Assembly (NCBI GenBank): GCA_028711065.1
Contig: JAQTSY010000005.1
Location: 7,656-71,655 of the forward strand
Length of the DNA stretch: 64,000 nucleotides
Direction of reading: 5' to 3'
Source of the DNA: Minisyncoccota bacterium
Lineage (GTDB): Bacteria > Patescibacteriota > Minisyncoccia > Phycocordibacterales > JAQTLZ01
Below, one piece after another: positions 1 to 64,000 of the stretch (its first letter is position 1; every line of letters begins with the position of its first letter). The notes below the pieces were generated by a model that was not told where the DNA came from, searched no databases, and saw only the letters and a program-made list of their open reading frames with translations. The translations under genes were made by a program, and so were the position numbers.

Positions 1-244
1 TGGAAGGCTCGCCTGCGCCTCGAAAAGAATAGCCTTGCTTCGCTATGTCTTCATACCAGACTGAATCCCACCGAGCATGGAGTCCTGCCAAATCCCAACT
101 CTGCGCTTCCAGAGCTTTCGCCGGATCAATCCAAGAATAAGCAGTATCTCCCTTGAGGTTGAACCTATTGAGTGCAACGATAGCGAAAATATTTACGACA
201 ATGAGCCAGAGGAAAAAGAGTAAAAAAGTCTTTTTAAAATCCAT
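1..244 (-). CDS. N-terminal part of a membrane protein. The gene continues past the window start.
   Basis: Reading the minus strand from the ATG at 244-242 gives MDFKKTFLLFFLWLIVVNIFAIVALNRFNLKGDTAYSWIDPAKALEAQSWDLAGLHARWDSVWYEDIAKQGYSF... with no stop before position 1. It has a hydrophobic N-terminus. It is not in the ORF track because it is open at the window edge. Confidence 0.4.
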   Translation of the reverse strand, partial: MDFKKTFLLFFLWLIVVNIFAIVALNRFNLKGDTAYSWIDPAKALEAQSWDLAGLHARWDSVWYEDIAKQGYSFRGAGEPS

Positions 245-321
245 ACGTAGAGAGAATTATATACTATGACTATACACAAAAGCGCGGTGTTCCTCAAAGA
301 AAGCCTCTGGGGACAACATTT

Positions 322-1530
322 TTGAGACCGTTCGTTATTGGCAGTATAATAAAGCGCATGAGACACGTAATAGCTCATCTGCAGAAAGAAAAATACTTCA
401 GTTATATCTACCTCTGTGCCTTTCTCCTCTCTCTCCACTACGCTTTTGTTTTGTATATAAACTCAAGTTTTCTAGAGCAATTTTTAGGAACTCAAACAAT
501 AGCATTTCTCTTCATAGGAAGCGCTCTCATTAACATCGTCATTCTTCTCAATATCACGACGCTTTTGCGTCGGTTCGGGAATTGGAGACTCATGCTTTCA
601 TTTCTAGTGCTTGAGATGATAGGAATGCTCGGTATGTCTCTCTCCACAAATGCGGCGAGTGCAAGCATTTCATTTTTACTCTTTGGAAGCATGGCATCCA
701 TCCTCCTTTTTAATTTGGATATTTTTCTCGAGACAGAAATAAAAACGGAAACGCATACCGGCGGGATACGAGGAATTTTTCTCACCATGTGTAATTTGGC
801 CTTCGTTCTTTCCCCATTCGTGGTCGGCCATCTGATTGGCGAAAATAATTACATGAGCGTTTACACACTTTCATTTATTTTTCTCCTGCTCCTCCTTCCT
901 ATCGTCATGTCGAAATTTAAAGGGTTTAAGGACCCCGACTACTCTCCCATGCATGTAGGAAATGCTCTCTCGCATTTCAAAGGAAACGGGAACTTATTCC
1001 ATATTTATGTGACAAATTTTCTCCTGCATTTTTTCTACGCGGTCATGATCATTTACACCCCGATCTACCTGCACCAATACATTGGTTTCTCATGGGGAAC
1101 AATCGGAGAAATGTTTAGCATCATGCTTATTCCATTCATCCTTTTTCAGATTCCCGGAGGAGAAATTTCTGATCACTTTGGAGAAAAGGGCATTCTCATC
1201 CTGGGACTCATTGTTATGGCGATCTCAACTCTCTTCCTCTCATTCGTCGGACAAAATGTAGTGGCATGGACGATACTCCTCTTTTTCACCCGATGCGGAG
1301 CATCACTCGTAGAAATTATGACGGAAACATATTTCTTCAAGCACGTCAAAGGAAAAAACTCCAATATCATTGGATTTTTCAGGACAGCAAGTCCTCTTTC
1401 ATTCGTCATTACTCCAATCGTAGCAACGCTCTTTTTGCTTGTTTTCCCAATGCAGTATCTCTATCTCCTTGTTGGCATTATGCTCCTTCTCGGGATACAG
1501 TTCGCTTACAACATAAAAGACACTATTTAA
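322..1530 (+). CDS. MFS-type transporter (multi-pass membrane protein)
   Basis: 402 aa with about 12 hydrophobic segments. It is Gly/Leu/Phe-rich, as MFS permeases usually are. The start may be at an internal Met. Confidence 0.55.
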   Translation: MRPFVIGSIIKRMRHVIAHLQKEKYFSYIYLCAFLLSLHYAFVLYINSSFLEQFLGTQTIAFLFIGSALINIVILLNITTLLRRFGNWRLMLSFLVLEMIGMLGMSLSTNAASASISFLLFGSMASILLFNLDIFLETEIKTETHTGGIRGIFLTMCNLAFVLSPFVVGHLIGENNYMSVYTLSFIFLLLLLPIVMSKFKGFKDPDYSPMHVGNALSHFKGNGNLFHIYVTNFLLHFFYAVMIIYTPIYLHQYIGFSWGTIGEMFSIMLIPFILFQIPGGEISDHFGEKGILILGLIVMAISTLFLSFVGQNVVAWTILLFFTRCGASLVEIMTETYFFKHVKGKNSNIIGFFRTASPLSFVITPIVATLFLLVFPMQYLYLLVGIMLLLGIQFAYNIKDTI

Positions 1531-1547
1531 TTCTTGAGTTGAAAATC

Positions 1548-2498
1548 TTATACGGCAGCTTTTTGTCTGCAAGCGTTTGAAGCCCTCACTCCTTCATTAT
1601 AGACCGCTGCATCGGCTTGTCTTGTCTCCACGAGTGAGTCGTACTCTGTCACGAGAGCGTTATATTCGACTACTCGCTTGTTGTATGTAGAATCATCGGA
1701 CGAAGCGTCTATCTCTGCTTTTTTGGCAATAAGGGTTTTCTCCAGACTGGCTATTTCTCCATCTTCAGATTCGATCTTGGCTTTGAGCGTTATGGAAGGT
1801 GCTGGGCAAGCAGTAGCAGGCAAGCCAAAGCTTTGCACTGCGATCCATGTTTCTTGTCCCTCGTAGAGACCTTTCCCGACAGCTACTCCGATTTCTTTGT
1901 ATTTTGGCTGCAAGATATTCTCCTTATGTCCCTCCGACGCCATCCACGCGGCGAGAAGTGTGGCGTCATCTTTAAAATTTCCAAGCGCGAGATTCTCTCC
2001 TACAATAATATAATCGTAGCCAACGCTTTTCGCCAGATCTCCCGGACCTACTCCGGAAGGAGAGACATGTTCAAAGTATTGTTTTGCGAACATATCCTGC
2101 ATTTTTTTCTGTGCATCGATATCAAGCAAAGAGTTTTCTTTGAGAGCAGGTACGGAAACCTTTGCTCTTTCAGCATTGGTGAGAGAGATAACTCCGCTTC
2201 GCGTGAGATTTCCGGTTTCCTTGTTGGAGGCAATCCGAAGCGGAGAAGGAGCGAAAATTTTCTCCGAAAGACCCTGGAGCGCAGGAATGATGCCGAGAGG
2301 AGACGTGGAGGGGCTTGGATTTTTAGTATTTTTGTTTCCTGTCTGTCCTAGAAATGTCAGAACTTTTTCAGGCACAAGGGCGCGTACATTTTCTAGTGCT
2401 CCTTGAAGACGCGACCACGAAAGGGGGACGTGTAGAAAATATGCGAGAATTATTATAACGAATACGATCGACAGTAAAAACTTGAAAAATTTCCACAT
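1548..2498 (-). CDS. Secreted CAP/SCP (PR-1/YkwD-like) domain protein with an N-terminal membrane anchor
   Basis: N-terminal TM helix. The C-terminal region carries a CAP-domain-like GENLALG...WMASEGHKENIL motif (compare SPGHR.NIL in YkwD). Confidence 0.6.
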   Translation of the reverse strand: MWKFFKFLLSIVFVIIILAYFLHVPLSWSRLQGALENVRALVPEKVLTFLGQTGNKNTKNPSPSTSPLGIIPALQGLSEKIFAPSPLRIASNKETGNLTRSGVISLTNAERAKVSVPALKENSLLDIDAQKKMQDMFAKQYFEHVSPSGVGPGDLAKSVGYDYIIVGENLALGNFKDDATLLAAWMASEGHKENILQPKYKEIGVAVGKGLYEGQETWIAVQSFGLPATACPAPSITLKAKIESEDGEIASLEKTLIAKKAEIDASSDDSTYNKRVVEYNALVTEYDSLVETRQADAAVYNEGVRASNACRQKAAV

Positions 2499-2552
2499 TG
2501 TATATTCTTCAACATATTATATGCCAACCAAATACAAAGGAAAAGGAAGTAC

Positions 2553-3239
2553 TTAGTGTATACGAGTTCCTTTAAATGGTTCCCCCTTGAGATACGCGTC
2601 GAGATTAATGAGGTTATTACCATTCATGACTACAACTTCGAGACCGAAACTTTCAGCCTCCTTTGCAGCAATAGGATCAAAGGGAGAACTCATTCCCGGC
2701 TCCCATTTTTCAGGAATAATTTTTCGAAATTCAGCCCAAGAAATATCCTCGATTATTTTTGCGTTTGGAAATTTTCTCGGATCTTTATCATACACATAAT
2801 TGATATTTGAAAGGTTGATGAGCTTTTTTGCGCCAATATTTTTTGCCATAAGGACGGCATCTTCGTCAGTACTGCAGCCCGGCTCATATCCAGCGCCAAT
2901 GAGAATGGCTTCTTTAAAATCGACAGGGGTGCTCGGATTATCTACAACATGAGGATGGGAAAGAGGCGCGAATATGGCACGCAAAAGCTCTGCATTTAAT
3001 TTCGTCGCTCCAATTCCAACCCAATCCGCGTCCGTTGCGCTCACTTCCGGAGAGATCGCACGCGCCGCTTCCTGGTAATTTCGAGCAGTCTTTCCGCCCC
3101 CGGCAACAATAGCAAAACGTATACCGTTTTTCGTATGGCGGATGATAAGTTCTTTAAATTTTTTTATAGAATCAACATCAATCTGCTGCGGGACCAAGAT
3201 CGAACCGCCAACAGAGATAATAATTGGGCTTTTGTCCAT
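2553..3239 (-). CDS. pyrH: Amino-acid-kinase fold protein, probably an archaeal-type UMP kinase
   Basis: 228 aa with IISVGGSILVP...VAGGG...GYEPGCSTDEDAVLMA...NINYVYDKDP, which matches the architecture of short archaeal-type uridylate kinases. Confidence 0.6.
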   Translation of the reverse strand: MDKSPIIISVGGSILVPQQIDVDSIKKFKELIIRHTKNGIRFAIVAGGGKTARNYQEAARAISPEVSATDADWVGIGATKLNAELLRAIFAPLSHPHVVDNPSTPVDFKEAILIGAGYEPGCSTDEDAVLMAKNIGAKKLINLSNINYVYDKDPRKFPNAKIIEDISWAEFRKIIPEKWEPGMSSPFDPIAAKEAESFGLEVVVMNGNNLINLDAYLKGEPFKGTRIH

Positions 3240-3264
3240 TTCTGTATGTTAGCAAAAAAAGCCC

Positions 3265-3837
3265 CTATAAGCTAGGCTTTTTGCCCCTTAATGCTTCTCC
3301 ATCTCGAATAACAATCATTTTATCTCCCTCGAATCGAACTATCGCGGACGGATCTGCGGTTAATTCTCCCCCGTCCTGATAGAAATCAACTTTTGTAGCA
3401 AAATATTTTTCTGCTTCTTCAACTGTCCTTGCAGGAGGGAGACCTTGGATATTCGCGCTCGGAGCGACGAGTGGGCCTGTTTCTTTGAGAATTGCGATGA
3501 GATCTTTATTCTGGGGTAATCGAAAAGCCAGCGACTTTCCACCTCGGTGAAGATACGCAAATTTTTCATCTGGCACTGGAAATATAATACTCACTGTCCC
3601 GGGCCAAAATTCGGGGAGATGAAGTTCAAGTTTGGGCGGGAGCGTGATCCCAAATGCCGCCAAATCGGCAACGGAAGAAATGAGAACGATGCAGGGTTTA
3701 TCTTTATCTCTCTGACGTAATTCATAGATCCGCTCGACGGCTCCGGGAGAATATGCAGAACCGACAAGTCCATAGAGGGTATCTGTTGGCATAACTCCCA
3801 CTCCGCCATTCTTTAAGCTTTTCACTATGGTATCCAT
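3265..3837 (-). CDS. tsaC: L-threonylcarbamoyladenylate synthase (Sua5/YciO/YrdC family; t6A biosynthesis)
   Basis: 190 aa with PTDTLYGL near the N-terminus and SANIQG, both YrdC-family hallmarks. Confidence 0.85.
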   Translation of the reverse strand: MDTIVKSLKNGGVGVMPTDTLYGLVGSAYSPGAVERIYELRQRDKDKPCIVLISSVADLAAFGITLPPKLELHLPEFWPGTVSIIFPVPDEKFAYLHRGGKSLAFRLPQNKDLIAILKETGPLVAPSANIQGLPPARTVEEAEKYFATKVDFYQDGGELTADPSAIVRFEGDKMIVIRDGEALRGKKPSL

Positions 3838-3896
3838 ATGGGAAAGATTCTAGCACGCGCTCCTCTTAAGAAAAAGAATATGCTAGGATAGGCTTC

Positions 3897-4529
3897 ATGG
3901 AAAAAACCCCGAAAGTCGCTTGCATCGCCCTTGATTTTGACGAAACGCTCGCTTTCATAAACAATCCGAAAACAGAACTTTTCAATACATGGGAAAAACG
4001 CGGAGTACCGAAAGAGATCGGAGAAAAAGCGTACGAAGAGATTCATGATGGAGAAGGTTTTTCTTATCCGGGAATGAAAATTGTACTCAAAAAATACGGA
4101 TACGACATGGACGAGGGATTTGAAAAAGAATTGTGGGAACGGCTCGAGAGAGGACTTCAGACATTTACGGAAGTGAAGGAAACTATCGAGAGATGGAAGA
4201 AAATGATACCTGTTGTCATTGTCACAGCAGGAGAAGAATCATTTCAGAGAGAGAAAATAAAGAGAACCGGTCTCTCCGATCTCCCCTGCATAGTCACCAG
4301 AGTTGGAAATAAAACAAAGGCGCTTCGTACTTTTATCGAAAAATATGGCGAACCAGTTGCCTTCATTGATGATAAAATAAGCGAACTAGAAACACTTAAA
4401 AATGCTGGTTTTTCAGAGAAAGAGTTGATTCCAGTGCTTCTTGATAGAACTGGGAAAACAAAAAAGAGCCAGTTTGAGACGATCTCTAGCCTCGATGATC
4501 CAAAGCTCTCTGTGATTCTAGGATTTTAG
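3897..4529 (+). CDS. HAD-superfamily hydrolase
   Basis: N-terminal IALDFDETL (HAD DxD motif I). Size 210 aa. Confidence 0.55.
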   Translation: MEKTPKVACIALDFDETLAFINNPKTELFNTWEKRGVPKEIGEKAYEEIHDGEGFSYPGMKIVLKKYGYDMDEGFEKELWERLERGLQTFTEVKETIERWKKMIPVVIVTAGEESFQREKIKRTGLSDLPCIVTRVGNKTKALRTFIEKYGEPVAFIDDKISELETLKNAGFSEKELIPVLLDRTGKTKKSQFETISSLDDPKLSVILGF

Positions 4530-5348
4530 GCTGAGCTTTTGGCGAAGATATGCAAGAGAGCCGATAAGACCTCCGGAATCAGCGAGCTCTGCTTTTTTGA
4601 TAACGGGTACGGTCGGAAATGCTTTGAGAAGCTTCTCAACGTGTTTCGCAACATTGTCCACAGATATGCCCACCTTCTTTACTACCATACTCCCACCAAT
4701 GATAACGGCATCTGGAGACCAGAAAAGAAGGGCGTTGTGGACCCCAACAGCAAAAGTCTTTTCAACTTCGTTCCACACTTTTGGATCCGTAATCTCAGCC
4801 GGATGTTTGCCGTATTTTGCCGCAATTGCCCTACCGGAAACCAAATCCCCCAGAGAAGAAACTTCGCCGTTATAATCAACAATCTGATAACCTGGCTCGA
4901 AATTAAAATGAGTCCGATCTATTTTGCCATCGACGACGCGAGATCCTCCGACACCGGTCGAAACGGTAATGTAAGCGACAATGGGAAATCCTTTGCCGGC
5001 TCCATCCATTGCTTCGCCAAGACCAACCATCGCAGTGTCATTTTCAATGAAAACAAATGATTTTGTGATATCCGCTATTGTCCGATGAAGGGGTTGATTA
5101 ATCCAACCTTGCAGATTTTTACAGACCAAGAGCTTTTCATGGGCTTCATCCAAAGTACCGGGCACACCCCCGGCGACAGCAAGAATTTTTTCTCCATTGC
5201 TAATCTCATCAACTGCTTTCTTAAATAAATTTTCGAATTTTGAAAAATCCTTCGGAGTATCGACAATAACCGGAGTCGAAAGTTCCTTCCCATCTTTAGA
5301 CCCCGCAATTCTCATTTTTGTCCCGCCAATGTCAAATACAATATACAT
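4518..5348 (-). CDS. ROK-family sugar kinase (glucokinase-like)
   Basis: MYIVFDIGGTKMR... ATPase N-terminal motif, then a ROK-like GVGGS and ENDTAMVGLGE. Confidence 0.7.
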   Translation of the reverse strand: MYIVFDIGGTKMRIAGSKDGKELSTPVIVDTPKDFSKFENLFKKAVDEISNGEKILAVAGGVPGTLDEAHEKLLVCKNLQGWINQPLHRTIADITKSFVFIENDTAMVGLGEAMDGAGKGFPIVAYITVSTGVGGSRVVDGKIDRTHFNFEPGYQIVDYNGEVSSLGDLVSGRAIAAKYGKHPAEITDPKVWNEVEKTFAVGVHNALLFWSPDAVIIGGSMVVKKVGISVDNVAKHVEKLLKAFPTVPVIKKAELADSGGLIGSLAYLRQKLSLKS

Positions 5349-5350
5349 AT

Positions 5351-6316
5351 TTATGAGATGAGTTTTTTAAATTCTTCTACCATTGGAACCTGCTCCGCTT
5401 CAACTCCATACAGCATTGCCGTATGATAGGCGGTCCAATCGGCAAGAAGAAGCGAGCTGAAAACTTTTTCACTCCTCGTCGCGCCGGTGAGAGAATATTC
5501 GAATACAGTAATTCCTCGATCTTCGTAGAGTTTCTTCGTGACCTTAAATCGCTTGCGGTTTTGCGGATGGTCAGCATCATCAGAGAGAAATACAAAAACA
5601 AATTTTTCTGAAAGTGATTTCGTCTTCCCCGCACGATCAAATCCCGTCATCTCATTATGATTCAATTCTGGAAAAACGTTGCAAAATGAGGGTATTTTAC
5701 CCGTTTCGTTGAGTTTTATTTTCCAGTTGTACGCGACGGACATGTTCTTGTCGGACGCATAGATGACCGGTACAAATCCCGACAGCTTTTTGGCCAGCTC
5801 TTTTCCTTTTGTTTCGAGAGCCTTCGGATCAAGCTTTGTTGCGAGAGTATTGAGCTCTTTCAGCAATTTTTTATTTCCCAAAAGCGTGACGAGAGCAAGC
5901 AAAGAAAAACCAAGAGCGCTTCTCGGTTGAATTCCAGTATCAGGTAAGACAATTCTCGGAATATCATTTTTCGCTGCAAATTCAATGAGATTTCCTCCAA
6001 CAGCGATGACCGCAAGATTCAACCCCTTGTCAAAGGCTGATTTTGCAAAATCAATTGTCTCTTCGGTATTTCCAGAATACGAGGATGCAATGTAAAGAGT
6101 TTCGCTTCGTTGCGCTTCGGTATAAAAAGGTAATCCGTAATTTCTGTGGATTGTGATGGGAATTTCGACATCAAGTGCCGATAAAAGATCCGCCGAAAGA
6201 TGCGAACCTCCCATTCCCCCTACTACTACCTGCCCAAACACCTGCAACTTCTCCTCATTCTCTATCTTCGGCTTCCAAGCAAACTGTTTTGCAAAATCTC
6301 GAATCGCTTTGTCCAT
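5351..6316 (-). CDS. Bifunctional phosphoglucose/phosphomannose isomerase (SIS domain, archaeal type)
   Basis: 321 aa with GGMGGSHLSADLL, SYSGNTEET and an SIS-domain layout typical of PGI/PMI. Overlapping stop/start with the upstream kinase. Confidence 0.7.
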   Translation of the reverse strand: MDKAIRDFAKQFAWKPKIENEEKLQVFGQVVVGGMGGSHLSADLLSALDVEIPITIHRNYGLPFYTEAQRSETLYIASSYSGNTEETIDFAKSAFDKGLNLAVIAVGGNLIEFAAKNDIPRIVLPDTGIQPRSALGFSLLALVTLLGNKKLLKELNTLATKLDPKALETKGKELAKKLSGFVPVIYASDKNMSVAYNWKIKLNETGKIPSFCNVFPELNHNEMTGFDRAGKTKSLSEKFVFVFLSDDADHPQNRKRFKVTKKLYEDRGITVFEYSLTGATRSEKVFSSLLLADWTAYHTAMLYGVEAEQVPMVEEFKKLIS

Positions 6317-6328
6317 GTTTATAAAAAA

Positions 6329-7228
6329 TTATTTTTTAGTTTCTATTGAATGCCCGCCAAATTGATTACGGAGAGCCGAAAGAATCTTGCCGATGTAACT
6401 CGGAGTAGCTCCGGACTCAACTCGAAATTTGAATGAATCTTCAATGACTTTTGCCGGGATACCCAATTCTTTCCCAGCATTCACTGTCCATTCTCCTTCT
6501 CCGGTGTGAGAAACAGTTCCAGAGACTTCAGCCAAGTTCTTACCAAATTTTCTATACGCATCGGAAAGCCAGCCGACAAGACGTGATTCGATAACAGAAC
6601 GATGATTATAGATTTCAGTCACTTTCAAAAGATCGAGATCAAATTCTGATTTTTCGAGAATGGCAAAACCTTCTGCAAGCGATTGCATCATGCCGTATTC
6701 GATTCCGTTATGCACCATTTTGGTAAAATGTCCTGCTCCGGCTTTTCCTAAATATGCGTAGGCTTCCGGCGCAGCAATATCTTTAAATAAATCTTCATGT
6801 TTCTTAAACACTTCTTCCTCTCCGCCAATCATAAGGCAAGCGCCTTCGCGAGCTCCTTTCGGTCCCCCGGAAGTACCAACATCAAGAAAATGAATCTCTT
6901 TCCCCGCGAGTTCTTTCGCTCTCCGCATCGAATCTTTATAAAAAGAATTTCCGCCGTCTATGATAGTATCGCCTTTTTCGAGAAATCCGATAAATTCGGC
7001 AATGACAGAATCAACAACGTTATTTGGAACCATGACCCAAACAGTACGAGGAGTGGGAAGTTCGGCAAGAAGTGCTTCATACGAATCTGCCACGCGGAGA
7101 CCGGCTTTCTTACCCTCTAGACGAGGCTCTGGACTTCGATTATACGCAATGACGTCTTGCTTCTTTTCATGCAGCCGCAAGACCATATTCATTCCCATTT
7201 TTCCGAGTCCGATATATCCAAGTTTCAT
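6329..7228 (-). CDS. gnd: 6-phosphogluconate dehydrogenase, decarboxylating, short (about 300 aa) form
   Basis: MKLGYIGLGKMGMNMVLRL NAD(P)-binding N-terminus, then GGNSFYKDS and GTSGG. Typical of the YqeC-like short 6PGDH. Confidence 0.8.
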   Translation of the reverse strand: MKLGYIGLGKMGMNMVLRLHEKKQDVIAYNRSPEPRLEGKKAGLRVADSYEALLAELPTPRTVWVMVPNNVVDSVIAEFIGFLEKGDTIIDGGNSFYKDSMRRAKELAGKEIHFLDVGTSGGPKGAREGACLMIGGEEEVFKKHEDLFKDIAAPEAYAYLGKAGAGHFTKMVHNGIEYGMMQSLAEGFAILEKSEFDLDLLKVTEIYNHRSVIESRLVGWLSDAYRKFGKNLAEVSGTVSHTGEGEWTVNAGKELGIPAKVIEDSFKFRVESGATPSYIGKILSALRNQFGGHSIETKK

Positions 7229-7252
7229 AGGGGTTATTGTAGCATAAACGCT

Positions 7253-8248
7253 TTATTTACCAGTAAAAACCTCCTTCGCTCCATCCCAAAATTCAGGATG
7301 ACCGTTTTGCTTCATGTAATACCACCACTCTGCTCCCCAGAGATATTGCTCACCGAAACCTGTGGTTTTTGCGAAAGAAATAATTGTGTTGAATTTGTTA
7401 ATATCCATTCGCGACAATTGATCAGAAATCGAGGTGTCAACAATTGGATGGAGAAGCCAAGGTTCGAGACCGAGTTCACTCAAAATATCTTTTTTCTTCC
7501 CAGCGATAATGTCAGCTACATTTTCTCGAATTCGATAGTATGCGGGAGTGATTGGATAACGGATTTTGCCAAAAATCGGGCTGTCTACGTAGAGGTAAAG
7601 GCTGGAGCCGAATACATCGCCCGCTTTGTGCGCACCATACCACACTCCAAGCTCTCCACTATCTGTCACCAACACCTGCCTCGCCGGATCAAGTTTTTTT
7701 ACCAGAGCAATTTCTTTACCGAAAAAAGCTGTATCGAGAGGTTCGCACGTCTGTCTTGCAAATACAGAAAGAAAAGGCTCATTCTCAACTTGCCAATAAG
7801 TAATATTGGGATAATTTTTATAACGATTGACGACTGTCGTAATGTAATCGAAAATTTTCTCCTGCCGTGTTGCTGTATCAAGTTTACTGGCCCAATCTGG
7901 CACATGGCATTCTGGCCAGCCAGGCAGACGCTCCCCAACAGCAAAAATCACCCCGGCATCGCGTAATTTTGCTTGCTGCATCTGAAAATCAAGCACAGAG
8001 AAATCATACATCCCCTCCTTCGGCTCTGTTCCTGGCCAATGCGCCGAAAGACGGAAATTTCTGACTTTTAGATCGTCAAGAAGCGCAAGATAGACCGTCT
8101 TCCAAGGAAGTCCGAGCTCATCTGAATGGAATTTGCTAAATGAAACTCCATAGACTATGTTTTCAGGAACCACTCGAAACGATAGGAGAGAGAGAAACAG
8201 AACGAGTGCGATGACTATTATGAGGAGAAATTTAAAAAAACGTCTCAT
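7253..8248 (-). CDS. Membrane-anchored TIM-barrel glycoside hydrolase (GH-A clan, GH5-like)
   Basis: N-terminal TM/signal segment and a WQVENEP catalytic acid/base-type motif. 331 aa. Confidence 0.5.
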   Translation of the reverse strand: MRRFFKFLLIIVIALVLFLSLLSFRVVPENIVYGVSFSKFHSDELGLPWKTVYLALLDDLKVRNFRLSAHWPGTEPKEGMYDFSVLDFQMQQAKLRDAGVIFAVGERLPGWPECHVPDWASKLDTATRQEKIFDYITTVVNRYKNYPNITYWQVENEPFLSVFARQTCEPLDTAFFGKEIALVKKLDPARQVLVTDSGELGVWYGAHKAGDVFGSSLYLYVDSPIFGKIRYPITPAYYRIRENVADIIAGKKKDILSELGLEPWLLHPIVDTSISDQLSRMDINKFNTIISFAKTTGFGEQYLWGAEWWYYMKQNGHPEFWDGAKEVFTGK

Positions 8249-8254
8249 GGGGTA

Positions 8255-9145
8255 TTAAATGAAGAGAAGGAAAAAGCCGGCAACAATAAACGATACCGAA
8301 ATTATTTTATGAAATATTTCATACGAATGTTTCGGATTGTAAACAAATTCCGAAAATTTCTTCCCGAAGAGAAGACCGAGCAAAAGCAAGAATACATACT
8401 GAAGTCCCACAAGCGCATTTACCAAAGACGCACTTGAAAGCTTTATTACGTAGAGAAAAAGCACCGCAGTAATGCCGGCAAGTACTTTATTGGATACGAT
8501 CATAAGCTTGGTCCCTCGGCTGGAACTTTTAAAACCTTCTCGAATAAGACGCAAATTTTCCGGCCAAATAAATAACATAATTGCTCCAAAGACATTTCCG
8601 ATCCGCGTCCAGAAAAATCCATTCACAAATGTCGTATCAGAAAGAACCATTTTTACAAGTACAGAGGAAATTCCAAGAAAAATCCCGGATGCGAGGATGT
8701 AAAACATGATTTTCGGCTTGAAACTGAAGTGCGACGTGAGAAGCGTACCCAAAACAAGAAAAATTGTTGCAAGAATAAAAAGGCTCGGCAAAAGTTCTTT
8801 CAGAAAAATAGACGAAAGAATAAAGGTGGATATTGCCGTCATGGCACCCACAACAGGAATAACGTCCAGTGGATCCGGAGAGCGCCGGAGTGCTTTATAA
8901 AGATATACAATCGCTTGAATATACGTAAAACCGCACAGAAGCGAGAAGATAATGATTTTGGTAGTGGGAACAGTAATATTTCCGGTGGGAATAAGGACAA
9001 GGACAATCGAAGAGAGAGCGCCGACAAAAAACGCATAAACTACCGAGTGAGGGAGTCTCTTTGTGACAACATATTTATCGATAAGAACGATGACGGCATT
9101 CAGAAGTTGAACGAAGACGACAAGAAGAAGCCAAAAGTATTGCAT
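8255..9145 (-). CDS. Integral membrane protein (about 10 TM segments; DMT/EamA-like fold possible)
   Basis: Highly hydrophobic. The start was moved to the internal Met (MQYFWLLL) to remove the 77-nt overlap with the GH1 gene. Confidence 0.4.
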   Translation of the reverse strand: MQYFWLLLVVFVQLLNAVIVLIDKYVVTKRLPHSVVYAFFVGALSSIVLVLIPTGNITVPTTKIIIFSLLCGFTYIQAIVYLYKALRRSPDPLDVIPVVGAMTAISTFILSSIFLKELLPSLFILATIFLVLGTLLTSHFSFKPKIMFYILASGIFLGISSVLVKMVLSDTTFVNGFFWTRIGNVFGAIMLFIWPENLRLIREGFKSSSRGTKLMIVSNKVLAGITAVLFLYVIKLSSASLVNALVGLQYVFLLLLGLLFGKKFSEFVYNPKHSYEIFHKIISVSFIVAGFFLLFI

Positions 9146-9149
9146 AATT

Positions 9150-10322
9150 TTAGAGAATGGTATTTGTCTCGCAGATTTTTTTATAAAGCAGGGCGGAGGG
9201 GCGAACGATACGTTCCATTGTATCATAATTTATTTTCACCAAGCCGAAGCGTTTGGTAAATCCTTCCGCCCATTCGTAGTTATCAAGAAGCGACCAGTAG
9301 AAGAATCCTTTTACATCCGCACCTTGTTCTATCGCCTGATGAACTGCGATAAGATGATCTCTGATGAATTTCCCTCTCTGGCTGTCATTTGCGTCTGCAA
9401 TGCCGTTTTCTGTTATATAGAGAGGTTTTTTGTACTCTTTCAGTTCCAGGAGCACATTTCGCAGTCCGTCCGGATAAACAGTCCATCCCATATCCGTGCG
9501 AGGCAAATTTTCAAGCTTCCCAAATGCAATATGTCGATAATAATTGACGCCGATAAAATCCTGGCACTCCCGGATGCCCTTCAGAAATTTATGATTCCAG
9601 AATTTGCGGGAAAAATTTGCCCGAACATCATTCCACCATCCTCCGCCAGAGCCGAAATCCATATTTTGTTTTGCAATGCCGATCTGGATCGAAGGATTTT
9701 TCTTTTTCATTTCGATGTATGCAAACCGGTGAGATTTCATCAAAATCTTGAGTGCTCTCCAATATTTTAAAATATCCCTTTTGAATGGTGGCCAGCCTCC
9801 GCGAAGATATCCATTCCCAAGCCAGACCATCGGCTCATTCATTGTCATCCAAAATTTCGCTTCGCTTCCAAGTTTTTCCACCACATATGCGCAATATCTG
9901 CCGAAAATTTCCGGTGCTTTTTTATTTTCAAATCCGCCCTTATCCCGAAACCAAAGAGGCAGAGTAAAGTGCCAAAGCGTCACAAAAGGCTCAAGCCCTC
10001 GCGCTTTGAGTGCGTGAAGAACTTTTCGATAATGCTCAATTTCTGCATCATCAAATTTCCCTTCTTCTGGCTCGATGCGGGCCCACTCGATTGAAAATCT
10101 GTGCGTGTTTTGAGAAAGTGATTTCGCAATATCAAAATCTTTTTCGTACAAATTGTAGTGATCGCAAGCTCGCCCGGTAAGAGGCACTTTTTTCTTCCGC
10201 CCAGCTTCAGCCCAATCCACATTCTCAATCCCGCCTTCTACCTGGTAAGAAGCCGTTGCACTCCCCCATAAAAACCCTTTCGGAAATTCTCGCGCTTGCG
10301 GAGCTGAAACATTTTTTTTCAT
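9150..10322 (-). CDS. GH1 beta-glucosidase
   Basis: FLWGSATASYQVEG near the N-terminus, TMNEP and ITENG catalytic motifs, and C-terminal WSLLDNYEWAEGF. The start was set at the internal MKKNVSAP. The 26-aa upstream extension in the ORF track looks spurious. Confidence 0.85.
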   Translation of the reverse strand: MKKNVSAPQAREFPKGFLWGSATASYQVEGGIENVDWAEAGRKKKVPLTGRACDHYNLYEKDFDIAKSLSQNTHRFSIEWARIEPEEGKFDDAEIEHYRKVLHALKARGLEPFVTLWHFTLPLWFRDKGGFENKKAPEIFGRYCAYVVEKLGSEAKFWMTMNEPMVWLGNGYLRGGWPPFKRDILKYWRALKILMKSHRFAYIEMKKKNPSIQIGIAKQNMDFGSGGGWWNDVRANFSRKFWNHKFLKGIRECQDFIGVNYYRHIAFGKLENLPRTDMGWTVYPDGLRNVLLELKEYKKPLYITENGIADANDSQRGKFIRDHLIAVHQAIEQGADVKGFFYWSLLDNYEWAEGFTKRFGLVKINYDTMERIVRPSALLYKKICETNTIL

Positions 10323-10420
10323 TATTGAATTATACAAGAAGTCTGTGATTTTGGCATACAAATCATACACAGCAAAACAATGTATTGCTTGTATCACTAG
10401 CCAAATCCAATTGAAATCCT

Positions 10421-10879
10421 TTATTCGCGGATAGAAATGGCCTTTTTAGTCACCTGAATCCATCGAAAAAAGAAAAAACCTATCACTGAAAAGAGAAGAC
10501 CTATACAAAAGAAGGTAATAGGAGTTCCCCAAAGCCCACCAAATGTATAAATTTTGTGCTGAGAGAAATCAGCAGAATAAATTACTTGAACCCTATCACC
10601 AATCTGATAAGGTTCCGCATTAATGCTAGACCCTGAATCGGAGGAGAAAGTCGTCTGATGCCCATCCACGATAAAAGAAACCTGTGGATAATAAGTATAT
10701 ACTGCGATACTCGAATTAGCAGATCTTGATATGACCTGCTTATATCCAACGACCTGTCCGCTTGTAACACTACCTCCCTGAAGAAGTCTGAAGCTAGAAA
10801 ATGCTACAAAGATAGATACGGAAAGAAAAACTACACCAACAGCACAGAAACAGACCATAAAAATCTTGAGAAATGTCAT
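10421..10879 (-). CDS. Small membrane protein with two terminal TM helices around a beta-rich core (DUF3592-like)
   Basis: 152 aa, TM at both ends, central ...SGQVVGYKQV...YTYYPQVSFIVDGH...IGDRVQVIY.... Confidence 0.4.
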   Translation of the reverse strand: MTFLKIFMVCFCAVGVVFLSVSIFVAFSSFRLLQGGSVTSGQVVGYKQVISRSANSSIAVYTYYPQVSFIVDGHQTTFSSDSGSSINAEPYQIGDRVQVIYSADFSQHKIYTFGGLWGTPITFFCIGLLFSVIGFFFFRWIQVTKKAISIRE

Positions 10880-10958
10880 GGATTGGAAAAGATAATTATG
10901 CTATTAGTTTAACATAAAATAGATAAAAAACTATCTGTTTACAAATCCGTACCCTATT

Positions 10959-10992
10959 CCTTAAATACTATCATATATGATAGTATTTAAGG
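10959..10992. promoter_or_regulatory. 34-bp perfect palindrome (core AAATACTATCATATATGATAGTATTT) in the divergent promoter region. Candidate operator or RBS-sequestering hairpin.
   Basis: CCTTAAATACTATCATATATGATAGTATTTAAGG is its own reverse complement. It ends 10 nt before the ATG at 11003, and the AAGGA Shine-Dalgarno lies inside its 3' arm. An identical 26-bp core recurs at 11439-11464. Confidence 0.5.
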
Positions 10993-11002
10993 ATACACAC
11001 AC

Positions 11003-11410
11003 ATGACACACGTATCAAGAAAACCGATGAAAAGTAAGGTTTCGAAACGACTCGAAAAAGAACTCTTGGCAGCTCTTGAACTCGCTTTTCATTCCAAACA
11101 ATCTAAGCCCCTCCTCCAATTACTTCTCACTCATACCGAGAAAATCATGTTGTCGAAACGCCTGGCAATACTGCACATGCTCGGACAAAATATACCGCAA
11201 GCAAAGATAGAGAAGGTATTGAAAGTCACAGCAGTTACTGTTTCGCGCTATACTCAAATTCTGAAAAGGGGTAAAAATGAATTGCCGGAAAATAAGCTGA
11301 AATTGAAGCGAGGCAGAAGAAAATCAAATGAACCAAACCTCTATAACGCTTTTGGACTCATGCCACCAATCGTCGGCCCAGGACGATGGGATTTTCTTGA
11401 TCGGTTGTAG
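11003..11410 (+). CDS. TrpR-like / YerC-YecD family small DNA-binding protein
   Basis: 135 aa. ...EKIMLSKRLAILHMLGQNIPQAKIEKVLKVTAVTVSRYTQIL... looks like the helix-turn-helix of the TrpR/YerC family. Confidence 0.55.
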   Translation: MTHVSRKPMKSKVSKRLEKELLAALELAFHSKQSKPLLQLLLTHTEKIMLSKRLAILHMLGQNIPQAKIEKVLKVTAVTVSRYTQILKRGKNELPENKLKLKRGRRKSNEPNLYNAFGLMPPIVGPGRWDFLDRL

Positions 11411-11433
11411 ACATTCAAATCAAAACTAACCCG

Positions 11434-11469
11434 ACAGAAAATACTATCATATATGATAGTATTTTCTGT
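11434..11469. terminator. 36-bp perfect palindrome (same 26-bp core as at 10959). Candidate bidirectional terminator and/or second operator.
   Basis: ACAGAAAATACTATCATATATGATAGTATTTTCTGT lies between the convergent gene ends 11410 and 11526. T-rich sequence follows it on the plus strand. Confidence 0.5.
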
Positions 11470-11525
11470 ATATTTTGAGTTTAAGGGTTTTATTCAATTT
11501 AATCGTATCTTTCTCTCTTAAAAAA

Positions 11526-12809
11526 TTAATACTCCAGAGCCTGTTCCATCTTTTTTTCGGCGAGGATCTGCGGAATGCCGTATGCCAGGCGATTCAATGT
11601 GACAATTTTATCTTTTATGCGAGAGGCGTATTTTTCTGATTCGGGAGGAATGCCGATGCCAGAGAAAGCGGTGCTTGTTTTCCCGTCGATCATGAGTTTT
11701 ATATAAAAATGAAAACGAGGAAGCCCCAAAAAGTCATCGACGGTCATCGGTTCAAATTCTTTCTCCAAAATCTCCGCGTCCTCGGCGCCAACTTCAAACG
11801 CGAGCATTGTGCCGATGTTTCCAAGCACGGCCTTCATAATCCCTTCTGGAAGTTGCGCCAAATACTGATTGGTAATGTGAATTCCCAACGCATATTTTCG
11901 GGATTCACTCAGGAGGCTTGTGAACGTGTCGGTCGTAAAATTTTGAAACTCATCGACGTAAAGATAGAACGGCACACGCCTATTCGCAGATTCATTCGCC
12001 CGTCTTTGAATCGCCCCCTGAAGACGCGAAATGAGAATGAGACCGAGCATATGCGCGTTTATATCTCCAATTTTTCCTTTTGAGAGATTCACAAGCAAAA
12101 TTTTATTACTGTTCATCAAGGTATCGAAATTGAAACTGCTCGTGCGCTGACCGATGATATTTCGCATCAGCTTATTGTTCATAAAATGCCCGAATTTGGA
12201 GAGGAAATAGTTGAGCATTTCACTCTTGTGGAAATCCGAAGTCTTCGCCATCTGTTTCGTCCAGAAATCAATCACCATCGGGTCTTTCAATTCTTTCCGC
12301 TTTTTCATCTCGAATTCTTTATCAACAAAAAGCTTTGGAATTTCCAATAGGCTTCCACCCTCCGGCCCCGCCATAACAGTCAAAGCGGCATTTCGAAGCC
12401 AATGCTCGAATTGAGGGCCGATGATTCCAGTTTTTTCCGGATCAAATAATTTATAGAATATTTGAATACATTCCCCCACCAAAAAATCTTTTTCCTGGTC
12501 ATCCCGTGCTTCCAAAAGATTTAATCCAAAAGGAAATTCCGTATCGCTTGGGTCAAAAAGGATGACATCTTCAAGCCGCTCTTTCGGAATATGTGAAAGA
12601 AGCCAATCAACAGACTCTCCATGCGGATCAATAAAACAAACCCCATGACCCTCTTTGATATCCTGAAGGCACATGTTTTGAAAAACGGTGGACTTCCCCA
12701 CTCCGGTTTTCCCAATCATATACATGTGTCGAAGACGATCTTTCTCATTCATTCCGATGAGGGTACGTCTGCCGTGATATTCATTTGCGCCGATGGTAAT
12801 AAATGACAT
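11526..12809 (-). CDS. P-loop NTPase of the VirD4/TraG/TrwB-like (FtsK-HerA superfamily) type; the kind annotated as type IV secretion system DNA-binding domain protein
   Basis: Walker A MIGKTGVGKST, DPHGE motif, Walker B YLYVDEFQNF. The start is set at the internal Met (MSFITIG). The upstream 21 codons in the ORF track fall inside a palindromic repeat. Confidence 0.5.
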   Translation of the reverse strand: MSFITIGANEYHGRRTLIGMNEKDRLRHMYMIGKTGVGKSTVFQNMCLQDIKEGHGVCFIDPHGESVDWLLSHIPKERLEDVILFDPSDTEFPFGLNLLEARDDQEKDFLVGECIQIFYKLFDPEKTGIIGPQFEHWLRNAALTVMAGPEGGSLLEIPKLFVDKEFEMKKRKELKDPMVIDFWTKQMAKTSDFHKSEMLNYFLSKFGHFMNNKLMRNIIGQRTSSFNFDTLMNSNKILLVNLSKGKIGDINAHMLGLILISRLQGAIQRRANESANRRVPFYLYVDEFQNFTTDTFTSLLSESRKYALGIHITNQYLAQLPEGIMKAVLGNIGTMLAFEVGAEDAEILEKEFEPMTVDDFLGLPRFHFYIKLMIDGKTSTAFSGIGIPPESEKYASRIKDKIVTLNRLAYGIPQILAEKKMEQALEY

Positions 12810-12822
12810 GTTAATTGTAGAT

Positions 12823-12987
12823 GAAATTATGAAAATGATGTTTTTTAAAATATTGCGCAAACTCGCGTGCACGGTCTGTCAACGACCCGCCTCGGGCGGG
12901 CTTATTGACAGACGCGAGTTGAGCATAGCAAAAATTCTCGCAGGGAATTTTATGTCGTATTTTAAAAAACATCATTTTCATAATTTC
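12823..12987. repeat. 165-bp MITE-like palindromic element: 30-bp perfect terminal inverted repeats around a 105-bp core with nested inverted repeats and a GC hairpin
   Basis: GAAATTATGAAAATGATGTTTTTTAAAATA (12823-12852) is the exact reverse complement of 12958-12987. Inside are ACTCGCGT..TCTGTCAA / TTGACAGACGCGAGT and CCCGCC-TCG-GGCGGG. The two mirror-image artefact ORFs (12793..13035 + and 12811..13005 -) come from this symmetry. Confidence 0.6.
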
Positions 12988-12997
12988 GTAAGTCATA

Positions 12998-13315
12998 TTA
13001 TTCAAAAAAAGTTAGGTCAAGCGATTTTTCCGTAAAATAATTCTCATCCAAAACTCGTTTTCGATTTTTCTTTGCCTCCTGAAGCTCTTTTTCTTTTTGG
13101 ATAATAAGAGCAAATTCTTTTGCTTCCCTGCTTATTTTTTCGATAAGCGATTTCTGAAGAGGAATGGAAATATACTCGGAAAGCGAAGAAAGCATTTCTG
13201 TTCGTTGTGCGTGCATTTTTTCAAGAGAAGGAGATGCGGCAAGTTTCCCGTCGATTTTCGCCTCCTCCAAACTCATCCCCACTTCCACTGAATGTAATTT
13301 TTCGTTTTTTCTCAT
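12998..13315 (-). CDS. Small coiled-coil protein (hypothetical)
   Basis: 105 aa, charged and helical (EKELQEAKKNRKR...). Its start is 2 nt downstream of the end of the Clp-like gene, so it is probably co-transcribed. Confidence 0.35.
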   Translation of the reverse strand: MRKNEKLHSVEVGMSLEEAKIDGKLAASPSLEKMHAQRTEMLSSLSEYISIPLQKSLIEKISREAKEFALIIQKEKELQEAKKNRKRVLDENYFTEKSLDLTFFE

Positions 13316-13316
13316 C

Positions 13317-14981
13317 CTATTTTTTGTTTAAAAGGGAGCGGGCAAGAAGCGATTCACATGTTTCCTCAATAAATCGCTTTACTGGACGTGCGCCGAAACG
13401 CGGGTCAACCATGGTTTTTATTCTTGCTTCGAGAAGTTTCGGATCAATATCAAACTGCACTCTATGTTTCGAAAGTCGTGCTTCAATTTTCTTGATTTCA
13501 AGCTGTGCAACCTCGACAAGACCCTTGAGAGAAAGCGGATTGAAAATGAGAATGCTGTCGAAGCGATTCAAAAATTCAAGGCGGAAAGTCTTCGCAAGTG
13601 CTGGTATTATTGTTTCTTTGAGAAAGGCTTCGCTTCCCAGATCAGTTCCCTTTTCGAATTCTTTCAGAATTTCATCCACAGCAATATTCGAAGTCGCCAT
13701 AATGATAGAGTGGCGAGCGTCTACGGTTTCATTTTGTCCTGAAGTGAGACGCCCGTCATCGAGAACCTGAAGAAAAATATCGAATACTTTTGGGTGTGCC
13801 TTTTCAATTTCATCGAGAAGAATGAGGCTGTGAGGTTCTTCGCGAAGCGCGTTGGTAAGAGCTCCTCCGTTTTCATATCCGATGTATCCTGCCGGAGCGC
13901 CGATAAGCCTCTGTACAGTGTGATCCTGCCCAAATTCCGACATATCAAAACGAATAAATGTTTCGCTTCGTCCGAACATATTTTCTGCAATAAGTTTTGC
14001 TGTTTCCGTTTTCCCCACACCGGATGGACCGAGCATAAGGAATGAACCGAGAGGCTTATTCGGATTTCGAATTCCTAGTTTCGCTCTTTGGAGCGTCGCA
14101 GCGATTTTCTTTATTGCTCCTTTTTGGTTGATTATTCTTTCGCTCAAAACAGATTCAAGATTTTTGAGCACATGAAGTTCATCGGGCTTTAATTGCGCTT
14201 TAGGAATTCCTGTTTTCCCAGCAACAACAGAAGCAATAATGTCGTCCGAAAGCTCTTTCTTTCCAAGCGACACCGCAAAGCCGAGGCTTTCATCAAGAAG
14301 ACTGACTGCTCCCCGAGGCAATTGCCCTAGTTTCGGAAATCGTTCTACAAAGCCAACAATTTCCTTGAGCACCGTAGCCGAAACCAAAATATGCTCCCCA
14401 TTCAAATTCGGCAGTGCTCTTTCGAGAATTTGTGCGTATTCAAGCGAAGTTTGATTCTTCACCTGTATCGTTTCAAAAGATTTCACAAACGCTGGATGTT
14501 CCCGCTCGAGCCAAGCATATTCATTCGGTTCAAGGGCCAAAACGATTCGCACGTGAGACTTTTTCAGAAGTATCTGGTAGAGGCGAAAAATATTTTTCAA
14601 AAGTGAACCGTTGCCAAATACCGCTCTGCCAAAATTATCAATAAATAAAACCGAAGGAGGCAAAGTGATCAGCGCCTGCTCAAAATATTTCGCGTACGTT
14701 TCATTTTCAAGTTCGTATAAATGCTCCGCATCAAGTTGGACGAATTGGAGCGAATCAAACTCTTTCTTCCCTGCCATTTTTTTCATCCAGCCATAGACAA
14801 GGGTAGTTTTCCCAATGCCATTTGAGCCAACAACAAGTACATTGTTGCTTATCTTTCGAGTTACAACACGAGTCAATCTCTCCATTTCTTCGGTACGACC
14901 AATCACATTCGGTAACTTTCCCGCTCGCACTTCTTTGCGAAGATCAAAATATTCAATTTTTTTAAAGTGAAAGTCAGTCAT
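13317..14981 (-). CDS. Clp/Hsp100-family double-AAA+ ATPase (ClpB/ClpC-like core without N-terminal and middle domains)
   Basis: D1 has Walker A GSNGIGKTT and an atypical Walker B VLFIDNFGR, with DN where DE is expected. D2 has Walker A GPSGVGKTE, Walker B LILLDEIEKAH, and sensor/arginine-finger context (HSIIMATSN). Confidence 0.7.
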   Translation of the reverse strand: MTDFHFKKIEYFDLRKEVRAGKLPNVIGRTEEMERLTRVVTRKISNNVLVVGSNGIGKTTLVYGWMKKMAGKKEFDSLQFVQLDAEHLYELENETYAKYFEQALITLPPSVLFIDNFGRAVFGNGSLLKNIFRLYQILLKKSHVRIVLALEPNEYAWLEREHPAFVKSFETIQVKNQTSLEYAQILERALPNLNGEHILVSATVLKEIVGFVERFPKLGQLPRGAVSLLDESLGFAVSLGKKELSDDIIASVVAGKTGIPKAQLKPDELHVLKNLESVLSERIINQKGAIKKIAATLQRAKLGIRNPNKPLGSFLMLGPSGVGKTETAKLIAENMFGRSETFIRFDMSEFGQDHTVQRLIGAPAGYIGYENGGALTNALREEPHSLILLDEIEKAHPKVFDIFLQVLDDGRLTSGQNETVDARHSIIMATSNIAVDEILKEFEKGTDLGSEAFLKETIIPALAKTFRLEFLNRFDSILIFNPLSLKGLVEVAQLEIKKIEARLSKHRVQFDIDPKLLEARIKTMVDPRFGARPVKRFIEETCESLLARSLLNKK

Positions 14982-14991
14982 TGCGAATTAT

Positions 14992-16827
14992 TTATGCGGC
15001 TCGTCTCATTGTAATACCGCTCGATGGATCACTTTCGGTATAATTTCTCTCCACTTCTACCTCATCTCTTGCCGGAGATTGTGAGCCCGCTGCGCCTCCC
15101 AGAATCCCAGTCCTCTCTCGGGATTCCGCAAAACTTACAATTTTTTCTTGCCCGCCTCCAGTCGCAGGCATCTCTAGAGCCATTTGAGACCCATCTTGGT
15201 TTTCATTTTCTCGTTCCCGCTCCACACCAACCTTTTGCAGAGATTCTTGTCTTACTTCAGCACGAGAAATGTAAGGAGAAATAATAGGTGCTTTTTCAGA
15301 AGTTTCCTTCGCTTCAGATTTTTCAGTTTTTTCTCGGCTTTCAACTTCCGGTTTCTGTTCTTTTACTGGAATAATCTTTTCCTCTTTTATTTGAGGTTTT
15401 TCAGCAACAGTTTCTTCGGACTTTTCGACTTTTTCAAGCTTTTTGATTTCTGGTTTTACTAATTTTACTTTTTCAATGACAGGAACGATTTTCACTGGCT
15501 CTAATTCTTCTTTAGACTCTTCCATCTTCCTCTCTCGAATAATCGGTTCTTCTTTTGGAATTTCATCCTTAATAACAACATCCTGGGCCTCCACGACGGG
15601 AGACACTTCAACTTCTTTCTCCAACACTTCAGGAAGTATCTTTAACTCGATACCCGTAGGCATTTCTTCTTGCACCCGAACGTCAATAATAACCTTCTCA
15701 ACTTTATCCGTTTCTAATACAACTTCTTCAGGTGTAGTTTGGTCTTGAGAAATTATAGTTTCTTTATCCTCTTCAATTTTTACTTGCGGTTCTTTGGTTT
15801 CGATTTCTGGCGCGACATCCTCTATAATAATTTCTTCATCTTTGATTTCAGACATTTCTACCGCAACAACCTTTGTTTCTTCAGTTCTTTCAGTCTTTTT
15901 TGTAACAGCAGAAGTATCTGCTTTTTCTTGAGGCTTGAGAACCTCTTTTTGAACTGCTTCTGGTTTAGAAACGGTTTCCGGAGAAGATAGCTGCGCTTTC
16001 AAAGTATTAAAGTACGATGTGCCGTTAAACAAAGAGGCGATAGAAAAAGTATCGATGGTATTGGCCTTTTCTACTTCATCGTGTGTGGTTTGGCCTTCTT
16101 GAGCATTTGAAAAAGTCCCCACAGAATTTTCCATTCCCAACTGCCCACGCAATTCAGCATTTACATCAATAACAAGCGGTTCGGCCTGCATGAAAGGATC
16201 TCCATTATCAAAAGGCATACTTCCTTCATCAGAACCATCATCTTGATTGGCTTCAGTGAGCTTTACGAGTTCTTGTTCTGGATGTAAGTAATGGGAATAT
16301 TTAATCTCATTATTCTGGCCTTCAAGACGAACAAAAGTTACATGGGTACCTTTTTCATCAACAATTTTAAAAGAATAAGATCCTTTTTCAGCCAGACCCC
16401 TTCTCATCTCTTCATCTATCTTTCGAAAATTCTCATTCTCGTTCACAGAACCTTTCCCCTCCTTATCAGTCAGACACTCTTCGGTCGCCAAATCATAGAT
16501 TTTTCCATCTGTTTCATTTAAGTAAGTTTTATCACCGGAAATATTTATTTCATCATCTACCCCCCACTCCTTACCCCTTCCCCCATGTTCTTTCGCGATA
16601 ATTGCTCGAATATCTCCGTCTCTCCACTCTCCTCTTTCGTCTTTTCGTGAAGGCTTTTCTCCTAATTCTGTTTTAGACTCTCCTTCGGCCCCAGTCTCTT
16701 CAACACGCGAAGCTTCAGGATTGCCAAAATCTTCTCTGTAATCAAAAGCACGAAGAGGCTCTTCCGCGACGAAAGAACCTAAACCTGCCTGTTCTTCTAA
16801 TTCTGCTGTTGGAGCTGGCTCATCCAT
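14992..16827 (-). CDS. Large hyper-acidic E/K-rich low-complexity repeat protein (hypothetical, about 610 aa)
   Basis: Long runs of EKxxEVKP-type repeats (KEEPIIRERKMEESKEELEPVKIVPVIEKVKLVKPEIKK...). No signal peptide. The start is set at MDEPAP. The 28 upstream codons in the track are hydrophobic junk. Confidence 0.5.
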   Translation of the reverse strand: MDEPAPTAELEEQAGLGSFVAEEPLRAFDYREDFGNPEASRVEETGAEGESKTELGEKPSRKDERGEWRDGDIRAIIAKEHGGRGKEWGVDDEINISGDKTYLNETDGKIYDLATEECLTDKEGKGSVNENENFRKIDEEMRRGLAEKGSYSFKIVDEKGTHVTFVRLEGQNNEIKYSHYLHPEQELVKLTEANQDDGSDEGSMPFDNGDPFMQAEPLVIDVNAELRGQLGMENSVGTFSNAQEGQTTHDEVEKANTIDTFSIASLFNGTSYFNTLKAQLSSPETVSKPEAVQKEVLKPQEKADTSAVTKKTERTEETKVVAVEMSEIKDEEIIIEDVAPEIETKEPQVKIEEDKETIISQDQTTPEEVVLETDKVEKVIIDVRVQEEMPTGIELKILPEVLEKEVEVSPVVEAQDVVIKDEIPKEEPIIRERKMEESKEELEPVKIVPVIEKVKLVKPEIKKLEKVEKSEETVAEKPQIKEEKIIPVKEQKPEVESREKTEKSEAKETSEKAPIISPYISRAEVRQESLQKVGVERERENENQDGSQMALEMPATGGGQEKIVSFAESRERTGILGGAAGSQSPARDEVEVERNYTESDPSSGITMRRAA

Positions 16828-17066
16828 TTTGTATAAAAAAATAAAGACAAAAAATCCTTCTCGATGAAAGAAGGTGACGAAGAGACGCACGCGCGCACTC
16901 TTTAATCTCACATCCTTTACTCGAGGACTGACGAAACATACTTTCGTGCGCGGTATTCGGACTTCTCTTTTTCAAGAGTTACCGTAGCGGTACTGTGCCG
17001 GAATTACACCGGACTTCCCCAACGCAACGAAATAATTTTTCAAACACAACAATCAAAACCGGAAAC

Positions 17067-17105
17067 GTATATGGATATTATATGTCACGGAGAAACACGT
17101 GCAAG
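17067..17105 (-). promoter_or_regulatory. Candidate sigma70-type promoter (TTGCAC - 16 nt - TATAAT) for the acidic-protein gene, giving a roughly 240-nt leader
   Basis: On the minus strand: TTGCAC (plus 17099-17104), a 16-nt spacer, then TATAAT (plus 17077-17082). Confidence 0.35.
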
Positions 17106-17192
17106 AGTGGATTACTACGCACAGCACAGATTAAAATAAAAGCTAGGGAAAAATTTTTAAAGCTCATAAAATAAGGAGATTCCTGGAATTAG

Positions 17193-18077
17193 CTAAGAAC
17201 ACATCTCTTCAATCACTCCGTCCGTTAGATCATTATTACTAGGAAAAATCTCTGTGGCACCGACTTTCTTTGCAATTGCAAGATAAACAGATTGTCCAAC
17301 GGCAATATTGTCGCAAAACGCCGGATCTTTCGGATACATCTTTTTTAATTCATCGATTGGTGTTCGCCTTAATTTCTGAACATAATCAGAAAAACCATCC
17401 GGAGAAAACAGTATTGTGTGCACAGGAAATGTGCCTTGTGTAAAAGATAACTTAAGAGGAGAACTGATTAATTCTACGAAATGCAAGATTCCGGTGACAA
17501 AAATAATATCTGCCTTTTCGTTTATGATCATTTCCGCCTCTAAATACTTGTCGAGACTATCCCAATCAATAGCGCCATCACTCCGTAAAAATTTTGCCTT
17601 CAAAAATTTAACTCCGAAAGGGAATTTATTAAAGCTTTTTAGATCTTTCTTATATCCAAAAACTAATTCTGTACTTCCTCCGCCAATATTTACTGCTGCA
17701 AACTGGATTTTTGATGGAATCATATTAACAAACCCTTTATAGAGATAAAGAGCCTCTTTCTCTTGAGAAATAACCTCTGGCGTCACAGAAAGAATGTCCT
17801 CAACCATTCGGCAAAACTCGGGAGCATTTTTTGCTTTTCTCAAAGCCTCTGTGCCAAGGACTTTTAGCATTTTCACGCCTTCTTTTTTATTTCGGGCCAA
17901 AGCAACCGAAAGAAGCTCTGAAGCTCTCTGAAATGCCTCGGGAGCAATATTTTCAGCTACACCGAGACCAACATCGGAATATCGTTCAAAATGTATAAGT
18001 TTTTTGGGACCTTTTTTTACTTCAAAAATATAATGTTTGAGACTTTGAGTTCCAATATCAATGATCGAGATTTTCAT
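17193..18077 (-). CDS. Ppx/GppA-family phosphatase (exopolyphosphatase / pppGpp phosphohydrolase-like)
   Basis: MKISIIDIGTQSLKHYIF... and VNIGGGSTEL actin-like ATPase-fold motifs typical of Ppx/GppA. 294 aa. Confidence 0.7.
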   Translation of the reverse strand: MKISIIDIGTQSLKHYIFEVKKGPKKLIHFERYSDVGLGVAENIAPEAFQRASELLSVALARNKKEGVKMLKVLGTEALRKAKNAPEFCRMVEDILSVTPEVISQEKEALYLYKGFVNMIPSKIQFAAVNIGGGSTELVFGYKKDLKSFNKFPFGVKFLKAKFLRSDGAIDWDSLDKYLEAEMIINEKADIIFVTGILHFVELISSPLKLSFTQGTFPVHTILFSPDGFSDYVQKLRRTPIDELKKMYPKDPAFCDNIAVGQSVYLAIAKKVGATEIFPSNNDLTDGVIEEMCS

Positions 18078-18502
18078 GAATTGAAATAAACTCTTTTTTT
18101 CTGGTAATTTTCTAAAATAACTTTCGATCCCGAGAAAAGGGGCTCTGGCAGATTATCGAGCGGATACCAATCCCATTCTCCGCTTTTTTCTGGCTCCATC
18201 ACCCGCGGCTCTCCGCTTGACCAATCTGCCGACATTCCGATATGAACATAATGCCGAGGGGGATATAATTTCGTCGTACCAACCGAAACAAATCGAATAT
18301 TTTTTATTTCAATATCGCATTCCTCTTTCGTTTCGCGCATTGCGCACTCTTCAAACGTCTCCATGTACTCCAAATGTCCCCCGGGAAATTGATATTCCCC
18401 ATTCCCAAATTGCCCTTTTCTTTTAGCTAAAAGAATTTTGCCATCTTTGAAAACAATGACGCCCATCCCCACTCTGGGTTTTAATTCTTTTGAATCAGCC
18501 AT
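18074..18502 (-). CDS. NUDIX hydrolase
   Basis: Nudix box GGHLEYMETFEECAMRETKEECDI. 4-nt overlap (ATGA) with the downstream Ppx/GppA gene. Confidence 0.8.
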   Translation of the reverse strand: MADSKELKPRVGMGVIVFKDGKILLAKRKGQFGNGEYQFPGGHLEYMETFEECAMRETKEECDIEIKNIRFVSVGTTKLYPPRHYVHIGMSADWSSGEPRVMEPEKSGEWDWYPLDNLPEPLFSGSKVILENYQKKRVYFNS

Positions 18503-18506
18503 AAAA

Positions 18507-19052
18507 TTAAAACTTCATATGGAACCAATCAAGCCCGTAAATGTCGTTTATAAGCGCTCTTTCTCCCTTAGCCCATGTTTTATTTTTTGAAAGACCGAGA
18601 AGCGCGATTGCTTCTTTCACGTGTTCTTCGCTATTTCCTTCAATTTCGAGATACGCTGGCATTTGGGGATATTGATCGATATCAAATACCCAGTCTTTCA
18701 AAACAAAAGAGATCCTATCTTTTTCTTGATGTCCGTACAGTTCAAGACCAAGCTCTACAAAAAGATCGGCTAATTTTTCGGATTCCTCAATATTAAAATT
18801 AATTTCTTTGTGCTTGCGAGCAGTTCCCAAAATTTCCGATTTGGCTTTCCACGTCACTTCGCGTTTCCCTTCTGAATTCTGCCTAATTCGAAGAAACCAC
18901 GGATCATCACCTGCATGAGTAAGTCCCTTCGGGCCGAACCAATCGACAATAAGACGAGTTTCTTTAGTCTTCTTTGCGCCTAATTCTTTGAGCTTCGCGA
19001 TCAAATCCTTGCTGTCGATATCCAAAACCTTCGTCTCAATTTCATGCGCCAT
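18507..19052 (-). CDS. CYTH-domain protein (triphosphate-tunnel metalloenzyme; CyaB/ThTPase-like)
   Basis: N-terminal EIETKVL (ExExK), LRIRQ, and C-terminal YLEIEG acidic motifs of the CYTH fold. 181 aa. Confidence 0.6.
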   Translation of the reverse strand: MAHEIETKVLDIDSKDLIAKLKELGAKKTKETRLIVDWFGPKGLTHAGDDPWFLRIRQNSEGKREVTWKAKSEILGTARKHKEINFNIEESEKLADLFVELGLELYGHQEKDRISFVLKDWVFDIDQYPQMPAYLEIEGNSEEHVKEAIALLGLSKNKTWAKGERALINDIYGLDWFHMKF

Positions 19053-19057
19053 AAAAA

Positions 19058-19684
19058 TTAGGAGAAAATTTTAGCTACCGTGTCTGCAAAAGAAACATCC
19101 TTCAGCATGTCCTTTTTCCAACCCTGAACAAACTGTGTGAGAAATTTCTTCGCGATCTTGTCTTCCATGCCTTGTATCATTTTGATAAAAGTCGAGCTAA
19201 TGAGCTCTACATCAGATTTCATGAATTTATTGGCATACATTTTAAAATGCACAGCCTCAATATAATCAGCAATTTTTGCAATGCGTGATTCGTCTGATTC
19301 AAACGCCTGTTCTTCTTTTAAAAGATCTGCAAAATATCCTTTCTGTGCGCCAAAAAGACCGGAAAGATAGCGCTGATTTTCTATTTCAAATTTCTTCGCG
19401 TGCTTATAAGCTTCGGGATTTGCTTTCCTGTATCGCATAGAAATATCGCCTCCGAAAAGTTCCCCCAGATCATGCACGAGCGAAAGTTCAAGAACTTTTT
19501 TTATGTCGATCTTTGCGCCTTTCGTATTGAGAGAAGCGGCGATCTGCCACGCAAGCATTGCTACCAAATATTGATGCTCTGCCAGATTCGAAAGCGGCAT
19601 GTCTCCGCCATTTACGGCATACCCATACTGCGGCTGTTTGCGGGTAAGTTCCAAAATATGAAAAAGTTTCGTAAGGTGTTCCAT
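19058..19684 (-). CDS. HD-domain phosphohydrolase (YfbR-like)
   Basis: ...HQYLVAMLAW...LVHDLGELFGGD... is an H..HD-type metal-binding pattern. Confidence 0.65.
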   Translation of the reverse strand: MEHLTKLFHILELTRKQPQYGYAVNGGDMPLSNLAEHQYLVAMLAWQIAASLNTKGAKIDIKKVLELSLVHDLGELFGGDISMRYRKANPEAYKHAKKFEIENQRYLSGLFGAQKGYFADLLKEEQAFESDESRIAKIADYIEAVHFKMYANKFMKSDVELISSTFIKMIQGMEDKIAKKFLTQFVQGWKKDMLKDVSFADTVAKIFS

Positions 19685-19745
19685 GCCGATTATAGTAGCA
19701 AAAATTTAAAAAACAGTCTCAAAATGCTAAGCTTATCTAACACTC

Positions 19746-20306
19746 ATGGAAAATGACGATATCATTCTCATAGAAAAGTCCCTCGAGGGAGATACCTCTG
19801 CATTTGAAATTTTGGTAAGTCGATACCTGAAGCATATCTATAATTTCGTTTACCACCTCTCTGGAAACGTCGACGAAGCAAACGACATCTCCCAAGAAGT
19901 CTTCGTAAAAGTCTGGAAAAACCTCAAAAAGTTCGACCCAGAGCAGAATTTCAAGACTTGGCTTTTTTCCATTGCAAGAAATACTACGATCGACTATTTC
20001 CGAAAGAAAAAGAGTATCTCGTTCGGAGATATGGAAATCGGCGAGAGCACTTCGTTTGAAGATTCTCTAACAGATGAGGAACCGCTTCCTGATGAAATCT
20101 TTGAACGGAAAGAGCTCGGAACATTCTTGGAAAAAGCCCTTGAAACCCTGCCTCTAGAGGGGCGGACTATTATTCTTCTCCACGACAAAGAAGACCTGAC
20201 ATTTGAAGAGATATCGAAAATCCTTAAGAAACCCATGAACACCGTGAAAAGCCAGTATCGGAGAGCAATTCTTGCGTTTAGAAAGACAATGAATGCACCA
20301 AAATAA
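19746..20306 (+). CDS. ECF-type RNA polymerase sigma-70 factor
   Basis: Region 2 (YLKHIYNFVYHLSGNVDEANDISQEVFVKVWKNL) and region 4 (LPLEGRTIILLHDKEDLTFEEISKIL) signatures. Confidence 0.85.
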   Translation: MENDDIILIEKSLEGDTSAFEILVSRYLKHIYNFVYHLSGNVDEANDISQEVFVKVWKNLKKFDPEQNFKTWLFSIARNTTIDYFRKKKSISFGDMEIGESTSFEDSLTDEEPLPDEIFERKELGTFLEKALETLPLEGRTIILLHDKEDLTFEEISKILKKPMNTVKSQYRRAILAFRKTMNAPK

Positions 20307-20330
20307 GGCCTTTTATCGTATACTTACAAA

Positions 20331-20729
20331 ATGAAAACGTATCGAAATCTTTTTAATAACCTCTCTGAAAAGACTCCTCCTCAAGGATTATGTTTGTCCA
20401 TTATAAAAAAAGTAAGATCCATCCAAAGCCGTAATGCAAAAATTCGCTTTACACTCTCTTCGATCGTGACTCTGGTGTCTCTTGGCGGTATTTTTGAATC
20501 CATTCTCAAACTTATCGAAAGTTCAAACCAGTCAGGCTTTTCACAATATTTCTCTCTCATTTTTTCTGATAGCACCCTCTTCTTTTCATATTGGAAAGAA
20601 TTCGGGCTTTCTCTTGTCGAATCGCTTCCACTCGTCAGCCTCGTGTTTCTCCTTGGGATTGTCGTCGTCTTTCTTTGGTCAGGAGCTCGGGCACTCAAAG
20701 ATGCGCGCAGAACTTTTTTACCAGCATAA
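20331..20729 (+). CDS. Putative membrane-bound anti-sigma factor
   Basis: Directly follows the ECF sigma gene. 132 aa with TM segments. Confidence 0.4.
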   Translation: MKTYRNLFNNLSEKTPPQGLCLSIIKKVRSIQSRNAKIRFTLSSIVTLVSLGGIFESILKLIESSNQSGFSQYFSLIFSDSTLFFSYWKEFGLSLVESLPLVSLVFLLGIVVVFLWSGARALKDARRTFLPA

Positions 20730-20738
20730 TTTTTCATC

Positions 20739-21227
20739 ATGGATATTAAAAAGATATACGAATCAAAGACGGCACGCTCTATTTTCTTTGGGATCTGCAT
20801 AGCGATCGTGGCTCTTCTTATTTTTCAAGCGGGAATATTCGTTGGTTTGAGGAAAGCCGAATTTTCAGAGCGATTAGGAGAAAATTATTATCGAGCATTC
20901 GGACCATCACGGGACAGAGTGATGGGATTTTTCCGAGAAGAGATAGAGGGAGGTCATGGCGCGTCCGGGAAAATCGTCCGGATAGATCTGCCAACATTTG
21001 TCGTAGCTCAGGCAGATAATACTGAAAAGATCGTGATGATCGATAAAACGACAATACTTAGGCGCTTTCGAGAGGAAATAAAAGATACGGACCTCAAAGT
21101 TGATGATTCCGTAATTGTACTCGGCTCCCCCAACGAAGCAGGACAGATAGTAGCAAAATTCGTGAGACTCATCCCGGAAATGGCCACAAGTTCTCCCACC
21201 TCGACACAGCCAATTATGCATAACTAA
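20739..21227 (+). CDS. Membrane-anchored hypothetical protein
   Basis: N-terminal TM then a soluble domain. Same operon as the sigma/anti-sigma pair. Confidence 0.35.
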   Translation: MDIKKIYESKTARSIFFGICIAIVALLIFQAGIFVGLRKAEFSERLGENYYRAFGPSRDRVMGFFREEIEGGHGASGKIVRIDLPTFVVAQADNTEKIVMIDKTTILRRFREEIKDTDLKVDDSVIVLGSPNEAGQIVAKFVRLIPEMATSSPTSTQPIMHN

Positions 21228-21239
21228 CAATACCGCTCA

Positions 21240-22961
21240 ATGAATCAAACGATTAAAAACATAAAAAAATATTTTGTCGCGCACAAAGTAATCGGAACAA
21301 TAGTTGTTCTTGTTATTCTCTTAGGCGCCTACCGGATCTACAAGCATTATACTGCTCCATCGACAGCCCCCCGCTATGTGCTCGGAACTGTGTCGAGAGG
21401 AACTATCACCACATCAGTTACGGGTACCGGGCAAGTATCGGCTTCAAATCAAATCGAACTGAAAGCAAAAGCTTCCGGCGATATTGTCTATCTCCCTGCA
21501 GCAGTCGGACAGGAAATTCCGGCTGGCACACTTATCGCCCAAATAGACTCTCATGATGCGGCAATTGCTTTGGAAACCGCGCAATTGGCGCTCCAGAAGC
21601 TTGTAAAACCAGCTGACGCTGTATCTCTCTCTGAAGCCGAAAATGCCTTAGCAGATGCAAAAGACGCAAACAAGAAAGCGACGGATGACCTCGCCAAAGC
21701 ATATGACGACAGTCTTAGTGCTATTGCAAATTCTTTTCTTGATTTCTCTCCCACTCTTACAGGTATAGATGATATTTTGGGAAAACAAGACCTTTCTGAC
21801 AATAACGCACGCATAAGCGGAAGAACTGCACTTGATTTTAGAAATAAAGCTTCAGCTGCGTATTATCTCGCAGATAACGCCGTGCAAAAAGAGACTCGGG
21901 ATTACCGCACCTTTGACCATAACGCTTCTCCGGAAACAGTTGAAAATATTTTAAATGAAACCTATGATACGGCAAAACTCGTCTCTGAAGCCACAAAAGA
22001 TACGAGAAATTTTGTCGATTACATGGCTGAAGATTCGCAGAGGAGTTCCGACTTTTCCGGCTACCAGAATACGCTCGCAGGCTATACGGCGGAAATGAAC
22101 GGGCACGTAGTTGATCTTCTTTCAATTCAAAATACTATTTCGGACGCGAAAAATACTATTTCCAGTTCGGCTCGAAGCATTCAGGAGAAAACTGAAGCGC
22201 TCCAGAAGATCAAAGACGGCACAGACGAACTCGATGTCCGTTCACAGGAGCTTTCCGTTCAGCAAAAAGAGTACGCGTACGAAGATTATTTCATCCGAGC
22301 GCCTTTTGACGGAGTCCTCGCGAAACTGGATGTGCGAAAAGGAGATTCGATAGGTTCTGGTGGTAGCCTCGGCACATTTTTAAGCAAGAATAAAATCGCC
22401 GATATTTCACTGAATGAAGTCGACGTTGCCCGCATAAAAGACGGACAGAAAGTCATGCTGACCTTTGACGCTATTGACGGTCTTACCATTTCAGGAGAGG
22501 TGGTAGAAACAGATCTGGTTGGCACAGTCACGCAAGGAGTCGTGAATTACAATGTGAAGATCGCCTTTGATACGGAGGACGATCGAGTGAAAGCGGGAAT
22601 GAGCGCGAACGCTGCCATTATTACTGACGTAATCCAAGACGTATTAATTGTTCCGAACAGCGCAGTGAAAACTCAAGGAAACACTCATTACGTAGAAATG
22701 TTTACAACGCCAATAACAAGCGCAAGTGCAGATACTGCGCAAGGAATTACTTCCGCTACATTGCCCAGTCAACAGGTAGTGGAAATCGGAACCTCAAATG
22801 ATACTCAAACCGAAATTACTTCGGGACTCAAAGAAGGAGATCAGATCGTAGTGCGAACTATCACCCCTTCAACCACAACTACGACAGCCCAGGCTCCAAG
22901 CCTCTTCGGAGGAAATACCCGCGCTGTCACAACTGGCGGAGCGCGCGGAGCCGGAAGATAG
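21240..22961 (+). CDS. HlyD/MacA-family periplasmic adaptor (membrane fusion protein)
   Basis: N-terminal TM, a lipoyl/beta-barrel-type start (GTVSRGTITTSVTGTG...ELKAKASG), a long coiled-coil, and a C-terminal beta domain. Confidence 0.7.
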   Translation: MNQTIKNIKKYFVAHKVIGTIVVLVILLGAYRIYKHYTAPSTAPRYVLGTVSRGTITTSVTGTGQVSASNQIELKAKASGDIVYLPAAVGQEIPAGTLIAQIDSHDAAIALETAQLALQKLVKPADAVSLSEAENALADAKDANKKATDDLAKAYDDSLSAIANSFLDFSPTLTGIDDILGKQDLSDNNARISGRTALDFRNKASAAYYLADNAVQKETRDYRTFDHNASPETVENILNETYDTAKLVSEATKDTRNFVDYMAEDSQRSSDFSGYQNTLAGYTAEMNGHVVDLLSIQNTISDAKNTISSSARSIQEKTEALQKIKDGTDELDVRSQELSVQQKEYAYEDYFIRAPFDGVLAKLDVRKGDSIGSGGSLGTFLSKNKIADISLNEVDVARIKDGQKVMLTFDAIDGLTISGEVVETDLVGTVTQGVVNYNVKIAFDTEDDRVKAGMSANAAIITDVIQDVLIVPNSAVKTQGNTHYVEMFTTPITSASADTAQGITSATLPSQQVVEIGTSNDTQTEITSGLKEGDQIVVRTITPSTTTTTAQAPSLFGGNTRAVTTGGARGAGR

Positions 22962-22976
22962 TTTTTCCCTTATTGT

Positions 22977-23687
22977 ATGATCGAAATCAAAGATGTCACA
23001 AAAACATACTCATCAGGAGATCTCGCCTTTCAAGCTCTTCGCGGAGTGAGCTTTACTATTGCCGACGGAGAATTCGTGGCCATCATGGGACCATCTGGGT
23101 CTGGGAAATCAACACTCATGCATATTCTTGGCGCTCTTGATACGCCGACCTCTGGGAAATATTTTCTTGACGGAAAAGATGTTTCAACATTAACCGATGA
23201 TGAACTAGCGGACATCAGGAGAGACAAAGTCGGTTTCGTTTTTCAAGCTTTTAACCTCCTTCCGCGGGCAACAGTTCTGCGAAATGTAATGCTCCCGCTT
23301 GTGTATGAAGGAATAGAAAAAGAAGAACGGGTGAAGCGCGCTGAATCGGCACTCAAAGCAGCAGGGCTCGACGAAGCTCATTTTTCACATCTTTCCAACC
23401 AGCTCTCCGGCGGACAAATTCAACGCGTTGCAATTGCCCGGGCGCTTGTGAATAATCCCACCCTCATTCTGGCAGACGAGCCTACTGGAAACCTCGATAC
23501 AAAAACGGGGGAAATCGTGCTCGGAACATTTCAACGCCTCAATGAAGAACAAGGACGCACGATCATTCTCATCACCCACGAACCCGACGTGGCAGAACAC
23601 GCAGAAAGAATTATTCATATTAAAGACGGGCTCATTCTAAGCGACAGCAAGAAACATACCCGAAAAATCATTAATAAAAAGCAATGA
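22977..23687 (+). CDS. ABC transporter ATP-binding protein (MacB/LolD-like)
   Basis: Walker A GPSGSGKST, ABC signature LSGGQIQRVAIARAL, Walker B ILADEPTGNLD. Confidence 0.9.
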   Translation: MIEIKDVTKTYSSGDLAFQALRGVSFTIADGEFVAIMGPSGSGKSTLMHILGALDTPTSGKYFLDGKDVSTLTDDELADIRRDKVGFVFQAFNLLPRATVLRNVMLPLVYEGIEKEERVKRAESALKAAGLDEAHFSHLSNQLSGGQIQRVAIARALVNNPTLILADEPTGNLDTKTGEIVLGTFQRLNEEQGRTIILITHEPDVAEHAERIIHIKDGLILSDSKKHTRKIINKKQ

Positions 23688-24895
23688 CTTCGCTCGACAT
23701 TCTTCAAGAAACATACATCGCTCTCTCTTCGAACAAAGTCCGAACAGGACTCACCATGCTCGGCATTGTGATCGGAATTGGCTCTGTCATTGCCATGGTT
23801 TCTATCGGCCAAGGCGCAAAAGCGCAGATCCAATCTTCGATCGAGGGACTCGGATCAAATCTTCTCACTATTCTTCCCGGCGTGGTCCAACCGGGGCGAG
23901 GACTTGTTTCATCTGGCAGAGGTTCGGCCCAAAGCCTGAAAAATGAAGATGCTACTGCCATCCAGCAAATTGACGGAATTGCAGCGCTTTCTCCGGAACT
24001 TTCACGAAGATTCCAGGTGAGCGCCCCAACAGGAAACAACACCAACACAACAGTGAACGGCGTTCTGCCGGCTTACATTACCGTAAGAAATCTTACCGTC
24101 GCAGATGGAAACTTTTTAACTGACGCGAGCGTTCGGAGCATCTCGCGCGAGGCGGTGCTCGGAGCGAATGTTGCAAAAGACCTCTTTGCAGACGCGGAAC
24201 CAGTCGGCAAAACGATTCGAGTTAATAATGCAATTTTCCGAGTTGTCGGAGTGCTTACCGCCAAAGGCGGAGCGGGATTTTCCGGGCCGGATGATCTGGT
24301 GATCGTCCCCCTCTCGACCATGCAGAAAGTATTAAGCGGCGTTGATTATCTTTCAGCATTGTACGTGAGCGTTACGGACAAAGACCAGATGAATTCGGTG
24401 CGGGATGTGATAACAGAAACACTTCTTGAAAAACACCGGGTCTCCGAAGCTGATTTCTCAATTATTTCTCAAGAAGATATTCTTGGCACACTTTCACAGG
24501 TGGTAAATACCTTTACCCTCTTTCTTGCCTCTATCGCGGGCATTTCGCTCGTCGTCGGCGGAATCGGCATTATGAATATGATGCTCACCACCGTAACAGA
24601 ACGAACGAAAGAGATCGGACTTCGCAAAGCGATCGGAGCAAAAAGCAGCGACATCAATACTCAATTTCTGGTGGAAGCCATCATGCTGACTTTCATTGGA
24701 GGGTTTGTGGGAATCGTCCTTGGATGGTCTATTGCATCGGCTGTAACTTACCTCGGTATTGTGCAGACCCAAGTGTCACTTTCTTCGATATTGCTCGCTT
24801 TCGGTGTTTCTGCAGCGATCGGAATTATCTTCGGATATTACCCCGCTCGTCGTGCCGGAAAATTAAATCCGATCGAGGCTTTGCGATACGAGTAA
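23684..24895 (+). CDS. ABC transporter permease (MacB/FtsX family)
   Basis: N-terminal TM, large periplasmic domain, C-terminal FtsX-type 3-TM bundle. 4-nt overlap with the ATPase gene. Confidence 0.85.
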   Translation: MTSLDILQETYIALSSNKVRTGLTMLGIVIGIGSVIAMVSIGQGAKAQIQSSIEGLGSNLLTILPGVVQPGRGLVSSGRGSAQSLKNEDATAIQQIDGIAALSPELSRRFQVSAPTGNNTNTTVNGVLPAYITVRNLTVADGNFLTDASVRSISREAVLGANVAKDLFADAEPVGKTIRVNNAIFRVVGVLTAKGGAGFSGPDDLVIVPLSTMQKVLSGVDYLSALYVSVTDKDQMNSVRDVITETLLEKHRVSEADFSIISQEDILGTLSQVVNTFTLFLASIAGISLVVGGIGIMNMMLTTVTERTKEIGLRKAIGAKSSDINTQFLVEAIMLTFIGGFVGIVLGWSIASAVTYLGIVQTQVSLSSILLAFGVSAAIGIIFGYYPARRAGKLNPIEALRYE

Positions 24896-24923
24896 AAATT
24901 TAATAAATAATGTAATAAAAGAT

Positions 24924-25325
24924 ATGAATAAAAAAATTGTAGGAGTTATTGTAGTCATTATCATCGCAGGAGCGAGTTTCTATGGAGGGATGCAATATGG
25001 AAAGAATAGCGTTACAAGCGCATTCAGCGCTCGATTTGGACAAGGTGGAGCGGGTGGAGGACAAAGAGGTGCTCGAGGAGGCGCAAATGGAGGAGGATTT
25101 GTGACGGGAACAGTATTATCGCAGGATACGAATGGCATCACTGTTCAACTGCGAAGCGGCGGTTCTCAAATCATTCTCATCTCTTCAAGCACGCCAATCA
25201 TGAAAAGTGTCGCCGGCGGAGAATCTGACCTGCAAAAAGGACAAAACGTAATGGTCATGGGAACCACAAATCCGGACGGCAGTCTCACTGCTGAGTCAGT
25301 TCAGATACGACAAGCGAGCAATTAA
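24924..25325 (+). CDS. Small Gly-rich secreted protein (hypothetical)
   Basis: Signal/TM segment, then GQGGAGGGQRGARGGANGGG and a beta-rich C-terminus. Confidence 0.35.
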   Translation: MNKKIVGVIVVIIIAGASFYGGMQYGKNSVTSAFSARFGQGGAGGGQRGARGGANGGGFVTGTVLSQDTNGITVQLRSGGSQIILISSSTPIMKSVAGGESDLQKGQNVMVMGTTNPDGSLTAESVQIRQASN

Positions 25326-25327
25326 CC

Positions 25328-26956
25328 TCACGAGGAAGTAAAGAGCACACCTTCGTATGGCCGGAGGGTAACAGTATTCTCTTTTGAAGAAAGAGGCGTG
25401 TTCATGTACGTCGAACATGCAATTTGTAATTTCCTTCCTTCGACAACAAGTTCTTCATTCACTATTTCATTTGAAAAGTTGAGCATGACAAACCACTCTT
25501 CTTTCGATGTCTTTCTGCTGTAAAAGAATACATCGGATGATTTCGCGTTTCTCGGAACGTATTCGCCATAGCGAAGAGCCTCCGATGCGTTCCTATAGTA
25601 GAGAAGCATTTTATAAAGATAAAACATTGATTCCGGATTCGCCCTTTCTGTTTTCACATTCACCTTCGCGTAGTCTTCAGAGACGGGGAGCCAAGGTTCC
25701 ACTTCTGAAAAGCCTGCGTTCAAATCATCCGACCATTGCATCGGCGTCCTTTCCGGATCACGAAGAATGGAAGGATTTTCAATGAGCGTGGCGAAGCCGT
25801 CTTTCATTTTGTGTTTTGGTATTTCCACATTTTTCATGCCTATTTCTTCTCCGTAATAGACAAAAACAGTACCCCGAAGCGTAAGAAGCATGAGAGCGAG
25901 AAGCCGTGTACGAGTCTCTCCAAAGCGCGTAAGTACTCTCCTATGATCATGGTTACCCAGCACATAGGTCGGAACTCTTTTTGGTCCAACAAGCTTATCG
26001 AAAGCGTTTATAAATGCTCTGTAAATTTCTGCAGACCACGGCTTTTTAAATAATTCAAAAAGATTGAAATTAAAAGGAGTATGATTCCGATACGTACACC
26101 CGTCATAGATCTTTATAAGCTGTGTAAGATCGACATACGATTCTGTCACAATAAAGATGTCCCGATATTTTTTCGAGGATTCGCATATTAGATTAATAAC
26201 TCCGATTACTTCCGGCTGATTTTCATCATACATATGAAGATACTCATCGTATGGCAAATCAACCCCCTTCACGAAATGAGTATTCACAGGGTCATCCCGA
26301 AAACGCTTGTCTTCAACTGTATGCGCGACAGCATCCACACGAAAACCATCGACTCCCCTTTTGAGCCAGAAATCAATTATCTTTTTAAATTCTTTGCGCA
26401 CCTCATCGTTTCTCCAATTCAAATCTGGCTGATGCGGAAGGAAATGATGAAGATAGCATTGTCCAGTCGATGGGTCAGGTGTCCATGCAGAACCGCCGGA
26501 AACAGCAAGCCAATTATTCGGTGGCAAACCTCCTGGAAGCGGATCCTTCCAGACATACCAATCTCTTTTCGGATTGGTTTTCGACATTCTAGCTTCTTGA
26601 AACCAAGGATGCTCGCGGGAAGTGTGATTGACCACCAAATCCATAATAATTTTAAGTCCCCGCTTATGCGCCTCCGCAACAAGCTTGTCAAAAATCTCGA
26701 GCGTCCCGAATCGAGGATCTATATCGCAATAATCGGTCACATCATAGCCAAAATCTTTCATCGGCGATGGGTAGACGGGTGAAATCCACAAAGCATCAAC
26801 TCCTAATGAATGCGGGCTGCCCCGGAAATAATCGAGTCTTGAAATAATACCTTCAAGGTCGCCAATACCGTCTCCGTTGGAATCTTGAAAGCTCCACGGA
26901 TAGATCTGATAGATAACCGCGTTTTCGTACCACTTCGGCCGTTGAAACCAAAACAT
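25328..26956 (-). CDS. GH13 alpha-glucosidase / oligo-1,6-glucosidase-like
   Basis: YQIYPWSF, DGIGDLEGI, GVDALWISP, DLVVNHTS, GFRVDAV. These are the canonical GH13 regions. Confidence 0.85.
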   Translation of the reverse strand: MFWFQRPKWYENAVIYQIYPWSFQDSNGDGIGDLEGIISRLDYFRGSPHSLGVDALWISPVYPSPMKDFGYDVTDYCDIDPRFGTLEIFDKLVAEAHKRGLKIIMDLVVNHTSREHPWFQEARMSKTNPKRDWYVWKDPLPGGLPPNNWLAVSGGSAWTPDPSTGQCYLHHFLPHQPDLNWRNDEVRKEFKKIIDFWLKRGVDGFRVDAVAHTVEDKRFRDDPVNTHFVKGVDLPYDEYLHMYDENQPEVIGVINLICESSKKYRDIFIVTESYVDLTQLIKIYDGCTYRNHTPFNFNLFELFKKPWSAEIYRAFINAFDKLVGPKRVPTYVLGNHDHRRVLTRFGETRTRLLALMLLTLRGTVFVYYGEEIGMKNVEIPKHKMKDGFATLIENPSILRDPERTPMQWSDDLNAGFSEVEPWLPVSEDYAKVNVKTERANPESMFYLYKMLLYYRNASEALRYGEYVPRNAKSSDVFFYSRKTSKEEWFVMLNFSNEIVNEELVVEGRKLQIACSTYMNTPLSSKENTVTLRPYEGVLFTSS

Positions 26957-26989
26957 GGTTTTATTATAACGCAGATTGTAAAATCTATC

Positions 26990-28138
26990 TCAGCCGTTTT
27001 TATGGTCTTTCCAGTGTTTCTCCCAGATGATTGTATGCAGTTTTGCAAAAAGCTTTTCGGCTTTTAATTTTGTCTTTTCATCAGCATTTGCCAGTGAGCG
27101 CACCGCGAGAAGAAGCTGTTTCGCTCCCTTCTCTATTTCTGTCGGGTTCCAAGAGACTGGAGAAAATGGGCCAATTTTTCTCTCGCTTGCCCACCACCAT
27201 GCACAGCTAGCTACTCCTTTGTCGGCATACTTTCTTGCTTTCCCATATTCTAGATCTCCCTGCGCACCCTCGACGGTTTTAAGCACAAAATTCCTAAACA
27301 GATTGAGGCGTTTATGAATTATATTTCTCGGGTCGTCCCAGAGCCCAAAAGGAATTTTTTCGGCAAGTTCTTCTTTCGTGGATTCCCAGCTTGCTTCGCG
27401 AACCGAAATCGTTTCCTTTTTCGAAAGACGGGAAAGATATTCTGAAGCGGTAAGATTTTGTACCTCTTTGTCAGTGAAGATACGTTCATAAAATCCCCTG
27501 TCATCTGTATGCCAATGGCCGTAAAGTTCTCCATCATGAAGGGTGATAATATAATTTGCGAACTTCTCTTTATTTTTTGAAATATATTCGGGAGGAAATG
27601 TTTTCGAGAACTCGGAGTTTCGAAAAATGACATTCAGCCCGTTGCCTTTCAAAACGTATCTGACTTCCGGATCCACTTTAACTTCTGCATGGGTTTCATC
27701 GAGAACGAGAAAAGTAAATCCAAGCTTTTTCAAGAGAGATGCAATTTTAGGCCCATAGGCAAGTTCAGGCAGATAAAAACCGGCCATTTTGTAGGCGTCT
27801 CCGAAATATTTTCTCAAAACATCCTCGTTGAGGCGTATCTGCCGCTCTATCTCTTTTTTCGACAAAAGCGGAAGTATTGGATGATACATCGCACTCCCGA
27901 GAAGCTCGATTCTCCCCTCGATGGCATATTTTCGAATACCATCGATGATGTCAGCCCTTCCATATTTTTCTAAAAGCTCCACAAGCGAGCCGTTAATATT
28001 CAAAGTAATTTTAAGAGTCGGGTATTTTTCAAGAAGCTTCAAAATAAGCGAGTAGCTTTCGTTTGAAACTTTTTCTATCACCTCCTTTTCCTGCGTCGGC
28101 GGCTGATAAATATGCAATATGTTTACCCAATACTTCAT
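26990..28138 (-). CDS. GH57-family glycoside hydrolase
   Basis: N-terminal ILHIYQPP (GH57 HxHQP-type motif). 382 aa. Confidence 0.6.
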   Translation of the reverse strand: MKYWVNILHIYQPPTQEKEVIEKVSNESYSLILKLLEKYPTLKITLNINGSLVELLEKYGRADIIDGIRKYAIEGRIELLGSAMYHPILPLLSKKEIERQIRLNEDVLRKYFGDAYKMAGFYLPELAYGPKIASLLKKLGFTFLVLDETHAEVKVDPEVRYVLKGNGLNVIFRNSEFSKTFPPEYISKNKEKFANYIITLHDGELYGHWHTDDRGFYERIFTDKEVQNLTASEYLSRLSKKETISVREASWESTKEELAEKIPFGLWDDPRNIIHKRLNLFRNFVLKTVEGAQGDLEYGKARKYADKGVASCAWWWASERKIGPFSPVSWNPTEIEKGAKQLLLAVRSLANADEKTKLKAEKLFAKLHTIIWEKHWKDHKNG

Positions 28139-28146
28139 ACAAGAAA

Positions 28147-29649
28147 TTATTTGCCATTCCCTCCTCCATTCCGCATAAATTTCTTCTTGAGCCGTATGGT
28201 GGTCTTGTAAAGCTCAATATATTTTTGCGCTGGAATGATCCATGAATTCGCCTGTTGGAGGCAGAAGACGACAAGGTCTCGCCATGTATCTTTGTATTTA
28301 TACGTTTCAAGGGCCCGGACGATGGCGATCAAAAGATTTCCGGAGTCGTATCTCGGAAAAGTAAAGCCATTTCCAGTCTGCTCGTACGGATCAAAATCGG
28401 TGATGGTATCAGCAAGCCCGCCGATATGGTGAACGATCGGGATACAGCCGTAGCGGAGGGCGATGAGCTGATTGAGACCGCACGGTTCAAAACGCGATGG
28501 CAAAAGAAACATATCGGAGCCGGCGTAGAGAGACGTCTCCATATTACTATCAAAAGGTATGAAAGCGAATTTCTTGGGAAATTCTTTTTCGACAGACAAA
28601 AGCATATCGCTCAAAGCCTTATCTCCATCTCCCATGATGATGATCTGCGCATTCAAGCGCAAAATAGTAGAGACCACCAAAGAAAAAAGATCGAATCCTT
28701 TCTGATTGGTAATGCGGGACGTCATGCAGATGAGCGGGACTGACTCATCGACTTCCAGACCGTACTTTTTCTGAATATAAAGCTTATTATCTTTTTTTCT
28801 TCCAGCAGACTTGTCACTGTAATGCTGAACGAGACCGGGATCAGTCAGGGGGTTGTAGTCGTCGTAATCAATACCGTTTACGATTCCAAAGACAATTTTC
28901 TCGCGATTTTTAAGAACACGATTCAATTCCTGGCCGAAGTCCTTGGTCATGATTTCCTCTCGATACGTCTCTGATACGGTATTGATCGCATCGGCGTTCA
29001 TAATTGCTCGTTTGGCGAAATTGATCTTTTCAACCCTATCCACGTCGTCGAAAGTCGGCAATGAAGAAGTTCCGGGATCTCGCTCCCCTTCAGGAATTGC
29101 CCACCAGTCGTGGCCCAGCTGGAATGCAAGATTATGTATCGTGAAAAGGCATGCGGTGTCATGCCAAAATTCGTCTTTTTTATATCTGCCTCGCAAAAAA
29201 TAAGGAATGAGCCCTGTGTGCCAATCGTGACAATGAAGCACATTCGCTTTCAGATTGAGAAGTTTCAGAAGATGGAGCGCTGCCACATCGAAGAAAAAGA
29301 AGCGGGCGTTGTCGTTTACGGCACCGTAGAGAGTATTTCGTTCGCCGAAAAATTTCTTGCTCGCGACGAAATACACGGGAACATCGCTTGAAGGAAGCAT
29401 TCCCTTCAAGAAACTAACTTCTTCCCAAATGCCGGGAGAAAGTTCTACGTGTTCATTTTCTGCAACAACCTCAAGCGTCTGACCTTCGACGTTGATGATA
29501 TTCTCGTAGTAAGGAGTGATAATGAGAACGTTATGGCCAAGCTCTCGATGAGCGCGAGGAAGGGAGCCTCCAATCGTGGCTAAACCGCCGCTTTTGGAGA
29601 ATGGCTGGACTTCAGAGATGATATGGGCGATCGTAAGTCGTTGGCGCAT
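28147..29649 (-). CDS. glgA: Glycogen/starch synthase (GT5)
   Basis: Conserved KSGGLATIGGSLP motif (compare K[TS]GGL.DV), about 490 aa, and the GT-B C-terminal region. The start is at the internal Met (MRQRL). Confidence 0.8.
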   Translation of the reverse strand: MRQRLTIAHIISEVQPFSKSGGLATIGGSLPRAHRELGHNVLIITPYYENIINVEGQTLEVVAENEHVELSPGIWEEVSFLKGMLPSSDVPVYFVASKKFFGERNTLYGAVNDNARFFFFDVAALHLLKLLNLKANVLHCHDWHTGLIPYFLRGRYKKDEFWHDTACLFTIHNLAFQLGHDWWAIPEGERDPGTSSLPTFDDVDRVEKINFAKRAIMNADAINTVSETYREEIMTKDFGQELNRVLKNREKIVFGIVNGIDYDDYNPLTDPGLVQHYSDKSAGRKKDNKLYIQKKYGLEVDESVPLICMTSRITNQKGFDLFSLVVSTILRLNAQIIIMGDGDKALSDMLLSVEKEFPKKFAFIPFDSNMETSLYAGSDMFLLPSRFEPCGLNQLIALRYGCIPIVHHIGGLADTITDFDPYEQTGNGFTFPRYDSGNLLIAIVRALETYKYKDTWRDLVVFCLQQANSWIIPAQKYIELYKTTIRLKKKFMRNGGGNGK

Positions 29650-29704
29650 AAAATGTGCAAGTGGGTACAATAATACCACATTTTCGGCCTATTTCAAAGG
29701 AGCA

Positions 29705-30148
29705 TCAACGAGTGCGGATCGGGTGGAGATGAGCAGCAATACCTATAGCTGCCGCAATAATAGCGATGTTTTTGATGATATATTGGCCTTCGAGAGTGGG
29801 GACCAAAACTGACGTCCAGACCATTTTCGGCAAGATAAAAAGGGGAAGAACGGTGGTGATCATGTGGATGAAAAGAAGCGGAATGACTACCCTCTCGAGT
29901 CCAGGGATAAGAAAAAGAATTCCGATAAGCATTTCAAAGAGGCCAAAGAATATAAGAAATGTCGGCGGATCCATGAAAGGCATGGTTGAGTGAAGGAGCG
30001 TCTTCACCATAACTGACGCTGGACTAAGCCCCAGAACTTTTAAAGCTCCGAACCAAAAGAAAACCAGAAAAATAGAAAACCTTGCGAGAGGAATAGAAAT
30101 CTTCCTAAGAAAATGAAGGATCTTAAGGTCAATTTTCCTAATGTTCAT
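29705..30148 (-). CDS. Small integral membrane protein (hypothetical)
   Basis: Four predicted TM helices. The start was trimmed to MNIRKIDLK to avoid overlap with the divergent bcp gene. Confidence 0.35.
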   Translation of the reverse strand: MNIRKIDLKILHFLRKISIPLARFSIFLVFFWFGALKVLGLSPASVMVKTLLHSTMPFMDPPTFLIFFGLFEMLIGILFLIPGLERVVIPLLFIHMITTVLPLFILPKMVWTSVLVPTLEGQYIIKNIAIIAAAIGIAAHLHPIRTR

Positions 30149-30170
30149 GCTTTTATTGTATACTGTCCTT

Positions 30171-30611
30171 ATGCTCGAAACAAACACACAAGCCCCAGAT
30201 TTCACCCTCCCCGATCAAAATGGAAAGGTACATACTCTTTCGGGGTATAAAGGGCAGTACATTCTTGTGTATTTCTATCCCGAAGATGATACCCCAGGCT
30301 GTATCAAGGAGGCCTGCGCAATCAGAGAGGTGTACGGAGATTTTGAAAAAAATAATATAAAAGTTTTCGGAATCAGCGCCGATACAGTAGACAGCCACAA
30401 AAAATTTGAAGAAAAATATGGACTCCCCTTTACACTTCTTTCCGACCCAGAGAAAAAGGTCATTCTGCCCTATGGCTCGGGCACAATTCTGACAAAAAGA
30501 ATTTCATATCTCATTAATCCTGAAGGAGTAATCGTCAAAGCATACCCGAAAGTGGATCCCGTCCATCACGGAGAAGAAATACTGAAAGACGTTTATGCTC
30601 TCTCAAAATAA
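30171..30611 (+). CDS. bcp: Peroxiredoxin Bcp (thiol peroxidase, AhpC/TSA family)
   Basis: FYPEDDTPGCIKEAC with the peroxidatic Cys in a TPGC context. About 146 aa. Confidence 0.8.
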   Translation: MLETNTQAPDFTLPDQNGKVHTLSGYKGQYILVYFYPEDDTPGCIKEACAIREVYGDFEKNNIKVFGISADTVDSHKKFEEKYGLPFTLLSDPEKKVILPYGSGTILTKRISYLINPEGVIVKAYPKVDPVHHGEEILKDVYALSK

Positions 30612-30624
30612 AACGGGAGGAGAT

Positions 30625-31020
30625 CTAAATCACACCTTGCCTCTTTTTCGCAAGAAACATATCGAAAGATAATTCCGGAGCATCTGCCATTGCGATAGAG
30701 AGTGTCGCCAGTGCTAATCCGACATCTCTTATCGCGACCGAGCCATATCCTAGCGTGTATGCGATATCAAAAATATGAAGCGCTAAAACAAGAGCGACAA
30801 TTCTTGTTTGAAATCCGACGAGAAGCGCGATACCAAAGATGATCTCAAACCAGCTGTTTATCGCAATGAGAGTAAGCGGAGCGAATGGCAGAGATGTCGT
30901 CCAGGGAGGCAATATCTTCACCCACATTTGAGGATGGAGAAGCTGTTGCGTTCCGAACCACAAAAGCACGAAACTAATCGCAATACGAAGCACAAGTGGA
31001 GCATATTTTTTCATATTCAT
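30625..31020 (-). CDS. DoxX-family membrane protein
   Basis: 131 aa, 4 TM segments, LRIAISFVLLWFGTQQL-type DoxX start. Confidence 0.55.
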   Translation of the reverse strand: MNMKKYAPLVLRIAISFVLLWFGTQQLLHPQMWVKILPPWTTSLPFAPLTLIAINSWFEIIFGIALLVGFQTRIVALVLALHIFDIAYTLGYGSVAIRDVGLALATLSIAMADAPELSFDMFLAKKRQGVI

Positions 31021-31033
31021 ATTATAAAATACA

Positions 31034-31447
31034 TTACTTCAAAACTCCAATAAGAAATGTCGCAAGCTCTCTCTCCGGACGTCCTTGTCCTCCATGCATA
31101 GCCATAAAAGCACTCGTACCATCTTTCCCGCAGATGGAAAGAATCGCATCACGCCCACCAGGGTGCTGGTCTATCCACATTGTCAAATCATACACATTGC
31201 CATTAATTGTCGTATAACAGCTAGTCGCGTCACTATGCGCCGATACATCTGCCAAAGTGTACTGTTTCGGACCACTCGAGACAGGAGAAGCTGCAGTAGT
31301 CGCCCCCGGAGTAGAGGAAACTGCAGGCACTTGAGTTGGAGTTGGCACCGTAAGATCAGGAGGAATGGAAGTTTGATTTGAAAACAAAAAGATACCCCCA
31401 ACGAGTAGAAGCACGACGATAATGGCTACAATGACATAAGATTTCAT
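31034..31447 (-). CDS. Membrane-anchored cytochrome b5-like heme-binding domain protein
   Basis: N-terminal TM, Thr/Pro linker, then YDLTMWIDQHPGG (b5 HPGG motif). Confidence 0.65.
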   Translation of the reverse strand: MKSYVIVAIIVVLLLVGGIFLFSNQTSIPPDLTVPTPTQVPAVSSTPGATTAASPVSSGPKQYTLADVSAHSDATSCYTTINGNVYDLTMWIDQHPGGRDAILSICGKDGTSAFMAMHGGQGRPERELATFLIGVLK

Positions 31448-31495
31448 AATAATAGCGAATATGTATACGATTATACCAGAAAATATGGTGCAAAC

Positions 31496-32125
31496 TTATT
31501 TCCTACTTGAGAGAGCAACTTTGATACCGAGAAGAATAAGCACGGCACCAGTAACTCGCTCAATATGATGCTGTACTTTTGAAATCTTTTCTTTGATAAG
31601 CGGATTTGAGAAAAATACAGAAACGAGAGAGAACCAAAGGAAGGTCATCACCACCATCTCTACGCCGTAAAGGCCTTCAATAAGTCTTGGTGTCCCGGGA
31701 TTTATGACTTGAGTGAAAAGGGCCAGCATGAAAAGTGTTGCTTTCGGATTTAATACATTCGTAAGAAATCCGATTCGAATCGCAGACAGTGGACTGATTT
31801 CTTTTTCTGCTTTCAGAATCTCTTCCGCTTTTTCTGCTTGGGGCTTTGCTCGGAGAGATTTATATCCAATATAAATAAGATACCCCGCGCCCAGATATTT
31901 TATAACATTAAATAAAAGAATGGATTGTGAAATGAGAAGCCCAATACCCAAGAGACAATAGGTGACGTGTACTGCAATTCCAAACCCCAACCCAAGAGAG
32001 GTATAGACTCCCACTTTCCTCGAATAAACAAGGCTGTTTCTTGTTACCATGACAAAATCAGGTCCGGGACTCATGACCGCAAGAAGATGGACTATAACAA
32101 CAGTAAAAAATTGGGCTAAATACAT
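31496..32125 (-). CDS. LysE/RhtB-family amino-acid exporter
   Basis: 209 aa, 6 TM segments, SPGPDFV motif near the N-terminus. Confidence 0.75.
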   Translation of the reverse strand: MYLAQFFTVVIVHLLAVMSPGPDFVMVTRNSLVYSRKVGVYTSLGLGFGIAVHVTYCLLGIGLLISQSILLFNVIKYLGAGYLIYIGYKSLRAKPQAEKAEEILKAEKEISPLSAIRIGFLTNVLNPKATLFMLALFTQVINPGTPRLIEGLYGVEMVVMTFLWFSLVSVFFSNPLIKEKISKVQHHIERVTGAVLILLGIKVALSSRK

Positions 32126-32167
32126 ATTTTTATCATAAAGATATTTCCAACAAGAGTCAAAGAAAGA

Positions 32168-32848
32168 CTAAGACCACGCTGGCTTTATGCCAAGTTCAGG
32201 TATCGCAAGATGCTCCGGAGTTTCAAGTATAAATTCCATAGCGCGTGCTACTTCTTCCGGTTCCATGCCACTTGTGAGATCTCTTTTTGAATTCTGTTTT
32301 TTCCAGAAAGCAGTCTTTATGAGCCCTGGGAAAAAGCCGACAACAGAAATCCCGAAGGGTTTGCAATCCATAGTAAGCGATTTTGTAAATCCGGTAATAG
32401 CCCACTTGGAAGTGTTATAGACAACGCGCTCGCTCGTTGCCGTGAGCCCCGCTTGAGAAATCACATTAATAATTCTTCCTTTTTTCTCTTTTTTCATGAA
32501 GGGTAAGACTGCTTTCGTAAGAAACATGGTTCCGACTGTATTCACATTCATCACCCGCTGAATATCTTCCGGAGTATTGTTTTCGATAGAACCTTCAACC
32601 AATATTCCTGCGTTGTTGATAAGATAATCGATCGTTTTATATTTCCCGATCACTCCTGCGACAGCTTTCTCAAGAGTTTTGTAATCAGAAACATCGCCAA
32701 TTACATGATCACAGCCGATTTCTTTCGCTACTTCAGAAGTCTTCTTTTCATCTCGGCACAAAATGATCACCTTATATTTCTTTGCAAACTTTTCTGCCAT
32801 AGCTCTCCCCAACCCTTCGCTTCCGCCGGAAATAAGAATTGTCTTCAT
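32168..32848 (-). CDS. Short-chain dehydrogenase/reductase (SDR)
   Basis: ISGGSEGLG cofactor-binding motif and NNAG. Confidence 0.8.
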   Translation of the reverse strand: MKTILISGGSEGLGRAMAEKFAKKYKVIILCRDEKKTSEVAKEIGCDHVIGDVSDYKTLEKAVAGVIGKYKTIDYLINNAGILVEGSIENNTPEDIQRVMNVNTVGTMFLTKAVLPFMKKEKKGRIINVISQAGLTATSERVVYNTSKWAITGFTKSLTMDCKPFGISVVGFFPGLIKTAFWKKQNSKRDLTSGMEPEEVARAMEFILETPEHLAIPELGIKPAWS

Positions 32849-32849
32849 A

Positions 32850-33362
32850 TTATTTTATGACTTTATAATGCAGCTGAATTTCATTATCGGTGATCTTCTT
32901 AGAATCGATAAATTCAAGTTTCTTCTCGAAATCCAAACCATTGAAAAGAGGGATACCTTTCCCTAAGAGGGTCGGCTCGATATCAAGATACATTTCGTCT
33001 ACCAAATTCTCTGAGAGAAATGAGGCGTTGAGAACCCCGCCGCCAGCAACGATGACTGTCTTAAAATTTCTTAATAATTCAAGAGCTTCTTTGGGAGAAT
33101 GCGCAATCGAATGACTAGCGCTTAAAAGTTTAAAATCATTATGCGAAACGGCAATTATTTTAACTCCCGCTTCAAGAAATTCACGAAACTCTGAACCCTT
33201 TGAAAGTACCTCATAAGTTCTCCGTCCCACAACAAGGGCGCCGGACTGAGAAACCACGGCCACATAATTCAACAACTCTTCTTTTGTTAAGAAATCGGCC
33301 GAATCATCTTTTTTAGCAATCAGACCATTCGGAGTTATGCCCATATAGAGAATTACTTTCAT
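32850..33362 (-). CDS. Dihydrofolate-reductase-like protein (RibD C-terminal domain family)
   Basis: 170 aa, MKVILYMGITPNGLIAKKDD... typical of the RibD_C/DHFR-like family. Confidence 0.65.
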   Translation of the reverse strand: MKVILYMGITPNGLIAKKDDSADFLTKEELLNYVAVVSQSGALVVGRRTYEVLSKGSEFREFLEAGVKIIAVSHNDFKLLSASHSIAHSPKEALELLRNFKTVIVAGGGVLNASFLSENLVDEMYLDIEPTLLGKGIPLFNGLDFEKKLEFIDSKKITDNEIQLHYKVIK

Positions 33363-33391
33363 GATAGAAAATTATAGCAGATAGGTCATTT

Positions 33392-33964
33392 TTATGCTTT
33401 TTGCCGGCCAAGAAGTATTGCGCCAGTAATCGCAAGATTAATTAAAAATATGTAGACAGGAAAGGCAAGAAGAACGAGATTAAAATTCCCAACTGCAAGA
33501 ATTGCGAAAAAACCACTTAAAAAATTTAGAACCCAGGCTAATATCGGTTCAGTAGTCGGATGTTCATAAGACTTAATCATTGTGAGCAAGCCCCCAGTAG
33601 CATCAATGAAAATGGCGACAAAAAGCGCTACAGCTGGTTCATTGGTTACATACCAAAGTATCAGACTTATGACAACTGCACAGAGTGCAATTTTATCTCT
33701 CTTTTGCATGCCCCCCATTCCGTATTTTGTTGCGAAGAAAAAGACCACAAGATCTCCCAATCCTTGGGTAGCGGGAAGCCAAAGAGAATGAGTTGCTCCT
33801 TTCACTAATTGCGTAAAAAAAGAAATACCTCCAAGGAGCGCCCAAATAAACCAAGAAGCTCGCTCCGGTCTCGTCTCATGCCTCAAAATCCCCACAATGT
33901 AGGGAATAAAAGCCACCGTCATGAAAATACCAGAAAGGTAACCGGAGTACTGGCTAAGCATCAT
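33392..33964 (-). CDS. Integral membrane protein (hypothetical)
   Basis: 190 aa with about 6 TM segments and no recognisable motif. Confidence 0.3.
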   Translation of the reverse strand: MMLSQYSGYLSGIFMTVAFIPYIVGILRHETRPERASWFIWALLGGISFFTQLVKGATHSLWLPATQGLGDLVVFFFATKYGMGGMQKRDKIALCAVVISLILWYVTNEPAVALFVAIFIDATGGLLTMIKSYEHPTTEPILAWVLNFLSGFFAILAVGNFNLVLLAFPVYIFLINLAITGAILLGRQKA

Positions 33965-34401
33965 TTGATTATACCATCCCCAAAAGGAAGTCTTTTCAAG
34001 AATAATTCAATCTGATTTTTATGACCAAAAAAGAGTTCTTTCGGAAGATTCTTCAAATCAAACCATTTCCATTCGTAACAAAGTTCTGGTTCGGTAAGCT
34101 TCACTTCCCCCTTTACCCCTTCTGCGATCATGCCAACTTGAACATAATGGCGATTGTTCGTCGGGCCATTGTCGTTCGCAAGATTTGTAAACGTAAATTT
34201 CTCCGCTTCAAGCGAGGTCTCTTCTTTGAGTTCCCTCCTAGCGCAGTCAATCATATTCTCCCCAGTTTCAAGATGTCCTCCGGGAAGTCCCCAGAGTCCG
34301 TCGCCAGAAGTGTTCTTGCGCTGACCAAGCAAAAGTTTTCCGTCTTTTATAACGAAGACGTTTACACCAACTGGAAAAGTGGGACGTTCCTGCATAAACA
34401 T
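33961..34401 (-). CDS. NUDIX hydrolase
   Basis: Nudix box GGHLETGENMIDCARRELKEETSL. Confidence 0.8.
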   Translation of the reverse strand: MFMQERPTFPVGVNVFVIKDGKLLLGQRKNTSGDGLWGLPGGHLETGENMIDCARRELKEETSLEAEKFTFTNLANDNGPTNNRHYVQVGMIAEGVKGEVKLTEPELCYEWKWFDLKNLPKELFFGHKNQIELFLKRLPFGDGIIK

Positions 34402-35309
34402 TAATTCGAATTTGCTAGTAAAAGCTCCGTGAGATTTTCTCCTTTGAGATATACATCCATGATCTTCTCATGTAAAGTATACCTCCATTTTTGTATGTTC
34501 GGCCACTTTTCCATTCGGACTACCGACCAAACGCTTCGGCAAAAAATAAAGTCGTTTGCATAATCAGATAGTTTCGGAAGTCCTTTTGATTCATAGAGAG
34601 CGTCAATTTCGCTCCAGTAAAGTCCGACCTGCTGTTTTGAAAAAACATATTTCCCCATGTATTCATAATTCCCTTCGTGTGGAAAGAAAAAGATCTGGGT
34701 TATATTCGTCACCAAATCATAGCCAGCAGGAGCATGCGCGGTGCGTTCCCAGTCAATAACACCTTTCTCGAAAATATTGTGCGGATTAAAATCACCATGA
34801 GTAATGACGGTCGGTAGTTCTTTAATGTGGCTTTCCACTTTTTTCATGCAGCTTTCCGATTTCTCTTTAAGATGCGGAGCTTCTTTGAGAATAGTTTCGA
34901 ATTGAATAAGTTTCTGAAACGCTTCTTCATTGAAAGGATCTTTTGAAGCGGTTTGAAGCTGTGCTTCGGCATACTTTTTTGTTATTGCCAGGAGGCTCTG
35001 GAAAAGAAAGTCTGAAACTGATCCATTTTTAGCGAAATCTTCGGCGCAAAGCTGGCCGAAATGAAATTCGCCGAGAGAATTTTCGATAAAATAGCTTTTG
35101 TCTTCGTACTGCCCCTCAGAAATGATTCTTGCCATTGGGTAGCCAAAATGGACCAACTTTTTATGAAATTGAACTTCCTTCTCGATCAATTCTTTCGGAC
35201 CAATACGAAGGAATGTCCCGTTCCCTTTATAAATAGAAACGGGGACTTGATGCCTTGTACGCACATGAGTGTAGGACTTTCCTAGAACCGTAATTTCAGG
35301 TTTTTCCAT
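34401..35309 (-). CDS. Aminoglycoside/choline-kinase-like phosphotransferase (APH fold)
   Basis: ITHGDFNPHNIF catalytic-loop motif and DWERTAHAPAGYD. Confidence 0.6.
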   Translation of the reverse strand: MEKPEITVLGKSYTHVRTRHQVPVSIYKGNGTFLRIGPKELIEKEVQFHKKLVHFGYPMARIISEGQYEDKSYFIENSLGEFHFGQLCAEDFAKNGSVSDFLFQSLLAITKKYAEAQLQTASKDPFNEEAFQKLIQFETILKEAPHLKEKSESCMKKVESHIKELPTVITHGDFNPHNIFEKGVIDWERTAHAPAGYDLVTNITQIFFFPHEGNYEYMGKYVFSKQQVGLYWSEIDALYESKGLPKLSDYANDFIFCRSVWSVVRMEKWPNIQKWRYTLHEKIMDVYLKGENLTELLLANSN

Positions 35310-35336
35310 TGGAACACAATATCACATTCCCGGAAA

Positions 35337-36668
35337 TTACTGATACTGTATGAAGCTTGGCCGAGGAATAAGCTTTAGAACTTCAGCAGGCGTCATCATT
35401 CGAGGACTCGGCGGTAAAATATCATTTTTATAGAAAAGTTTGAAGCCGGTGAATTGCACTGGGTTTAGATATTCATACGCATTATAGGTACCCATTTTTT
35501 TCCCTGGAGAGCCCCAACCGTCCATATCCATGACAACCTGCACTTCAGGAAGCGGTTTGATCTGCTTATAATTCGTCACCATTGCTTGGGTGTAGCGATG
35601 GACGATGAGCACTTTTGGCGGCAAATTATTTGCGCGGACTAGTCCCGCCAAATAATTTGCCGCCCAGTTTATATCTGTCGCATCCACAGTTCCCACGACA
35701 GTCCCCGGTCTCGCCTTGCTTGGCGCCATGGCAAATTCTGGATCAATCGCCAAGTGCACCTGTGGCATTTTCAAATATTTTTCAAGAAGCGGGACTTCTG
35801 TCTGTACCGTCGAGAGCCCGACTTGAACTTCGAGAATCACGATACCATTCACTTGGGAAGCAAGGTCAAGCGCGTGATCCATCTGGCTCGAAGGCATTCT
35901 CGCTCGATATTTTCCATCCGCCCCCGCACTTCCCTGCGCCGTCACGGCAATGTAGTCGATAGCGGGCATTACAGGGGTAACTGGATCGGCAATCTCCCAC
36001 TTGTGTATTTCACCTTGGAGCTTTGCGAGCATTTCAGCAGGAGGATACTGGCCAAGAACTCCCATGCCTTTCGCGTAGAAATTTCCGTAGTAAGCGATGA
36101 TGCGCTTGAATGGCAAGATGGCCCCACCAAGCGGGTAGAGAGGCTTTCCATCTGCATTTAGAATTTTTACCGGCCACAATTTGGGAACAACCCTCGGCAC
36201 TGTGGTGGTAGCTTTTTTTGTCGTCGAAGTGCCCACAAGGGTAGGCGTGGGAATAGTAGAAGAACCAATTTGAGTTCCATTATTCGCGAGTATCGCCATT
36301 CTTCTGTCGTAATCAACAAAATCTAGAACAATCGGGGTTGGGGTAGGCGAATCAGTAGATTCGGGGCTTGGCCCAAAACTATTTCTGATTTTCGAAATCG
36401 GCTTATAGTCAGCTACCACGTAGTTATTTTGACCAGGCAGCCAATTGGTATACCCCACAACGTATACGACAAAAATACCCACAAGAGAACAAAATGCCAC
36501 TATAAGAATAGGGAGCAGAACTTTCCTCGCTTTATTCTTCTTTTTCTTTTCCGTAGAAATAGTAAATGAAAAAAAATTTGTAAATGCTTTGCTTAGTGTA
36601 CCATATCTTTTTCCGCAACTGCCTTTCGCAAATACTCTTTGCATTCCTTGAAACACTCTTCGCAGCAA
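35337..36668 (-). CDS. Membrane-anchored extracytoplasmic protein (hypothetical; TIM-barrel-like C-terminus possible)
   Basis: TM helix, then a Pro/Thr-rich linker (SPTPTPIVLD...TTKKATTTVPR), then a conserved-looking C-terminal domain. The annotated start overlaps trhO by 76 nt, so the real start is probably a downstream or non-ATG codon. Confidence 0.35.
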   Translation of the reverse strand: MLRRVFQGMQRVFAKGSCGKRYGTLSKAFTNFFSFTISTEKKKKNKARKVLLPILIVAFCSLVGIFVVYVVGYTNWLPGQNNYVVADYKPISKIRNSFGPSPESTDSPTPTPIVLDFVDYDRRMAILANNGTQIGSSTIPTPTLVGTSTTKKATTTVPRVVPKLWPVKILNADGKPLYPLGGAILPFKRIIAYYGNFYAKGMGVLGQYPPAEMLAKLQGEIHKWEIADPVTPVMPAIDYIAVTAQGSAGADGKYRARMPSSQMDHALDLASQVNGIVILEVQVGLSTVQTEVPLLEKYLKMPQVHLAIDPEFAMAPSKARPGTVVGTVDATDINWAANYLAGLVRANNLPPKVLIVHRYTQAMVTNYKQIKPLPEVQVVMDMDGWGSPGKKMGTYNAYEYLNPVQFTGFKLFYKNDILPPSPRMMTPAEVLKLIPRPSFIQYQ

Positions 36669-37468
36669 AGAAGTTTCGGAGAAGGGCGAAGCCTCGTATC
36701 AGAGCAATAATTTTCAGTTTGGGCTCCGCAAGAAAAACACTCTCCTATCGTAATTTTCTTCTCGGTTGGCGCGACATCAGTCGTCATTCTGTTATCAAAA
36801 ACAAAAAGCGTGCCCTTGAAATGTTTGCCGGGGTATTCTTGCATGTAGGTATGAATACCGTCTTTCAATTGATACACATTCTTGAACCCCTCACGTTTTA
36901 AAAGACATGTCGCCTTCTCGCATCGGATGCCTCCTGTGCATACTGTTACCACTTTTTTATCTTTAAGATCCGCGAGCTTGCCGAGCTTTTTCGGCAAATC
37001 ACGGAAATTCGATAATCCTGGATCGATCGTCTTGTCGAATTTCCCGCTTGCGATTTCATAATCATTGCGGAGATCAAGCACAACAAAATCTTCTTGGTCT
37101 TCGTACCATTTCTCTAATTCTGCCGAAGGAAGTGCTGGCGCTGTTTCATTTTTCACGTCAAATGTCCCCGCGCCGAGCGTGATGACCTCACTTCGAATTT
37201 TTATTTTTAATTTAGGAAATGCTTTTCCATCCCCTGCGCTTTCTTTTACCAAAATGTCGGAAAAAAATGGTTCGCTCCGAAGAAACGCTTTGTAAGCATC
37301 TATTGCTCCCCGAGTACCCTCGAACGTTGCATTGACGCCTTCTTCTGCGAGAAGCATGCGCCCAGAAAGTGAGAGCTCGGTACATTTTTCCCTGTGTGCC
37401 TCTGCTACTGTCTCCAGATTTGAGAGAGATCCAAATTTATAGAAAAGGATAACGACGTATTCTTTCAT
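36593..37468 (-). CDS. trhO: tRNA uridine(34) hydroxylase TrhO (rhodanese-domain, UPF0176/YceA family)
   Basis: N-terminal ILFYKF...LLAEEGVNATFEG and a rhodanese active-site CTGGIRCEK. Confidence 0.75.
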   Translation of the reverse strand: MKEYVVILFYKFGSLSNLETVAEAHREKCTELSLSGRMLLAEEGVNATFEGTRGAIDAYKAFLRSEPFFSDILVKESAGDGKAFPKLKIKIRSEVITLGAGTFDVKNETAPALPSAELEKWYEDQEDFVVLDLRNDYEIASGKFDKTIDPGLSNFRDLPKKLGKLADLKDKKVVTVCTGGIRCEKATCLLKREGFKNVYQLKDGIHTYMQEYPGKHFKGTLFVFDNRMTTDVAPTEKKITIGECFSCGAQTENYCSDTRLRPSPKLLCCEECFKECKEYLRKAVAEKDMVH

Positions 37469-37506
37469 ACCCGTACTCTAGCAAAATTTCAGCGAAACAG
37501 CCACAC

Positions 37507-38250
37507 TTATTTTTCTTTCATATAACTCTCGAATCCTGTGGTCATAACAGCCTGTCCGTCTTTGTCTATTTGATACGCCTCAAACCCAGGAAGTTTTTCT
37601 AAAAACTCAATTCCTCTCGTCCCCATTGCAAACGCGGCAGTGGCAAAACGATCAGCCTCATATACATTTGGTCCTATCACAGTAAGACTTAAAATTCCGT
37701 CTGAAGGTGCGGCTTTTTTTACGGGATCATAAATATGCGTCCCTCTTTTGTAAGTGCCAGATGTGGCCACTCCTTTATCGTCTAAATAAATAATCTTCAC
37801 AATATCCCCTCCTCTCTCGTCCTTTCTTTTAAATGGGTTTTCTATACCGACACTCCACAATCCTCCTACAGAATTCTTTCCGCTTACTTGGATATCTCCG
37901 CCGATCTCAACGTAAAAGTTTTTAATGCCTTTGCTTTTTATGATCTCTGACGCCTTCCATATCGCCCAGCCTTTCACCATCCCTGAGGGATCAATAAATC
38001 CTTTGGGCGTTACGATATCAAAGTATCCTTCTGTCTCTTTTCTTGTTTTTTCAGACAGAGCGATAACTTCTTTCATATCCGCGCTCCATTTCTCTTTTGG
38101 AATTTCTCGGCGATTGATGGCGCTTATCTCACTTGTAGTTTTATAAGTGCTAAACTTTTGATCAACATAAGTAAAATAGGAAAAAACTTCCTCGAAAATC
38201 CCCGGAATAATTTCCCTATCGTTTATATCGATGCCAACTGGCATTCCCAT
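37507..38250 (-). CDS. apbE: FAD:protein FMN transferase (ApbE family)
   Basis: IMGMPVGIDI, DPSGMVKGWA, EIGGDI, VATSGTYKRG are the ApbE motifs. The start was moved downstream to avoid overlap with the VOC gene. Confidence 0.7.
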   Translation of the reverse strand: MGMPVGIDINDREIIPGIFEEVFSYFTYVDQKFSTYKTTSEISAINRREIPKEKWSADMKEVIALSEKTRKETEGYFDIVTPKGFIDPSGMVKGWAIWKASEIIKSKGIKNFYVEIGGDIQVSGKNSVGGLWSVGIENPFKRKDERGGDIVKIIYLDDKGVATSGTYKRGTHIYDPVKKAAPSDGILSLTVIGPNVYEADRFATAAFAMGTRGIEFLEKLPGFEAYQIDKDGQAVMTTGFESYMKEK

Positions 38251-38281
38251 AATTATCTGTTTCTCTCGCATCAATTTTTCT

Positions 38282-38671
38282 CTACTTAGGCTTCCACTCC
38301 GTCGGTTGCATAAGACCGAGACGATTTCCTTCGGTATCTTTGGCCCCAGCAAACCAGCCGACGTGCGGAATTTCCATCTTTTCTTTGGTTATAGTGCCCC
38401 CATTTTTTTTGATTGCTTCCATTGCCTTATCGAGATCCTCAACTTGCACGGTACAATCATAGAGATAAAATTTCTCTCCTTTTTGAGGCCGCTCGTACAT
38501 CCCGCCGTTTATTCCGGGCCCTTTCCCCGTTTCAATTCCCCAATAATCCATCCCGCCCTCCTCTTTTTTCATCATAAGGCTTATTTTCCAGCCTAATGCT
38601 TTCTCGTAAAATTTCTTTGCCCGCTCTACATCATCTGCTTGAATTTCAAAATGTATAACTCTATTGTTCAT
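38282..38671 (-). CDS. VOC/glyoxalase-family protein
   Basis: About 130 aa. VIHFEIQADDVERAKKFYEKALGW looks like the start of a glyoxalase beta-alpha-beta-beta-beta module. Confidence 0.6.
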   Translation of the reverse strand: MNNRVIHFEIQADDVERAKKFYEKALGWKISLMMKKEEGGMDYWGIETGKGPGINGGMYERPQKGEKFYLYDCTVQVEDLDKAMEAIKKNGGTITKEKMEIPHVGWFAGAKDTEGNRLGLMQPTEWKPK

Positions 38672-38696
38672 AGGAGTAAAGTGAGAATTGATAAAA

Positions 38697-38981
38697 TTAC
38701 TCAAAGACCCTTAAGACCTCCCGGCGACCAGTTAGATAGAGATCGTGATAACCCTTCATTTTCTCTTTCCATTGTTTTTCTTCATCCGCCGTATAGCTTT
38801 TCATTCTTGCTTCAAATTCAGCCAGGTCTTTGAATTCGGTCTCCAAAATCACTTGGTTGAAATCGCTCACGAAATCCGTCAAAACTCTGAAATTCCCTTT
38901 CATCTTCATACCCTTAAACATCTTTGCCAAGGTTGAAGCTTTCCCAGGCTTCGCAATAAAAATTTCTCGAATGATTATCAT
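38697..38981 (-). CDS. Small alpha+beta protein (Dabb/ABM-like?), hypothetical
   Basis: 94 aa with no clear motif. Confidence 0.3.
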   Translation of the reverse strand: MIIIREIFIAKPGKASTLAKMFKGMKMKGNFRVLTDFVSDFNQVILETEFKDLAEFEARMKSYTADEEKQWKEKMKGYHDLYLTGRREVLRVFE

Positions 38982-39011
38982 TGTAGTGTTTAATTAAACT
39001 AATAATAAAAA

Positions 39012-39422
39012 CTATTTTTGTATCATTTTCGGATCCATCCACATCACCTCCCAAATATGACCATCGAGGTCATTTACTGATCTCCCATACATAGAATCTC
39101 CCACGTTCATCTCTGGCACAATATTTTCTTTCCCACCCATCGAAATCGCCTTATTCACCCATTCGTCTACTTTTTCTTTGCTTTCGGCCGAAATGCAGAT
39201 GGCGCACTCAACGTCGGAACTATTATCAACCACACCTCGCTTCGCTAATTTTTTAAAGAAATCATGAACAACAAGCATGACAAAAATATTTTCATCTACA
39301 ATCATGCATGTCGCATTCTGGTCGGTGAACTGTTTGTTAAACGTATATCCAAGCCCCGTAAAAAACTCGATGGAGTGATTCAAATCTTTCACAGGCAAAT
39401 TCACAAATATATTTGTTTTCAT
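39012..39422 (-). CDS. VOC/glyoxalase (bleomycin-resistance-like) family protein
   Basis: 136 aa. NLPVKDLNHSIEFFTGLGY... is a VOC-fold signature. Confidence 0.6.
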   Translation of the reverse strand: MKTNIFVNLPVKDLNHSIEFFTGLGYTFNKQFTDQNATCMIVDENIFVMLVVHDFFKKLAKRGVVDNSSDVECAICISAESKEKVDEWVNKAISMGGKENIVPEMNVGDSMYGRSVNDLDGHIWEVMWMDPKMIQK

Positions 39423-39458
39423 ATACGAATGCTCATATATTTCTAATAAAGACCTTTG

Positions 39459-39482
39459 GCCCCGCGCCCGAAGGGCGGGGGC
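39459..39482 (-). terminator. GC-rich hairpin downstream of the FAD oxidoreductase gene (candidate terminator; weak U-tract)
   Basis: GGCCCCGCGCCCGAAGGGCGGGGGC stem-loop sitting in AT-rich surroundings. Confidence 0.3.
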
Positions 39483-39502
39483 ATTTCTTTCCCCTTCCCT
39501 TT

Positions 39503-40804
39503 TTATTTCCCTCCTCCAGAATACTTGAAAATATTTTTAACCGCCCCACCAAAAAATTCCTTTGAATAATCGATTCCTTTTTCGAAGAGCATGATAAATC
39601 CTGGGCTTCTTCCTACATCATACAATGACGCCCAAATATTATGTCTGCCAAACACTTTGTCGACAACTATCTGCGCAGTAATACCTGCATAGGTCATCCC
39701 ATTCCCTGAAAATCCGAATGCATACATAACACGCTCACCCGGATGGAGTTCGCCAATGTATGCCAATCCATCAATGGATTCGAGGATCGGCCCGCTCCAT
39801 CTTCGTACTATTTTATAGGAAAGTTTTGGAAAAGTCGTGGCCACAAAATCCTCGAGAGCTTTGAAACATTTTTCTTCGTTTATATGAATGTCAGCACGAT
39901 GATCTTCGCCCCCGACAATCATCCGGTCAAATTTTTTCCCTGCATCAACTCTCCAATAATGATAGGGACTTTTCAAATCCTCATATATGCCTTCCGGTAA
40001 AACTCCCTTTTCTATTTCAAGTTCAAACACATAGGACGTATAGAGGGCTTTTTTGAAATACAGAGAGGATGGATGCTTGAACGGCTCATACGTAGAAGCG
40101 ATGACCCAATCCGCTCTGATGTTTCCTGAAGCTGTCCTAACCGCCTGCGCCTTTCCGTGCGAGTTATGCATAATCGAAAGTGCTTCAGTATTCTCATATA
40201 TTTCCACGCCAAGTTTTCTCGCTCGTTCGAGAAGCGCGCCGATAAATTTCATAGGATGAAACTTTGCTTGGCCCTCTGTTAACAAGTATCCTTCATTTTT
40301 AAATCCAAGTTCATTCTCTTCTTTCCCGACAAAAGAAGCTTCTCGCCCAAGAGTCTTCAGCACTCTTAATTCCTCCTTAAGCAGATTTTTTTCTTTGACA
40401 GTGGTGGCATAGATACGATTTTCACAGCGAGTGAAATCGCAGTCAATCTTTTCATCGCGGATGATGGATTCGATAAGAAGAATAGCTTCTTCATGAGAAT
40501 TGAGAATAATACTTGCAGGAATCGTTCCCAAACCTTTTACGAGCTCTGAGGGCCTGGTATCCAAAGATTCAGTAATAAAAGCGGTGGTAACACCCGTAGC
40601 GCCGAAGCCAACTTTCCCCTTCTCAACAAGGACAACTTTTTTTCCCCCTTTGGCGAGGAGATACGCCGAAAGTGCTCCAGTAATTCCGCCCCCAATAATG
40701 ACGACGTGAGCGGAGGTGTCAGCATCGAGCGCAGGATATTTCCTAAGAGTAACGCCTTCATCCCAGGTCAGAACATCCGTTGTGTTTTGATCTTCTCTCT
40801 TCAT
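39503..40804 (-). CDS. FAD-dependent oxidoreductase (DAO family)
   Basis: VVIIGGGITGALSAYLLAKGGKKVVLVEK dinucleotide-binding motif. 433 aa. Confidence 0.75.
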   Translation of the reverse strand: MKREDQNTTDVLTWDEGVTLRKYPALDADTSAHVVIIGGGITGALSAYLLAKGGKKVVLVEKGKVGFGATGVTTAFITESLDTRPSELVKGLGTIPASIILNSHEEAILLIESIIRDEKIDCDFTRCENRIYATTVKEKNLLKEELRVLKTLGREASFVGKEENELGFKNEGYLLTEGQAKFHPMKFIGALLERARKLGVEIYENTEALSIMHNSHGKAQAVRTASGNIRADWVIASTYEPFKHPSSLYFKKALYTSYVFELEIEKGVLPEGIYEDLKSPYHYWRVDAGKKFDRMIVGGEDHRADIHINEEKCFKALEDFVATTFPKLSYKIVRRWSGPILESIDGLAYIGELHPGERVMYAFGFSGNGMTYAGITAQIVVDKVFGRHNIWASLYDVGRSPGFIMLFEKGIDYSKEFFGGAVKNIFKYSGGGK

Positions 40805-40918
40805 GCTTTACAAAACGTATGAGAAAGATGTTCATTACAAAATTGCAAAATTACAACACTAAAAAACATCTGGCACTATAGTGCCAGATGTTTTTTCTTT
40901 CCTCATCGAAATTCCCGC

Positions 40919-41110
40919 CTATGCATGTACTTTGGATTCAAACATTTTCATCATATCAGCATCCGACATTCCCATTTCCTTCATCTTGTCGGTGTGTGCC
41001 TCTTTCATATGCTTCATCATTTTCCCAGCTACCTCTTTCGTGGAATTTCCTGTTGCCTCAAAATGGCAATCTGTCTCGGGATCAAGATCCTTGCATGCAA
41101 GTTTCATCAT
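40919..41110 (-). CDS. DUF1059-family small protein
   Basis: 63 aa. MMKLACKDLDPETDCHFEATGNSTKEVAGKMMKHMKEAH matches the DUF1059 pattern (KxxCxDxGxDCxFE...H..H). A paralogue lies at 44524..44739. Confidence 0.55.
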   Translation of the reverse strand: MMKLACKDLDPETDCHFEATGNSTKEVAGKMMKHMKEAHTDKMKEMGMSDADMMKMFESKVHA

Positions 41111-41164
41111 GGTAGTTTTAGCTTAAAGGCTGATAACGACCACAAAACTCTCTTCGAAAAAGAA

Positions 41165-41467
41165 TTAATGATTTTGTGTCTGTTGATAGCAAGCGACATC
41201 ATACTGGGACACCGCATGGGTGCTATTTGAATGTTCTGCCGACGCTGACCCGTCGCTTCCCGCATACACAGTTTCTGCGTGCGCAAAACCGCCGCTACTG
41301 AACCCTTTCGGAGCCATCGTAGCGTTCTCTGCTCCGCACTCAGCTCCAGGTTGTCCGGTGCCAGATGGATTTGGAGCTGCTAAAACTAAAGTCGCCGCAA
41401 TAAGAGATCCCGCAACGGAAAGACCGACAGCTGTACCAAGAGTGGTAAGAAGTTTTTTTGTTTTCAT
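41165..41467 (-). CDS. Small secreted protein (hypothetical)
   Basis: Signal peptide MKTKKLLTTLGTAVGLSVAGSLIAATLVLA, then a Gly/Ser/Ala-rich segment. Confidence 0.35.
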   Translation of the reverse strand: MKTKKLLTTLGTAVGLSVAGSLIAATLVLAAPNPSGTGQPGAECGAENATMAPKGFSSGGFAHAETVYAGSDGSASAEHSNSTHAVSQYDVACYQQTQNH

Positions 41468-41638
41468 ATTTTTAAAAATAAATTAAATCCGCGGATAATT
41501 CCGACCTTTGCTATACAGACGCGGGCTTTTATCTTTCATGACATCTTTCAAAAAAATCGACACAAAAATTCTGCGACCGCAACTGTTTCAGTTCACTGTC
41601 ATGGGTCAAGGCTCTCGCACGTCATAAGGGAAGAGGCT

Positions 41639-41929
41639 ATGAATACCATCCTACAAACCAATATCTTCTTCATCATTACCTCTGTAGCAGTTGTAGTAGT
41701 CCTTTTGTTTCTCATCGTGATTCTCTCGTTCACAATCTTGATCTTGAAGGACCTGAAACACCTCACAAAGAAAGGAAAAGAAGAGGGAGAGAAGATCTTG
41801 GATGATATAGGAGGCATGCGAAGCGAAATTAAAGCCAAGAAAACGGCAATTGCTCTTTTTCTTTTCTTCTTAGGACAAAGGATTAAAAAGTTTTTCCATC
41901 GAAGACCGCGTGAAGAAGAATATTACTAA
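41639..41929 (+). CDS. Small membrane protein (hypothetical)
   Basis: 96 aa, one TM helix and a charged C-terminus. Confidence 0.25.
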   Translation: MNTILQTNIFFIITSVAVVVVLLFLIVILSFTILILKDLKHLTKKGKEEGEKILDDIGGMRSEIKAKKTAIALFLFFLGQRIKKFFHRRPREEEYY

Positions 41930-41949
41930 CTTAATTTCTTAAACACACC

Positions 41950-42291
41950 ATGAAAACAGTAACAAAATTAGGACTCTTAGGAGCTGTAGCGGGAGTTGGA
42001 TATTATTTGTATGGAAGCGAACATGCAAAAAAGCACCGGGAGGCTGCCAGCTCTTGGATGAAAAAAGCTCAAAAAGAAGTTGCCTCGCAAGTTAAAAAAC
42101 TGAAAGAGGAAACGTTAACAAAAGAAAATTACGAAAAAATAGTGGAAGAAGTGGGCAAAAAATACCAGCTTCTCCTTTCGCTCAAAAATGAGGAAGTAAC
42201 AAAATTTGTGGATATCTTGGATGGCGCCTGGGAAGATCTCAAAGGCCAAGCTCACACTACAGCAAAAGTCATCAAAAGAGGGATGAAATAA
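41950..42291 (+). CDS. Small membrane-anchored coiled-coil protein (hypothetical)
   Basis: 113 aa, N-terminal TM then a K/E-rich helix. Confidence 0.3.
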   Translation: MKTVTKLGLLGAVAGVGYYLYGSEHAKKHREAASSWMKKAQKEVASQVKKLKEETLTKENYEKIVEEVGKKYQLLLSLKNEEVTKFVDILDGAWEDLKGQAHTTAKVIKRGMK

Positions 42292-42303
42292 AAGGGATTC
42301 GAT

Positions 42304-42777
42304 TTATCCAAGCAAATCTCGAAGCCGAGGATATTTAGAAAAAATCGAAAGTCCAGAGAACCAATGCTGGAAGCCAAAGGCTCGTCCAGCATTATGGTAT
42401 GCCAATACCAGAAGCCCAGCTGCATAGATGATATGGTCGTCGACAATAAGTGAGTGAGCGTCTGGATGGAGAATCCCGAGTGGAAGCCAATAAAGAACCA
42501 TAAGAAGCGCACCCAATTTTGCAGACAGGCGTACGCCAATTCCCAAGATAAGAGAAACGCCGAGAAGCGTGAGTCCCCAAACATTTACAAAATTAACGAT
42601 CGGGAGAATGCTTGGAGTGGCGAGAAAATGATAAAATCCGACAAATGTCTTTGCTCCGGCAAGATAGCCGCCGGCTGAAAAATTCGGATCAAGAAGATGG
42701 GTAATACCGGCATAGAAAAACATCCATCCCATCGTTATCCTCAAAAGAAACAACGAGAGTTTATGAAAATGAGTCAT
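42304..42777 (-). CDS. DoxX-family membrane protein
   Basis: 157 aa, LLRITMGWMFFYAGITHL DoxX start, 4 TM segments. Confidence 0.65.
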   Translation of the reverse strand: MTHFHKLSLFLLRITMGWMFFYAGITHLLDPNFSAGGYLAGAKTFVGFYHFLATPSILPIVNFVNVWGLTLLGVSLILGIGVRLSAKLGALLMVLYWLPLGILHPDAHSLIVDDHIIYAAGLLVLAYHNAGRAFGFQHWFSGLSIFSKYPRLRDLLG

Positions 42778-43165
42778 GAAATAAATAATAATGAATTAGA
42801 AATAATGCCCGGAACCTTTTTCTTCTGTAGTATGAGTTTTGTCCTCCTCTCTTCTCTTTGGTCTCATTTGCTCCTTCGGTTTCTTTTGTTTGCGCACTGG
42901 ATTCATCATCGCGTTTTTCACTTTTCCTTCAAGACGGGGAGGGCGAGTAAGATGCCACCCCTCACGAAGCAGTCTTTTTTTATCAATCATGGAAGTAGGA
43001 GTTTACAAATAACCCGGCTATAGCAATGCCGATTCGGCCTAGGCGTGGGAGAGAGGTGGTGAGTAGATTTCCTGCATCATCGACTGCCCTCGTCATTCGG
43101 CAATACCTGATACATCGTCATCTCTATTATATTCTTCGACCTTTAGATCCGCAAGAAGTTACCCC

Positions 43166-44164
43166 CTAGCGAATTCCTGTATCGCAAGAAATATTCACCC
43201 CGTTTGTAGTCGGAGCTTTTACTGAAACTGTGAGCGGAGAACACCTTGGGTATGGATTTCCGCCAGTGGCTTGAATTGTGTAGTCTCCATACGGAAGGGT
43301 GAGACTGAAGCTCCCGTCACTTCCGCTTTGTGTGGTCTTCACTGTTCTTGTATTTGTTGTTGAGTCTGCTTCAATCGTCGTTTGATACGGCTTTGGAGCA
43401 CAAGCAGGATCAGGCGGGATTTTTTCTACAGGACAAACTGGAGAAAGCGTTACGGAGCCATTCACAACACTTTCTCTTGCACATGTTCCCCCAACATCGC
43501 CGAAAGGAAGATGCGACGCAGGATCAGGTACACATTGAAGACCTGCCTGACAGACAGGTGCATTCAGCATATTTCCTCCACAGCGCTCTCCAAGTCCGGC
43601 AAGTTTTTGACTCGTAACGTGAAAAGTAATTCGATACTGGCCCGCTGAAATCTCCTTTTGACTTTCTCTAGCTGGAGTTACCGAAGTTATTGATACTTGG
43701 TATTTCCCAAAAGAATAGGGTGCGTCGGAGAGAGACATAGTTCTCGTTAGTGTTTGTGTTCCGTCTGAAAGGGTGACGCTTACATTTACTGTACCAGCCT
43801 GGATACAAACTACATCTGTAGGACATCGGCTATCTCCGATAATAATGTTGAGAGTAACAGCGAGCGCTCCGATATTTCCTTTTTGTCCAATGCTAAGTGT
43901 TACATCTCCACTTGCTGGAGGTATTTGGGTTGAAGTTGGAGTACCTGGACACTCTGCAAATTCACAATTTGGGCCAACACGTCCAACGGAGCTCCCATCA
44001 GGACAAATTTTTGCTTCCATTGTGCAGGCGACTGGCGAAGGTGTCGGCGTTCCAATAGGTGCGGTGCCATTCTTCGGCCAGAAAAGAAAAACTGCTCCAA
44101 TGATGATGAGAAAGATAAGTATCGTAATTGTAAGAGGATTTTTCATGCGATTTCGGAAAAACAA
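43166..44164 (-). CDS. Secreted Cys-rich protein (hypothetical)
   Basis: Signal/TM, then many paired Cys (CTMEAKICPDG...CEFAECPG...), and a beta-rich C-terminus. Confidence 0.4.
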   Translation of the reverse strand: MFFRNRMKNPLTITILIFLIIIGAVFLFWPKNGTAPIGTPTPSPVACTMEAKICPDGSSVGRVGPNCEFAECPGTPTSTQIPPASGDVTLSIGQKGNIGALAVTLNIIIGDSRCPTDVVCIQAGTVNVSVTLSDGTQTLTRTMSLSDAPYSFGKYQVSITSVTPARESQKEISAGQYRITFHVTSQKLAGLGERCGGNMLNAPVCQAGLQCVPDPASHLPFGDVGGTCARESVVNGSVTLSPVCPVEKIPPDPACAPKPYQTTIEADSTTNTRTVKTTQSGSDGSFSLTLPYGDYTIQATGGNPYPRCSPLTVSVKAPTTNGVNISCDTGIR

Positions 44165-44168
44165 CCTT

Positions 44169-44411
44169 TTATTTTTTAGTAAAAAGTTCTGAAGCCTTAA
44201 GCTTGATGACCAAAAAAAGATAAATAATATCGAGAATGCCTGCTGTGTTCACCAAAAGAAGTATTACGAACCACCATTCCTGCCCGCGCCGTCCCGAATG
44301 CCAAAGCGCCAGTCCTTTCCAGAAAATACTCCAGAGAGCGAGAAGAATAAATACTGGTCCAAATGGACGGATCCAATTCGGTCCCAAACCCATTCCATTA
44401 AAGTTATACAT
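44169..44411 (-). CDS. Small two-TM membrane protein (hypothetical)
   Basis: 80 aa with two hydrophobic helices. It begins 5 nt downstream of the end of the Cys-rich protein gene. Confidence 0.35.
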   Translation of the reverse strand: MYNFNGMGLGPNWIRPFGPVFILLALWSIFWKGLALWHSGRRGQEWWFVILLLVNTAGILDIIYLFLVIKLKASELFTKK

Positions 44412-44523
44412 AGGTTGAGTTGTTAAAATGAGTAAATCTCTCTACACATAAGCCGTACAAAAAGCGAAATTCTTACAAAATTATTTCTGCTTCCAGAGGA
44501 GGAAAAACTTAAAAAAGTTTCAT

Positions 44524-44739
44524 TTACATATCAGGCGTTCCAGCCCAGGTTTTCATAAAATCTTCACTCCATTTTTTCATCATCGGGTCGTCCTTCGGCA
44601 TCTTCTTTACATCAGCTGCCATTTTAGGATGCGCTTTTTCTAAGTGCTTCATCCCATTTGCCATAAGCTCCTCCGGAGTCGTGCCTGTTATAGGTTCATC
44701 GCACTCACCCCCCATCGCCCTACATGTTATTGTTTTCAT
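44524..44739 (-). CDS. DUF1059-family small protein (paralogue of 40919..41110)
   Basis: MKTITCRAMGGECDEPITGTTPEELMANGMKHLEKAHP has the same C..C...H..H pattern. Confidence 0.55.
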   Translation of the reverse strand: MKTITCRAMGGECDEPITGTTPEELMANGMKHLEKAHPKMAADVKKMPKDDPMMKKWSEDFMKTWAGTPDM

Positions 44740-44779
44740 GAGTTTACAAAAATTAATTTTTAATATTATTATTCTATCA

Positions 44780-44977
44780 TTATTTTCTCTTTCGGAGTTT
44801 TTGTCTCGGCACTTTATCTCCTCCCCTGCGCGCTTCTGAAATTGCGATAGCCACTGCCTGTTTTTGGCTTGTTACTCTTTTGCGAGATGTGCCGCTTTTA
44901 AGTTTTCCTTTTCCAAACTCATGCATAACTCGGCTAATTTTCTTTTGGGCTTTTGGTCCATACTTTGTCATATCCAT
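44780..44977 (-). CDS. Small basic protein (hypothetical)
   Basis: 65 aa, Lys/Arg-rich (KGKLKSGTSRKRVTSQKQAVAIAISEARRGGDK). Confidence 0.35.
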   Translation of the reverse strand: MDMTKYGPKAQKKISRVMHEFGKGKLKSGTSRKRVTSQKQAVAIAISEARRGGDKVPRQKLRKRK

Positions 44978-45091
44978 AACGACGAGAAGGAAAGAAAAAA
45001 TTTACAGCACATATCACCCGCAACATTGTTTGACTATTATTTTTGAATATTGTATTTTAAGTTTCGGCAAACGAACCTTAGGAGGGACTAA

Positions 45092-45685
45092 ATGCAAGCT
45101 GGAGAATTGTACGACCTTGCGTACAGTGCGCTAGGAGATACTCTCACACTCGAACCTGCTGTCGCTACGACAATCGCGGTAAAACACGCGGCCAAAGGAA
45201 AAGCTTTGGACATAGGATGCGGTCAAGGCAGGGACACTCTGTTCCTTGCCGAGAGCGGGTTCGATGTGGTCGGTATCGACATTTCGAGGGTAGGCATTGA
45301 GAGGCTGAACGCAAGAGTTAAGGGCAAGAACCTCAAGCTGAAAACTGTAGTGGGAGACGTCCGCCAGGAGCTTTTAAAAGACGAATACACCCTTATCGTC
45401 TGCAATCGCGTCCTACAGGACATCCCGCAAAAAGACAGCTTGTGGATGATCGAGCGTATGCAGTCTAAAACATTGCCTCGAGGCGTCAATTTCATTGCTG
45501 CCTACGGCCATGGTACGCTCGAAACAAATCGGCTTCTGGACGAAGAAGGTCATTTTTTTGGGAGTAGTGAGCTCCGCAAGCTCTATGTTGGATGGGAAAT
45601 ACTTTATTACTCATCCGACATGGAGCAGATCGGCAGAGCAACATACAACCCTTTCTTTACCATCGTCGCACAGAAACCAAAGTAA
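45092..45685 (+). CDS. Class I SAM-dependent methyltransferase (TehB-like)
   Basis: ALDIGCGQGRDTLFLAESGFDVVGIDIS SAM-binding motif I. The DNA is clearly GC-richer than its surroundings. Confidence 0.75.
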   Translation: MQAGELYDLAYSALGDTLTLEPAVATTIAVKHAAKGKALDIGCGQGRDTLFLAESGFDVVGIDISRVGIERLNARVKGKNLKLKTVVGDVRQELLKDEYTLIVCNRVLQDIPQKDSLWMIERMQSKTLPRGVNFIAAYGHGTLETNRLLDEEGHFFGSSELRKLYVGWEILYYSSDMEQIGRATYNPFFTIVAQKPK

Positions 45686-45726
45686 CCGAAATGAATGCAA
45701 CGCAAATTCCCGCGTTGCGTTTTTAT

Positions 45727-46284
45727 TTAACGAAAGAGTCTGCCGAAAAAGCTTTTCGCGCGACCCCAGGCTGTTTGAGGACGGCTTGGCATTGGCATAG
45801 TTGTCGGTGCGTCCTCTATTTTTTTAGTTGGAGAAATTTCCCTCAGTTTTGCTCGGGTAAATTCGAGTTCCAAACGCCTTCCTACCTCCGCGCTTTCTGG
45901 ATTAAAGCTGTAGAATTTTGCTTTTTTCGGGTATTTTTCTATAAAACCTCTTACAGCTTGTTCGATAACTTGTTCTTTGGAGTGTTTTCCTCCTTCGCCT
46001 ATAACAATACGCGCCACCTCTTTAAAAGCCGGGTCGTCAAACGGATCAGGGTAAATTTTCTCCTTTTCTGGGATATCAAGCTTTTGCCCACGAGATTCAA
46101 CTTTCGCCCGACGCTCTTTGGCAAATTTCAGAAATTCGGGATCTTCGTTGGGGTTATCACGTACTTTCATTTTCTCCCCCGTAAACGTACCTTCCGTAAC
46201 CGGAGTCACAAAAGCCTGTGTGTCGGAAAATGTTTCGCCTTCCGCGCCACTCTCCGTTTTAGTATCAAGATTTTCTAGGGGCAT
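45727..46284 (-). CDS. Hypothetical protein
   Basis: 185 aa, acidic N-terminus, no recognisable motif. Confidence 0.4.
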   Translation of the reverse strand: MPLENLDTKTESGAEGETFSDTQAFVTPVTEGTFTGEKMKVRDNPNEDPEFLKFAKERRAKVESRGQKLDIPEKEKIYPDPFDDPAFKEVARIVIGEGGKHSKEQVIEQAVRGFIEKYPKKAKFYSFNPESAEVGRRLELEFTRAKLREISPTKKIEDAPTTMPMPSRPQTAWGRAKSFFGRLFR

Positions 46285-46353
46285 AAGATGTTTAATTATT
46301 AGAGATAATTATAGTAAAGAATCAGACAAGGGACAATGCGCCGAAAATGGAGC

Positions 46354-46382
46354 GAAAAAAAACGGAGCCACTTCGTGACTCC
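46354..46382 (-). terminator. Rho-independent terminator downstream of the histidine phosphatase gene
   Basis: On the minus strand: GGAGTCACGAAGTGGCTCC hairpin followed by GTTTTTTTT. Confidence 0.55.
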
Positions 46383-46403
46383 AGTTCGTAAACACTCTGC
46401 GAT

Positions 46404-47186
46404 CTACGCAACCAGCTCGTAATACCGCTTGTTGTAGTAGGTCAATTTGAGCCGGCCGTTGGACCCTTCATTGGGATAACCCGTGTACAGGGTCGCTCCA
46501 CAATTAATCGGCTTCTCCTCTTCATCAAGCCGGATGAATTCTTTGTCACCAAGCCGTTCGAAATTCGCCCGAATTCCAAGGATGTTGAGGTGATGAGTTA
46601 CCGCCAGCACATCCTTTTGGGCAAAATCTCGAATCAGCGTAGTGGTCCAAGACCGATTCCGCTCCCGAACGTCGGGCACATTCTCGCCCTGCGGATACCG
46701 ATACCAGTACGGTCCCTCCAGTTCGTAGAGAGCGGCTTGATCAGGGTGAAGAGCGTGGAAAACCCGCCAGTCGTTGTAGAGAAGCGCGAGACCGTGTTCC
46801 TGTTCTCTGATTCGCTCCTCTTGATAGACCTTGACCGATTTTAGCGCCGGCCAGCCCCGCATCATGTGCTCCAGAGTAAGACACGCGCGAAGGTAAGGCG
46901 AGACAAAAATGACATGAGGTGTCGTCTCACAGGCAGACAACGCTCGGCCAGTTTCGAACGCCTGCCGACCCTCGAGGTCAGCGAGCGGTGTATCGGCATC
47001 GCCAACGCCGAGCGCGAACTTCTCCTTCACTTTCCGTGCCAACTTCTGCGTCCTCCCGGAATGCTTATCGCGTTCCCAGGCGACAAGGAAATCCTGATAC
47101 AGCGGATCCTCTTTCTTCTTGCCCCGGAGTTCGTTGAACACCGAGGTATCATGACGAAAGAGACGTATGGAATTCGGCCATTTCAT
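46404..47186 (-). CDS. Histidine phosphatase superfamily (phosphoglycerate-mutase-like) protein
   Basis: N-terminal RLFRHDTS (RHG-type catalytic motif) and a later VTHHLN His. The DNA is markedly GC-rich. Confidence 0.6.
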   Translation of the reverse strand: MKWPNSIRLFRHDTSVFNELRGKKKEDPLYQDFLVAWERDKHSGRTQKLARKVKEKFALGVGDADTPLADLEGRQAFETGRALSACETTPHVIFVSPYLRACLTLEHMMRGWPALKSVKVYQEERIREQEHGLALLYNDWRVFHALHPDQAALYELEGPYWYRYPQGENVPDVRERNRSWTTTLIRDFAQKDVLAVTHHLNILGIRANFERLGDKEFIRLDEEEKPINCGATLYTGYPNEGSNGRLKLTYYNKRYYELVA

Positions 47187-47353
47187 GGCTATTGCTCCTT
47201 TCTTTCAATGAGTCTCCAAAATGAATGATTGCCTCCTTTTCTTAATACTACACAAAATTAATGATGTGTCAATATATAATTTCGGGCACAACAAGAAACC
47301 AGCCCCGTTTCCTTTAGGAAACGGGGCTGGTTTTAGAGACTCTGTCGAACAAA

Positions 47354-48031
47354 TTATTTCGTCGTCTTGCCGAAGATAAGTCGTGCAGCTGCCCCAAGAG
47401 CAAGAAGGACAAGCGCTCCGAGAATATAAGAAGTATAATTTCTTGCTCCGCTTGTTTCTATCGCAGCCAAATCTTTCACAACCAAAGGAGTTGCAGTTGT
47501 CGAAACTCCCTGTCCTGCGTTATTCGTTTCCCCCGCGACAGAATTATTTGTTGCTACTGTCGCATTTGAAATTGTGATTTGAACTGGTGCTCCTCCATTA
47601 GCAGAGAATACATTTTTGTTTTGAGCGTTGTAAATCTCTGTATCATTCGCTACTGCGAGAGATGCGGTACCCGACTTGAGCGCAGTAAATGTTACTGTAC
47701 CGAAAATCTTTCCAGCGGAAATTCCTCCGGGATATCCAGCTGTCTTTACAAGCGATCCAGAATCCATACTGTCATAGCCGGGCTGTGAAAGCGGGAGCCA
47801 TACTGGAGCAAAATTGAACGCGGTCGCTTTCAAAAGATCTTTCGAATAGGAAAGTGCAACTTTAGAAGTATAGACGCTCTCGCCTGCTGGAATCACTGAA
47901 ACCTGCACAGTAACTGTCTGGCCAGCTTTTACATTGAATGTTGAAGGTATAAGAGAAACATTAGCCGCTGCAGAAGCAAAAGCTGGAACAGCCAGCGCAA
48001 GAACAATAAGTGAAAAGATAAATTTCTTCAT
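47354..48031 (-). CDS. Cell-surface protein with N-terminal signal peptide and C-terminal TM anchor (hypothetical)
   Basis: MKKFIFSLIVLALAVPAFASAAA signal, beta-rich body, C-terminal LGALVLLALGAAARLIF anchor. Confidence 0.4.
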   Translation of the reverse strand: MKKFIFSLIVLALAVPAFASAAANVSLIPSTFNVKAGQTVTVQVSVIPAGESVYTSKVALSYSKDLLKATAFNFAPVWLPLSQPGYDSMDSGSLVKTAGYPGGISAGKIFGTVTFTALKSGTASLAVANDTEIYNAQNKNVFSANGGAPVQITISNATVATNNSVAGETNNAGQGVSTTATPLVVKDLAAIETSGARNYTSYILGALVLLALGAAARLIFGKTTK

Positions 48032-48036
48032 GATAA

Positions 48037-49095
48037 TTATTTTGCCCAGTTAATGAGTAATTGATTAAAATCCAAAATATCTACGGCACCGTCGAGGTTA
48101 AAATCTGCAGGATTTCCCTTCCCTTTCTTACCCCAATTTACTAGAAGAAGATTGAAGTCGAGGATGTTGTATGTATGCGCACCCAAAACTTTTCCTGAAC
48201 CGCCAGAAGAACCACCGCTGGCTGCATGATGAGTCGGCGTCGGAGATGGAGTCGCTTCGGGAGTAGGTGAAGGCGTTGGAGTCGGCGTAATTTCTGGGGT
48301 TGGACTTGGTGTCGGCGTTACTTCAGGAGTCGGCGAAGGTGTGGGTGTAACTTCCGGTGTTGGAGAAGGAGTTGGTTCTGGCGTGACAGTCGGTGTAGGA
48401 GTTGGTGTCACTTCAGGCGTTGGTGTTGAAGCTGGAGCGGGATCATCTAAAGTAATGGTACAAGTTTTTGTCTCATCTTTGATGAAAGTCCCTGTACAAT
48501 CTTCCGAAAAACTTTTTACATAGCCATGAGCATCTACGACATCGATCGTATAGCTCCCCGGATGAATTTGAAAAAGTTGTCCGGGATCCTCTTTCCCTGC
48601 CGCATTGCCACTGGTTACAGAATCCGTCGATCTGGTCTGAAAGCTAGGAGCAGTAAGCGTACCGGAATCATCATTAACAACATGAGTAATAACATGAAGC
48701 TTTCCACTGCAAGGAGTAGAATTGCTAGAGTAATCGGTTACGTATGAATCATCGGAACCGTGTTCAAGAATTGCCGTCGCTATGCAACCAACGACATATT
48801 TATCCGGAGTAGTAGAGAGAAATCGAAAATCATTTGCTCCAGAAGAGAGAGGAAGAAAGTTAGGATGAATAATAACATCTGGTTCACTAGTATGGAGGAC
48901 GATACGAACTCTGTAGGTACTGATATCAGCAGATGCTGTCAAAAATCCTGAAACAGATATGGCGATAGGGTCAGTGCCTGCTGTGCTCGAAGTGATAAAG
49001 ACTCTCGGTAGGAGAGCTGCTGCTCCTGCAGTATGAGCAAAAGCGAACACTCCTAGAATAAGAAGACCTGCTGAAATCAATTTGTAACTTTTCAT
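48037..49095 (-). CDS. Secreted protein with a Pro/Thr-rich linker and C-terminal dockerin-like repeats
   Basis: Signal peptide, then a ([14 protein letters not shown])n linker, then C-terminal ...[13 protein letters not shown]...[23 protein letters not shown], which looks like two dockerin type I Ca-binding segments. Confidence 0.5.
48235..48440. repeat. Imperfect tandem DNA repeats (about 24 nt unit) encoding the PT-linker
   Basis: Reiterated GGTGTCGGCGTTACTTCAGGAGTCGGCGAAGG-type units, corresponding to [12 protein letters not shown] on the coding strand. Confidence 0.5.
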
Positions 49096-49240
49096 AATTT
49101 CGATTAAATAGTAATAAAAGGCATTAAAAAAGGCTCTAAAGAGCCATAAAAACAGATTCGTGTCTAACGGTACTACTATACACTAACAAATATGAAAAGT
49201 CAACTAATTCTCTGGATGAGAAACTAGGCTGTTTTGAACG

Positions 49241-50416
49241 CTATCCGCACGAAGAAATTATTTTTCTGTAGTACTCCTCATACTGCGCGACGATTTTTTC
49301 AGAACAAAAGTTTGATCGGGCCCGTTCTTTTGCATTTTCTCCAATTTTTTTCACGAGAGATTCATCATAGGAAAGTTCCAGAAGCTTTTTTGCAAAATCA
49401 TCTACCTTCCCCACTCCAAATAAATACCCCGTTTTGCCGTCTTGCAGAACTTCTGAAATTCCTCCGGCATTTGTTGCGAGCACTGGCTTACCATATGACA
49501 TCGTTTCAAGAATTCCCATTCCAAAACTTTCTGTTTCAGAAGTATAGATGCCGATGTCAGCGGCATTAATATAATTTTCGATATCTAGAACATTTCGTTT
49601 TATAATTATTTGGTCGCCTATACCTAACTCCTCAACAAGAGGCTTAAAGGGAGCAAAGTCCGCCCCCGCGAGAATTAAAAGCTTTATTTTCTTATTTTCT
49701 TTGACCTTTCCGAGAATCGCCAAAAGATCCGGAATTCTTTTCACTTTGCGCAAATTAGAAAGATGGATCGCTAGGAAATCTGTATCCGCCACACCAATCT
49801 CTTTTCTTACTTCTTCAGCACTTTTTGCGACAGGTTTCGGAGTATAGAAATTATGAATAACCTCGATATGTTTCTTGGTATCAAGATTTTTTATCGTATC
49901 TTTTTTTAAACTTTCTGAAACTGCCGTAACCCCGCATGAACTTTCAATGGAATATTTGATAACCGGCATCACCGTTTTATCCCGCGCGAGAAGGGTAATA
50001 TCAGTACCGTGAAGGGTCGTGATTATGTTTGGAAAAGGAATTTTTTCTTCATCCGCAATATCTTTTGCCAGAAGTGCGGCGGTAGCATGAGGCACAGCAT
50101 AATGCACGTGTAAAATATCGAGCTTGAATTCTTTGCAGACATCCACAATTCGGACCGCGAGCGGGAGGGTGTAATCGGGGTATTTGAAAAGCTCGTAGCC
50201 GTTGAAATCGACTTTATGGAAAAAAATATTCGGTAATTTCCTATCGAGCGCGAAGGGCGGATCATAGCTTAAAAAATGGACCTCGTGTCCCCTCTTCGCA
50301 AGTTCGCTCCCGAGTCCAGTCGCGACAATCCCGCTCCCACCAACAGATGGGTAGCAGACGATTCCTATTTTAAGAGACTTTCCCGTCCCCTTTTTCGAAG
50401 TAGTAAAAAATCCCAT
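49241..50416 (-). CDS. bshA: GT4 glycosyltransferase of the BshA type (N-acetyl-alpha-D-glucosaminyl L-malate synthase-like)
   Basis: KIGIVCYPSVGGSGIVATGLGSELAKRGHEVHF, LDILHVHYAVPHA, TTLHGTDITLLA, HLSNLRKVKRI and EKIVAQYEEYY are very close to the conserved blocks of Bacillus BshA. The start is set at MGFFTTSKK. Confidence 0.8.
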   Translation of the reverse strand: MGFFTTSKKGTGKSLKIGIVCYPSVGGSGIVATGLGSELAKRGHEVHFLSYDPPFALDRKLPNIFFHKVDFNGYELFKYPDYTLPLAVRIVDVCKEFKLDILHVHYAVPHATAALLAKDIADEEKIPFPNIITTLHGTDITLLARDKTVMPVIKYSIESSCGVTAVSESLKKDTIKNLDTKKHIEVIHNFYTPKPVAKSAEEVRKEIGVADTDFLAIHLSNLRKVKRIPDLLAILGKVKENKKIKLLILAGADFAPFKPLVEELGIGDQIIIKRNVLDIENYINAADIGIYTSETESFGMGILETMSYGKPVLATNAGGISEVLQDGKTGYLFGVGKVDDFAKKLLELSYDESLVKKIGENAKERARSNFCSEKIVAQYEEYYRKIISSCG

Positions 50417-50417
50417 T

Positions 50418-51116
50418 TTAATAATTTCTCGCGGAAGATCCCAATTGAGAAAGAGTATCGGCTCGAATAGCATCATTGACCCAAAGCACTGTTGCATATT
50501 TCACATCAATCGAGGCGCCATAGGCTTTTGCCCGGCTCTCGATCATATTCACATAATTTTTCGTCTTCATTTGGCTTTCATGAACTGCGACAGCTTTCAT
50601 CCATGTATCATACTGCGCCGAGACATCGATAATGATATCGGGTTTTTTCTCAAATCCATGACTTGATGGATAGAAGTAAAGACTTTCGATAGAATGCGAA
50701 GGAAGTTTTTTTAATTCTTCTAATCCGCCGTAGCGGGCGAGACGAGATGCAGAGCGAGCCATTTGAGAGAGAGCATAATGATCTGGATGCTGATTCTCGA
50801 AATAAGAAGTTGAAAGAACAATGTTTGGTTTGTATTCGCGGATGATCTTTGCGAGTTTGAAAGCGTTTTTGGGAGTGTTTTCCATATGTGAATCTCCCCC
50901 TAAAGATATGAATTCTATTTCGGCACCAATGATTTTCGCTGCCATTTCTGCCTCTTTCTGGCGGCCTTCCGAAGTCCCATTCGTCCCCGCTTCCCCAAGT
51001 GAGCAGACAACAATTTTCACCTGCGAACCTGCTTCAATCTCTTTGATAAGGAGGCCTGCGCAGCCAAATTCGACATCGTCTGGGTGAGCACCAAATGCAA
51101 GGATTTTTTTAGACAT
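50418..51116 (-). CDS. bshB: LmbE/PIG-L-family N-acetylglucosaminyl deacetylase (BshB-like)
   Basis: ILAFGAHPDDVEFGCAG zinc-binding motif and HPDHYA. Its stop abuts the bshA start. Confidence 0.7.
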   Translation of the reverse strand: MSKKILAFGAHPDDVEFGCAGLLIKEIEAGSQVKIVVCSLGEAGTNGTSEGRQKEAEMAAKIIGAEIEFISLGGDSHMENTPKNAFKLAKIIREYKPNIVLSTSYFENQHPDHYALSQMARSASRLARYGGLEELKKLPSHSIESLYFYPSSHGFEKKPDIIIDVSAQYDTWMKAVAVHESQMKTKNYVNMIESRAKAYGASIDVKYATVLWVNDAIRADTLSQLGSSARNY

Positions 51117-51149
51117 ACAATTTAATGGCAATCTCTATTAATAAGTTTA

Positions 51150-51923
51150 CTACACTTCACCAATATAGGCATACTCGCTTTTTTCTATTTCCTGTCGATC
51201 TACAAAAACGACTTCTGGAAAATCTGATTTTTTAAGATATGCGCCTTCTCCTGCTCCAGAAATATAATGTGTGCTGTGAATCACTGATTGCATCCAGGCA
51301 AAGCGCTCATCACGTCCTGGATTTTTCTGCCATTTTTCGATTTTTGCAGGCGCAGGAATTGTAAAATATTTTCCTCCGCCTTCATGGAGCCGAAAGTCCC
51401 CCTCATGCATTTCAGCGCGAACAATTTCTCCTTCGTATGGGATATCGGCAAAAAACTCTGATAACTCTGACGCTTTCGTTCGGAAATCTTTATCGGATGA
51501 GCGCATGACTTCAATTCCCTCGAGAAGTCCCATTCGTGTATACATATCGAGACAGAAATCTGCAGCATTGTCTCCAGCGGCACCCGCGAAAATATCTATC
51601 ATTTTTTTGCCGACAAAACGGGGCAATTTTCGTAAAGTTTCTTCTTTCCAACCGACAGGAATCTTTTTGAGATACAACGGAGAATATTTCTTTTGAATTT
51701 TGTTCTCTTGGGTGAAATTCAATCGCCCTTCCTCCTTCGTTTTCAAATCTTCAAGGATAGTGATTGTTTCCCGATAATCAGCGTCACTGTCGTGATAGAA
51801 AAAGACAATTCTCCCTCCGATCTCTTTTTGTAATTTCCGAGCAGTCTGGATTTTGGCATAGAGAAAACGCTTGGGGAAAATCCCGCAGGGTTGCTGGCCG
51901 AAGGCTATGATTGGTGTGGACAT
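51150..51923 (-). CDS. Hypothetical protein with resemblance to the N-terminal domain of BshC (bacillithiol cysteine-adding enzyme)
   Basis: IIAFGQQPCGIFPKRF resembles BshC VVGGQQAGLLTGPLY, and IVFFYHDSDADYRE resembles BshC IPIFWVAGEDHDLDE. At 257 aa it is about half the length of BshC. The BshC call is weak. Confidence 0.4.
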   Translation of the reverse strand: MSTPIIAFGQQPCGIFPKRFLYAKIQTARKLQKEIGGRIVFFYHDSDADYRETITILEDLKTKEEGRLNFTQENKIQKKYSPLYLKKIPVGWKEETLRKLPRFVGKKMIDIFAGAAGDNAADFCLDMYTRMGLLEGIEVMRSSDKDFRTKASELSEFFADIPYEGEIVRAEMHEGDFRLHEGGGKYFTIPAPAKIEKWQKNPGRDERFAWMQSVIHSTHYISGAGEGAYLKKSDFPEVVFVDRQEIEKSEYAYIGEV

Positions 51924-51926
51924 ACA

Positions 51927-52745
51927 TTATTTCTTAATAAGAGCGGATTCGCTAAAACCATGAGTCCAATAAACCTTTGAATAGAGTTTTGTATAGTCCG
52001 TCAATTCTCTTATAAGCCTCTTCCTTCTTTCTCGACTCACTTTTCCAAGCAGTAAAGCCGTTTCGGAAGGAGAAAGAGAAAGGATAAGCGATAAGAGGCG
52101 GGAGGTGATGATGTTATCTTTATTATTCATTAATTGCACAAGATACTTTATTCCTTTCTGTTTATATTGATACGCGGTAATTTCTTTCTCGATATTATTT
52201 TCAAGCTTCAGGTAAACAAATAAAGAAAGAGATTTTGGCTTCTTTCCAAGAAGCAACTTGCTAGACATTTTCAGGGCAGAGCCAGTCGCAGAAATGTCGT
52301 CTATAAGAATAATTCTCTTGTTTCGAACGCGAGGCCCGTAATAATGAAGTTTCTTTTCTAAAATCTTTCTCTTTGCAGTTGGCGAAAGGTCGTAATAAGA
52401 AGTGTTTCCAAAATAAATATTTTCTAGTACAATTTCCCCTTTTTGCATTTGTAAGATCCTTGCAATGGAATTGACCAAAGATACGGCAACGCTTGTTTGA
52501 GTCGTGGCAGGATGATTGATGATAATATAATCTTTTCTATTCTTACGGAAATCCTTTGGCAGAGTTGACGAAATAGCTTTGGCCATTTCTCGAGCACACT
52601 TTTCCACTGCATGGACGTCCCCGAGCTTAAGGGCGGAGAGGAAAAGAAAAAAATCTTTATCCAAGCGAAGATCCCTTCGAGAACATTTTCTTAATGCTGT
52701 GATTGGATATTTTTTGCCTTCGATACGAATGTTACTCGGTGACAT
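51927..52745 (-). CDS. Phosphoribosyltransferase-domain protein (type I PRTase/ComF-like)
   Basis: RIILIDDISATGSALK PRPP-binding motif. It is the first gene of the 4-gene operon. Confidence 0.55.
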   Translation of the reverse strand: MSPSNIRIEGKKYPITALRKCSRRDLRLDKDFFLFLSALKLGDVHAVEKCAREMAKAISSTLPKDFRKNRKDYIIINHPATTQTSVAVSLVNSIARILQMQKGEIVLENIYFGNTSYYDLSPTAKRKILEKKLHYYGPRVRNKRIILIDDISATGSALKMSSKLLLGKKPKSLSLFVYLKLENNIEKEITAYQYKQKGIKYLVQLMNNKDNIITSRLLSLILSLSPSETALLLGKVSRERRKRLIRELTDYTKLYSKVYWTHGFSESALIKK

Positions 52746-52855
52746 GATTCTTTGCGGGTCAGGGAGTGTCGGTCGTTACACGACCAGTATCCCGATTCGT
52801 TTTTTCTTTCAGAAAAAAGCTGAATCGGGCTTCGAGTCCCTGGGCCAGGAAACTC

Positions 52856-52919
52856 TTTCCCTACGGGAACAGTATCCCCGATGGATTTTTTAGACGCGCT
52901 CACGCGCTTTAAAAAATAC
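52856..52919 (-). repeat. Copy 1 of a conserved structured repeat module (candidate ncRNA or miniature mobile-element end), downstream of tRNA-Gln
   Basis: Minus strand reads GCCCCGATGAGTA-[TTTTTTAAAGCGCG-TGA-GCGCGTCTAAAAAA]-TCCATCGGGGATACTGTTCCCGTAGGGAAA. The 30-nt 3' block is identical to 61674-61703. It is flanked by antisense copies of a tRNA T-arm (GGGACTCGAAGCCCC). Confidence 0.45.
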
Positions 52920-52991
52920 TCATCGGGGCTTCGAGTCCCTGCCGAAGTAACCCCCGTTACTTCGGGCAGAAAATTTCCTTCGGAAATTTTG

Positions 52992-53062
52992 CTGCGGGTC
53001 AGGGACTCGAACCCCAATAACATCCTCCAGAGGGATGTGTCCTACCATTAGACGAACCCGCA
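52992..53062 (-). tRNA. tRNA-Gln (anticodon CTG)
   Basis: Manual cloverleaf: acceptor TGCGGGT/ACCCGCA (U1-A72, G73, as in bacterial tRNA-Gln), D-arm GTCT-AATGGTA-GGAC, anticodon stem CATCC/GGATG with loop CTCTGGA, T-arm TGGGG-TTCGAGT-CCCTG. No encoded CCA. Confidence 0.75.
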
Positions 53063-53083
53063 ATATTATAAATTCTCTAAAAT

Positions 53084-53139
53084 TGTCCTACCATTAGCCT
53101 GCCCGCGGACGGGCTTTGCCGGCCAGGGACGAACCCGCA
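53084..53139 (-). pseudogene. Partial duplicate of the 5' 25 nt of tRNA-Gln, interrupted by a 31-nt palindromic insert
   Basis: Minus strand: TTGCGGGTTCGTC + CCTGGCCGGCAAAGCCCGTCCGCGGGCAGGC + TAATGGTAGGACA. Compare the tRNA: TGCGGGTTCGTCTAATGGTAGGACA. Confidence 0.45.
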
Positions 53140-53283
53140 ATTCAATTACAGAAACAGAACTAAGCCCATAATACTAAACCAGCTTATACGAAAAATGACG
53201 AAAAATCCAATCCGCTCAAATAAAAACATGTAATCGAGTAAACCCGACTGCACGCTCATTTCCCAGAAGATGATTCTGTTCAC

Positions 53284-53655
53284 CTAAACGGCAACGCTCT
53301 CCCACCTCGAACGCTTGTTCTTCGAACCCGGCGGCCGTCCGCGGCGCGGCTTCGCCGGAAGCACAGGGGCCGAGGTTTCTTCCACGACTGCAGGAGCCGG
53401 CTCTTCCGAAACCGTAGCAGACGAAGTTTCCGGCACACTTGCACCCGAATCTTCAACCACAGTGACCTCCGAATCTGTAGCCGATGCGGTCGGCGAATCC
53501 GGAACTCCAAGAACCGCTCCCCGCCTGCCCTGAATAGAGCAACGCCCCTTTGCGTGGCGATTGCCCCCAGATGCCACGGGTTTGCGGCACAAATCACATG
53601 TACCGTTTGCCAATTGACCCTCCCTCTTGAAATGCGCTCCCATGATTAGGAGCAA
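53284..53655 (-). CDS. Small GC-rich ORF: Cys-containing N-terminus, acidic Ser/Thr/Glu-rich middle, C-terminal AT-hook (PRRGRPPGSKNK), hypothetical
   Basis: The DNA is far GC-richer than its surroundings. All frames are open here, so the coding call is uncertain. The RGRP AT-hook motif favours this frame. Confidence 0.3.
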   Translation of the reverse strand: MLLIMGAHFKREGQLANGTCDLCRKPVASGGNRHAKGRCSIQGRRGAVLGVPDSPTASATDSEVTVVEDSGASVPETSSATVSEEPAPAVVEETSAPVLPAKPRRGRPPGSKNKRSRWESVAV

Positions 53656-53733
53656 GAACCCCTCGTCTCCGGATCGCCAGAGACAGTAAAATCAAGCCAC
53701 TTTATAGCAAATTTTGAGAAAAATGTCGATGCA

Positions 53734-53759
53734 ATAAAACTGGCCGGGGCCAGTTTTAT
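53734..53759 (-). terminator. Perfect 12-bp-stem hairpin (bidirectional terminator) just downstream of pyrG
   Basis: ATAAAACTGGCC-GG-GGCCAGTTTTAT, followed on the plus strand by TGTTTTTATTTTTT. The pyrG stop codon is at 53765. Confidence 0.55.
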
Positions 53760-53764
53760 TGTTT

Positions 53765-55414
53765 TTATTTTTTGGTCTTAAGACACGCTGTGATAAACGC
53801 TGAGAACAGAGGATGCGGAGACAGGGGCCGTGCGAGAAATTCCGGATGGAACTGCGTTCCAAGAAAGAATGGATGCACTGACTCCGGGAGCTCTGCGATT
53901 TCCATAAGTTTTCCTGACGGAGACATACCTGAGAAAACAAGACCTTGTTCTTCGATTTGCGTTATGAATTCAGGATTCACTTCGTAGCGATGACGATGCC
54001 GTTCGCTTATTTTTGCCTTTCCATACGCTTTCATTGCAACAGTGCCTTTTTTTAAATGTGCTGGATAAGAACCCAAGCGCATCGAACCTCCATAATTCCC
54101 ATTCGCGAGAAGGACTTTTTGGTCAGACATAATATCAATAACAGGATATTTTGTTTTTGGATTGATTTCTGTAGTATTCGCATCTTTGAGTCCGACAACA
54201 TTTCGAGCGAATTCCACGACCGCAAGCTGCATCCCGTAACAAAGTCCGAAATATGGAATGCCTTTTTCACGAGCAAAGCGGATAGTTTCGATGACCCCTT
54301 CGATACCGGAAGAACCGAAGCCTCCGGGAACGATAATGCCGTCGTACGCTTCCAATGCTTCAATTTTTAATTTCCCTGTTTCAAAATCTTTCGAATTTAT
54401 CCATGTGAGATTTGCTTTCGCATTCTGCCAATACGCGGAAAACTTCACTGCTTCAATAACAGAAATATACGCGTCAGAAAGAAAGAAATCTCCTGTATCA
54501 AAATATTTCCCAACGACCGCAATATTCAAAGTTGAAGTGCCATTTTTGGTCTTAGCAACGAATTTCTTCCAATCTTTGAGAACGTCTCCTTTCTTCGGCG
54601 CCGTTAGACCGAGATTTTTAAGAATGATCTCTCCGATTTTATCTTTTTCAAAATTGACCGGAACATCATAGACGCTATCAACGTCGGGAGCCGAAATAAC
54701 ATTTTCCTCTGAAATACTGCACCAAATCGCTATCTTTTGCTTTCTCTTTTGATCAAGCGGAATATGGCTTCGCGCAATGATCATGTCCGGCTGAACTCCG
54801 TAGGAATTGAGCTGATGAACAGCATTTTGCGTTGGACGCGTTTTCATCTCGCCGAGTTTTGAAGGGACAGGAAGGTAACTCACCAAAATAAAGAAAACGT
54901 CATGAGGATTTCTAATCTTCAATGTTCGAGCCGCTTCGATGAAAAGAATGTTCTGGTAATCCCCAACCGTTCCGCCGATCTCAATGAGAGAGATATCTGA
55001 TTTATTCACTTTCGCCGAACGAACAATTCTTTCCTTGATTTCATTGGTGATATGCGGAATTGCTTCGACAAATTTACCGCCATAACCCAAGCTACGCTCA
55101 CGGTCGATCACGGTCTTGTAAACCATCCCGCTTGTCATGTAATCCTCAGGGGTCAGATCTTTTTCCATGAAGCGTTCGTAATTTCCCATATCCTGATCGG
55201 TCTCAAGGCCTGAATTTAAAACGAAAACCTCACCGTGTTCAGTGGGGTTCATAGTACCAGCATCGACGTTCAAATACGGATCGATTTTGATGGGATTTAC
55301 ATTGAAGCCTTTGGCTTCAAGAATCCGGCCGATAGAAGATGTGGCAATCCCCTTTCCTACTCCGGACATAACCCCACCTATCACAAATACGTATTTGTGG
55401 TTTTGTTTTTTCAT
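53765..55414 (-). CDS. pyrG: CTP synthase
   Basis: N-terminal YVFVIGGVMSGVGKGIATSS, a C-terminal glutamine amidotransferase domain (GLCYGMQ), 549 aa. Confidence 0.95.
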   Translation of the reverse strand: MKKQNHKYVFVIGGVMSGVGKGIATSSIGRILEAKGFNVNPIKIDPYLNVDAGTMNPTEHGEVFVLNSGLETDQDMGNYERFMEKDLTPEDYMTSGMVYKTVIDRERSLGYGGKFVEAIPHITNEIKERIVRSAKVNKSDISLIEIGGTVGDYQNILFIEAARTLKIRNPHDVFFILVSYLPVPSKLGEMKTRPTQNAVHQLNSYGVQPDMIIARSHIPLDQKRKQKIAIWCSISEENVISAPDVDSVYDVPVNFEKDKIGEIILKNLGLTAPKKGDVLKDWKKFVAKTKNGTSTLNIAVVGKYFDTGDFFLSDAYISVIEAVKFSAYWQNAKANLTWINSKDFETGKLKIEALEAYDGIIVPGGFGSSGIEGVIETIRFAREKGIPYFGLCYGMQLAVVEFARNVVGLKDANTTEINPKTKYPVIDIMSDQKVLLANGNYGGSMRLGSYPAHLKKGTVAMKAYGKAKISERHRHRYEVNPEFITQIEEQGLVFSGMSPSGKLMEIAELPESVHPFFLGTQFHPEFLARPLSPHPLFSAFITACLKTKK

Positions 55415-55424
55415 ATAAATTCGA

Positions 55425-56351
55425 TTAAATTTTCAAATACTTCCTCGTTGCTAAAAAACTTGATACTGCACTAATGAAAATCCCTGACAGCGTAATGATA
55501 AGGAAAATCTGTAAAAAATTCGCTTTATAGTAATCAAAAATATTGATTCCCGTAAAGAAATTCTCTGTCTTCGGCCCAAGCCAAAACGTAATCGGATAAA
55601 AAAGAACAAGGGTAACCAGCGCGGAGATAAGTCCGTAGAAAATTCCCGTAACAACGAACGGTCCCCGGATGTAGCGGTTGCTTGCACCCACAAGCCTCAT
55701 CACGGAAATCTCTTCGCGAGCAGTATAGATTGCCAAGCGAATAGTGTTGAATGTGATAAGCACCGATATAATAACTAAAATAATCGTAAGAGTAAACCCA
55801 AGCTTCTGCCCGGCCTGGATAATGCGGGTAAGCCTATCGATAGCGATTTTATTTTGAAGATAATTTACTTTATCAATAATGGTGTTTCCATCACTTGAAA
55901 GAGCGTTTTTTCCATTAAGGAACGTTGCAATGCCTTCATATTGAGAAGGATCTTTGGCCTTAATATTCAACACTGCACCAAGCGGATTGTCCCCAAGCTC
56001 GTCGAGTGCTTGAAGAGTCAGCTGATCTGTTTGATGTTTCGCTTTGAAATTGGCGAGAGCCTGATCTCGAGAAATGTAATCAATGTGGGCAACTTCCGGC
56101 AAAGCTTCGAGCGTCTTTTTGAGAGAAAGAATGTCGTCTTCGCTCGCCGTTGTTACAAGATAAACATTAATATCAACTTTATTTTGAATCTGAGTGAGAG
56201 TTGATGAAAGGGTTGCAGAAGCGAAAATAAGAGAACCGATTACAAACAAGGTCACGATGAGAACTAGAACCGAAGCGAGAGAAACAAAACCATTTCTCCA
56301 GAAACTGGTGAACCCCGCTCGAAATACTCTCTTTATTTTTGTCCAAATCAT
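55425..56351 (-). CDS. ftsX: Cell-division ABC transporter permease FtsX
   Basis: N-terminal TM, periplasmic domain, C-terminal 3-TM FtsX bundle. It sits immediately downstream of ftsE. Confidence 0.85.
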   Translation of the reverse strand: MIWTKIKRVFRAGFTSFWRNGFVSLASVLVLIVTLFVIGSLIFASATLSSTLTQIQNKVDINVYLVTTASEDDILSLKKTLEALPEVAHIDYISRDQALANFKAKHQTDQLTLQALDELGDNPLGAVLNIKAKDPSQYEGIATFLNGKNALSSDGNTIIDKVNYLQNKIAIDRLTRIIQAGQKLGFTLTIILVIISVLITFNTIRLAIYTAREEISVMRLVGASNRYIRGPFVVTGIFYGLISALVTLVLFYPITFWLGPKTENFFTGINIFDYYKANFLQIFLIITLSGIFISAVSSFLATRKYLKI

Positions 56352-56374
56352 GAATGATTTTTTATATAGTAAAT

Positions 56375-57055
56375 TTATAGAATATATTTGCCATCTTTAT
56401 CGTCTCGAACGATCTTGCCCGTATCCATGGTAATTACCCTGCCTCCCACAGAATCAACCACTCCTCTATTATGGGTGGTGAGAATAACCGTTGTACCGAG
56501 TTCATGGATCTTCTTCAAAATCTGGACAATGTCGAGCGTGTTTATGGGATCAAGATTTCCAGTCGGTTCATCGGCGATCAAAATATCGGGTTGATTGACT
56601 ATCGCCCGAGCGATAGCTACACGCTGTTTTTCCCCGCCCGAGAGCTCTCGCGGGAAATTCAATACTTTATCGCCAAGCCCCACAAGCTCAAGCACATGGG
56701 GAACATCAGCGGCAATTTCTTCATCTGTTCTTCCCGAAGCTTCCATGGCGAACGCAATATTTTCGTAGGCTGTTTTGTCAGGAAGAAGCCTGAAATCTTG
56801 GAAAACTGTGCCGATTCGGCGACGAAGCTGGCTTACCTCTTTTCTCCTGAGCCTCTGAAGATCGACAGATTCGAGAAAAACCCTGCCGGAAGTTGGCCTC
56901 TCTTCAGCAAATATCATCTTGAGAAGGGTCGTTTTGCCCGCGCCAGAATGTCCGACGATAGATACAAATTCTTTAGGGTGTACTTTAAAACTCACATCCG
57001 AAAGAGCCACTGAATTATCGCCATATACCTTCGAGACTTTTTCAAAATATATCAT
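56375..57055 (-). CDS. ftsE: Cell-division ATP-binding protein FtsE
   Basis: Walker A GHSGAGKTT, signature LSGGEKQRVAIARAI, Walker B ILIADEPTGNLD. 226 aa. Confidence 0.9.
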   Translation of the reverse strand: MIYFEKVSKVYGDNSVALSDVSFKVHPKEFVSIVGHSGAGKTTLLKMIFAEERPTSGRVFLESVDLQRLRRKEVSQLRRRIGTVFQDFRLLPDKTAYENIAFAMEASGRTDEEIAADVPHVLELVGLGDKVLNFPRELSGGEKQRVAIARAIVNQPDILIADEPTGNLDPINTLDIVQILKKIHELGTTVILTTHNRGVVDSVGGRVITMDTGKIVRDDKDGKYIL

Positions 57056-57155
57056 GAAAGAAAAGCTTCGCGAGTTAGAGAAGCCCCTTTAGTTTAACAT
57101 GTTTTGCATCCATGCCAAACCTCTTTTATAGACTATCGGAACCGAAAAAATCCTT

Positions 57156-58037
57156 TTAAAGAGCCTTTTCTGCTTCGATAAAAAGATCGAGGTCGCCTGC
57201 AAGCACTTTGTCAGCATTCGAGGTTTCTGCTTCGGTACGATGATCTTTCACCATCTTGTACGGATGGAGCACATACGAGCGAATCTGGCTTCCCCATTCA
57301 ATATCTGTTGAAGAGCTTATTGCCATCCCTTTTTCTTTTTTCTTCCTGTCATCTTCCTGTTTTTTGTAGATCTTCGCTTTTATCATTGCGATAGCTTTCT
57401 CGCGATTTTGCTGCTGGCTTCGCTCGCTCGTTACGTGCACGGAAAATCCTGTTGGAATATAGACTGCACGAACCGCAGTCTCCCGCTTATTCACATTTTG
57501 TCCTCCAGGACCGCCAGCTTTTGCAGTTTCAATTTTAATATCCTGCGCAGGTATTTCGATCTCATCCATTTTTTCGAATTTCGGCAAAACTTCAACAAGC
57601 GAAAAGGAAGTTTGTCGTATGCCTTTTGCACCAAAGGGTGAGATGCGAACGAGACGATGCACTCCCGATTCATTCTTCAGCGTTCCGTACGCCCCCTTCC
57701 CTTCAATCTCGAAGGAAATATTGCGGTATCCGCCGTGGTCATTTTCATTTTGAGAGAGAATTGTCATTCCCCATCCCTTTTTGTCGGCATATTTGGTGTA
57801 CATCTGAAAGAGCATTCCAGAAAAATCTTCCGCGTCATCTCCGCCGGCGCCGGAAAAGATGGTGATGATAGCATCGCCCTTGTCGAATTTCCCCACACCA
57901 GAAAGCTCCTCTTTGAGCGTTTGGATTTCTTTAATGACCACCTGAGCCCGATTTTTGTCAGCCCAAAAATCGGGCTCTGACATACTCGCCTCGAGTTCCC
58001 TTATTTTCTCTTCTTTTGTCTGTTTTATTTCTGGCAT
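57156..58037 (-). CDS. prfB: Peptide chain release factor 2
   Basis: SPF tripeptide (RISPFGAKG), GGQ motif ([10 protein letters not shown]), and the C-terminal RF domain. 293 aa. There is no upstream frameshift segment: a tRNA gene ends 10 nt upstream. Confidence 0.85.
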
Positions 58038-58047
58038 ATTTTTCCGG

Positions 58048-58120
58048 AGCCATCCCCGAGGATCGAACTCGGGACCCCCACTTTACGAAAGTGGTGCTCT
58101 ACCAACTGAGCTAGGATGGC
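58048..58120 (-). tRNA. tRNA-Thr (anticodon CGT)
   Basis: Cloverleaf: acceptor GCCATCC/GGATGGC, D-arm GCTC-AGTTGGTA-GAGC, anticodon stem CCACT/AGTGG with loop TTCGTAA, T-arm CCGAG-TTCGATC-CTCGG, discriminator T. 73 nt. Confidence 0.85.
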
Positions 58121-58127
58121 GATATGG

Positions 58128-58393
58128 AGCCGATGTCCGGGATTGAACCGGAGACCTCGTCATTCATCTATACCTTTATTTCACCTGACTGGGCTTATAA
58201 AAGGATTAGACTGTATCTTGCGCATACCTTTTCGGTTTAGCGTCCCTTGTCAGTCGTTCGAGCGCGTAGAGCGCTACGGTCTTATCCACTTGAATGGACT
58301 TTAACCGTAATTCGGGTTTCAACATTTCGTTTCCAAAATGAAGGGCAATTTTTGTTTACCAATGACGTGCTCTACCAACTGAGCTACATCGGC
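58128..58393 (-). tRNA. tRNA-Thr (anticodon GGT) interrupted by a roughly 193-nt intron between positions 36 and 37
   Basis: 5' exon GCCGATG-TA-GCTC-AGTTGGTA-GAGC-A-CGTCA-TTGGT (58393..58358). 3' exon AA-TGACG-AGGTC-TCCGG-TTCAATC-CCGGA-CATCGGC-T (58164..58128), with CCA encoded at 58127..58125. All stems are perfect once the insert is removed. Confidence 0.7.
58165..58357 (-). ncRNA. Candidate group I self-splicing intron in the tRNA-Thr(GGT) anticodon loop. No ORF.
   Basis: The 5' exon ends in U and the insert ends in G (GGTATAGATG|AA). The insert contains a GAACGACTGACAAGG block (like the P7 5'/R element GUUCAACGACUA) and an AAGATACAGTCTAA block (like the P7 3'/S element AAGAUAUAGUC), with GACTG/CAGTC able to form P7. 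The 193-nt size is near the known minimum (about 205 nt). Confidence 0.5.
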
Positions 58394-58513
58394 TTATAAA
58401 TTCACATGTAAAGAACTACGTAAGAATAGTCTATTTATGCTACATTTTCAATCAATACAAAAACCGCCTTCGGGCGGTTTTCGTACATCTCTCTAAGATG
58501 GAAATCAAAGATT

Positions 58514-61180
58514 TTACTTATCCACTTCCGAGGGTACGACTTTGCAGTTTGCTGTGGCAGTTTGTGTCACTCTGTCACCGTCCCGCACGGGATTCGGCGA
58601 TTCCACTCCATTCCAAGAAGTACATGAGAGTGAGTAGACTTGCGCATTCTGAATCCCTCCACTCACATTAGACGCTCGAGCGTCAGAGAACTTAAATCCT
58701 GGAGGAGGAATGACAACAGCATCTCCTTTTGTCGCAGAGAAATTAGCATTTGTCGAATCGAATCCGACCCCAGTTATGGTGCAGGTTGGAGTATAATTGC
58801 TTTCGAGATTTGTCAGAAGATTACATTGATCGCCTTTCGGAATGAGCGCTGGATCTGCTCTGAATGTCATATTTTGAATCACCGCAGGAGCTGGTCTCGG
58901 TACACATACGTTGTTGACGATAATATGGTCATCAAAATCACACGGAGGTGGTGTTGGGGTTGGCGATGTGGCACAGCTATTGTCTGCTTCGCATCCCGGC
59001 GTCGGGGTAATCTCATCCGTAGGTGTTGGAGTAGGACCGTCATAACTACAAGGTGCTGGTTCTCCTTCGTTGTTAGCATTGGCATCGGTACAGAGATCGT
59101 CATACGTACAGTCTCCCACTTCACCGTTATTGTTCGCCTGTGAATCGGTACAAACATTCTCCGCGGGAACAGTAATAGTAAGATGGAAATCGGTAACCCC
59201 CACTCGTTGTCCCAGATTCACTTTATTCGTCACCCTACCGACAATATCGTTGTCTCCTGGGGTAGTCGGCATATCAAATGGTCCGAAAGAGAATGTGGAC
59301 TGGCTTACGATAAACGAATGTCCCGAGGCTCTTTTTGTTTTCGTCTTGAGTGCTGCCGGCACAGAATTCCCGGGCACGCTCAGAAGTTCCGCTGTAATAT
59401 CTCCAGGAGAGTTTCCGCAAGCAGGGCTGAAGACAGAAAGAAGGACGGTGAATTTCGTACCGTCGGCACTCGGTACCACTGTGCCATATACTGCAGGAGC
59501 GATTTCATGAGCGGTCGCTTTTCCATTTTTCTGATTCACGCTTTCAGTACTATCAACATCAGCCGGCGGCACCCCCAAGCCTGCCTCTACGCTTGCAACA
59601 ATATCTTCCCAGGCTGGTTTTTTGCCTTTTGCAACTTGTTTTGTCGTTGCAGCAAATACTTTCTTCCCATCCACTTTCAGAAAAGTAGCGAGAATGGGTT
59701 TCGATGCTGCCTTCGCCGCCTTCTTTGCCGCTGCAGCATCTTTTCTTGCTTGAATTGCCGCCGCCCTCTCTGCCGCAGTCAGGGCTGCCACATTGGAATT
59801 TCTACTCGCAATTCCATTTACCGCTTTCAGTGAGGGAGACCCGCCAAAGAATACAAGACCTAAAACTCCGACCGCGAAGAGAAGTACAAGTGCTGTTGGT
59901 TCTACTTTTTTCTTGAAGACAGCGATCACAATCAAAATCCCCAGAAGAACGATGCCCCCAACTACCACGATAGGCAGAATAGGCAATCTATTGGCTTCCT
60001 TTATAAGTGCATTTGCCTTTTCCTCATCATAATTGCTCGATAAAGGCTGATTATAAGAAGAAAGAACTGTACCGTGAGAAGAAAGGGTTGCTTCTACCCG
60101 TAAAGCTTTTGCGGCTACGTCTGCTTCAATCTGAACAGCCTGAGCAATAGAATCACTTAAATCTATAGTAGTTGGAGCGTTTTTTCCGACAAGCTCATCT
60201 TTCTCATTAAAAAGTAAGATGCTTAGCTGTGCTGTACCCGTCGCAATACTCTCTCCCGTTTCAATATCATAAGGAACACCGGTAATGTTTGCTACAAGAG
60301 AGATGGTGTCTCCAGGCTGTGCAGAAGTTGTCTTGGCAGTAATCGACTGAATGCTGCCGATATCCCCCGCTACGATGTAGCGAAACGATACTGTCGGAGC
60401 TCTCGCAACGCCACTCTGATCAAGAAAAGAAACGCTTCCTGCATACACCCCACCGGCATAATTAAAAACCGGCAACAAAAGAGTCGCTGTTTTTCCGCTC
60501 TTTGCGGGCAGATCAAGAGGAGTCCCGGTTTGCGTGGTGAGTTCTTTTCCAAGCATTGATTTTTCAAAGATTGAAACGTGAGGGGTAACAGAAATCGCGG
60601 TGGTGCCAGTATTAGAAAGAGCGACAACTAACGAAATTGACTGATCTCTTTTCACTACCGGACCTTCCTGCACGCCAAATTGTCTCTGTCCAATCGCCAC
60701 ATACGCATCAGTCACTTTTGCAAAAGCGCTTCCGCCAGTTACCGTGATGAGAGCATCTTTCCAGCCCATAGGCACGCCACTCTTTAAAAAGTTTTGAATC
60801 TGAATGCCAAGATTGGTACCGCTTATGGCTTCAGGAAGTTTGTAAGAAAAAGGAACACTTCTGACTTCTTGCGCTTTCAACGAAATCGGTCCGAATGTTT
60901 TTGTGTCGTAATTGTCTGTCGGAATTCCATCTTGATAATTCCCCATGAGTGAAATGGTGTAAGAGATTTGAGATACAGCGAATGCGTTGGCATTTACGAT
61001 AGTAAACGTACCAACAACAGTGTCCCCGCTTTTAAAAGAGTCGGAAAGAAGGTTGATATTAGCAACATTCACTTGCGGATTGTCGAGATAGTCGTCAGCA
61101 AAGACAGGAGATGCCGACTGGACAAAAACAGAGCCAGTGACCAAAAGAGAGAGAAGAGATACGAAGAATAGTTTTTTCAT
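58514..61180 (-). CDS. Large (888 aa) surface protein: signal peptide, beta-rich repeats, internal TM pair, Ala/Lys-rich segment, Cys-rich C-terminal domain (hypothetical)
   Basis: MKKLFFVSLLSLLVTGSVFVQSASPVFA signal. Hydrophobic stretch LPILPIVVVGGIVLLGILIVIAVF. C-terminal CTDSQANNNGEVGDCTYDDLCTDANANNEGEPAPCSY.... Confidence 0.45.
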   Translation of the reverse strand: MKKLFFVSLLSLLVTGSVFVQSASPVFADDYLDNPQVNVANINLLSDSFKSGDTVVGTFTIVNANAFAVSQISYTISLMGNYQDGIPTDNYDTKTFGPISLKAQEVRSVPFSYKLPEAISGTNLGIQIQNFLKSGVPMGWKDALITVTGGSAFAKVTDAYVAIGQRQFGVQEGPVVKRDQSISLVVALSNTGTTAISVTPHVSIFEKSMLGKELTTQTGTPLDLPAKSGKTATLLLPVFNYAGGVYAGSVSFLDQSGVARAPTVSFRYIVAGDIGSIQSITAKTTSAQPGDTISLVANITGVPYDIETGESIATGTAQLSILLFNEKDELVGKNAPTTIDLSDSIAQAVQIEADVAAKALRVEATLSSHGTVLSSYNQPLSSNYDEEKANALIKEANRLPILPIVVVGGIVLLGILIVIAVFKKKVEPTALVLLFAVGVLGLVFFGGSPSLKAVNGIASRNSNVAALTAAERAAAIQARKDAAAAKKAAKAASKPILATFLKVDGKKVFAATTKQVAKGKKPAWEDIVASVEAGLGVPPADVDSTESVNQKNGKATAHEIAPAVYGTVVPSADGTKFTVLLSVFSPACGNSPGDITAELLSVPGNSVPAALKTKTKRASGHSFIVSQSTFSFGPFDMPTTPGDNDIVGRVTNKVNLGQRVGVTDFHLTITVPAENVCTDSQANNNGEVGDCTYDDLCTDANANNEGEPAPCSYDGPTPTPTDEITPTPGCEADNSCATSPTPTPPPCDFDDHIIVNNVCVPRPAPAVIQNMTFRADPALIPKGDQCNLLTNLESNYTPTCTITGVGFDSTNANFSATKGDAVVIPPPGFKFSDARASNVSGGIQNAQVYSLSCTSWNGVESPNPVRDGDRVTQTATANCKVVPSEVDK

Positions 61181-61362
61181 TATTTTTTATGAGCTCTTTA
61201 AAAACGCCGACGAGACGTTCTTTTTTTCTCTTTTATTATACCGTGATACCCTACTGGGACAAAGGAAAGCTGTGGAAAGAAAAAAGCTTAGCTGACTTCA
61301 TTTAAGAGCAAAATTGTGCTACTCTCTCGTATGTTCAGGCACAAGATCGCGATATTTAAAAT

Positions 61363-61433
61363 GTCGGTGTAGTTCAATGGTAGAACGAGGGACTCATAAG
61401 CCCTAGACAGTGGTCCGATTCCACTCATCGACA
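61363..61433 (+). tRNA. tRNA-Met/CAT-anticodon tRNA (elongator Met or Ile2; not an initiator by the 1-72 criterion)
   Basis: Acceptor GTCGGTG/CATCGAC, D-arm GTTC-AATGGTA-GAAC, anticodon stem AGGGA/GCCCT with loop CTCATAA, T-arm AGTGG-TCCGATT-CCACT (C at position 55), discriminator A. Confidence 0.7.
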
Positions 61434-61481
61434 CCTTTTTGCGAAAGAGCAGTAAATCTGCTACATTTATATTCCACGAAT

Positions 61482-61553
61482 GCGGCTGTAGTTCAACGGT
61501 AGAACGCTCCCCTGTCACGGGAGAGGTCGTGGGGTCAGCACCCATCAGCCGCG
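61482..61553 (+). tRNA. tRNA-Asp (anticodon GTC) with a non-canonical T-loop
   Basis: Acceptor GCGGCTG/CAGCCGC, D-arm GTTC-AACGGTA-GAAC, anticodon stem CTCCC/GGGAG with loop CTGTCAC, T-arm GTGGG-GTCAGCA-CCCAT (not TTCGAAT-like), discriminator G, CCA encoded. Confidence 0.65.
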
Positions 61554-61556
61554 CCA

Positions 61557-61581
61557 ACAAAAACCCCGAAAGGGGTTTTTC
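61557..61581 (+). terminator. Rho-independent (bidirectional-type) terminator after the tRNA-Met/Asp pair
   Basis: AAAAACCCC-GAAA-GGGGTTTTT perfect hairpin with flanking A and T tracts. Confidence 0.6.
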
Positions 61582-61629
61582 GTTTGGCGCGGCTAGAAAG
61601 CGCGGGACGCTTTCGTGATGGGTGCTGAC

Positions 61630-61704
61630 GCCCCGATGAGTAGATTTTGTCGCGCGAAGGCGCGAACAAAATCTCCATCGGGGATACTGTTCCCGTAGGG
61701 AAAA
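61630..61704 (+). repeat. Copy 2 of the conserved structured repeat module (candidate ncRNA or miniature mobile-element end), downstream of tRNA-Asp
   Basis: GCCCCGATGAGTAG-[ATTTTGTCGCGCG-AAG-GCGCGAACAAAAT]-CTCCATCGGGGATACTGTTCCCGTAGGGAAAA. It is flanked by GGGTGCTGAC (61621-30 and 61722-31), which is antisense to the unusual tRNA-Asp T-arm GTCAGCACCC. Confidence 0.45.
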
Positions 61705-61863
61705 GCACCCGTGGGTGCTGACGACCTTTTGAGCCTAAAATTTGCGAAGCAAAATTTTAGCCAAAAGGTGTACTGCGGCTGTAAGCCGAAGCGCCCATCT
61801 AATTAAAAGCACCCATCAGTCAACCGACCACATTCAAAAATTATTTCCTGCTATAATGAATCA

Positions 61864-62235
61864 ATGAAAAAAGTACATATTGAAATAGCACTAAGCGCGA
61901 TGTTTGTCGTTTTGGGTACTCTTTTTGTCTACAGCCGCCTAGTCGGATTCAATATTTTTTGGAACTCCCAGGTCATTTGGAGCCTTGTACTTGCTTTTGG
62001 TTGGGTAATTGTAGCCATCGGATATTACAACCAGGGCTGGATAGTCCACACAAGTAAAAGCGCCGATCATGTTTCGATTATTCTGCCCGTGGCGGTTTTC
62101 ATCGTCCAATGTGTTCTTTTTGTAAAAGGTATTTATTACCACGATTGGTCTCTCACTACTGGCGCGGTTATGGTAAATTCAGGAGTTGTCTTCAGCTTGT
62201 ATCAAATTTTGAAAGTGAGACGAAAACGAAGATAA
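61864..62235 (+). CDS. Small 4-TM membrane protein (hypothetical)
   Basis: 123 aa, hydrophobic, C-terminal KVRRKRR. Confidence 0.35.
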   Translation: MKKVHIEIALSAMFVVLGTLFVYSRLVGFNIFWNSQVIWSLVLAFGWVIVAIGYYNQGWIVHTSKSADHVSIILPVAVFIVQCVLFVKGIYYHDWSLTTGAVMVNSGVVFSLYQILKVRRKRR

Positions 62236-62898
62236 TCACTCCAGGACAGTCACGGTACTCTCCGAAAGAGCGAAATCCTTTTTGAAAAAGACTTGGGCAA
62301 TATGATGAATCGAGTAGGTAATGAAAAATGCTGAAAGTACATCAATCGTGTAATGGAGATGCGCGAGAAGCACTACGCCTCCAAAAAAGATCGCGGAAAG
62401 CACAAAAAATATTCTGAGGAACTTATTCTTCCAGAAGATGAGAGCCATAAGAAACGGAATGCCTGTGTGAGCGGAAAAGAAGAGATCTCCGCCAAAGGTA
62501 AAATCATACACGATACTCTGCGGACTCACATCGAGCATAGCGTGTGCTGGAAAAGGACCGATATGAGTAAGAGTAATAAAAAGTGCGCGAATGGCTACAA
62601 AGAGAGCTATGCTTTTGAGCGTAAATGGAATTTTCTGCGGGGCGTAACTTATAAGCACCAAAGCTATGAATATCCAAAAACTGACAAACCCATAGATAAA
62701 AAGTCCATCAAGATCATAGCTTCGGGTATTGCTCAAAATGATATCGGTAACCGAACTGCTCGCCTTCTCTGCCGCATAAGTGCCGGCATAAAAATTGATG
62801 AAAAGACTTCCTATGAGCAATAGAAAACCAAGAATTACAGAAAAAAGAAATCCTTTATTCTGAAGACAAAGTCTGTATTTTCCAGTAAATGTTTTCAT
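62236..62898 (-). CDS. PAP2_C / sphingomyelin-synthase-like membrane phosphotransferase-fold protein
   Basis: FTFGGDLFFSAHTGIP (GD...S-x-H-T) and LAHLHYTIDVLSAFFITYSIHH (HYTxDV...Y..H) match the PAP2_C/SMS-type motifs. 6 TM segments. Confidence 0.55.
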   Translation of the reverse strand: MKTFTGKYRLCLQNKGFLFSVILGFLLLIGSLFINFYAGTYAAEKASSSVTDIILSNTRSYDLDGLFIYGFVSFWIFIALVLISYAPQKIPFTLKSIALFVAIRALFITLTHIGPFPAHAMLDVSPQSIVYDFTFGGDLFFSAHTGIPFLMALIFWKNKFLRIFFVLSAIFFGGVVLLAHLHYTIDVLSAFFITYSIHHIAQVFFKKDFALSESTVTVLE

Positions 62899-62951
62899 AA
62901 AAAGAATTATCTTATCTTACCCCATGACAGATGTTCTTCAAAACAGTGAAA

Positions 62952-63980
62952 TCATCTCACATCTTTATATTCCTTTGTCACCGGCCTGTGAAGAACCGCC
63001 TCTGAAAGAAAATTGGAGACATAGAGTTTCGCGGTTTTTATAATTCCATGATGAGTAAGGCGCCGGCCGGAGGTATGCATAGCGAAACTTGGCTTGAATT
63101 TTACTTTGCCAAACTTATACGCCCGCCTAGCGATATCAGTATCTTCTCCGTAAAATTCGATCGAGGTATCGAAGCCTCCCATTTTCTCAAGTACCTCTCT
63201 CCGAATCACAAAATTACCTCCCACAAGCATATAGCGAGTGAACAGATATGCCGGATAAGCAAGTATCATCCACCAAAGAGAGACGAGGGTTCTCTGCCAC
63301 ATCGGAAGATCGTAATAGATATAAGGGCCGCTTAATGAGGCGAGATTTGCATTTTTTTCAAACTCCCTGAGAGCTGATTCGATCCATCCTGCGGACATTT
63401 TGGTGTCAGCATCAATATAAGCGATAATGTCCCCTTTTGCTTCTTCAAATCCGCGCTGGCGGGCTCGAGTAAGTCCTTTCCTCTTCTCATAAACCACCCT
63501 AACGCCGGGAAAACCCTCCGCGATATCTTTTGTCCTGTCGGTACTTGCGTTGTCGATCACAATAATCTCGAAGAATCGGTCTTTTGAATTCTTCTTCACA
63601 TGCTCCAAACATACTCCAATATGCTTTTCTTCATTATGAGCACAGATGACGAGACTCGAAGAAGGTTGCTTATTCTGTCGGCGAGTGGAATACTCTTCTA
63701 TTCCCTTGCGGAAAATTTCCTCCCAAGCATCTGCGATTTTTGATGGAGCAAGTTCGTGTGTGTAGGCAATACCAGCTTCTCCCATTCTTTTCGCTACTTC
63801 ATTATTCTCAAAAAGGAATTTGATTTTCTCTGCAAGCACCTCGTCATCATTTGGCTCGATCTGGTAGCCACACTCCGGTTTCAAATATTCTTTGAGTCCA
63901 TGTGCACTCGCTCCGATAGACGGAAGACCTGTGGCGAAAGCTTGCATGAGAGCGAGAGACTGAGTTTCAGCAGTGCTCAT
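62952..63980 (-). CDS. GT2 glycosyltransferase domain protein, preceded by a GT4-like C-terminal segment. The gene probably extends beyond the window end.
   Basis: FFEIIVIDNASTDRTKDIAE...IAYIDADT are GT2 DxD-region motifs. The N-terminal approximately 100 aa (SLALMQAFATGLPSIGASAHGLKEY) look like the C-terminal end of a GT4 domain, and there is no stop within 63981-64000. Confidence 0.65.
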   Translation of the reverse strand: MSTAETQSLALMQAFATGLPSIGASAHGLKEYLKPECGYQIEPNDDEVLAEKIKFLFENNEVAKRMGEAGIAYTHELAPSKIADAWEEIFRKGIEEYSTRRQNKQPSSSLVICAHNEEKHIGVCLEHVKKNSKDRFFEIIVIDNASTDRTKDIAEGFPGVRVVYEKRKGLTRARQRGFEEAKGDIIAYIDADTKMSAGWIESALREFEKNANLASLSGPYIYYDLPMWQRTLVSLWWMILAYPAYLFTRYMLVGGNFVIRREVLEKMGGFDTSIEFYGEDTDIARRAYKFGKVKFKPSFAMHTSGRRLTHHGIIKTAKLYVSNFLSEAVLHRPVTKEYKDVR

Positions 63981-64000
63981 GATGACAAAAATATCAGATG

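Follow-up and report, generated by a model that had tools for sequence, protein, structure and literature searches.

Two copies of a perfect palindrome bracket a small gene for a helix-turn-helix (HTH) protein of the TrpR superfamily in the Minisyncoccota contig analyzed here, and they are best explained as cognate operators of the protein encoded between them, a reading to which we give a probability of roughly 0.6. The upstream copy would serve autorepression, and the downstream copy would be an operator fused to a bidirectional terminator. This reading is favored because the bracket is conserved among relatives, because palindrome variants match at both ends of the gene in each lineage, and because TrpR-family repressors use 20-bp palindromes, as described for the operators of TrpR and HisR/YerC (PMC9413887). 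The comparative evidence points to a conserved regulator-and-site pair that is so far undescribed, and a literature search found no paper on the motif or on TrpR-like proteins of the CPR.

The genomes of Patescibacteria (CPR) are tiny and encode very few transcription factors, and to our knowledge almost nothing has been learned about gene regulation in this group. The analysis yields a concrete, testable protein-and-site pair for CPR regulation, with core growth genes as candidate targets (dnaG, obg, ruvB, and murC, as well as the ends of the rpoC, ATP synthase, and pgk units). Furthermore, the fusion of operator and terminator hairpin in an operator-gene-operator layout suggests a compact way to insulate and autoregulate one gene.

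Anatomy of the locus and its protein

The window (the whole stretch of DNA that was analyzed, 64 kb in length) contains the 26-bp palindrome AAATACTATCATATATGATAGTATTT at 10963-10988 and 11439-11464, the two identical copies that a preliminary description had reported. No third copy appears in the window when three mismatches are allowed, and a search with the 14-mer core at up to two mismatches returns the same two sites only. The expected count of the palindrome in the window is 0, and 0 of 100 shuffles yield even one copy; since the motif was also found again in independent assemblies from many studies, chance or artefact was rejected as its origin. Each copy is extended by a different pair of outer arms, as the preliminary description had it, and the symmetry that it put at 34-36 bp is 36 bp in both copies. 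Palindrome 1, the putative upstream operator, spans 10958-10993 (TCCTT...AAGGA), and palindrome 2, the putative second operator and bidirectional intrinsic terminator, spans 11434-11469 (ACAGA...TCTGT), with 476 bp from dyad to dyad. The 20-bp motif of the family, TACTATCATATATGATAGTA at 10966-10985 in palindrome 1, lies at 11442-11461 in palindrome 2.

The regulator gene occupies 11003-11410 on the plus strand. Palindrome 1 ends 9 nt before its ATG, with the dyad 27 nt 5′ of the start codon, and lies inside the 123-bp gap between the regulator gene and a divergent gene on the minus strand (10421-10879). Palindrome 2 starts 23 nt past the regulator stop codon and 57 nt before the 3′ end of a convergent gene for a VirD4-like ATPase. 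The placement first given (10 nt before the ATG in a divergent promoter, and 24 nt past the stop between convergent gene ends) was correct to within 1 nt. We propose that palindrome 1 overlaps the 5′ UTR or core promoter of the regulator. On the right, its outer arm consists of the Shine-Dalgarno-like pentamer AAGGA (10989-10993, plus strand), as read from the sequence, 9 nt before the ATG; pairing of the pentamer with UCCUU would require transcription to start upstream of palindrome 1. A sigma-70 scan upstream of the regulator gene found no convincing -35/-10 and called no plus-strand promoter. By our own reading, TATGAT or TAGTAT in the right half-site are candidate -10 elements. No direct repeats were seen flanking the palindrome-gene-palindrome unit.

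The 135-aa product matches Pfam Trp_repressor (PF01371) above the gathering threshold (E = 1.9e-12, 47.5 bits, cutoff 27), with residues 19-94 aligned to profile positions 4-80 of 88. The profile match assigns the protein to the TrpR superfamily. Against the NCBIfam TrpR equivalog (TIGR01321), it scores 30.6 bits, under the cutoff of 67.25, and it gives no match to the NCBIfam YerC/YecD (HisR) model (TIGR02531), for which a Saccharibacteria relative reaches 24.8 bits, below the cutoff of 42.2. Judged by these equivalog cutoffs, the regulator would be neither TrpR proper nor YerC/YecD (HisR), and by its sequence it belongs to a clade distinct from both. The alignment to E. coli TrpR is colinear, including the HTH helices, and equivalents of T44, R54, and R84 are present; the C-terminal tail carries a conserved PPIVGPGRWDF motif. 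An AF2 model, with a mean pLDDT of only 66.9, places helices at residues 11-29, 34-41, 44-61, 66-73, 77-89, and 96-99, colinear with TrpR helices A-F and followed by a disordered tail; the model is a monomer, and an intertwined TrpR-type dimer cannot be modelled in this way. The best Foldseek matches in the PDB are TrpR chains, with weak scores (E 0.58, TM 0.41-0.52). The protein family comprises 518 clusters at 50% identity (E<=1e-3).

The divergent gene encodes a membrane protein that had been assigned to DUF3592. A divergent gene is indeed present at this position, with a weak DUF3592 match of 24.9 bits that falls just below the cutoff of 25.3. It opens a minus-strand gene string that continues with a GH1 beta-glucosidase, an unannotated multi-pass membrane-like protein, and a further unannotated ORF. 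Because palindrome 1 sits in the shared intergenic region, the DUF3592-like gene is a possible co-regulated target, and the gene string as a whole may possibly fall under the same regulator. The convergent VirD4/TraD-like ATPase gene (11526-12872, minus strand; true start probably near 12809, giving a 427-aa form) is the last gene of a conserved CPR operon that encodes a 639-aa E/K-rich protein, a ClpB-like AAA+ protein, a 105-aa protein, and the ATPase, and that is syntenic in relatives L183-L185. The transcript of this operon would end at palindrome 2.

Folded as RNA, palindrome 1 gives -20.2 kcal/mol (z -8.0), and palindrome 2 gives -22.6 and -22.1 kcal/mol on the two strands. A terminator scan flagged palindrome 2 (16 pairs, then ATATTTTGAG, with a less U-rich tail on the minus strand), and a generic terminator elsewhere in the window (40861-40896, -22.9 kcal/mol) has the same shape; palindrome 2 thus has the features of a bidirectional intrinsic terminator. 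By its location in the divergent promoter region, palindrome 1 would not be classed as a terminator. A search of Rfam returned only sub-threshold miRNA or sRNA noise, and a known RNA family was rejected because nothing exceeded the threshold.

In the proposed mechanism, a homodimer would read the 20-bp motif YACTATCATATATGATAGTR. Bound to the upstream copy, which would cover the likely -10, transcription-start, and Shine-Dalgarno region, it would repress transcription of its own gene and possibly of the divergent operon as well. A hairpin with a 16-bp stem carries the downstream copy at its tip and would be an intrinsic terminator that works in both directions, for the regulator gene and for the convergent VirD4-like operon; protein bound there could be a looping partner of the upstream site or a roadblock protecting the small gene against read-through. 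The analysis establishes the anatomy of the locus, the conserved bracket, the lineage-matched pairs of sites, the family membership, and the stability of the hairpins; we infer the binding, the sign of regulation, any ligand, and the looping or roadblock. The motif length of 20 bp agrees with the norm of ~18-20 bp for operators of the TrpR superfamily, to which the protein is assigned by its profile match.

Conservation of the bracket in relatives

The comparison set consisted of 83 TrpR-like genes of relatives with 25-89% identity. Their usual layout is a palindrome centered 14-36 nt before the start and a second one 11-59 nt after the stop. A scored site was present on both sides of 32 of the 83 genes, even though many of the contigs are truncated, and the same 14-nt core stands at both ends in 26 of these 32. 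Core variants include TATCATATATGATA, TACGATATATCGTA, CACCCATATATGGGTG, and TAACATATATGTTA, and the central ATATAT is invariant in all. Each lineage has its own palindrome variant, matched at both gene ends: relative L001 (89% amino acid identity) carries the same 26-bp core as the window on both sides of the gene, L002 (59%) carries TAAAGTATCATATATGATACTTTA, and L003-8 (54%) carry TAAATTTCGATATATG(A/G)TAATTTA. A single contig, L072, encodes two paralogs, each bracketed by its own variant. The recognition-helix residues do not map simply onto the core variants, and a simple code from one to the other was set aside, as none was obvious on comparison.

In loci picked by protein and not by site, the density of sites is 28 times higher in the 120 nt around the gene than elsewhere (1.05 versus 0.038 per kb). 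Absence of the site upstream of orthologous regulators had been named as grounds for abandoning the operator interpretation; instead, sites adjoin the orthologs. The window and L001 are 81% identical in DNA overall, yet 52 of 52 core positions are identical, for which our own arithmetic gives a probability of about 2e-5 (0.81^52). The distance from dyad to start is fixed within each clade (+14 to +18 or +25, and +27 in the window), and this constancy fits a site that overlaps the core promoter; gene orientation is fixed as well. The spacing of the two sites follows gene length (453-487 bp) and not helical phase. As far as sequence comparison can tell, the palindrome-gene-palindrome arrangement is one repeated across Patescibacteria rather than a local oddity. 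Among the mechanisms offered in the preliminary description, an autoregulatory operator combined with a terminator or second operator is the one best supported by these palindromes on both sides of orthologs and their lineage-matched variants.

Motif distribution and alternative readings

The preliminary description viewed the palindromes as a local device, and it missed a Patescibacteria-wide 20-bp motif with copies at 3′ ends, in genes, and in arrays, together with outer arms that resemble terminator stems. Sequence conservation of the 20-mer ends at position ±10. The motif occurs in 110 genome stretches, of which ~96 are Patescibacteria, and it is conserved in several CPR lineages (Saccharibacteria, Kaiserbacteria, Paceibacteria, and others). 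Phage and plasmid collections contain no homologs of the regulator protein, and the two viral contigs that carry the 18-mer both lack the gene; on these grounds, a phage or plasmid origin was rejected. No trp, aro, or his genes were found among the recurrent neighbor families at 129 sites, where only recurrent clusters were annotated.

In other Patescibacteria, a genome can contain as many as 8 exact copies, spaced 10-70 kb apart. In a gene-context table built on ORFs of >=120 aa with random positions as control, sites away from the regulator gene are mostly intergenic, with 24% in coding DNA versus 77% of random positions, and they are biased to gene 3′ ends, with a moderate convergent bias (16 convergent versus 5 divergent). 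Recurrent positions lie past the end of rpoC and past or between ATP synthase, pgk, ychF, and S1 genes, and L176 and L022 contain arrays of 4-8 sites without genes. Some intragenic copies are in frame. Sites in Mur-ligase genes were gained independently at three different positions, where loop residues are replaced at about equal length (TIIYDS in MurC). Such equal-length replacement indicates that the intragenic copies arose by substitution under selection and not by insertion, which rules out the entry of an 18-bp mobile palindrome into genes.

The lean toward 3′ ends and the 24% of intragenic sites are not the pattern of a classical promoter-operator regulon, and the gene-free arrays hint at a role beyond autoregulation. 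The protein could instead mark ~5-40 palindromes per genome, in terminator tips, genes, and arrays, as a roadblock or insulator or as a nucleoid or segregation organizer, with the bracket at its own gene as side-effect autoregulation. The counts that suggest this come from sites ascertained by the exact 18-mer only and from crude gene calls. Moreover, the 64-kb window holds just two sites, both at the regulator gene, the near-complete 676-kb contig L066 has a single exact copy, and perfect symmetry gives the sites no polarity. We consider this role unlikely, and we are equally doubtful of its broadest form, a Patescibacteria-wide DNA-marking system in which a TrpR-fold dimer would sit on palindromes in the terminator tips of highly expressed operons (rpoC, ATP synthase, pgk), in the coding sequences of Mur ligases, and in arrays in place of a metabolite-sensing local repressor. 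If true, it would be a roadblock/insulator or a chromosome-organizing, centromere-like factor in genomes with very few regulators, and the bracket at its own gene would be an autoregulatory signature, as in Tus/TerB.

The outer arms bear on a second alternative, in which the palindromes are RNA-level elements only: palindrome 1 would be a 5′-UTR hairpin that hides the Shine-Dalgarno sequence, palindrome 2 a terminator or 3′ stabilizer, and neither would be bound by the adjacent protein. Both palindromes fold stably as RNA (-20 to -22.6 kcal/mol, z -5 to -8), and AAGGA is itself an arm of palindrome 1. The outer arms differ in sequence at every site, yet their complementarity is perfect; left arms are rich in A (A 263, T 122, C 110, G 53) and right arms in T, and the arms are longest between convergent genes, with a median of 17 nt. 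At the position of palindrome 2, L001 has a 44-bp perfect palindrome whose two outer arms show mirrored changes relative to the window. Perfect complementarity of the arms reaches well past the ~20 bp that a TrpR-type dimer would contact, in the divergent-promoter copy too (18-nt arms), and the operator model does not explain this. However, a hairpin needs neither an 18-20-nt sequence conserved across Patescibacteria classes nor palindromy through the loop. The arms tolerate no G.U pairs or bulges, and their symmetry stops abruptly, with residual symmetry after the first mismatch at 1.6 of 6 positions versus 1.5 for random sequence; selection for an RNA stem was rejected on these two counts. 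In addition, each variant goes with the protein gene next to it, which holds even for paralogs in one genome, copies lie in frame within genes, and L001 has a separate canonical terminator directly after copy 2. An explanation by RNA alone is quite improbable, and the hairpin control envisaged at the outset holds up as an added layer, mainly at copy 2, but not as the sole mechanism.

A mobile or recombining palindrome-gene-palindrome cassette is very unlikely. Recombination would take place between the identical palindromes, and solitary palindromes would be attachment sites or scars, comparable to pdif modules or IS200-type hairpin ends. The window is homologous to L001 over 10943-11469, up to the end of palindrome 2, so that the stop of homology at the palindromes, expected of the cassette first suggested, is seen; the flanking gene is rplK in L001, by our reading of the sequence, versus the VirD4-like gene in the window. 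The housekeeping gene beside the regulator gene varies among genomes (dnaG, obg, ruvB), other genomes hold solitary sites or arrays at those genes (L011 at ruvB, L022 at obg), and relatives with a syntenic VirD4-like operon do not have the regulator gene at that position. CPR genomes at the divergence of the window and L001 are, however, heavily rearranged anyway. The sole ORF between the palindromes is the HTH protein, with no recombinase, transposase, or HUH/Y1 motif, and there is no target-site duplication. A search for an empty site through homologs of the VirD4-like neighbor found the operon syntenic and the DNA beyond it unrelated rather than a clean empty site. The fixed dyad-to-start spacing and gene orientation, the equal-length point substitutions in the intragenic copies, and the lack of phage or plasmid homologs also argue against a cassette.

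A REP-like element, for which dozens of copies at unrelated sites had been anticipated, was rejected because unrelated sites do exist in other Patescibacteria but the copy number is too low (2 in the 64-kb window, at most 8 exact 18-mers per genome in those other Patescibacteria), the whole element is not conserved, and the arms are unique to each site.

Comparison with known systems

Read as operators of the resident protein, the palindromes most resemble the sites of E. coli TrpR (trp, aroH, and trpR operators) and Firmicutes HisR (YerC). In each case, a small HTH protein that matches Pfam Trp_repressor, all-helical in the AF2 model of the present one, is paired with a perfect or near-perfect palindrome of ~20 bp as its operator (putative here), and the site at its own gene would overlap the promoter region, as in trpR autoregulation. 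Unlike TrpR and HisR, the regulator described here has an extra C-terminal tail with PPIVGPGRWDF, its sites are not accompanied by trp or his genes among the recurrent neighbor families annotated, and a second identical site lies past the stop codon, with more at 3′ ends, in genes, and in arrays, in a Patescibacteria host.

Looping repressors (lac O1/O2, gal OE/OI, deo) likewise combine an operator at the promoter with an auxiliary one downstream, identical or nearly so and separated by a few hundred bp. In the present locus, in contrast, the second operator would lie past the stop codon, at the position of a terminator hairpin, and the spacing varies with gene length. As in bidirectional intrinsic terminators, copy 2 stands between convergent genes; its stem is long, with an A-tract to the left and a T-tract to the right, and the two strands fold equally well. 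The tip of its hairpin, however, is a 20-bp sequence that is conserved across a bacterial radiation, palindromic through the loop, and also present at a divergent promoter and in genes. REP/BIME elements share the palindromic form and a mostly intergenic location, often at 3′ ends between convergent genes, but they number tens to hundreds per genome, whereas only the core is conserved here, copies are few, no RAYT was seen in the window, and the variants co-vary with the adjacent HTH gene.

Tus/TerB and RTP/Ter are site-specific terminator proteins that are autoregulated through a site at their own gene. They too pair a small DNA-binding protein with a binding site (putative in the present case) that flanks its own gene and with a few more sites in the chromosome, some of them intragenic. 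Their Ter sites are asymmetric and polar, whereas the sites described here are perfectly symmetric, and the fold predicted for the regulator differs from theirs.

The regulator gene and its flanking palindromes

The gene at 11003-11410 (plus strand) encodes a 135-aa protein with a match to Pfam Trp_repressor (E 1.9e-12, 47.5 bits, cutoff 27). The identical protein is annotated as 'Trp family transcriptional regulator' in a Candidatus Pacebacteria MAG. It scores 30.6 against the NCBIfam TrpR equivalog, below the cutoff of 67.25, and a relative from Saccharibacteria scores 24.8 against NCBIfam YerC/YecD, under the cutoff of 42.2; these proteins therefore form a separate clade of the TrpR superfamily. 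The only matches found by phmmer in the PDB are E. coli TrpR chains, which align colinearly over residues 9-94 and reveal equivalents of TrpR T44, R54, and R84. In an AlphaFold2 monomer model (mean pLDDT 66.9), six helices are ordered as TrpR helices A-F and followed by a disordered tail (residues 98-135). TrpR chains also rank top in Foldseek, with weak scores, as a monomer model of an intertwined dimer would be expected to give. An exhaustive search returned 518 clusters of homologs (50% identity, E<=1e-3), nearly all of them full-length at 130-145 aa, and none was found in phage and plasmid collections. The tail motif PPIVGPGRWDF is conserved within the window's clade. At 11309-11407 (residues ~103-135), a C-terminal motif that is predicted to be disordered, FGL(M/L)PPIVGPGRWDFL, is kept in five proteins of this clade (P0001-P0005) and absent in Saccharibacteria-type relatives; it could serve as a short linear motif for binding a partner.

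Two copies of the 26-mer AAATACTATCATATATGATAGTATTT are present, at 10963-10988 and at 11439-11464, with no other copy at three or fewer mismatches in the whole 64-kb window, the span within which copy number in the source organism was counted. It appears in 0 of 100 dinucleotide-preserving shuffles, and a search with the 14-mer core allowing two mismatches recovers the same two sites. Each copy is extended, with no spacer, into a perfect palindrome with its own outer arms: TCCTT/AAGGA for copy 1, upstream of the gene (10958-10993), and ACAGA/TCTGT for copy 2, downstream (11434-11469), the dyads being 476 bp apart. The preliminary description of the palindromes, gene, and neighbours was accurate within 1 nt; the perfect dyad symmetry that it placed at 34-36 bp is indeed perfect, and its length is 36 bp for both copies.

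To the left, a DUF3592-like gene leads a minus-strand gene string and is thus divergent from the regulator gene. To the right, a VirD4/TraD-like ATPase gene closes a minus-strand operon and is thus convergent with it. This operon, conserved in CPR, spans 11526-16911 (minus strand) and encodes a ~600-640-aa E/K-rich protein, a ClpB-like double-AAA+ ATPase, a 105-aa protein, and the VirD4/TraD-like ATPase, whose gene, at the end of the operon, has thousands of homologs at 70-78% identity.

Conservation and variation of the bracket

The closest comparison locus (L001, 89% amino acid identity) carries a 26-bp core identical to that of the window on both sides of the gene; downstream, the perfect palindrome reaches 44 bp, and a canonical terminator, distinct from it, comes next. 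Over 10943-11469 the two DNAs are 81% identical, but all 52 of 52 core positions match, for which our arithmetic gives a chance of ~2e-5. At 59% identity (L002), TAAAGTATCATATATGATACTTTA flanks the gene on both sides, with the upstream copy ending 4 nt before the ATG; at 54% (L003-L008), both flanks carry TAAATTTCGATATATG(A/G)TAATTTA. A protein-based metagenome scan yielded 62 further loci at 25-42% identity, for a total of 83 TrpR-like genes, most of which have one palindrome with its centre 14-36 nt ahead of the start and a second 11-59 nt beyond the stop. The upstream palindrome, first described in the window only, is thus present at orthologous regulators in relatives. By a strict score, sites lie on both sides of 32 of the 83 genes, many contigs being truncated, and in 26 of these 32 the two ends share one 14-nt core. 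In these protein-ascertained loci (220 kb), site density is 1.05/kb up to 120 nt from the gene versus 0.038/kb elsewhere, a 28-fold difference.

The core itself varies. The majority form is TATCATATATGATA, accompanied by TACGATATATCGTA, CACCCATATATGGGTG, CACCATATATGGTG, and TAACATATATGTTA; among these the central ATATAT is invariant, and differences fall at positions ±4 to ±9 relative to the dyad, which is where the major-groove contacts of an HTH dimer would lie. One contig (L072, JBBAAE010000010.1) holds two TrpR-like paralogs (347-872 and 7555-8000), each with its own palindrome variant: one is bracketed by CACCCATATATGGGTG and the other, whose start lies beyond the fetched stretch, is followed by ACTATCATATATGATAGT. 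This looks like a natural specificity-swap pair. TrpR and HisR (= YerC) bind 20-bp palindromes (PMC9413887), and given operators of this size in the family, the conserved bracket, and the co-varying variants, the most economical reading of the sequences is that of a cognate protein-operator pair.

The distance from dyad to start is fixed within clades, at +14 to +18 in the Saccharibacteria type and +25 in a large group of the Paceibacteria type; in the window it is +27. This would suit a site that overlaps a core promoter whose transcript has little or no leader. A sigma-70 scan called no promoter on the plus strand upstream of the regulator gene; TATGAT or TAGTAT in the right half-site are candidate -10 elements.

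Sites away from the regulator gene

A scan of a species-representative genome collection, confined to exact matches, found the 18-mer ACTATCATATATGATAGT in 110 stretches, where our arithmetic for uniform sequence of 596 Gb predicts ~9 occurrences. Other phyla account for 14 stretches, roughly chance level, and ~96 are Patescibacteria or unclassified MAGs (Saccharibacteria, Kaiserbacteria, Paceibacteria, Campbellbacteria, Parcubacteria, and others), with up to eight copies per genome. At ±10, ~95% of sites have C/T on the left side and G/A on the right side, with no sequence conservation further out, and the motif is therefore the 20-mer YACTATCATATATGATAGTR. A bracketed TrpR-like gene is present at 14 of the exact-match loci, several having a third copy 70-180 bp away. 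At one locus (L117), a 46-bp perfect palindrome 91 nt past the regulator's stop has the variant centre ACTATCATGCATGATAGT (ATGCAT replacing ATATAT) and lies beside a normal copy. Copies also lie a few to ~200 nt from contig ends (L029 6-23, L019 1549-1566, L082 5071-5088), suggesting that long perfect palindromes break short-read assemblies and that copy numbers in MAGs are probably underestimates.

Placement was assessed against random positions using our own simple ORF calls in the fetched loci (ORFs of at least 120 aa, a conservative setting). Sites fall within genes in 24% of cases versus 77% of random positions. Intergenic sites away from the regulator gene comprise 16 convergent, 5 divergent, and 34 tandem cases, against random expectations of 18%, 17%, and 65%, and in tandem gaps the dyad lies a median of 104 nt from the upstream stop and 222 nt from the downstream start. 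Certain neighbours recur: sites are found at the end of rpoC (recognised by reading its sequence, the other genes being confirmed by Pfam), at the ends or junctions of ATP synthase alpha/beta-family, pgk, ychF, and S1-domain genes, and where dnaG, obg, and ruvB start.

Intragenic 18-mers read T-I-I-Y-D-S in frame, the other open frame being LSYMI. The former is used in Mur ligases (L030, L034, L055, L107, L073), in MTS methyltransferases (L023, L032, L092), and in coding sequences of L012, L014, L021, and L058, and the latter in an RT-like ORF (L095/L097). The Mur-ligase copies occupy three positions (~residues 62, 270, and 367), where variable-loop residues are replaced at about equal length. 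They therefore arose by substitution, and the three positions indicate independent gains on sequence grounds; insertion of a mobile 18-mer is ruled out by the same equal-length replacement.

Two loci carry arrays in gene-free AT-rich stretches. In L176 (Ga0210050_1000460, 2836-4040, at a contig end), two copies precede a regulator gene of 26% identity to the window protein and six follow it at 66-105-bp spacing, within over 700 bp of AT-rich non-coding DNA; the palindrome ACATTACGATATATCGTAATGT is the cognate one. Two further copies are split: each has its half-sites on either side of a GC-rich insert of 19-20 nt, and the two inserts are almost reverse complements. Such an arrangement is reminiscent of an iteron, centromere, or origin. 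In L022 (JANPCG010000002.1, a Kaiserbacteria MAG, 5524-6259), a gene-free stretch of ~740 bp by obg holds at least four core copies plus isolated half-site fragments, with no TrpR-like gene within the 8-kb locus. A factor that acts genome-wide as a roadblock or organiser would suit these arrays, the intragenic copies, and the 3'-end bias, although that pattern derives from exact-match ascertainment and crude gene calls, and we regard this explanation as unlikely.

At nearly every site the core is the centre of a longer perfect palindrome, with outer arms found at no other site. Arm length is at least 11 nt in 74 of the 114 sites assigned to Patescibacteria or left unclassified, with ~7 expected by chance, and at least 18 nt in 31; the longest arms (29 nt) form a 58-bp palindrome. 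Symmetry stops abruptly, 1.6 of 6 positions pairing past the first mismatch versus 1.5 for random sequence, and G.U-compatible mismatches are not enriched in the arms. Left arms are 48% A and 10% G, which makes right arms rich in T; median arm length is greatest, at 17 nt, between convergent genes and smallest, at 10 nt, inside genes. Generic terminators of the window are built alike, as at 40861-40896 (36-bp perfect palindrome, A6...T6, -22.9 kcal/mol), so an element at a 3' end has the appearance of a bidirectional intrinsic terminator tipped with an operator. The halves of this palindrome are AAAAAACATCTGGCACTA and TAGTGCCAGATGTTTTTT, and its tip CACTA/TAGTG resembles the family core minus the central TCATATATGA. 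Four more long palindromes, perfect or nearly so and with 0-6-nt loops, lie at 35617-35664, 47296-47333, 53732-53761, and 57944-57977; all five are probably generic bidirectional terminators of this genome. Copy 2 satisfies a terminator scan, folding at -22.6 kcal/mol (plus strand) and -22.1 kcal/mol (minus strand), and its L001 ortholog has mirrored changes in both arms (ACAAACATA/TATGTTTGT). Hairpins acting only as RNA would explain the outer arms but leave unexplained the conserved loop-spanning palindromic core, the paralog-specific variants, and the intragenic copies, which makes this account quite improbable. Divergent-promoter copies, copy 1 of the window included, also carry long perfect arms; these might reflect an optional 5'-UTR hairpin in which AAGGA pairs with UCCUU, the formation of cruciforms, or template switching that 'perfects' palindromes.

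Homology to L001 ends at the palindromes and the neighbours differ, as expected of a mobile palindrome-gene-palindrome cassette, but no recombinase and no empty site was found, and such a cassette is highly improbable. The neighbouring operon is syntenic in relatives (L183-L185, 77% identity), with DNA past its 3' end that is unrelated to the window.

Proposed function and known systems

The reading that we favour, with a probability of roughly 0.6 as a whole, is that of protein-bound operators, with autoregulation at copy 1 and a terminator plus second operator at copy 2. We infer that the 135-aa protein would bind the 20-bp core as a dimer, possibly with a ligand. Copy 1 would overlap the promoter, transcription start, and Shine-Dalgarno region, giving negative autoregulation, with the divergent DUF3592/GH1 gene string as a possible further target. 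Copy 2 would terminate both the regulator gene and the convergent ClpB-like/VirD4-like operon; as a second operator it could join copy 1 through a DNA loop or keep read-through transcription out of the small gene.

A REP element was rejected as an identity for the palindromes, given two copies in 64 kb, at most eight exact ones per genome elsewhere in Patescibacteria, and arms that differ from site to site, as was a described RNA family, Rfam matches being sub-threshold noise only. A full-text literature search found no published work on the motif or on CPR TrpR-like proteins. Like TrpR/HisR-type repressors, the system proposed here would combine a palindromic operator with autoregulation, and the window protein belongs to the Pfam Trp_repressor family; it is an ortholog of neither TrpR nor HisR. 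The 20-bp motif common to several Patescibacteria lineages is new, and so, as judged from sequence, would be the conserved operator-gene-operator layout and the fusion of an operator with terminator hairpins.

What the first reader, a model, noticed from the sequence alone, without database searches (positions are those of the whole stretch)
11526..16911. Odd co-directional cluster: VirD4/TraG-like P-loop ATPase, coiled-coil protein, Clp-like AAA+ with a dead first Walker B, and a 600-aa hyper-acidic repeat protein
On the minus strand the order is:
1. The 600-aa E/K-rich acidic repeat protein.
2. A Clp/Hsp100-like double-AAA+ protein, reduced to the two ATPase cores, in which the D1 Walker B reads DN instead of DE. 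That suggests ATP binding without hydrolysis.
3. A small coiled-coil protein.
4. The palindromic element.
5. A VirD4/TraG/TrwB-like ATPase with Walker A, DPHGE and DEFQNF motifs.

No other type IV secretion or conjugation genes are nearby. A coupling-protein-like ATPase plus an unfoldase-like AAA+ next to an extremely acidic, unstructured protein could be a dedicated translocation or unfolding system for that substrate. Alternatively it could be a remnant of a mobile element.
Basis: inference. Interest (0 to 1): 0.55.

Follow-up and report, generated by a model that had tools for sequence, protein, structure and literature searches.

The report
B12-riboswitch-controlled unfoldase/coupling-ATPase operon

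Summary
The four minus-strand genes exist as described, with corrected starts: acidic protein 611 aa, ATPase 427 aa.

The decisive new fact is an AdoCbl/cobalamin riboswitch (16903-17044, minus strand) plus a terminator-like hairpin directly upstream of the acidic-protein gene.

In 80 species-level genomes carrying a relative of the ATPase:
- All 47 with an orthologue (at least 59% identity) keep the order acidic protein, Clp-like AAA+, about 100-aa helical protein, ATPase. Median intergenic gaps are 10, 1 and 4 nt.
- All 39 with enough upstream sequence have a cobalamin-riboswitch match in the same place (36 strong, 3 marginal).
- The 33 paralogue loci have neither feature.

The acidic proteins are hypervariable and mostly disordered, but share a small N-domain and a C-terminal tail (LNGITLRRAA; 28 of 39 end in Ala-Ala). 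The Clp-like protein never has a D1 catalytic glutamate, has an invariant canonical D2 motor, and has no ClpP-docking loop. The ATPase has no transmembrane segment and folds like a type IV coupling protein.

The palindrome is a lineage-specific insertion of about 185 nt.

Best reading: a B12-repressed, two-motor machine that handles its own acidic client. Its physiological output is unknown. The mobile-element reading is rejected.

The parts
16903..17044 (-). AdoCbl/cobalamin riboswitch aptamer, 5' of the operon
   Evidence: Rfam RF01482 scores 60.5 bits against a gathering score of 50 and matches the full model 1-149. My own covariance model R1 scores 92 bits. Across 37 orthologous sites, 90.5% of cells are paired and 117 cells carry compensatory changes; 0 of 500 shuffles reach this.
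16846..16874 (-). Expression platform: terminator-like hairpin CCTTCTTTCATCGAGAAGG followed by a T-run, between the aptamer and the start codon
   Evidence: Found by the terminator scan. The same kind of hairpin plus T5 is found in 17 of 38 other loci. In the unconstrained fold, the 5' half of the terminator pairs instead with the 3' arm of aptamer helix P13, which fits an anti-terminator (inference).
14992..16827 (-). Polyacidic, mostly disordered protein (611 aa, pI 4.55, net charge -62). It is the first gene after the riboswitch and the proposed client.
   Evidence: ORF. It has no Pfam, NCBIfam, PADLOC or PHROG hit. AlphaFold2 mean pLDDT is 40, with secondary structure essentially only in residues 70-181. 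A positional equivalent of 237-910 aa (pI 4.0-5.5 in 38 of 39, the exception L034 at 6.3) is present in all operon loci.
16285..16620 (-). Small alpha/beta N-domain of the acidic protein (residues about 70-181)
   Evidence: The family HMM finds this domain in 27 of 39 positional equivalents. The window copy matches weakly, at 10.5 bits over residues 99-180. It aligns with P0122-P0125. It is the only structured part of the model. There is no PDB relative.
14995..15024 (-). Conserved C-terminal tail SGITMRRAA-COOH (family consensus LNGIT[LM][RK][RI]AA)
   Evidence: Of 39 tails, 35 end in Ala and 28 in Ala-Ala, against at most 5% of background ORFs.
13317..14981 (-). Minimal Hsp100/Clp-type double AAA+ protein (554 aa): degenerate D1, canonical D2, ClpB_D2-small domain
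   Evidence: Pfam finds AAA_2 (190.8 bits) and ClpB_D2-small. It aligns to ClpA over residues 13-551. Motif conservation in 45 orthologues is. None of the 45 has a ClpP-docking [LIVM]G[FLM] loop.
12998..13315 (-). Small conserved protein (105 aa); C-terminal motif VL...YF.QK.L
   Evidence: An ORF of 75-140 aa occupies this slot in 46 of 47 operon loci. All 20 library relatives are stand-alone proteins of 84-113 aa. No Pfam or PDB hits.
12810..12993 (.). Palindromic insertion of about 185 nt (MITE-like) between the small gene and the ATPase gene. It is not part of the conserved system.
   Evidence: It is absent from the 90%-identical locus L001, where the stop of the small gene and the ATPase ATG are 1 nt apart. 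It is unique in the window and absent from 80 loci. It forms a very stable hairpin.
11526..12809 (-). Type IV coupling protein (VirD4/TrwB)-like P-loop ATPase with no transmembrane segment (427 aa)
   Evidence: Pfam matches DUF87 and TrwB_AAD_bind just above their cut-offs. The AlphaFold2 model has pLDDT 82 and pTM 0.85. Foldseek finds DotL, HerA, Cagbeta (TM 0.64) and TrwB (0.60/0.61). It is 70-78% identical across Paceibacterota lineages.
11434..11469 (.). Perfect 18+18-nt palindrome followed by a T-run. It is a likely bidirectional terminator that closes the operon and the convergent TrpR-like gene.

Best explanation
This is a conserved operon of the Parcubacteria/Paceibacterota branch of Patescibacteria, switched off by cobalamin.

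A cobalamin riboswitch sits in the 5' leader. When B12 is bound, helix P13 of the aptamer forms, the downstream terminator hairpin forms, and transcription stops. When B12 is scarce, the four genes are transcribed together.

They encode a cytoplasmic two-motor protein-handling machine and its own client:
1. The client is a polyacidic, largely disordered protein with a small N-terminal domain and a conserved C-terminal tail ending in Ala-Ala.
2. A minimal Hsp100-type hexamer handles it. Its D1 ring binds nucleotide but lacks the catalytic glutamate, so it probably serves assembly. Its D2 ring is the threading motor. It has no ClpP-docking loop, so it unfolds or remodels rather than degrades.
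3. A helical protein of about 100 aa acts as an adaptor.
4. A type IV coupling-protein-like hexameric ATPase with no transmembrane segment recognises or pumps the polyanionic chain, possibly handing it to an envelope conduit encoded elsewhere.

Shown: the riboswitch, the operon structure, their conservation, the motif states, the fold and the tail.
Inferred: the OFF logic, that the acidic protein is the client, the roles of the two rings and of the small protein, and any export step.
Unknown: the physiological purpose of making this machine when B12 is low.
For: Riboswitch:
- Rfam hit above the gathering score in the window, and in 7 of 8 related loci tested, always just 5' of the acidic-protein gene.
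- Covariance model R1 finds it on the operon strand in 38 operon loci plus the window, and in none of the 33 paralogue loci. L038 matches weakly with the filters off.
- Strong covariation.
- A terminator-like hairpin lies between aptamer and ATG in the window and in 17 of 38 loci. An alternative pairing fits an anti-terminator.

Operon:
- The gene order is identical in 47 of 47 orthologue loci from different species.
- Median gaps are 10, 1 and 4 nt.
- Independent gene calls give the same four genes.
- There is no other conserved neighbour.

Client:
- The sequence is hypervariable, with only 3 homologues found by word-based search.
- Acidity, the N-domain and the C-terminal LNGITLRRAA tail are nevertheless conserved.
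- It is predicted to be disordered.

Motors:
- Clp D1 is never DE, its pore loop is unconserved, and D2 is invariant.
- There is no ClpP loop.
- The ATPase fold is closest to the coupling proteins Cagbeta, TrwB and DotL, with a helical insert at residues 104-233.

Literature: 5,713 VirD4-like genes were reported in Patescibacteria, only 148 of them near virB4, and exaptation was proposed (PMC12102498).
Against: - No physical or expression data exist. Ligand binding and the OFF direction are inferred from family membership and predicted hairpins, and 21 of 38 loci show no clear terminator by my criteria.
- Three of the 39 riboswitch matches are marginal: L012, L024 and L038.
- Nothing in the operon is membrane-bound, and no channel or type IV secretion gene is linked, so export is unsupported.
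- The ATPase superfamily mostly moves DNA, and HerA scores nearly as well as the coupling proteins.
- The client role of the acidic protein rests on gene position and a tail motif only.
- The link between B12 and such a machine has no precedent and no mechanistic rationale yet.
- I could not check whether these genomes encode B12-dependent enzymes or B12 transporters.
Confidence: 0.5

Rival explanations
1. The operon is a DNA-handling response to deoxynucleotide shortage. When B12 is low, a B12-dependent (class II) ribonucleotide reductase stalls. The coupling-protein/HerA-like ATPase then translocates DNA, for uptake, salvage or repair. The acidic protein acts as a DNA mimic or regulator, and the Clp-like protein remodels the complex.
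For: The ATPase fold belongs to the FtsK/HerA/coupling-protein DNA-translocase superfamily. NCBIfam gives partial matches to TraD and to the DNA-translocating ATPase CedD. By established knowledge, B12 riboswitches commonly control B12-independent routes to deoxynucleotides (nrdDG, nrdEF). The window carries a YfbR-like 5'-deoxynucleotidase and NUDIX, CYTH and Ppx genes just upstream. Polyacidic proteins can mimic DNA.
Against: No nuclease, DNA-binding, ComEC-like or channel gene is linked in any of 47 loci. The nucleotide-metabolism neighbours are not conserved in other loci. The partner motor is a protein-threading Hsp100 with an invariant GYVG pore loop. The conserved C-terminal tail points to a protein substrate. 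Presence of a class II reductase in these genomes was not tested.
Confidence: 0.2
2. The operon serves cobalamin or cobalt acquisition or trafficking. The acidic protein, through its N-domain or its carboxylate-rich chain, captures B12 or cobalt, and the two ATPases load, release or deliver it. This would parallel riboswitch-controlled B12-capture proteins in other bacteria.
For: By established knowledge, uptake and scavenging genes are the most common class under B12 riboswitches. In Mycobacterium tuberculosis a B12 riboswitch precedes a secreted PPE protein gene (PPE2-cobQ-cobU; my own knowledge). The riboswitch directly precedes the acidic-protein gene in all testable loci.
Against: None of the four proteins has a signal peptide, a membrane segment or a known B12-binding domain. 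The N-domain has no invariant residues and is undetectable in 12 of 39 proteins. No transporter is linked. Unfoldases and coupling ATPases have no known role in moving small molecules.
Confidence: 0.1
3. The cluster is a remnant of a conjugative or mobile element, or a phage-derived or anti-phage defence module, with a decayed coupling protein.
For: There are weak matches to conjugative TraD/VirD4 models and to HerA and mad8 defence models. A palindromic MITE-like insertion lies inside the cluster. A paralogous, longer form matches a phage protein family.
Against: The ATPase is 70-78% identical across distant lineages, with all catalytic motifs intact. The operon is in single, syntenic form in 47 species with varied chromosomal neighbours and no relaxase, integrase or type IV secretion genes. 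No close relative was found in viral contigs. The defence-model scores are low and partial. The insertion is absent from the closest relative.
Confidence: 0.03

Closest known systems
Type IV coupling proteins (VirD4, TrwB, DotL, Cagbeta)
   Same: P-loop nucleotide-binding domain with Walker A and Walker B (VDEF), plus an inserted all-helical domain. The best structural matches are Cagbeta 8dol (TM 0.64), TrwB 1e9s (0.60/0.61) and DotL 6sz9. Known coupling proteins read C-terminal signals of their substrates and work with small adaptor proteins (IcmS/IcmW/LvgA, CagZ; established knowledge). This resembles the tail and the 105-aa protein seen here.
   Different: There is no N-terminal membrane anchor, since the protein starts about 30 residues before Walker A. 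It is not next to virB4, a relaxase or any channel gene. It always sits in an operon with an Hsp100-type ATPase under a B12 riboswitch. It is far more conserved (70-78%) than mobile-element coupling proteins.
Class I Hsp100/Clp unfoldases (ClpB, ClpA/ClpC, ClpV/TssH)
   Same: Two AAA+ modules and the ClpB_D2-small domain. D2 matches ClpB/ClpC D2 at E about 1e-90, with a GYVG-type pore loop, Walker B DE, sensor 1, arginine finger and GAR sensor 2.
   Different: Only 554 aa. It has no N-domain, no coiled-coil M-domain (so no DnaK coupling as in ClpB) and no ClpP-docking loop. D1 never has the catalytic Glu and its pore loop is unconserved.
Secretion systems that pair a translocase ATPase with an AAA+ helper (type VII EccC + EccA with about 100-aa WXG100 substrates; type VI ClpV)
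   Same: The cast is similar: an FtsK/HerA-superfamily ATPase, an AAA+ ATPase, a helical protein of about 100 aa and a large, fast-evolving acidic protein. This is an analogy from established knowledge.
   Different: There is no homology beyond the ATPase superfamilies, and no membrane components. The small protein has no WXG100 match. Secretion is not shown.
Cobalamin riboswitch regulons (btuB, btuFCD, cob/cbi, metE, nrdDG/nrdEF)
   Same: The same RNA clan (RF00174, RF01482, RF01689) sits in the 5' leader in the sense orientation, with a terminator-type platform.
   Different: The controlled genes belong to none of the known classes (transport, biosynthesis, B12-independent isozymes). I found no paper linking a cobalamin riboswitch to Patescibacteria, to Clp ATPases or to coupling proteins.
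SsrA-type C-terminal degrons read by ClpX/ClpA
   Same: A conserved C-terminal ...AA-COOH on an unstructured chain, next to a Clp-family motor.
   Different: The tail is genome-encoded, longer (LNGITLRRAA) and basic. The partner lacks a ClpP-docking loop, so degradation is not the expected outcome.

Membership tests
Cobalamin riboswitch (Rfam clan CL00101) | Score at or above the curated gathering threshold over the full aptamer model | tested here: met
   Window: RF01482, 60.5 bits against 50, model positions 1-149. Seven of 8 related loci pass for RF01482, RF01689 or RF00174.
Cobalamin riboswitch (Rfam clan CL00101) | Conserved core helices maintained by compensatory changes | tested here: met
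   Over 37 sequences, 90.5% of cells are paired, 11 of 15 pairs change on both sides, and 0 of 500 shuffles reach the covariation score. The slid controls collapse. The alignment was fitted to the model, which favours the structure.
Cobalamin riboswitch (Rfam clan CL00101) | Sense orientation in the 5' leader of the controlled gene, with an expression platform | tested here: met
   All 39 hits are on the operon strand, 15-148 nt before the acidic-protein start. A terminator-like hairpin is present in the window and in 17 of 38 loci.
Cobalamin riboswitch (Rfam clan CL00101) | Binds a cobalamin and changes expression | not testable with these tools
   Needs in-line probing or ITC, and reporter or transcript assays.
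Type IV coupling protein (VirD4/TrwB family) | Nucleotide-binding domain with Walker A and B of the FtsK/HerA/VirB4/VirD4 superfamily | tested here: met
   GKTGVGKS and VDEF are invariant in 30 homologues. Pfam TrwB_AAD_bind scores 21.9 bits (cut-off 20.5) and DUF87 scores 24.8 (cut-off 23.2).
Type IV coupling protein (VirD4/TrwB family) | All-alpha domain inserted in the nucleotide-binding domain; overall fold closest to solved coupling proteins | tested here: inconclusive
Type IV coupling protein (VirD4/TrwB family) | N-terminal transmembrane anchor | tested here: not met
   The protein begins 32 residues before Walker A, and the model starts with a beta-hairpin. The homologues are all about 426 aa.
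Type IV coupling protein (VirD4/TrwB family) | Genomic association with a type IV secretion channel (VirB4 and others) or a relaxase | tested here: not met
   No such neighbour appears within 10 kb in 47 loci or among the largest ORFs of the window. The literature reports only 148 of 5,713 Patescibacteria homologues near virB4.
ClpB disaggregase | Coiled-coil M-domain between D1 and D2, and an N-terminal domain | tested here: not met
   The 554 aa align to ClpA residues 174-720 without the insert. ClpB matches cover only D2, residues 218-553. Orthologues are 538-559 aa.
ClpA/ClpC/ClpX protease partners | ClpP-docking [LIV]-G-[FL] loop | tested here: not met
   None in the relevant D2 segment of 45 orthologues.
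Hsp100/Clp class I AAA+ (general) | Two AAA+ modules with a C-terminal D2-small domain and a GYVG-type D2 pore loop | tested here: met
   Pfam AAA_2, AAA and ClpB_D2-small. The G-Y-[VI]-G motif and all D2 motifs are invariant.
Hsp100/Clp class I AAA+ (general) | Catalytically competent D1 (Walker B hhhhDE) | tested here: not met
   The second residue is D, N, G or S in 45 of 45 orthologues, and never E. The Walker A lysine is kept in 42 of 45.

The most novel reading that the evidence does not exclude
Patescibacteria have exapted a DNA-coupling ATPase to pump a DNA-like polyanionic protein. When cobalamin is absent, the cell makes a polyacidic, tail-tagged protein. A ClpP-independent unfoldase and a coupling-protein ring with no membrane anchor feed it into the envelope or the type IV secretion apparatus, and onto or into a host cell. 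Cobalamin might signal either starvation or the absence of a B12-rich host such as a methanogen. This would be a new, metabolite-gated host-interaction or secretion route in the candidate phyla radiation.
Probability: 0.15. Interest if true: 0.9.

Novelty: new variant of a known kind. Interest (0 to 1): 0.74.

Why it matters
Patescibacteria make up a large share of bacterial diversity, yet almost nothing is known about how they sense or regulate anything.

- This is a widely conserved, ligand-controlled operon in that group, so its expression can be manipulated and measured with a cheap small molecule.
- A recent survey counted thousands of coupling-protein genes in these genomes that are not linked to secretion genes, and could only suggest exaptation (PMC12102498). 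This finding gives the orthologue group studied here — a subset of those VirD4-like homologues — a fixed set of partners and a regulatory input.
- It adds a gene class to the B12 regulon that fits none of the known categories (transport, biosynthesis, B12-independent isozymes).
- It describes a naturally 'D1-dead', ClpP-independent minimal Hsp100 with a candidate dedicated client and tag. That is an attractive minimal system for studying substrate selection by AAA+ unfoldases.

Tried and rejected
- Mobile-element, phage or defence origin. PADLOC and PHROG scans gave only weak or partial hits. The viral-contig scan found no relative. There are no integrase or relaxase neighbours.
- The palindrome as a functional part of the system. 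It is absent from the closest relative and from all 80 loci.
- A repeat structure in the acidic gene. None found.
- Homologues of the acidic protein. Full-length search gave 3 proteins and the N-domain profile gave 2, too few for a good model. The AlphaFold2 model was too poor for a fold search.
- PDB and Pfam searches for the small protein and the N-domain gave nothing credible. The '4D2' hits are designed proteins.
- tmRNA tags for comparison with the AA tail. No tmRNA gene lies in the window or the loci.
- Literature. Searches combining cobalamin or riboswitch with Patescibacteria, Parcubacteria, CPR or ClpB found nothing relevant.
- Neighbourhoods of the paralogous ATPases (at most 50% identity). 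These proteins are 800-990 aa or are preceded by an extra ORF, and have no Clp gene or riboswitch, so they do not inform the function of the operon.
- Not used: the metagenome scan, because 47 species-level loci already gave a uniform picture.
- Not possible: whole-genome checks for B12-dependent enzymes, because only about 20 kb per genome could be fetched.

Full report
**Observation**

- The ATPase carries Walker A GKTGVGKS, IDPHGES and VDEFQNF. The Clp-like protein has FIDNF in place of a D1 Walker B DE.
- A perfect 30-nt inverted repeat lies between the small gene and the ATPase gene.

Two starts need correcting.
- The ATPase begins at ATG 12809 (427 aa). This is identical to a protein annotated in a Candidatus Pacebacteria metagenome-assembled genome and has the same length as thousands of homologues. 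The extra 21 codons of the 448-aa ORF run into the palindrome.
- The acidic protein most likely begins at ATG 16827 (611 aa). The GTG at 16911 that NCBI uses (P0121) lies inside a riboswitch aptamer and upstream of a terminator-like hairpin.

The acidic gene has no real tandem repeats.

**The missed element**

An Rfam scan of the window finds an AdoCbl/cobalamin riboswitch at 16903-17044 on the minus strand. It scores 60.5 bits against a gathering score of 50 and covers the full model. It lies between the stop of the upstream Ppx/GppA-family gene and the acidic-protein gene.

Twenty-nine bases downstream of the aptamer is a hairpin, CCTTCTTTCATCGAGAAGG, followed by ATTTTTTGTC. The ATG is about 30 nt further on.

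In an unconstrained fold, the 5' half of this hairpin pairs with the 3' arm of aptamer helix P13. That is what an anti-terminator would look like, and it fits the usual ligand-OFF logic. This step is inference.

**Conservation**

I fetched 80 species-representative loci that encode a relative of the ATPase.
- All 47 loci whose ATPase is at least 59% identical have a Clp-like orthologue (45-90% identical) immediately upstream.
- Between the two lies an ORF of 75-140 aa, and upstream of the Clp gene lies an acidic ORF of 237-910 aa (D+E 13-28%; pI 4.0-5.5 in 38 of 39, the exception L034 at 6.3).
- Median intergenic gaps are 10, 1 and 4 nt.
- Independent gene calls on a 420-kb contig show the same four genes.
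- The 33 loci with more distant ATPases (at most 50% identity, some from non-Patescibacteria phyla) have no Clp neighbour. There the ATPase domain is part of 800-990-aa proteins or follows an extra ORF.
- Outside the four genes nothing is conserved.

**The riboswitch is part of the unit**

- Rfam finds a cobalamin-clan riboswitch just 5' of the acidic gene in 7 of 8 loci tested.
- A covariance model built from seven of these finds 39 matches in 1.4 Mb. All are on the operon strand immediately upstream of the acidic ORF, in 38 operon loci and the window. None is in the paralogue loci.
- L038 gives a weak match when the filters are off.
- The remaining eight operon loci are cut off by contig ends.
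- So all 39 testable species have a match: 36 strong, and 3 marginal (L012, L024, L038).
- The helices are kept by compensatory changes: 90.5% of cells paired, 117 double-change cells, 0 of 500 shuffles as high, and slid controls collapse.
- By my criteria, a hairpin plus T-run lies between aptamer and start in 17 of 38 loci besides the window.

**The proteins**

Clp-like protein:
- It aligns to ClpA from the start of D1 to the end of D2-small.
- It lacks an N-domain and an M-domain, and in all 45 orthologues it lacks the ClpP-docking tripeptide.
- D1 keeps the Walker A lysine (42 of 45) but never the catalytic Glu (D 22, N 17, G 3, S 3), and its pore loop is not conserved.
- Every D2 motif is invariant.

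ATPase:
- It is 70-78% identical across Kaiser-, Nomura-, Wolfe- and Colwellbacteria and other Paceibacterota.
- Its model (pLDDT 82) has a short N-terminal beta-hairpin, a RecA-like core and a helical insert at residues 104-233.
- Foldseek ranks the coupling proteins DotL, Cagbeta (TM 0.64) and TrwB (0.60/0.61) with HerA (0.57) and VirB4 close behind. FtsK is not in the top 50.
- It has no membrane anchor.

Small protein:
- It is a genuine family (alignment A8).
- It has a conserved C-terminal VL...YF.QK.L motif and no known relatives.

Acidic protein:
- It evolves very fast, with only three homologues found by word-based search.
- A domain of about 100 aa is recognisable in 27 of 39 proteins, and weakly in the window.
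- The rest is predicted to be disordered.
- The C-terminus is conserved: consensus LNGIT[LM][RK][RI]AA. Of 39 tails, 35 end in Ala and 28 in Ala-Ala, against at most 5% of background ORFs.
- A motif resembling ILLRALGIP lies about 60 residues before the end in 17 of the 39 proteins by my pattern search; the window copy has no match to it.

**The palindrome**

Alignment with the 90%-identical locus L001 shows that the window carries an insertion of about 185 nt exactly between the small gene's stop and the ATPase ATG, which are 1 nt apart in L001. The insertion folds into a hairpin of -75 kcal/mol. It occurs nowhere else in the window or in the 80 loci. It is a MITE-like passenger, not a component. 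It may nevertheless attenuate read-through into the ATPase gene in this genome.

**Interpretation**

Firmly shown: a cobalamin-riboswitch-led four-gene operon conserved across many Parcubacteria-type lineages.

Most likely, at about 50% confidence: it encodes a cytoplasmic, ClpP-independent unfoldase and a coupling-protein-like ring with no membrane anchor. Together with a small adaptor, they act on the co-encoded polyacidic protein through its C-terminal tail, and are made when B12 is scarce.

Export is conceivable. Coupling proteins read C-terminal signals, Patescibacteria have a type IV secretion system elsewhere in the genome, and a recent survey noted that nearly all of their VirD4-like genes are unlinked to virB4 and may be exapted (PMC12102498). 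No membrane component is linked here, so export remains speculative.

Rivals:
- A DNA-handling response to dNTP shortage, about 0.2.
- A role in B12 or cobalt capture, about 0.1.
- A mobile-element remnant, about 0.03, essentially refuted.

**Novelty**

The parts belong to known families, but the assembly fits no described system.
- The Clp-like protein fails the defining tests for ClpB and for ClpA/C.
- The ATPase fails two defining tests for coupling proteins: the membrane anchor and linkage to type IV secretion genes.
- The controlled genes fit no known class of the B12 regulon.
- Searches of about 8 million papers and preprints found no description of a cobalamin riboswitch in Patescibacteria or upstream of such genes.

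I file it as a new variant of known kinds, with a real chance that it is a new kind of system.

Noticed in passing
window 12810-12993: A MITE-like palindromic insertion of about 185 nt sits exactly between the small gene's stop and the ATPase ATG. It has 30-nt perfect arms and an inner GC stem-loop. It is absent from the 90%-identical relative L001. Possible short target duplication around ...TAATATG / ...TTAACATG. It may attenuate or process the transcript before the ATPase gene in this genome only.
   Followed up: yes
window 14992-16911 (NCBI protein P0121, 639 aa): The public annotation starts the acidic protein at a GTG that lies inside the riboswitch aptamer. The likely true start is ATG 16827. 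Such mis-starts may hide this riboswitch in other annotated Patescibacteria genomes.
   Followed up: partly
window 10421-11410: A TrpR-like repressor gene (plus strand, 11003-11410) and a DUF3592 membrane-protein gene (10421-10879) lie between the operon and the beta-glucosidase gene. In L001 the beta-glucosidase gene follows the ATPase directly, so this is an indel between close relatives.
   Followed up: partly
window 11434-11469: A perfect 18+18-nt palindrome with flanking T/A runs lies between the convergent TrpR-like and ATPase genes. It is a probable bidirectional terminator.
   Followed up: no
window 17193-19684: Four co-directional genes lie just upstream of the riboswitch: Ppx/GppA-family, NUDIX, CYTH (triphosphate tunnel) and an HD/YfbR-like 5'-deoxynucleotidase. 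This looks like a nucleotide/polyphosphate-metabolism cluster. It is not conserved next to the operon in other species.
   Followed up: partly
L045, L047-L050, L053-L054, L058, L062, L071, L075 (around position 8800-11300): Paralogous coupling-protein-like ATPases (38-50% identical) are 800-990 aa, with an N-terminal extension of about 390 aa. The window ATPase matches positions 386-802 of phage family phrog_5156 (function unknown). L012 carries both the operon copy and a 39%-identical second copy (722-1930, opposite strand).
   Followed up: partly
L043 441-926 and nine other operon loci, about 5 kb upstream of the ATPase: In 10 of 47 loci, a protein of about 160 aa with a PaaX central (Cas2-like) domain is encoded on the same strand just upstream of the riboswitch. 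It could be an additional regulator in some lineages.
   Followed up: partly
L081 11337-12536: In one lineage, a 399-aa protein with a lytic transglycosylase (SLT) domain follows the ATPase gene on the same strand, 38 nt downstream. Such cell-wall-cutting enzymes accompany type IV secretion and pilus systems. Seen in one genome only.
   Followed up: no
window 58514-61180: An 888-aa minus-strand ORF has no Pfam match at E up to 1e-5.
   Followed up: no
window 25328-29679: A glycogen/starch gene cluster: alpha-amylase family, GH57 and starch-synthase-type glycosyltransferase. With the GH1 beta-glucosidase at 9150-10325, it fits a sugar-scavenging lifestyle.
   Followed up: no

Follow-up and report, generated by a model that had tools for sequence, protein, structure and literature searches.

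The window, a stretch of 64,000 nucleotides from a small-genome bacterium of the Paceibacteria (CPR), carries on its minus strand four consecutive hydrolase genes. They are one local form of a cassette that recurs, with shuffled partners, around a conserved triphosphatase, and that most likely serves nucleotide clean-up and phosphate recovery, not synthesis of a signalling molecule. The explanation that we favour, with a probability of roughly 0.5, is that the four genes are co-transcribed and encode small soluble hydrolases that take phosphates off nucleotides and short phosphate chains. The cassette would be modular and would serve house-cleaning, nucleotide salvage and the recovery of phosphate.

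Analysis of the run confirmed all four open reading frames, in the order HD, CYTH, NUDIX and Ppx/GppA-like, with HD as the first gene. The HD gene (19,058–19,684, minus strand) encodes a 208 aa phosphohydrolase of the YfbR/HD_3 type (Pfam HD_3, 1.7e-16; YfbR-like, 2.7e-16) and is followed by a gene for a 181 aa CYTH protein, or triphosphate tunnel metalloenzyme (18,507–19,052, minus; Pfam CYTH, 3.1e-9). The third gene (18,074–18,502, minus) encodes a 142 aa NUDIX hydrolase resembling AtNUDX1 and NUDT15 (Pfam NUDIX, 5.4e-21), and the fourth (17,193–18,077, minus) a Ppx/GppA-like two-domain ASKHA phosphatase of 294 aa (Pfam Ppx-GppA, 1.4e-25). The HD stop and CYTH start are separated by 5 nt and the CYTH stop and NUDIX start by 4 nt, as read from the sequence, and the NUDIX and ppx genes overlap by the 4 nt ATGA (18,074–18,077). 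The packing of the four genes is of operon scale. Both the uninterrupted minus-strand run and the ATGA overlap had been described in an earlier, sequence-only reading of the window, and the open reading frames and Pfam matches bear this description out. The hydrolase run stops at 17,193, and the next unit opens with an AdoCbl riboswitch (16,903–17,044, minus; riboswitch match). A scan of 16,800 bp–19,900 bp found no terminator directly 3′ of ppx, and a consensus promoter scan of the same region, including the 61 nt divergent intergenic region upstream of HD (19,685–19,745), gave sites that were not above those of shuffled sequences. A TATAAT lies 4 nt 5′ of the HD ATG.

On the other side of the intergenic region is the divergent ECF-type sigma factor gene that the same reading had reported (19,746–20,306, plus; Sigma70_r2 and r4_2; TIGR02937, 123 bits). 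This gene most likely heads a separate efflux operon (anti-sigma/DUF5666/MacAB) on the plus strand and stands outside the hydrolase unit. It also adjoins the cassette in two related loci (L007 and L108), and a MarR gene stands in its place in a third (L001). The 43 nt that directly precede HD are similar in L108 and identical in L001; as L001 carries MarR at this position and yet retains these 43 nt unchanged, control of the hydrolase cassette by the ECF sigma factor is unlikely.

The CYTH protein had been expected to carry the acidic residues of the ExExK motif, and these are present (E4-I-E6-T-K8) and invariant in an alignment of 22 orthologs. R55/R57 (RxR) and E136/E138 (ExE) were likewise invariant in the aligned orthologs; the RxR pair binds the beta and gamma phosphates and the ExE of beta8 serves two-metal catalysis (PMC8233210). 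Orthologs occur across Paceibacteria at 50–94% identity, and an exact-sequence look-up of the window protein returned no record. The AF2 model of the protein (pLDDT 90.9) was a closed, eight-stranded beta-barrel of the tunnel fold, and Foldseek analysis of this model gave SaTTM 7NS9 (TM 0.81), PH1012 and PF0863 as the top matches. The protein is a single domain of about 180 aa with ExExK, RxR and ExE all present, as in SaTTM (Saci_0718), CthTTM and NeuTTM, but it has only 18% identity to SaTTM, which carries Ala54 where the Paceibacteria family has F/Y. The family also differs from inorganic triphosphatases of the SaTTM type in its 50–94% conservation and in being set in nucleotide-enzyme neighbourhoods. 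Two residues before R55 the window protein has F53 (Tyr in 2 of the 22 orthologs), whereas the motif of the 25-kDa thiamine triphosphatase, W/YxRxR, states W/Y at this position, the aromatic residue stacking the thiazole ring (PMC8233210). As a CYTH paralog in L007 also carries Phe here, this is a weak clue, and thiamine triphosphatase structures were only distant matches to the CYTH model.

Class IV adenylate cyclases are recognised by an HFxxxxExExK motif, by a small residue in place of the first Arg of RxR and by Ala in place of the second Glu of ExE (Vogt et al. 2021, PMC8233210). The window protein fails all three of these marks. Its N-terminus (MAHEIETK) has three residues before the ExExK motif, as in all orthologs but two, and lacks the HFxxxxExExK extension; both Arg and both Glu are kept. 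CyaB and YpAC-IV share the fold, and YpAC-IV was among the top structural matches, but the cyaB model TIGR00318, which was the sole NCBIfam match, scored 39 bits against a cut-off of 58 bits. As all three cyclase determinants fail, synthesis of a cyclic messenger by this protein is unlikely. From its motifs and predicted structure the CYTH protein belongs with the two-metal hydrolases of the triphosphate-tunnel family and not with the cyclases, and its predicted activity is triphosphate hydrolysis.

The NUDIX protein matched its Pfam model at 75.4 bits, with AtNUDX1 and human NUDT15 as PDB matches (E about 1e-27). Its Nudix box reads G42-x5-E48-x7-R56-E57-T-K-E60-E61-C-D63-I64, for a consensus of GX5EX7REUXEEXGU. 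It resembles Arabidopsis NUDX1 and human NUDT15 (MTH2) over the whole domain, with the catalytic Glu residues of the box present, and differs from them in that the last Gly, penultimate in the box, is Asp (D63); the L007 ortholog keeps the Gly. The cluster containing the window NUDIX adjoins CYTH in 11 loci. PADLOC analysis of the four proteins gave a generic candidate match for NUDIX (PDC-S07) and none for HD, CYTH or Ppx-like, and a role in a defence system was rejected on this result.

Alignment of the HD protein placed H37, H71-D72, E75, D80 and D140 on the H...HD...E...D...D residues of its Pyrococcus homologues, which comprise the H...HD...D metal site and the catalytic Glu/Asp that follows HD, and its PDB neighbours were 1xx7, 2cqz and YfbR (2paq). 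It shares this motif and the HD_3/YfbR-like Pfam match (60.2 bits for YfbR-like; cut-off 25.9) with E. coli YfbR and the Pyrococcus ‘oxetanocin-like’ proteins 1xx7 and 2cqz. It differs from the latter in having P-Q-Y-G-Y for their N-terminal P-R-M-G-W, and from E. coli YfbR in falling below the equivalog level (47.5 bits against a cut-off of 122 for the NCBIfam 5′-deoxynucleotidase model NF003009). The HD protein belongs to the YfbR-type 5′-nucleotidase group, whose activity is the cleavage of phosphomonoesters. The statement that all four families of the run cleave phosphoanhydride bonds was therefore too broad, as it does not apply to a protein of the YfbR/HD_3 group.

The Ppx-like protein scored 90.7 bits against Pfam PF02541 (cut-off 27) and contains both phosphate loops, D7-I-G-T-Q-S and G132-G-G-S135. 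The top structure matches of its AF2 model (pLDDT 93.5) were all PPX/GppA proteins, from Aquifex, P. gingivalis, H. pylori and D. radiodurans (TM 0.75–0.84); NTPDases ranked below all of these, and an NTPDase (apyrase) fold was rejected. The best match in both sequence and structure was PPX/GppA of Aquifex aeolicus (1T6C, 2J4R), a short two-domain form. Like it, the window protein has about 300 aa in two ASKHA domains without C-terminal HD-like domains and keeps counterparts of D8 (a tentative correspondence), E119 and E148. The two differ, however, in overall sequence (21% identity) and at Asp141 of the Aquifex protein, which is Asn130 in the whole Patescibacterial subfamily. This Asn was invariant in 19 subfamily members, where canonical homologs in the alignment have Asp. 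The four conserved acids of DrPPX (D7, E114, D136 and E143) thus correspond to D7, E108, N130 and E137, and the Ala mutant of the acid matching Asn130 has lowered PPX activity (DrPPX paper). With NCBIfam models, the protein scored 111 bits for exo_poly_only against a cut-off of 307 and 58 bits for GppA against 624. By its sequence, it belongs to a subfamily confined to Patescibacteria with Asn for one of the four conserved catalytic acids. Mycobacterium tuberculosis Rv1026, a PPX-GppA homolog, acts as an ATPase/ADPase only and has neither polyphosphate nor pppGpp activity (PMC3411833). Family membership need not mean PPX or GppA activity, and an ATPase/ADPase would fit the nucleotide context of the window gene. 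Rv1026 is not known to have such a D-to-N change.

A metagenome scan recovered 17 loci of the Ppx-like gene, many of them short, so that this reciprocal census is thin. The gene is part of a dNTP operon in L090, shares 4 nt with a NUDIX gene in L100, adjoins a family I pyrophosphatase gene in L104, is beside Maf/NUDIX/DHH-DHHA2 genes in L110 and has an HD gene nearby in L088 and L096. About 6 of the 17 contexts held nothing related.

The arrangement HD-CYTH-NUDIX-Ppx was found in the window and in one close relative (L001/L002). L108 encodes three of the four genes, as HD-CYTH-Ppx, and L007 has HIT-CYTH-NUDIX-CYTH2. These three arrangements belong to one genus-level clade in which the CYTH proteins are 88–94% identical; the exact four-gene set is limited to this clade, and partners are swapped within it (HD/HIT, Ppx/second CYTH). 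In the other 80 species loci of a genome scan (one per species), no Ppx-like gene was present near CYTH, and Ppx-like is no general CYTH partner. The pairs HD-CYTH, CYTH-NUDIX and NUDIX-Ppx recur in other lineages. The expectation of the same four-gene synteny in relatives was thus borne out in L001/L002, in part in L108 and at the level of pairs more widely, but not in L007 or in the 80 other loci. Longer runs of a similar kind include NUDIX-CYTH-NUDIX-NUDIX-HIT-CYTH in L046 and HD-CYTH-NUDIX-NUDIX in L024. Similar runs are common in Paceibacteria, which contradicts the view that such a concentration of hydrolases is unusual. Partners could have been exchanged because the site is prone to recombination, and not because they share a pathway.

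Neighbours of CYTH were grouped by all-against-all clustering of open reading frames, with cluster labels checked against Pfam. In 72 species loci the sequence extended 1 kb or more to either side of CYTH; 44 of these had a gene for HIT, NUDIX, NDK, HD, a His-phosphatase, SLOG or a CYTH paralog whose centre was no more than 1 kb away, and 28 had no such neighbour. Over the full set of 82 loci, 70 of the 72 neighbour genes of this kind shared the strand of CYTH. Nucleotide-handling genes had a density of 46 per 100 kb in the first 1 kb from CYTH, which dropped to about 1 per 100 kb at a distance of 4–6 kb. This profile favours near matches, as its HMMs derive from clusters that had been detected at most 3 kb from CYTH. 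The commonest partners were NUDIX, HIT and NDK, and the CHAD domain was absent. From species to species the neighbourhood varies around a constant CYTH ortholog, but it is strongly enriched in nucleotide-handling enzymes. This enrichment supports the turnover part of the earlier proposal of a dedicated second-messenger, polyphosphate or triphosphate pathway, in the form of nucleotide/oligophosphate turnover; the part concerning a cyclic messenger is unlikely, given the failed cyclase marks. PMC8233210, which cites Iyer and Aravind 2002, describes fusions of CYTH domains with HD, exopolyphosphatase and nucleotide-kinase domains and places CYTH where nucleotide metabolism meets phosphate metabolism; the link described there is by fusion, whereas here it is by operon.

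In the favoured cassette, the NUDIX protein (NUDT15/NUDX1-like) would convert canonical or damaged (d)NTPs to (d)NMPs and PPi, and the YfbR-type HD protein would take the last phosphate off the (d)NMPs to leave nucleosides. CYTH would hydrolyse a triphosphate, either inorganic PPPi or that of an organic compound, the latter being possible given the F/Y at the thiazole-stacking position of thiamine triphosphatase. The Ppx-like protein may trim phosphates off the ends of short polyphosphate, NTP or NDP. These putative substrates are assigned by family resemblance, which for CYTH, HD and Ppx-like means 18–30% identity. Together the four enzymes would sanitise the nucleotide pool, supply nucleosides for salvage and recover phosphate. 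The flank partners would be interchangeable among close relatives, with HD or HIT upstream and Ppx-like or a second CYTH downstream. De novo nucleotide synthesis is often lacking in members of the CPR (PMC7304191), and such a role would suit an organism of this group.

The same genes could instead degrade inorganic polyphosphate and triphosphate, with Ppx-like shortening polyphosphate, CYTH clearing tripolyphosphate to PPi and Pi, and NUDIX and HD as accessories. Exopolyphosphatases handle tripolyphosphate poorly. The exclusively PPX/GppA structures at the top of the Ppx-like matches, the retention of D7, E108 and E137, and the PPPi hydrolase activity of SaTTM, the structure nearest to CYTH, are all consistent with this, as are the family I pyrophosphatase adjoining Ppx-like in L104, the DHH-DHHA2 protein near it in L110 and the second CYTH that takes its place in L007. 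We nevertheless consider inorganic polyphosphate degradation unlikely: Ppx-like is missing near CYTH in the 80 other species loci, the usual CYTH partners (HIT, NUDIX, NDK and HD) act on nucleotides, the subfamily has Asn at an acid that matters for PPX activity, and the exopolyphosphatase score is far below its cut-off. No polyphosphate kinase was seen in the annotated parts of the window. An alarmone or second-messenger role, with GppA-type conversion of pppGpp to ppGpp, degradation of (p)ppGpp by NUDIX and CYTH as a CyaB-type cyclase, is very improbable. The Ppx/GppA family does include pppGpp hydrolases, some NUDIX enzymes degrade ppGpp, and cyaB was the only NCBIfam match of CYTH; that match, however, was below its cut-off and the cyclase marks failed. 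Hydrolysis of pppGpp is not a universal property of PPX-GppA homologs (PMC3411833), and neither RelA/SpoT nor another cyclase was seen in the annotated parts of the window. Literature searches combining Patescibacteria/Parcubacteria with CYTH, ppGpp/RelA, or polyphosphate kinase/exopolyphosphatase found nothing relevant, including nothing that ties Patescibacteria to (p)ppGpp.

It is also conceivable, if improbable, that there is no shared pathway and that independent housekeeping hydrolases have come by chance to lie side by side where a small genome is dense and prone to rearrangement. Short gaps are common in the gene-dense genomes of the CPR; the exact set occurs in one close relative only, partners change even among close relatives, and the contexts of Ppx-like are heterogeneous. 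Such packing fits poorly with the steep gradient of nucleotide genes around CYTH and their shared strand (70/72), and with the 4 nt NUDIX-Ppx overlap found in two distant lineages. Additionally, each replacing enzyme resembles in its chemistry the one that it replaces (HD/HIT, Ppx/CYTH2), a pattern that suggests functional displacement.

The nucleotide/oligophosphate cassette leaves current concepts unchanged, as all four families and the association of CYTH with HD and exopolyphosphatase are already known. The physiological role of CYTH in bacteria is largely unknown, although the proteins are ancient and widespread (PMC8233210), and the unusually conserved CYTH ortholog of Paceibacteria in its nucleotide-hydrolase setting is a concrete lead on its substrate and on nucleotide clean-up and recycling in the CPR. 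The automated exopolyphosphatase/GppA label on a Patescibacteria subfamily with an altered active site may be wrong. A further possibility, which we regard as doubtful, is that the Paceibacterial CYTH family and the Asn130 Ppx-like subfamily are nucleotide-directed enzymes, not inorganic polyphosphatases, and form with swappable NUDIX, HIT, HD and NDK partners a CPR-specific stepwise route from NTP to nucleoside and phosphate for scavenged or damaged NTPs. If this were true, such a route would be core to how auxotrophic CPR bacteria live on host-derived nucleotides.

Analysis of the minus strand revealed the four consecutive genes proposed in the sequence-only reading, as borne out by ORFs and Pfam matches: an HD_3/YfbR-like gene (19058-19684; 208 aa; Pfam 1.7e-16), a CYTH gene (18507-19052; 181 aa; 3.1e-9), a NUDIX gene (18074-18502; 142 aa; 5.4e-21) and a Ppx-GppA gene (17193-18077; 294 aa; 1.4e-25). 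Each of the four proteins falls into an established family. In the window sequence, gaps of 5 nt and 4 nt separated HD from CYTH and CYTH from NUDIX, and the suggested 4-nt overlap was present, as the stop codon of NUDIX and the start codon of ppx shared an ATGA. An AdoCbl (B12) riboswitch (16903-17044, minus strand; 60.5 bits, gathering score 50) opened the next unit downstream of ppx; the run therefore comprised exactly four genes. The riboswitch was followed by a terminator-like hairpin and T-run (16856-16874, minus strand) and by a Glu/Lys-rich, low-complexity ORF of 639 aa (14992-16911, minus strand), which had no Pfam match and probably starts at the internal Met of MDEPAP. The counterpart position in the close relative L001 held a 633-aa gene, also without a Pfam match, after a 340-nt gap. 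This ORF could encode a CPR surface or scavenging protein under B12 control.

The CYTH orthologs returned by a genome scan were 50-94% identical over 80 species loci, and an alignment of 22 sequences showed E4, E6, K8, R55, R57, K69, E136 and E138 to be invariant, so that the acidic residues of ExExK were conserved. Class IV cyclases are marked by an HF dipeptide four residues ahead of ExExK, an RxR that lacks its first Arg, and ExA in place of ExE (Vogt et al. 2021, PMC8233210). None of these three marks was found in the window CYTH, whose N-terminus reads MAHEIETK and in which the two Arg and the two Glu are retained; its score against the cyaB model also fell under the cut-off. The suggestion of a CyaB-type cyclase was thus directly contradicted and was rejected, and by these sequence marks the protein is of the hydrolase (TTM/ThTPase) type. 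Its AF2 model (pLDDT 90.9) best matched the triphosphate tunnel metalloenzyme SaTTM (TM 0.81). The position two residues before R55 was Phe (Tyr in two orthologs), whereas the equivalent residue is Ala in SaTTM and, in ThTPase, a likewise aromatic Trp that stacks on the thiazole (PMC8233210). This Phe hints at an organic triphosphate substrate, a weak clue since the CYTH paralog of L007, another close relative, also carries it.

The CYTH orthologs and their 6-kb flanks from the 80 species were searched with the four window proteins. The expected synteny held in part: the full set was found only in L001/L002 (CYTH 94% identical), whereas across the 80 other species loci of the scan no Ppx-like gene was found in the 6-kb flanks of CYTH. 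L108, a locus reached through its Ppx-like homolog, encoded a divergent ECF sigma factor followed by HD, CYTH and Ppx (74%, 89% and 63% identical to the window proteins) but lacked NUDIX. L007 (CYTH 88% identical) shared the sigma/anti-sigma/DUF5666/MacA context of the window and had a HIT-CYTH-NUDIX-second CYTH cassette. Within this genus-level clade, CYTH is constant and its flanking genes are swapped for enzymes of similar chemistry. The closest CYTH and Ppx-like homologs were encoded in MAGs that bear the names Candidatus Pacebacteria/Paceibacterota or Patescibacteria, which places the window in a Paceibacteria (CPR) genome. Other contigs with Paceibacteria-type CYTH (L037, L083 and many more) had the titles 'uncultured Gammaproteobacteria', 'Methanosarcinales archaeon' or 'Candidatus Saccharibacteria'; wrong labels or wrong binning of these MAGs are the probable cause.

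Every ORF lying up to 3 kb from CYTH at 82 loci was clustered, with labels checked against Pfam, and the recurrent neighbours were HIT at 17 loci, window-type NUDIX at 11, three other NUDIX groups at 4 each, NDK at 10 (plus 3 in a putative NDK-like cluster), CYTH paralogs at 11, SLOG at 9, YfbR-type HD at 6, another HD group at 5 and histidine phosphatase at 4. Directly upstream on the same strand were HIT (14), NDK (7) or HD (5), and directly downstream NUDIX (6). The HIT proteins frequently carried, as in L065 (1392-2240), a fused cytidylyltransferase-like (FAD-synthetase-like) nucleotidyltransferase domain at the N-terminus. In a search with HMMs of these clusters, the density of partner genes was 46 per 100 kb in the first kilobase from CYTH and 11, 10, 2.4, 0.9 and 0.9 in the successive 1-kb bins. 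This gradient is somewhat inflated because near neighbours supplied the HMMs, although broad families such as NUDIX and HD would still have been picked up at greater distance. Both flanks were available at 72 loci, 44 of which had at least one partner within 1 kb; over all 82 loci, 70 of the 72 partners at that distance were on the CYTH strand. Extreme versions were the six consecutive genes NUDIX-CYTH-NUDIX-NUDIX-HIT-CYTH (L046, 399-4193) and CYTH-NDK-CYTH-CYTH, with three paralogs and NDK in a row (L060, 3827-6540); L024 encoded HD-CYTH-NUDIX-NUDIX.

The nearest structures to the Ppx-like protein (predicted model pLDDT 93.5) were the short two-domain Aquifex PPX/GppA and then other PPX/GppA enzymes. 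It belongs to a separate Patescibacterial subfamily: about 75 clusters shared 39-95% identity with it, and beyond them identity fell to 31% or less. The DIGGGSTE-loop Asp (D141 in Aquifex, D136 in D. radiodurans DrPPX) was invariably Asn in this subfamily; D7, E108 and E137, matching the other three DrPPX acids, were retained. Mutation of any of the four to Ala causes a loss of DrPPX activity (PMC11234463). The exopolyphosphatase model gave 111 bits against a 307-bit cut-off. Membership of the family does not fix the substrate, as Mtb Rv1026 is an ATPase/ADPase without polyP or pppGpp activity (PMC3411833). The approximately 17 distinct Ppx-like contexts examined were mixed. A homolog (43% identical) lay inside a complete deoxynucleotide operon (L090, 32-6076) ordered MazG-like, DHFR, ThyA, dCMP deaminase, SHMT, nucleoside 2-deoxyribosyltransferase, Ppx-like, dNK/Tmk and dUTPase. 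In the distant L100 the Ppx-like gene and a NUDIX gene shared a 4-nt overlap, a family I pyrophosphatase was adjacent in L104, Maf, NUDIX, SLOG and DHH-DHHA2 were neighbours in L110, HD genes were nearby in L088 and L096, and HAD hydrolases in L088 and L089; no related neighbours were found in L087, L091, L093, L095, L098 or L109.

The window NUDIX resembled Arabidopsis NUDX1 and human NUDT15 (E about 1e-27), with a catalytically complete Nudix box in its sequence. The HD protein was of the YfbR/HD_3 type, a group of 5'-nucleotidases, which are phosphomonoesterases; its Pfam matches and an alignment with structural homologues showed the metal and catalytic residues to be present. A second NUDIX gene (33961-34401, minus strand; 146 aa; Pfam 1.4e-23), approximately 15 kb from the cassette, overlapped the next ORF by 4 nt and lay directly after an APH-family phosphotransferase gene (34401-35309).

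The gene diverging from HD (19746-20306, plus strand) was confirmed as an ECF-type sigma factor. Its strand continued to 25325 with a 132-aa membrane protein (probably the anti-sigma), DUF5666, a MacA-like adaptor (573 aa), an ABC ATPase, a MacB/FtsX permease and a second DUF5666 protein. Beyond it lay a minus-strand glycogen/starch group (25328-29679; alpha-amylase, 542 aa; GH57 enzyme, 382 aa; starch-synthase-type glycosyltransferase, 510 aa); a GH1 glycosidase was encoded at 9150-10397. In L001 a MarR regulator replaced the sigma/anti-sigma/DUF5666 block, with the efflux genes and hydrolase cassette unmoved. The 43 nt immediately 5' of the HD ATG were identical between the window and L001, similar in L108, and contained a perfect TATAAT ending 4 nt ahead of the ATG (19685-19700, minus strand). 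No Shine-Dalgarno was visible before this start codon, and a promoter consensus scan gave support no better than chance. We infer that the cassette has its own housekeeping-type promoter and possibly a leaderless mRNA, and that the ECF sigma factor serves the efflux operon.

The reading with most support, at roughly even odds (about 0.5), is that the cassette comprises co-transcribed modular hydrolases, in which a TTM-type CYTH triphosphatase would be the anchor, the other hydrolases interchangeable modules, and nucleotide-pool sanitation, salvage and phosphate recovery the output. Nucleotide synthesis is often missing in CPR bacteria (PMC7304191), and PMC8233210 cites a link, noted in 2002, between CYTH and HD hydrolase, exopolyphosphatase and nucleotide-kinase modules. 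A chain degrading inorganic polyP/PPPi, on which the PPX/GppA-like structure bears from one side and the Asn substitution and low exopolyphosphatase score from the other, is unlikely. Mere adjacency of four genes, weighed with the mixed Ppx-like contexts and with the density and strand agreement around CYTH, is somewhat less probable still. Alarmone or second-messenger metabolism, a reading that could draw on Ppx/GppA membership but in which the cyclase idea, alone among the proposals, is directly contradicted, is very improbable.

Literature searches found no paper reporting that this CYTH ortholog is very highly conserved in Paceibacteria or that its operon partners are mixed and matched, and none on the Asn-bearing Ppx-like subfamily. 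For the physiological substrate of CYTH proteins in bacteria, the cassette offers a lead that can be tested.
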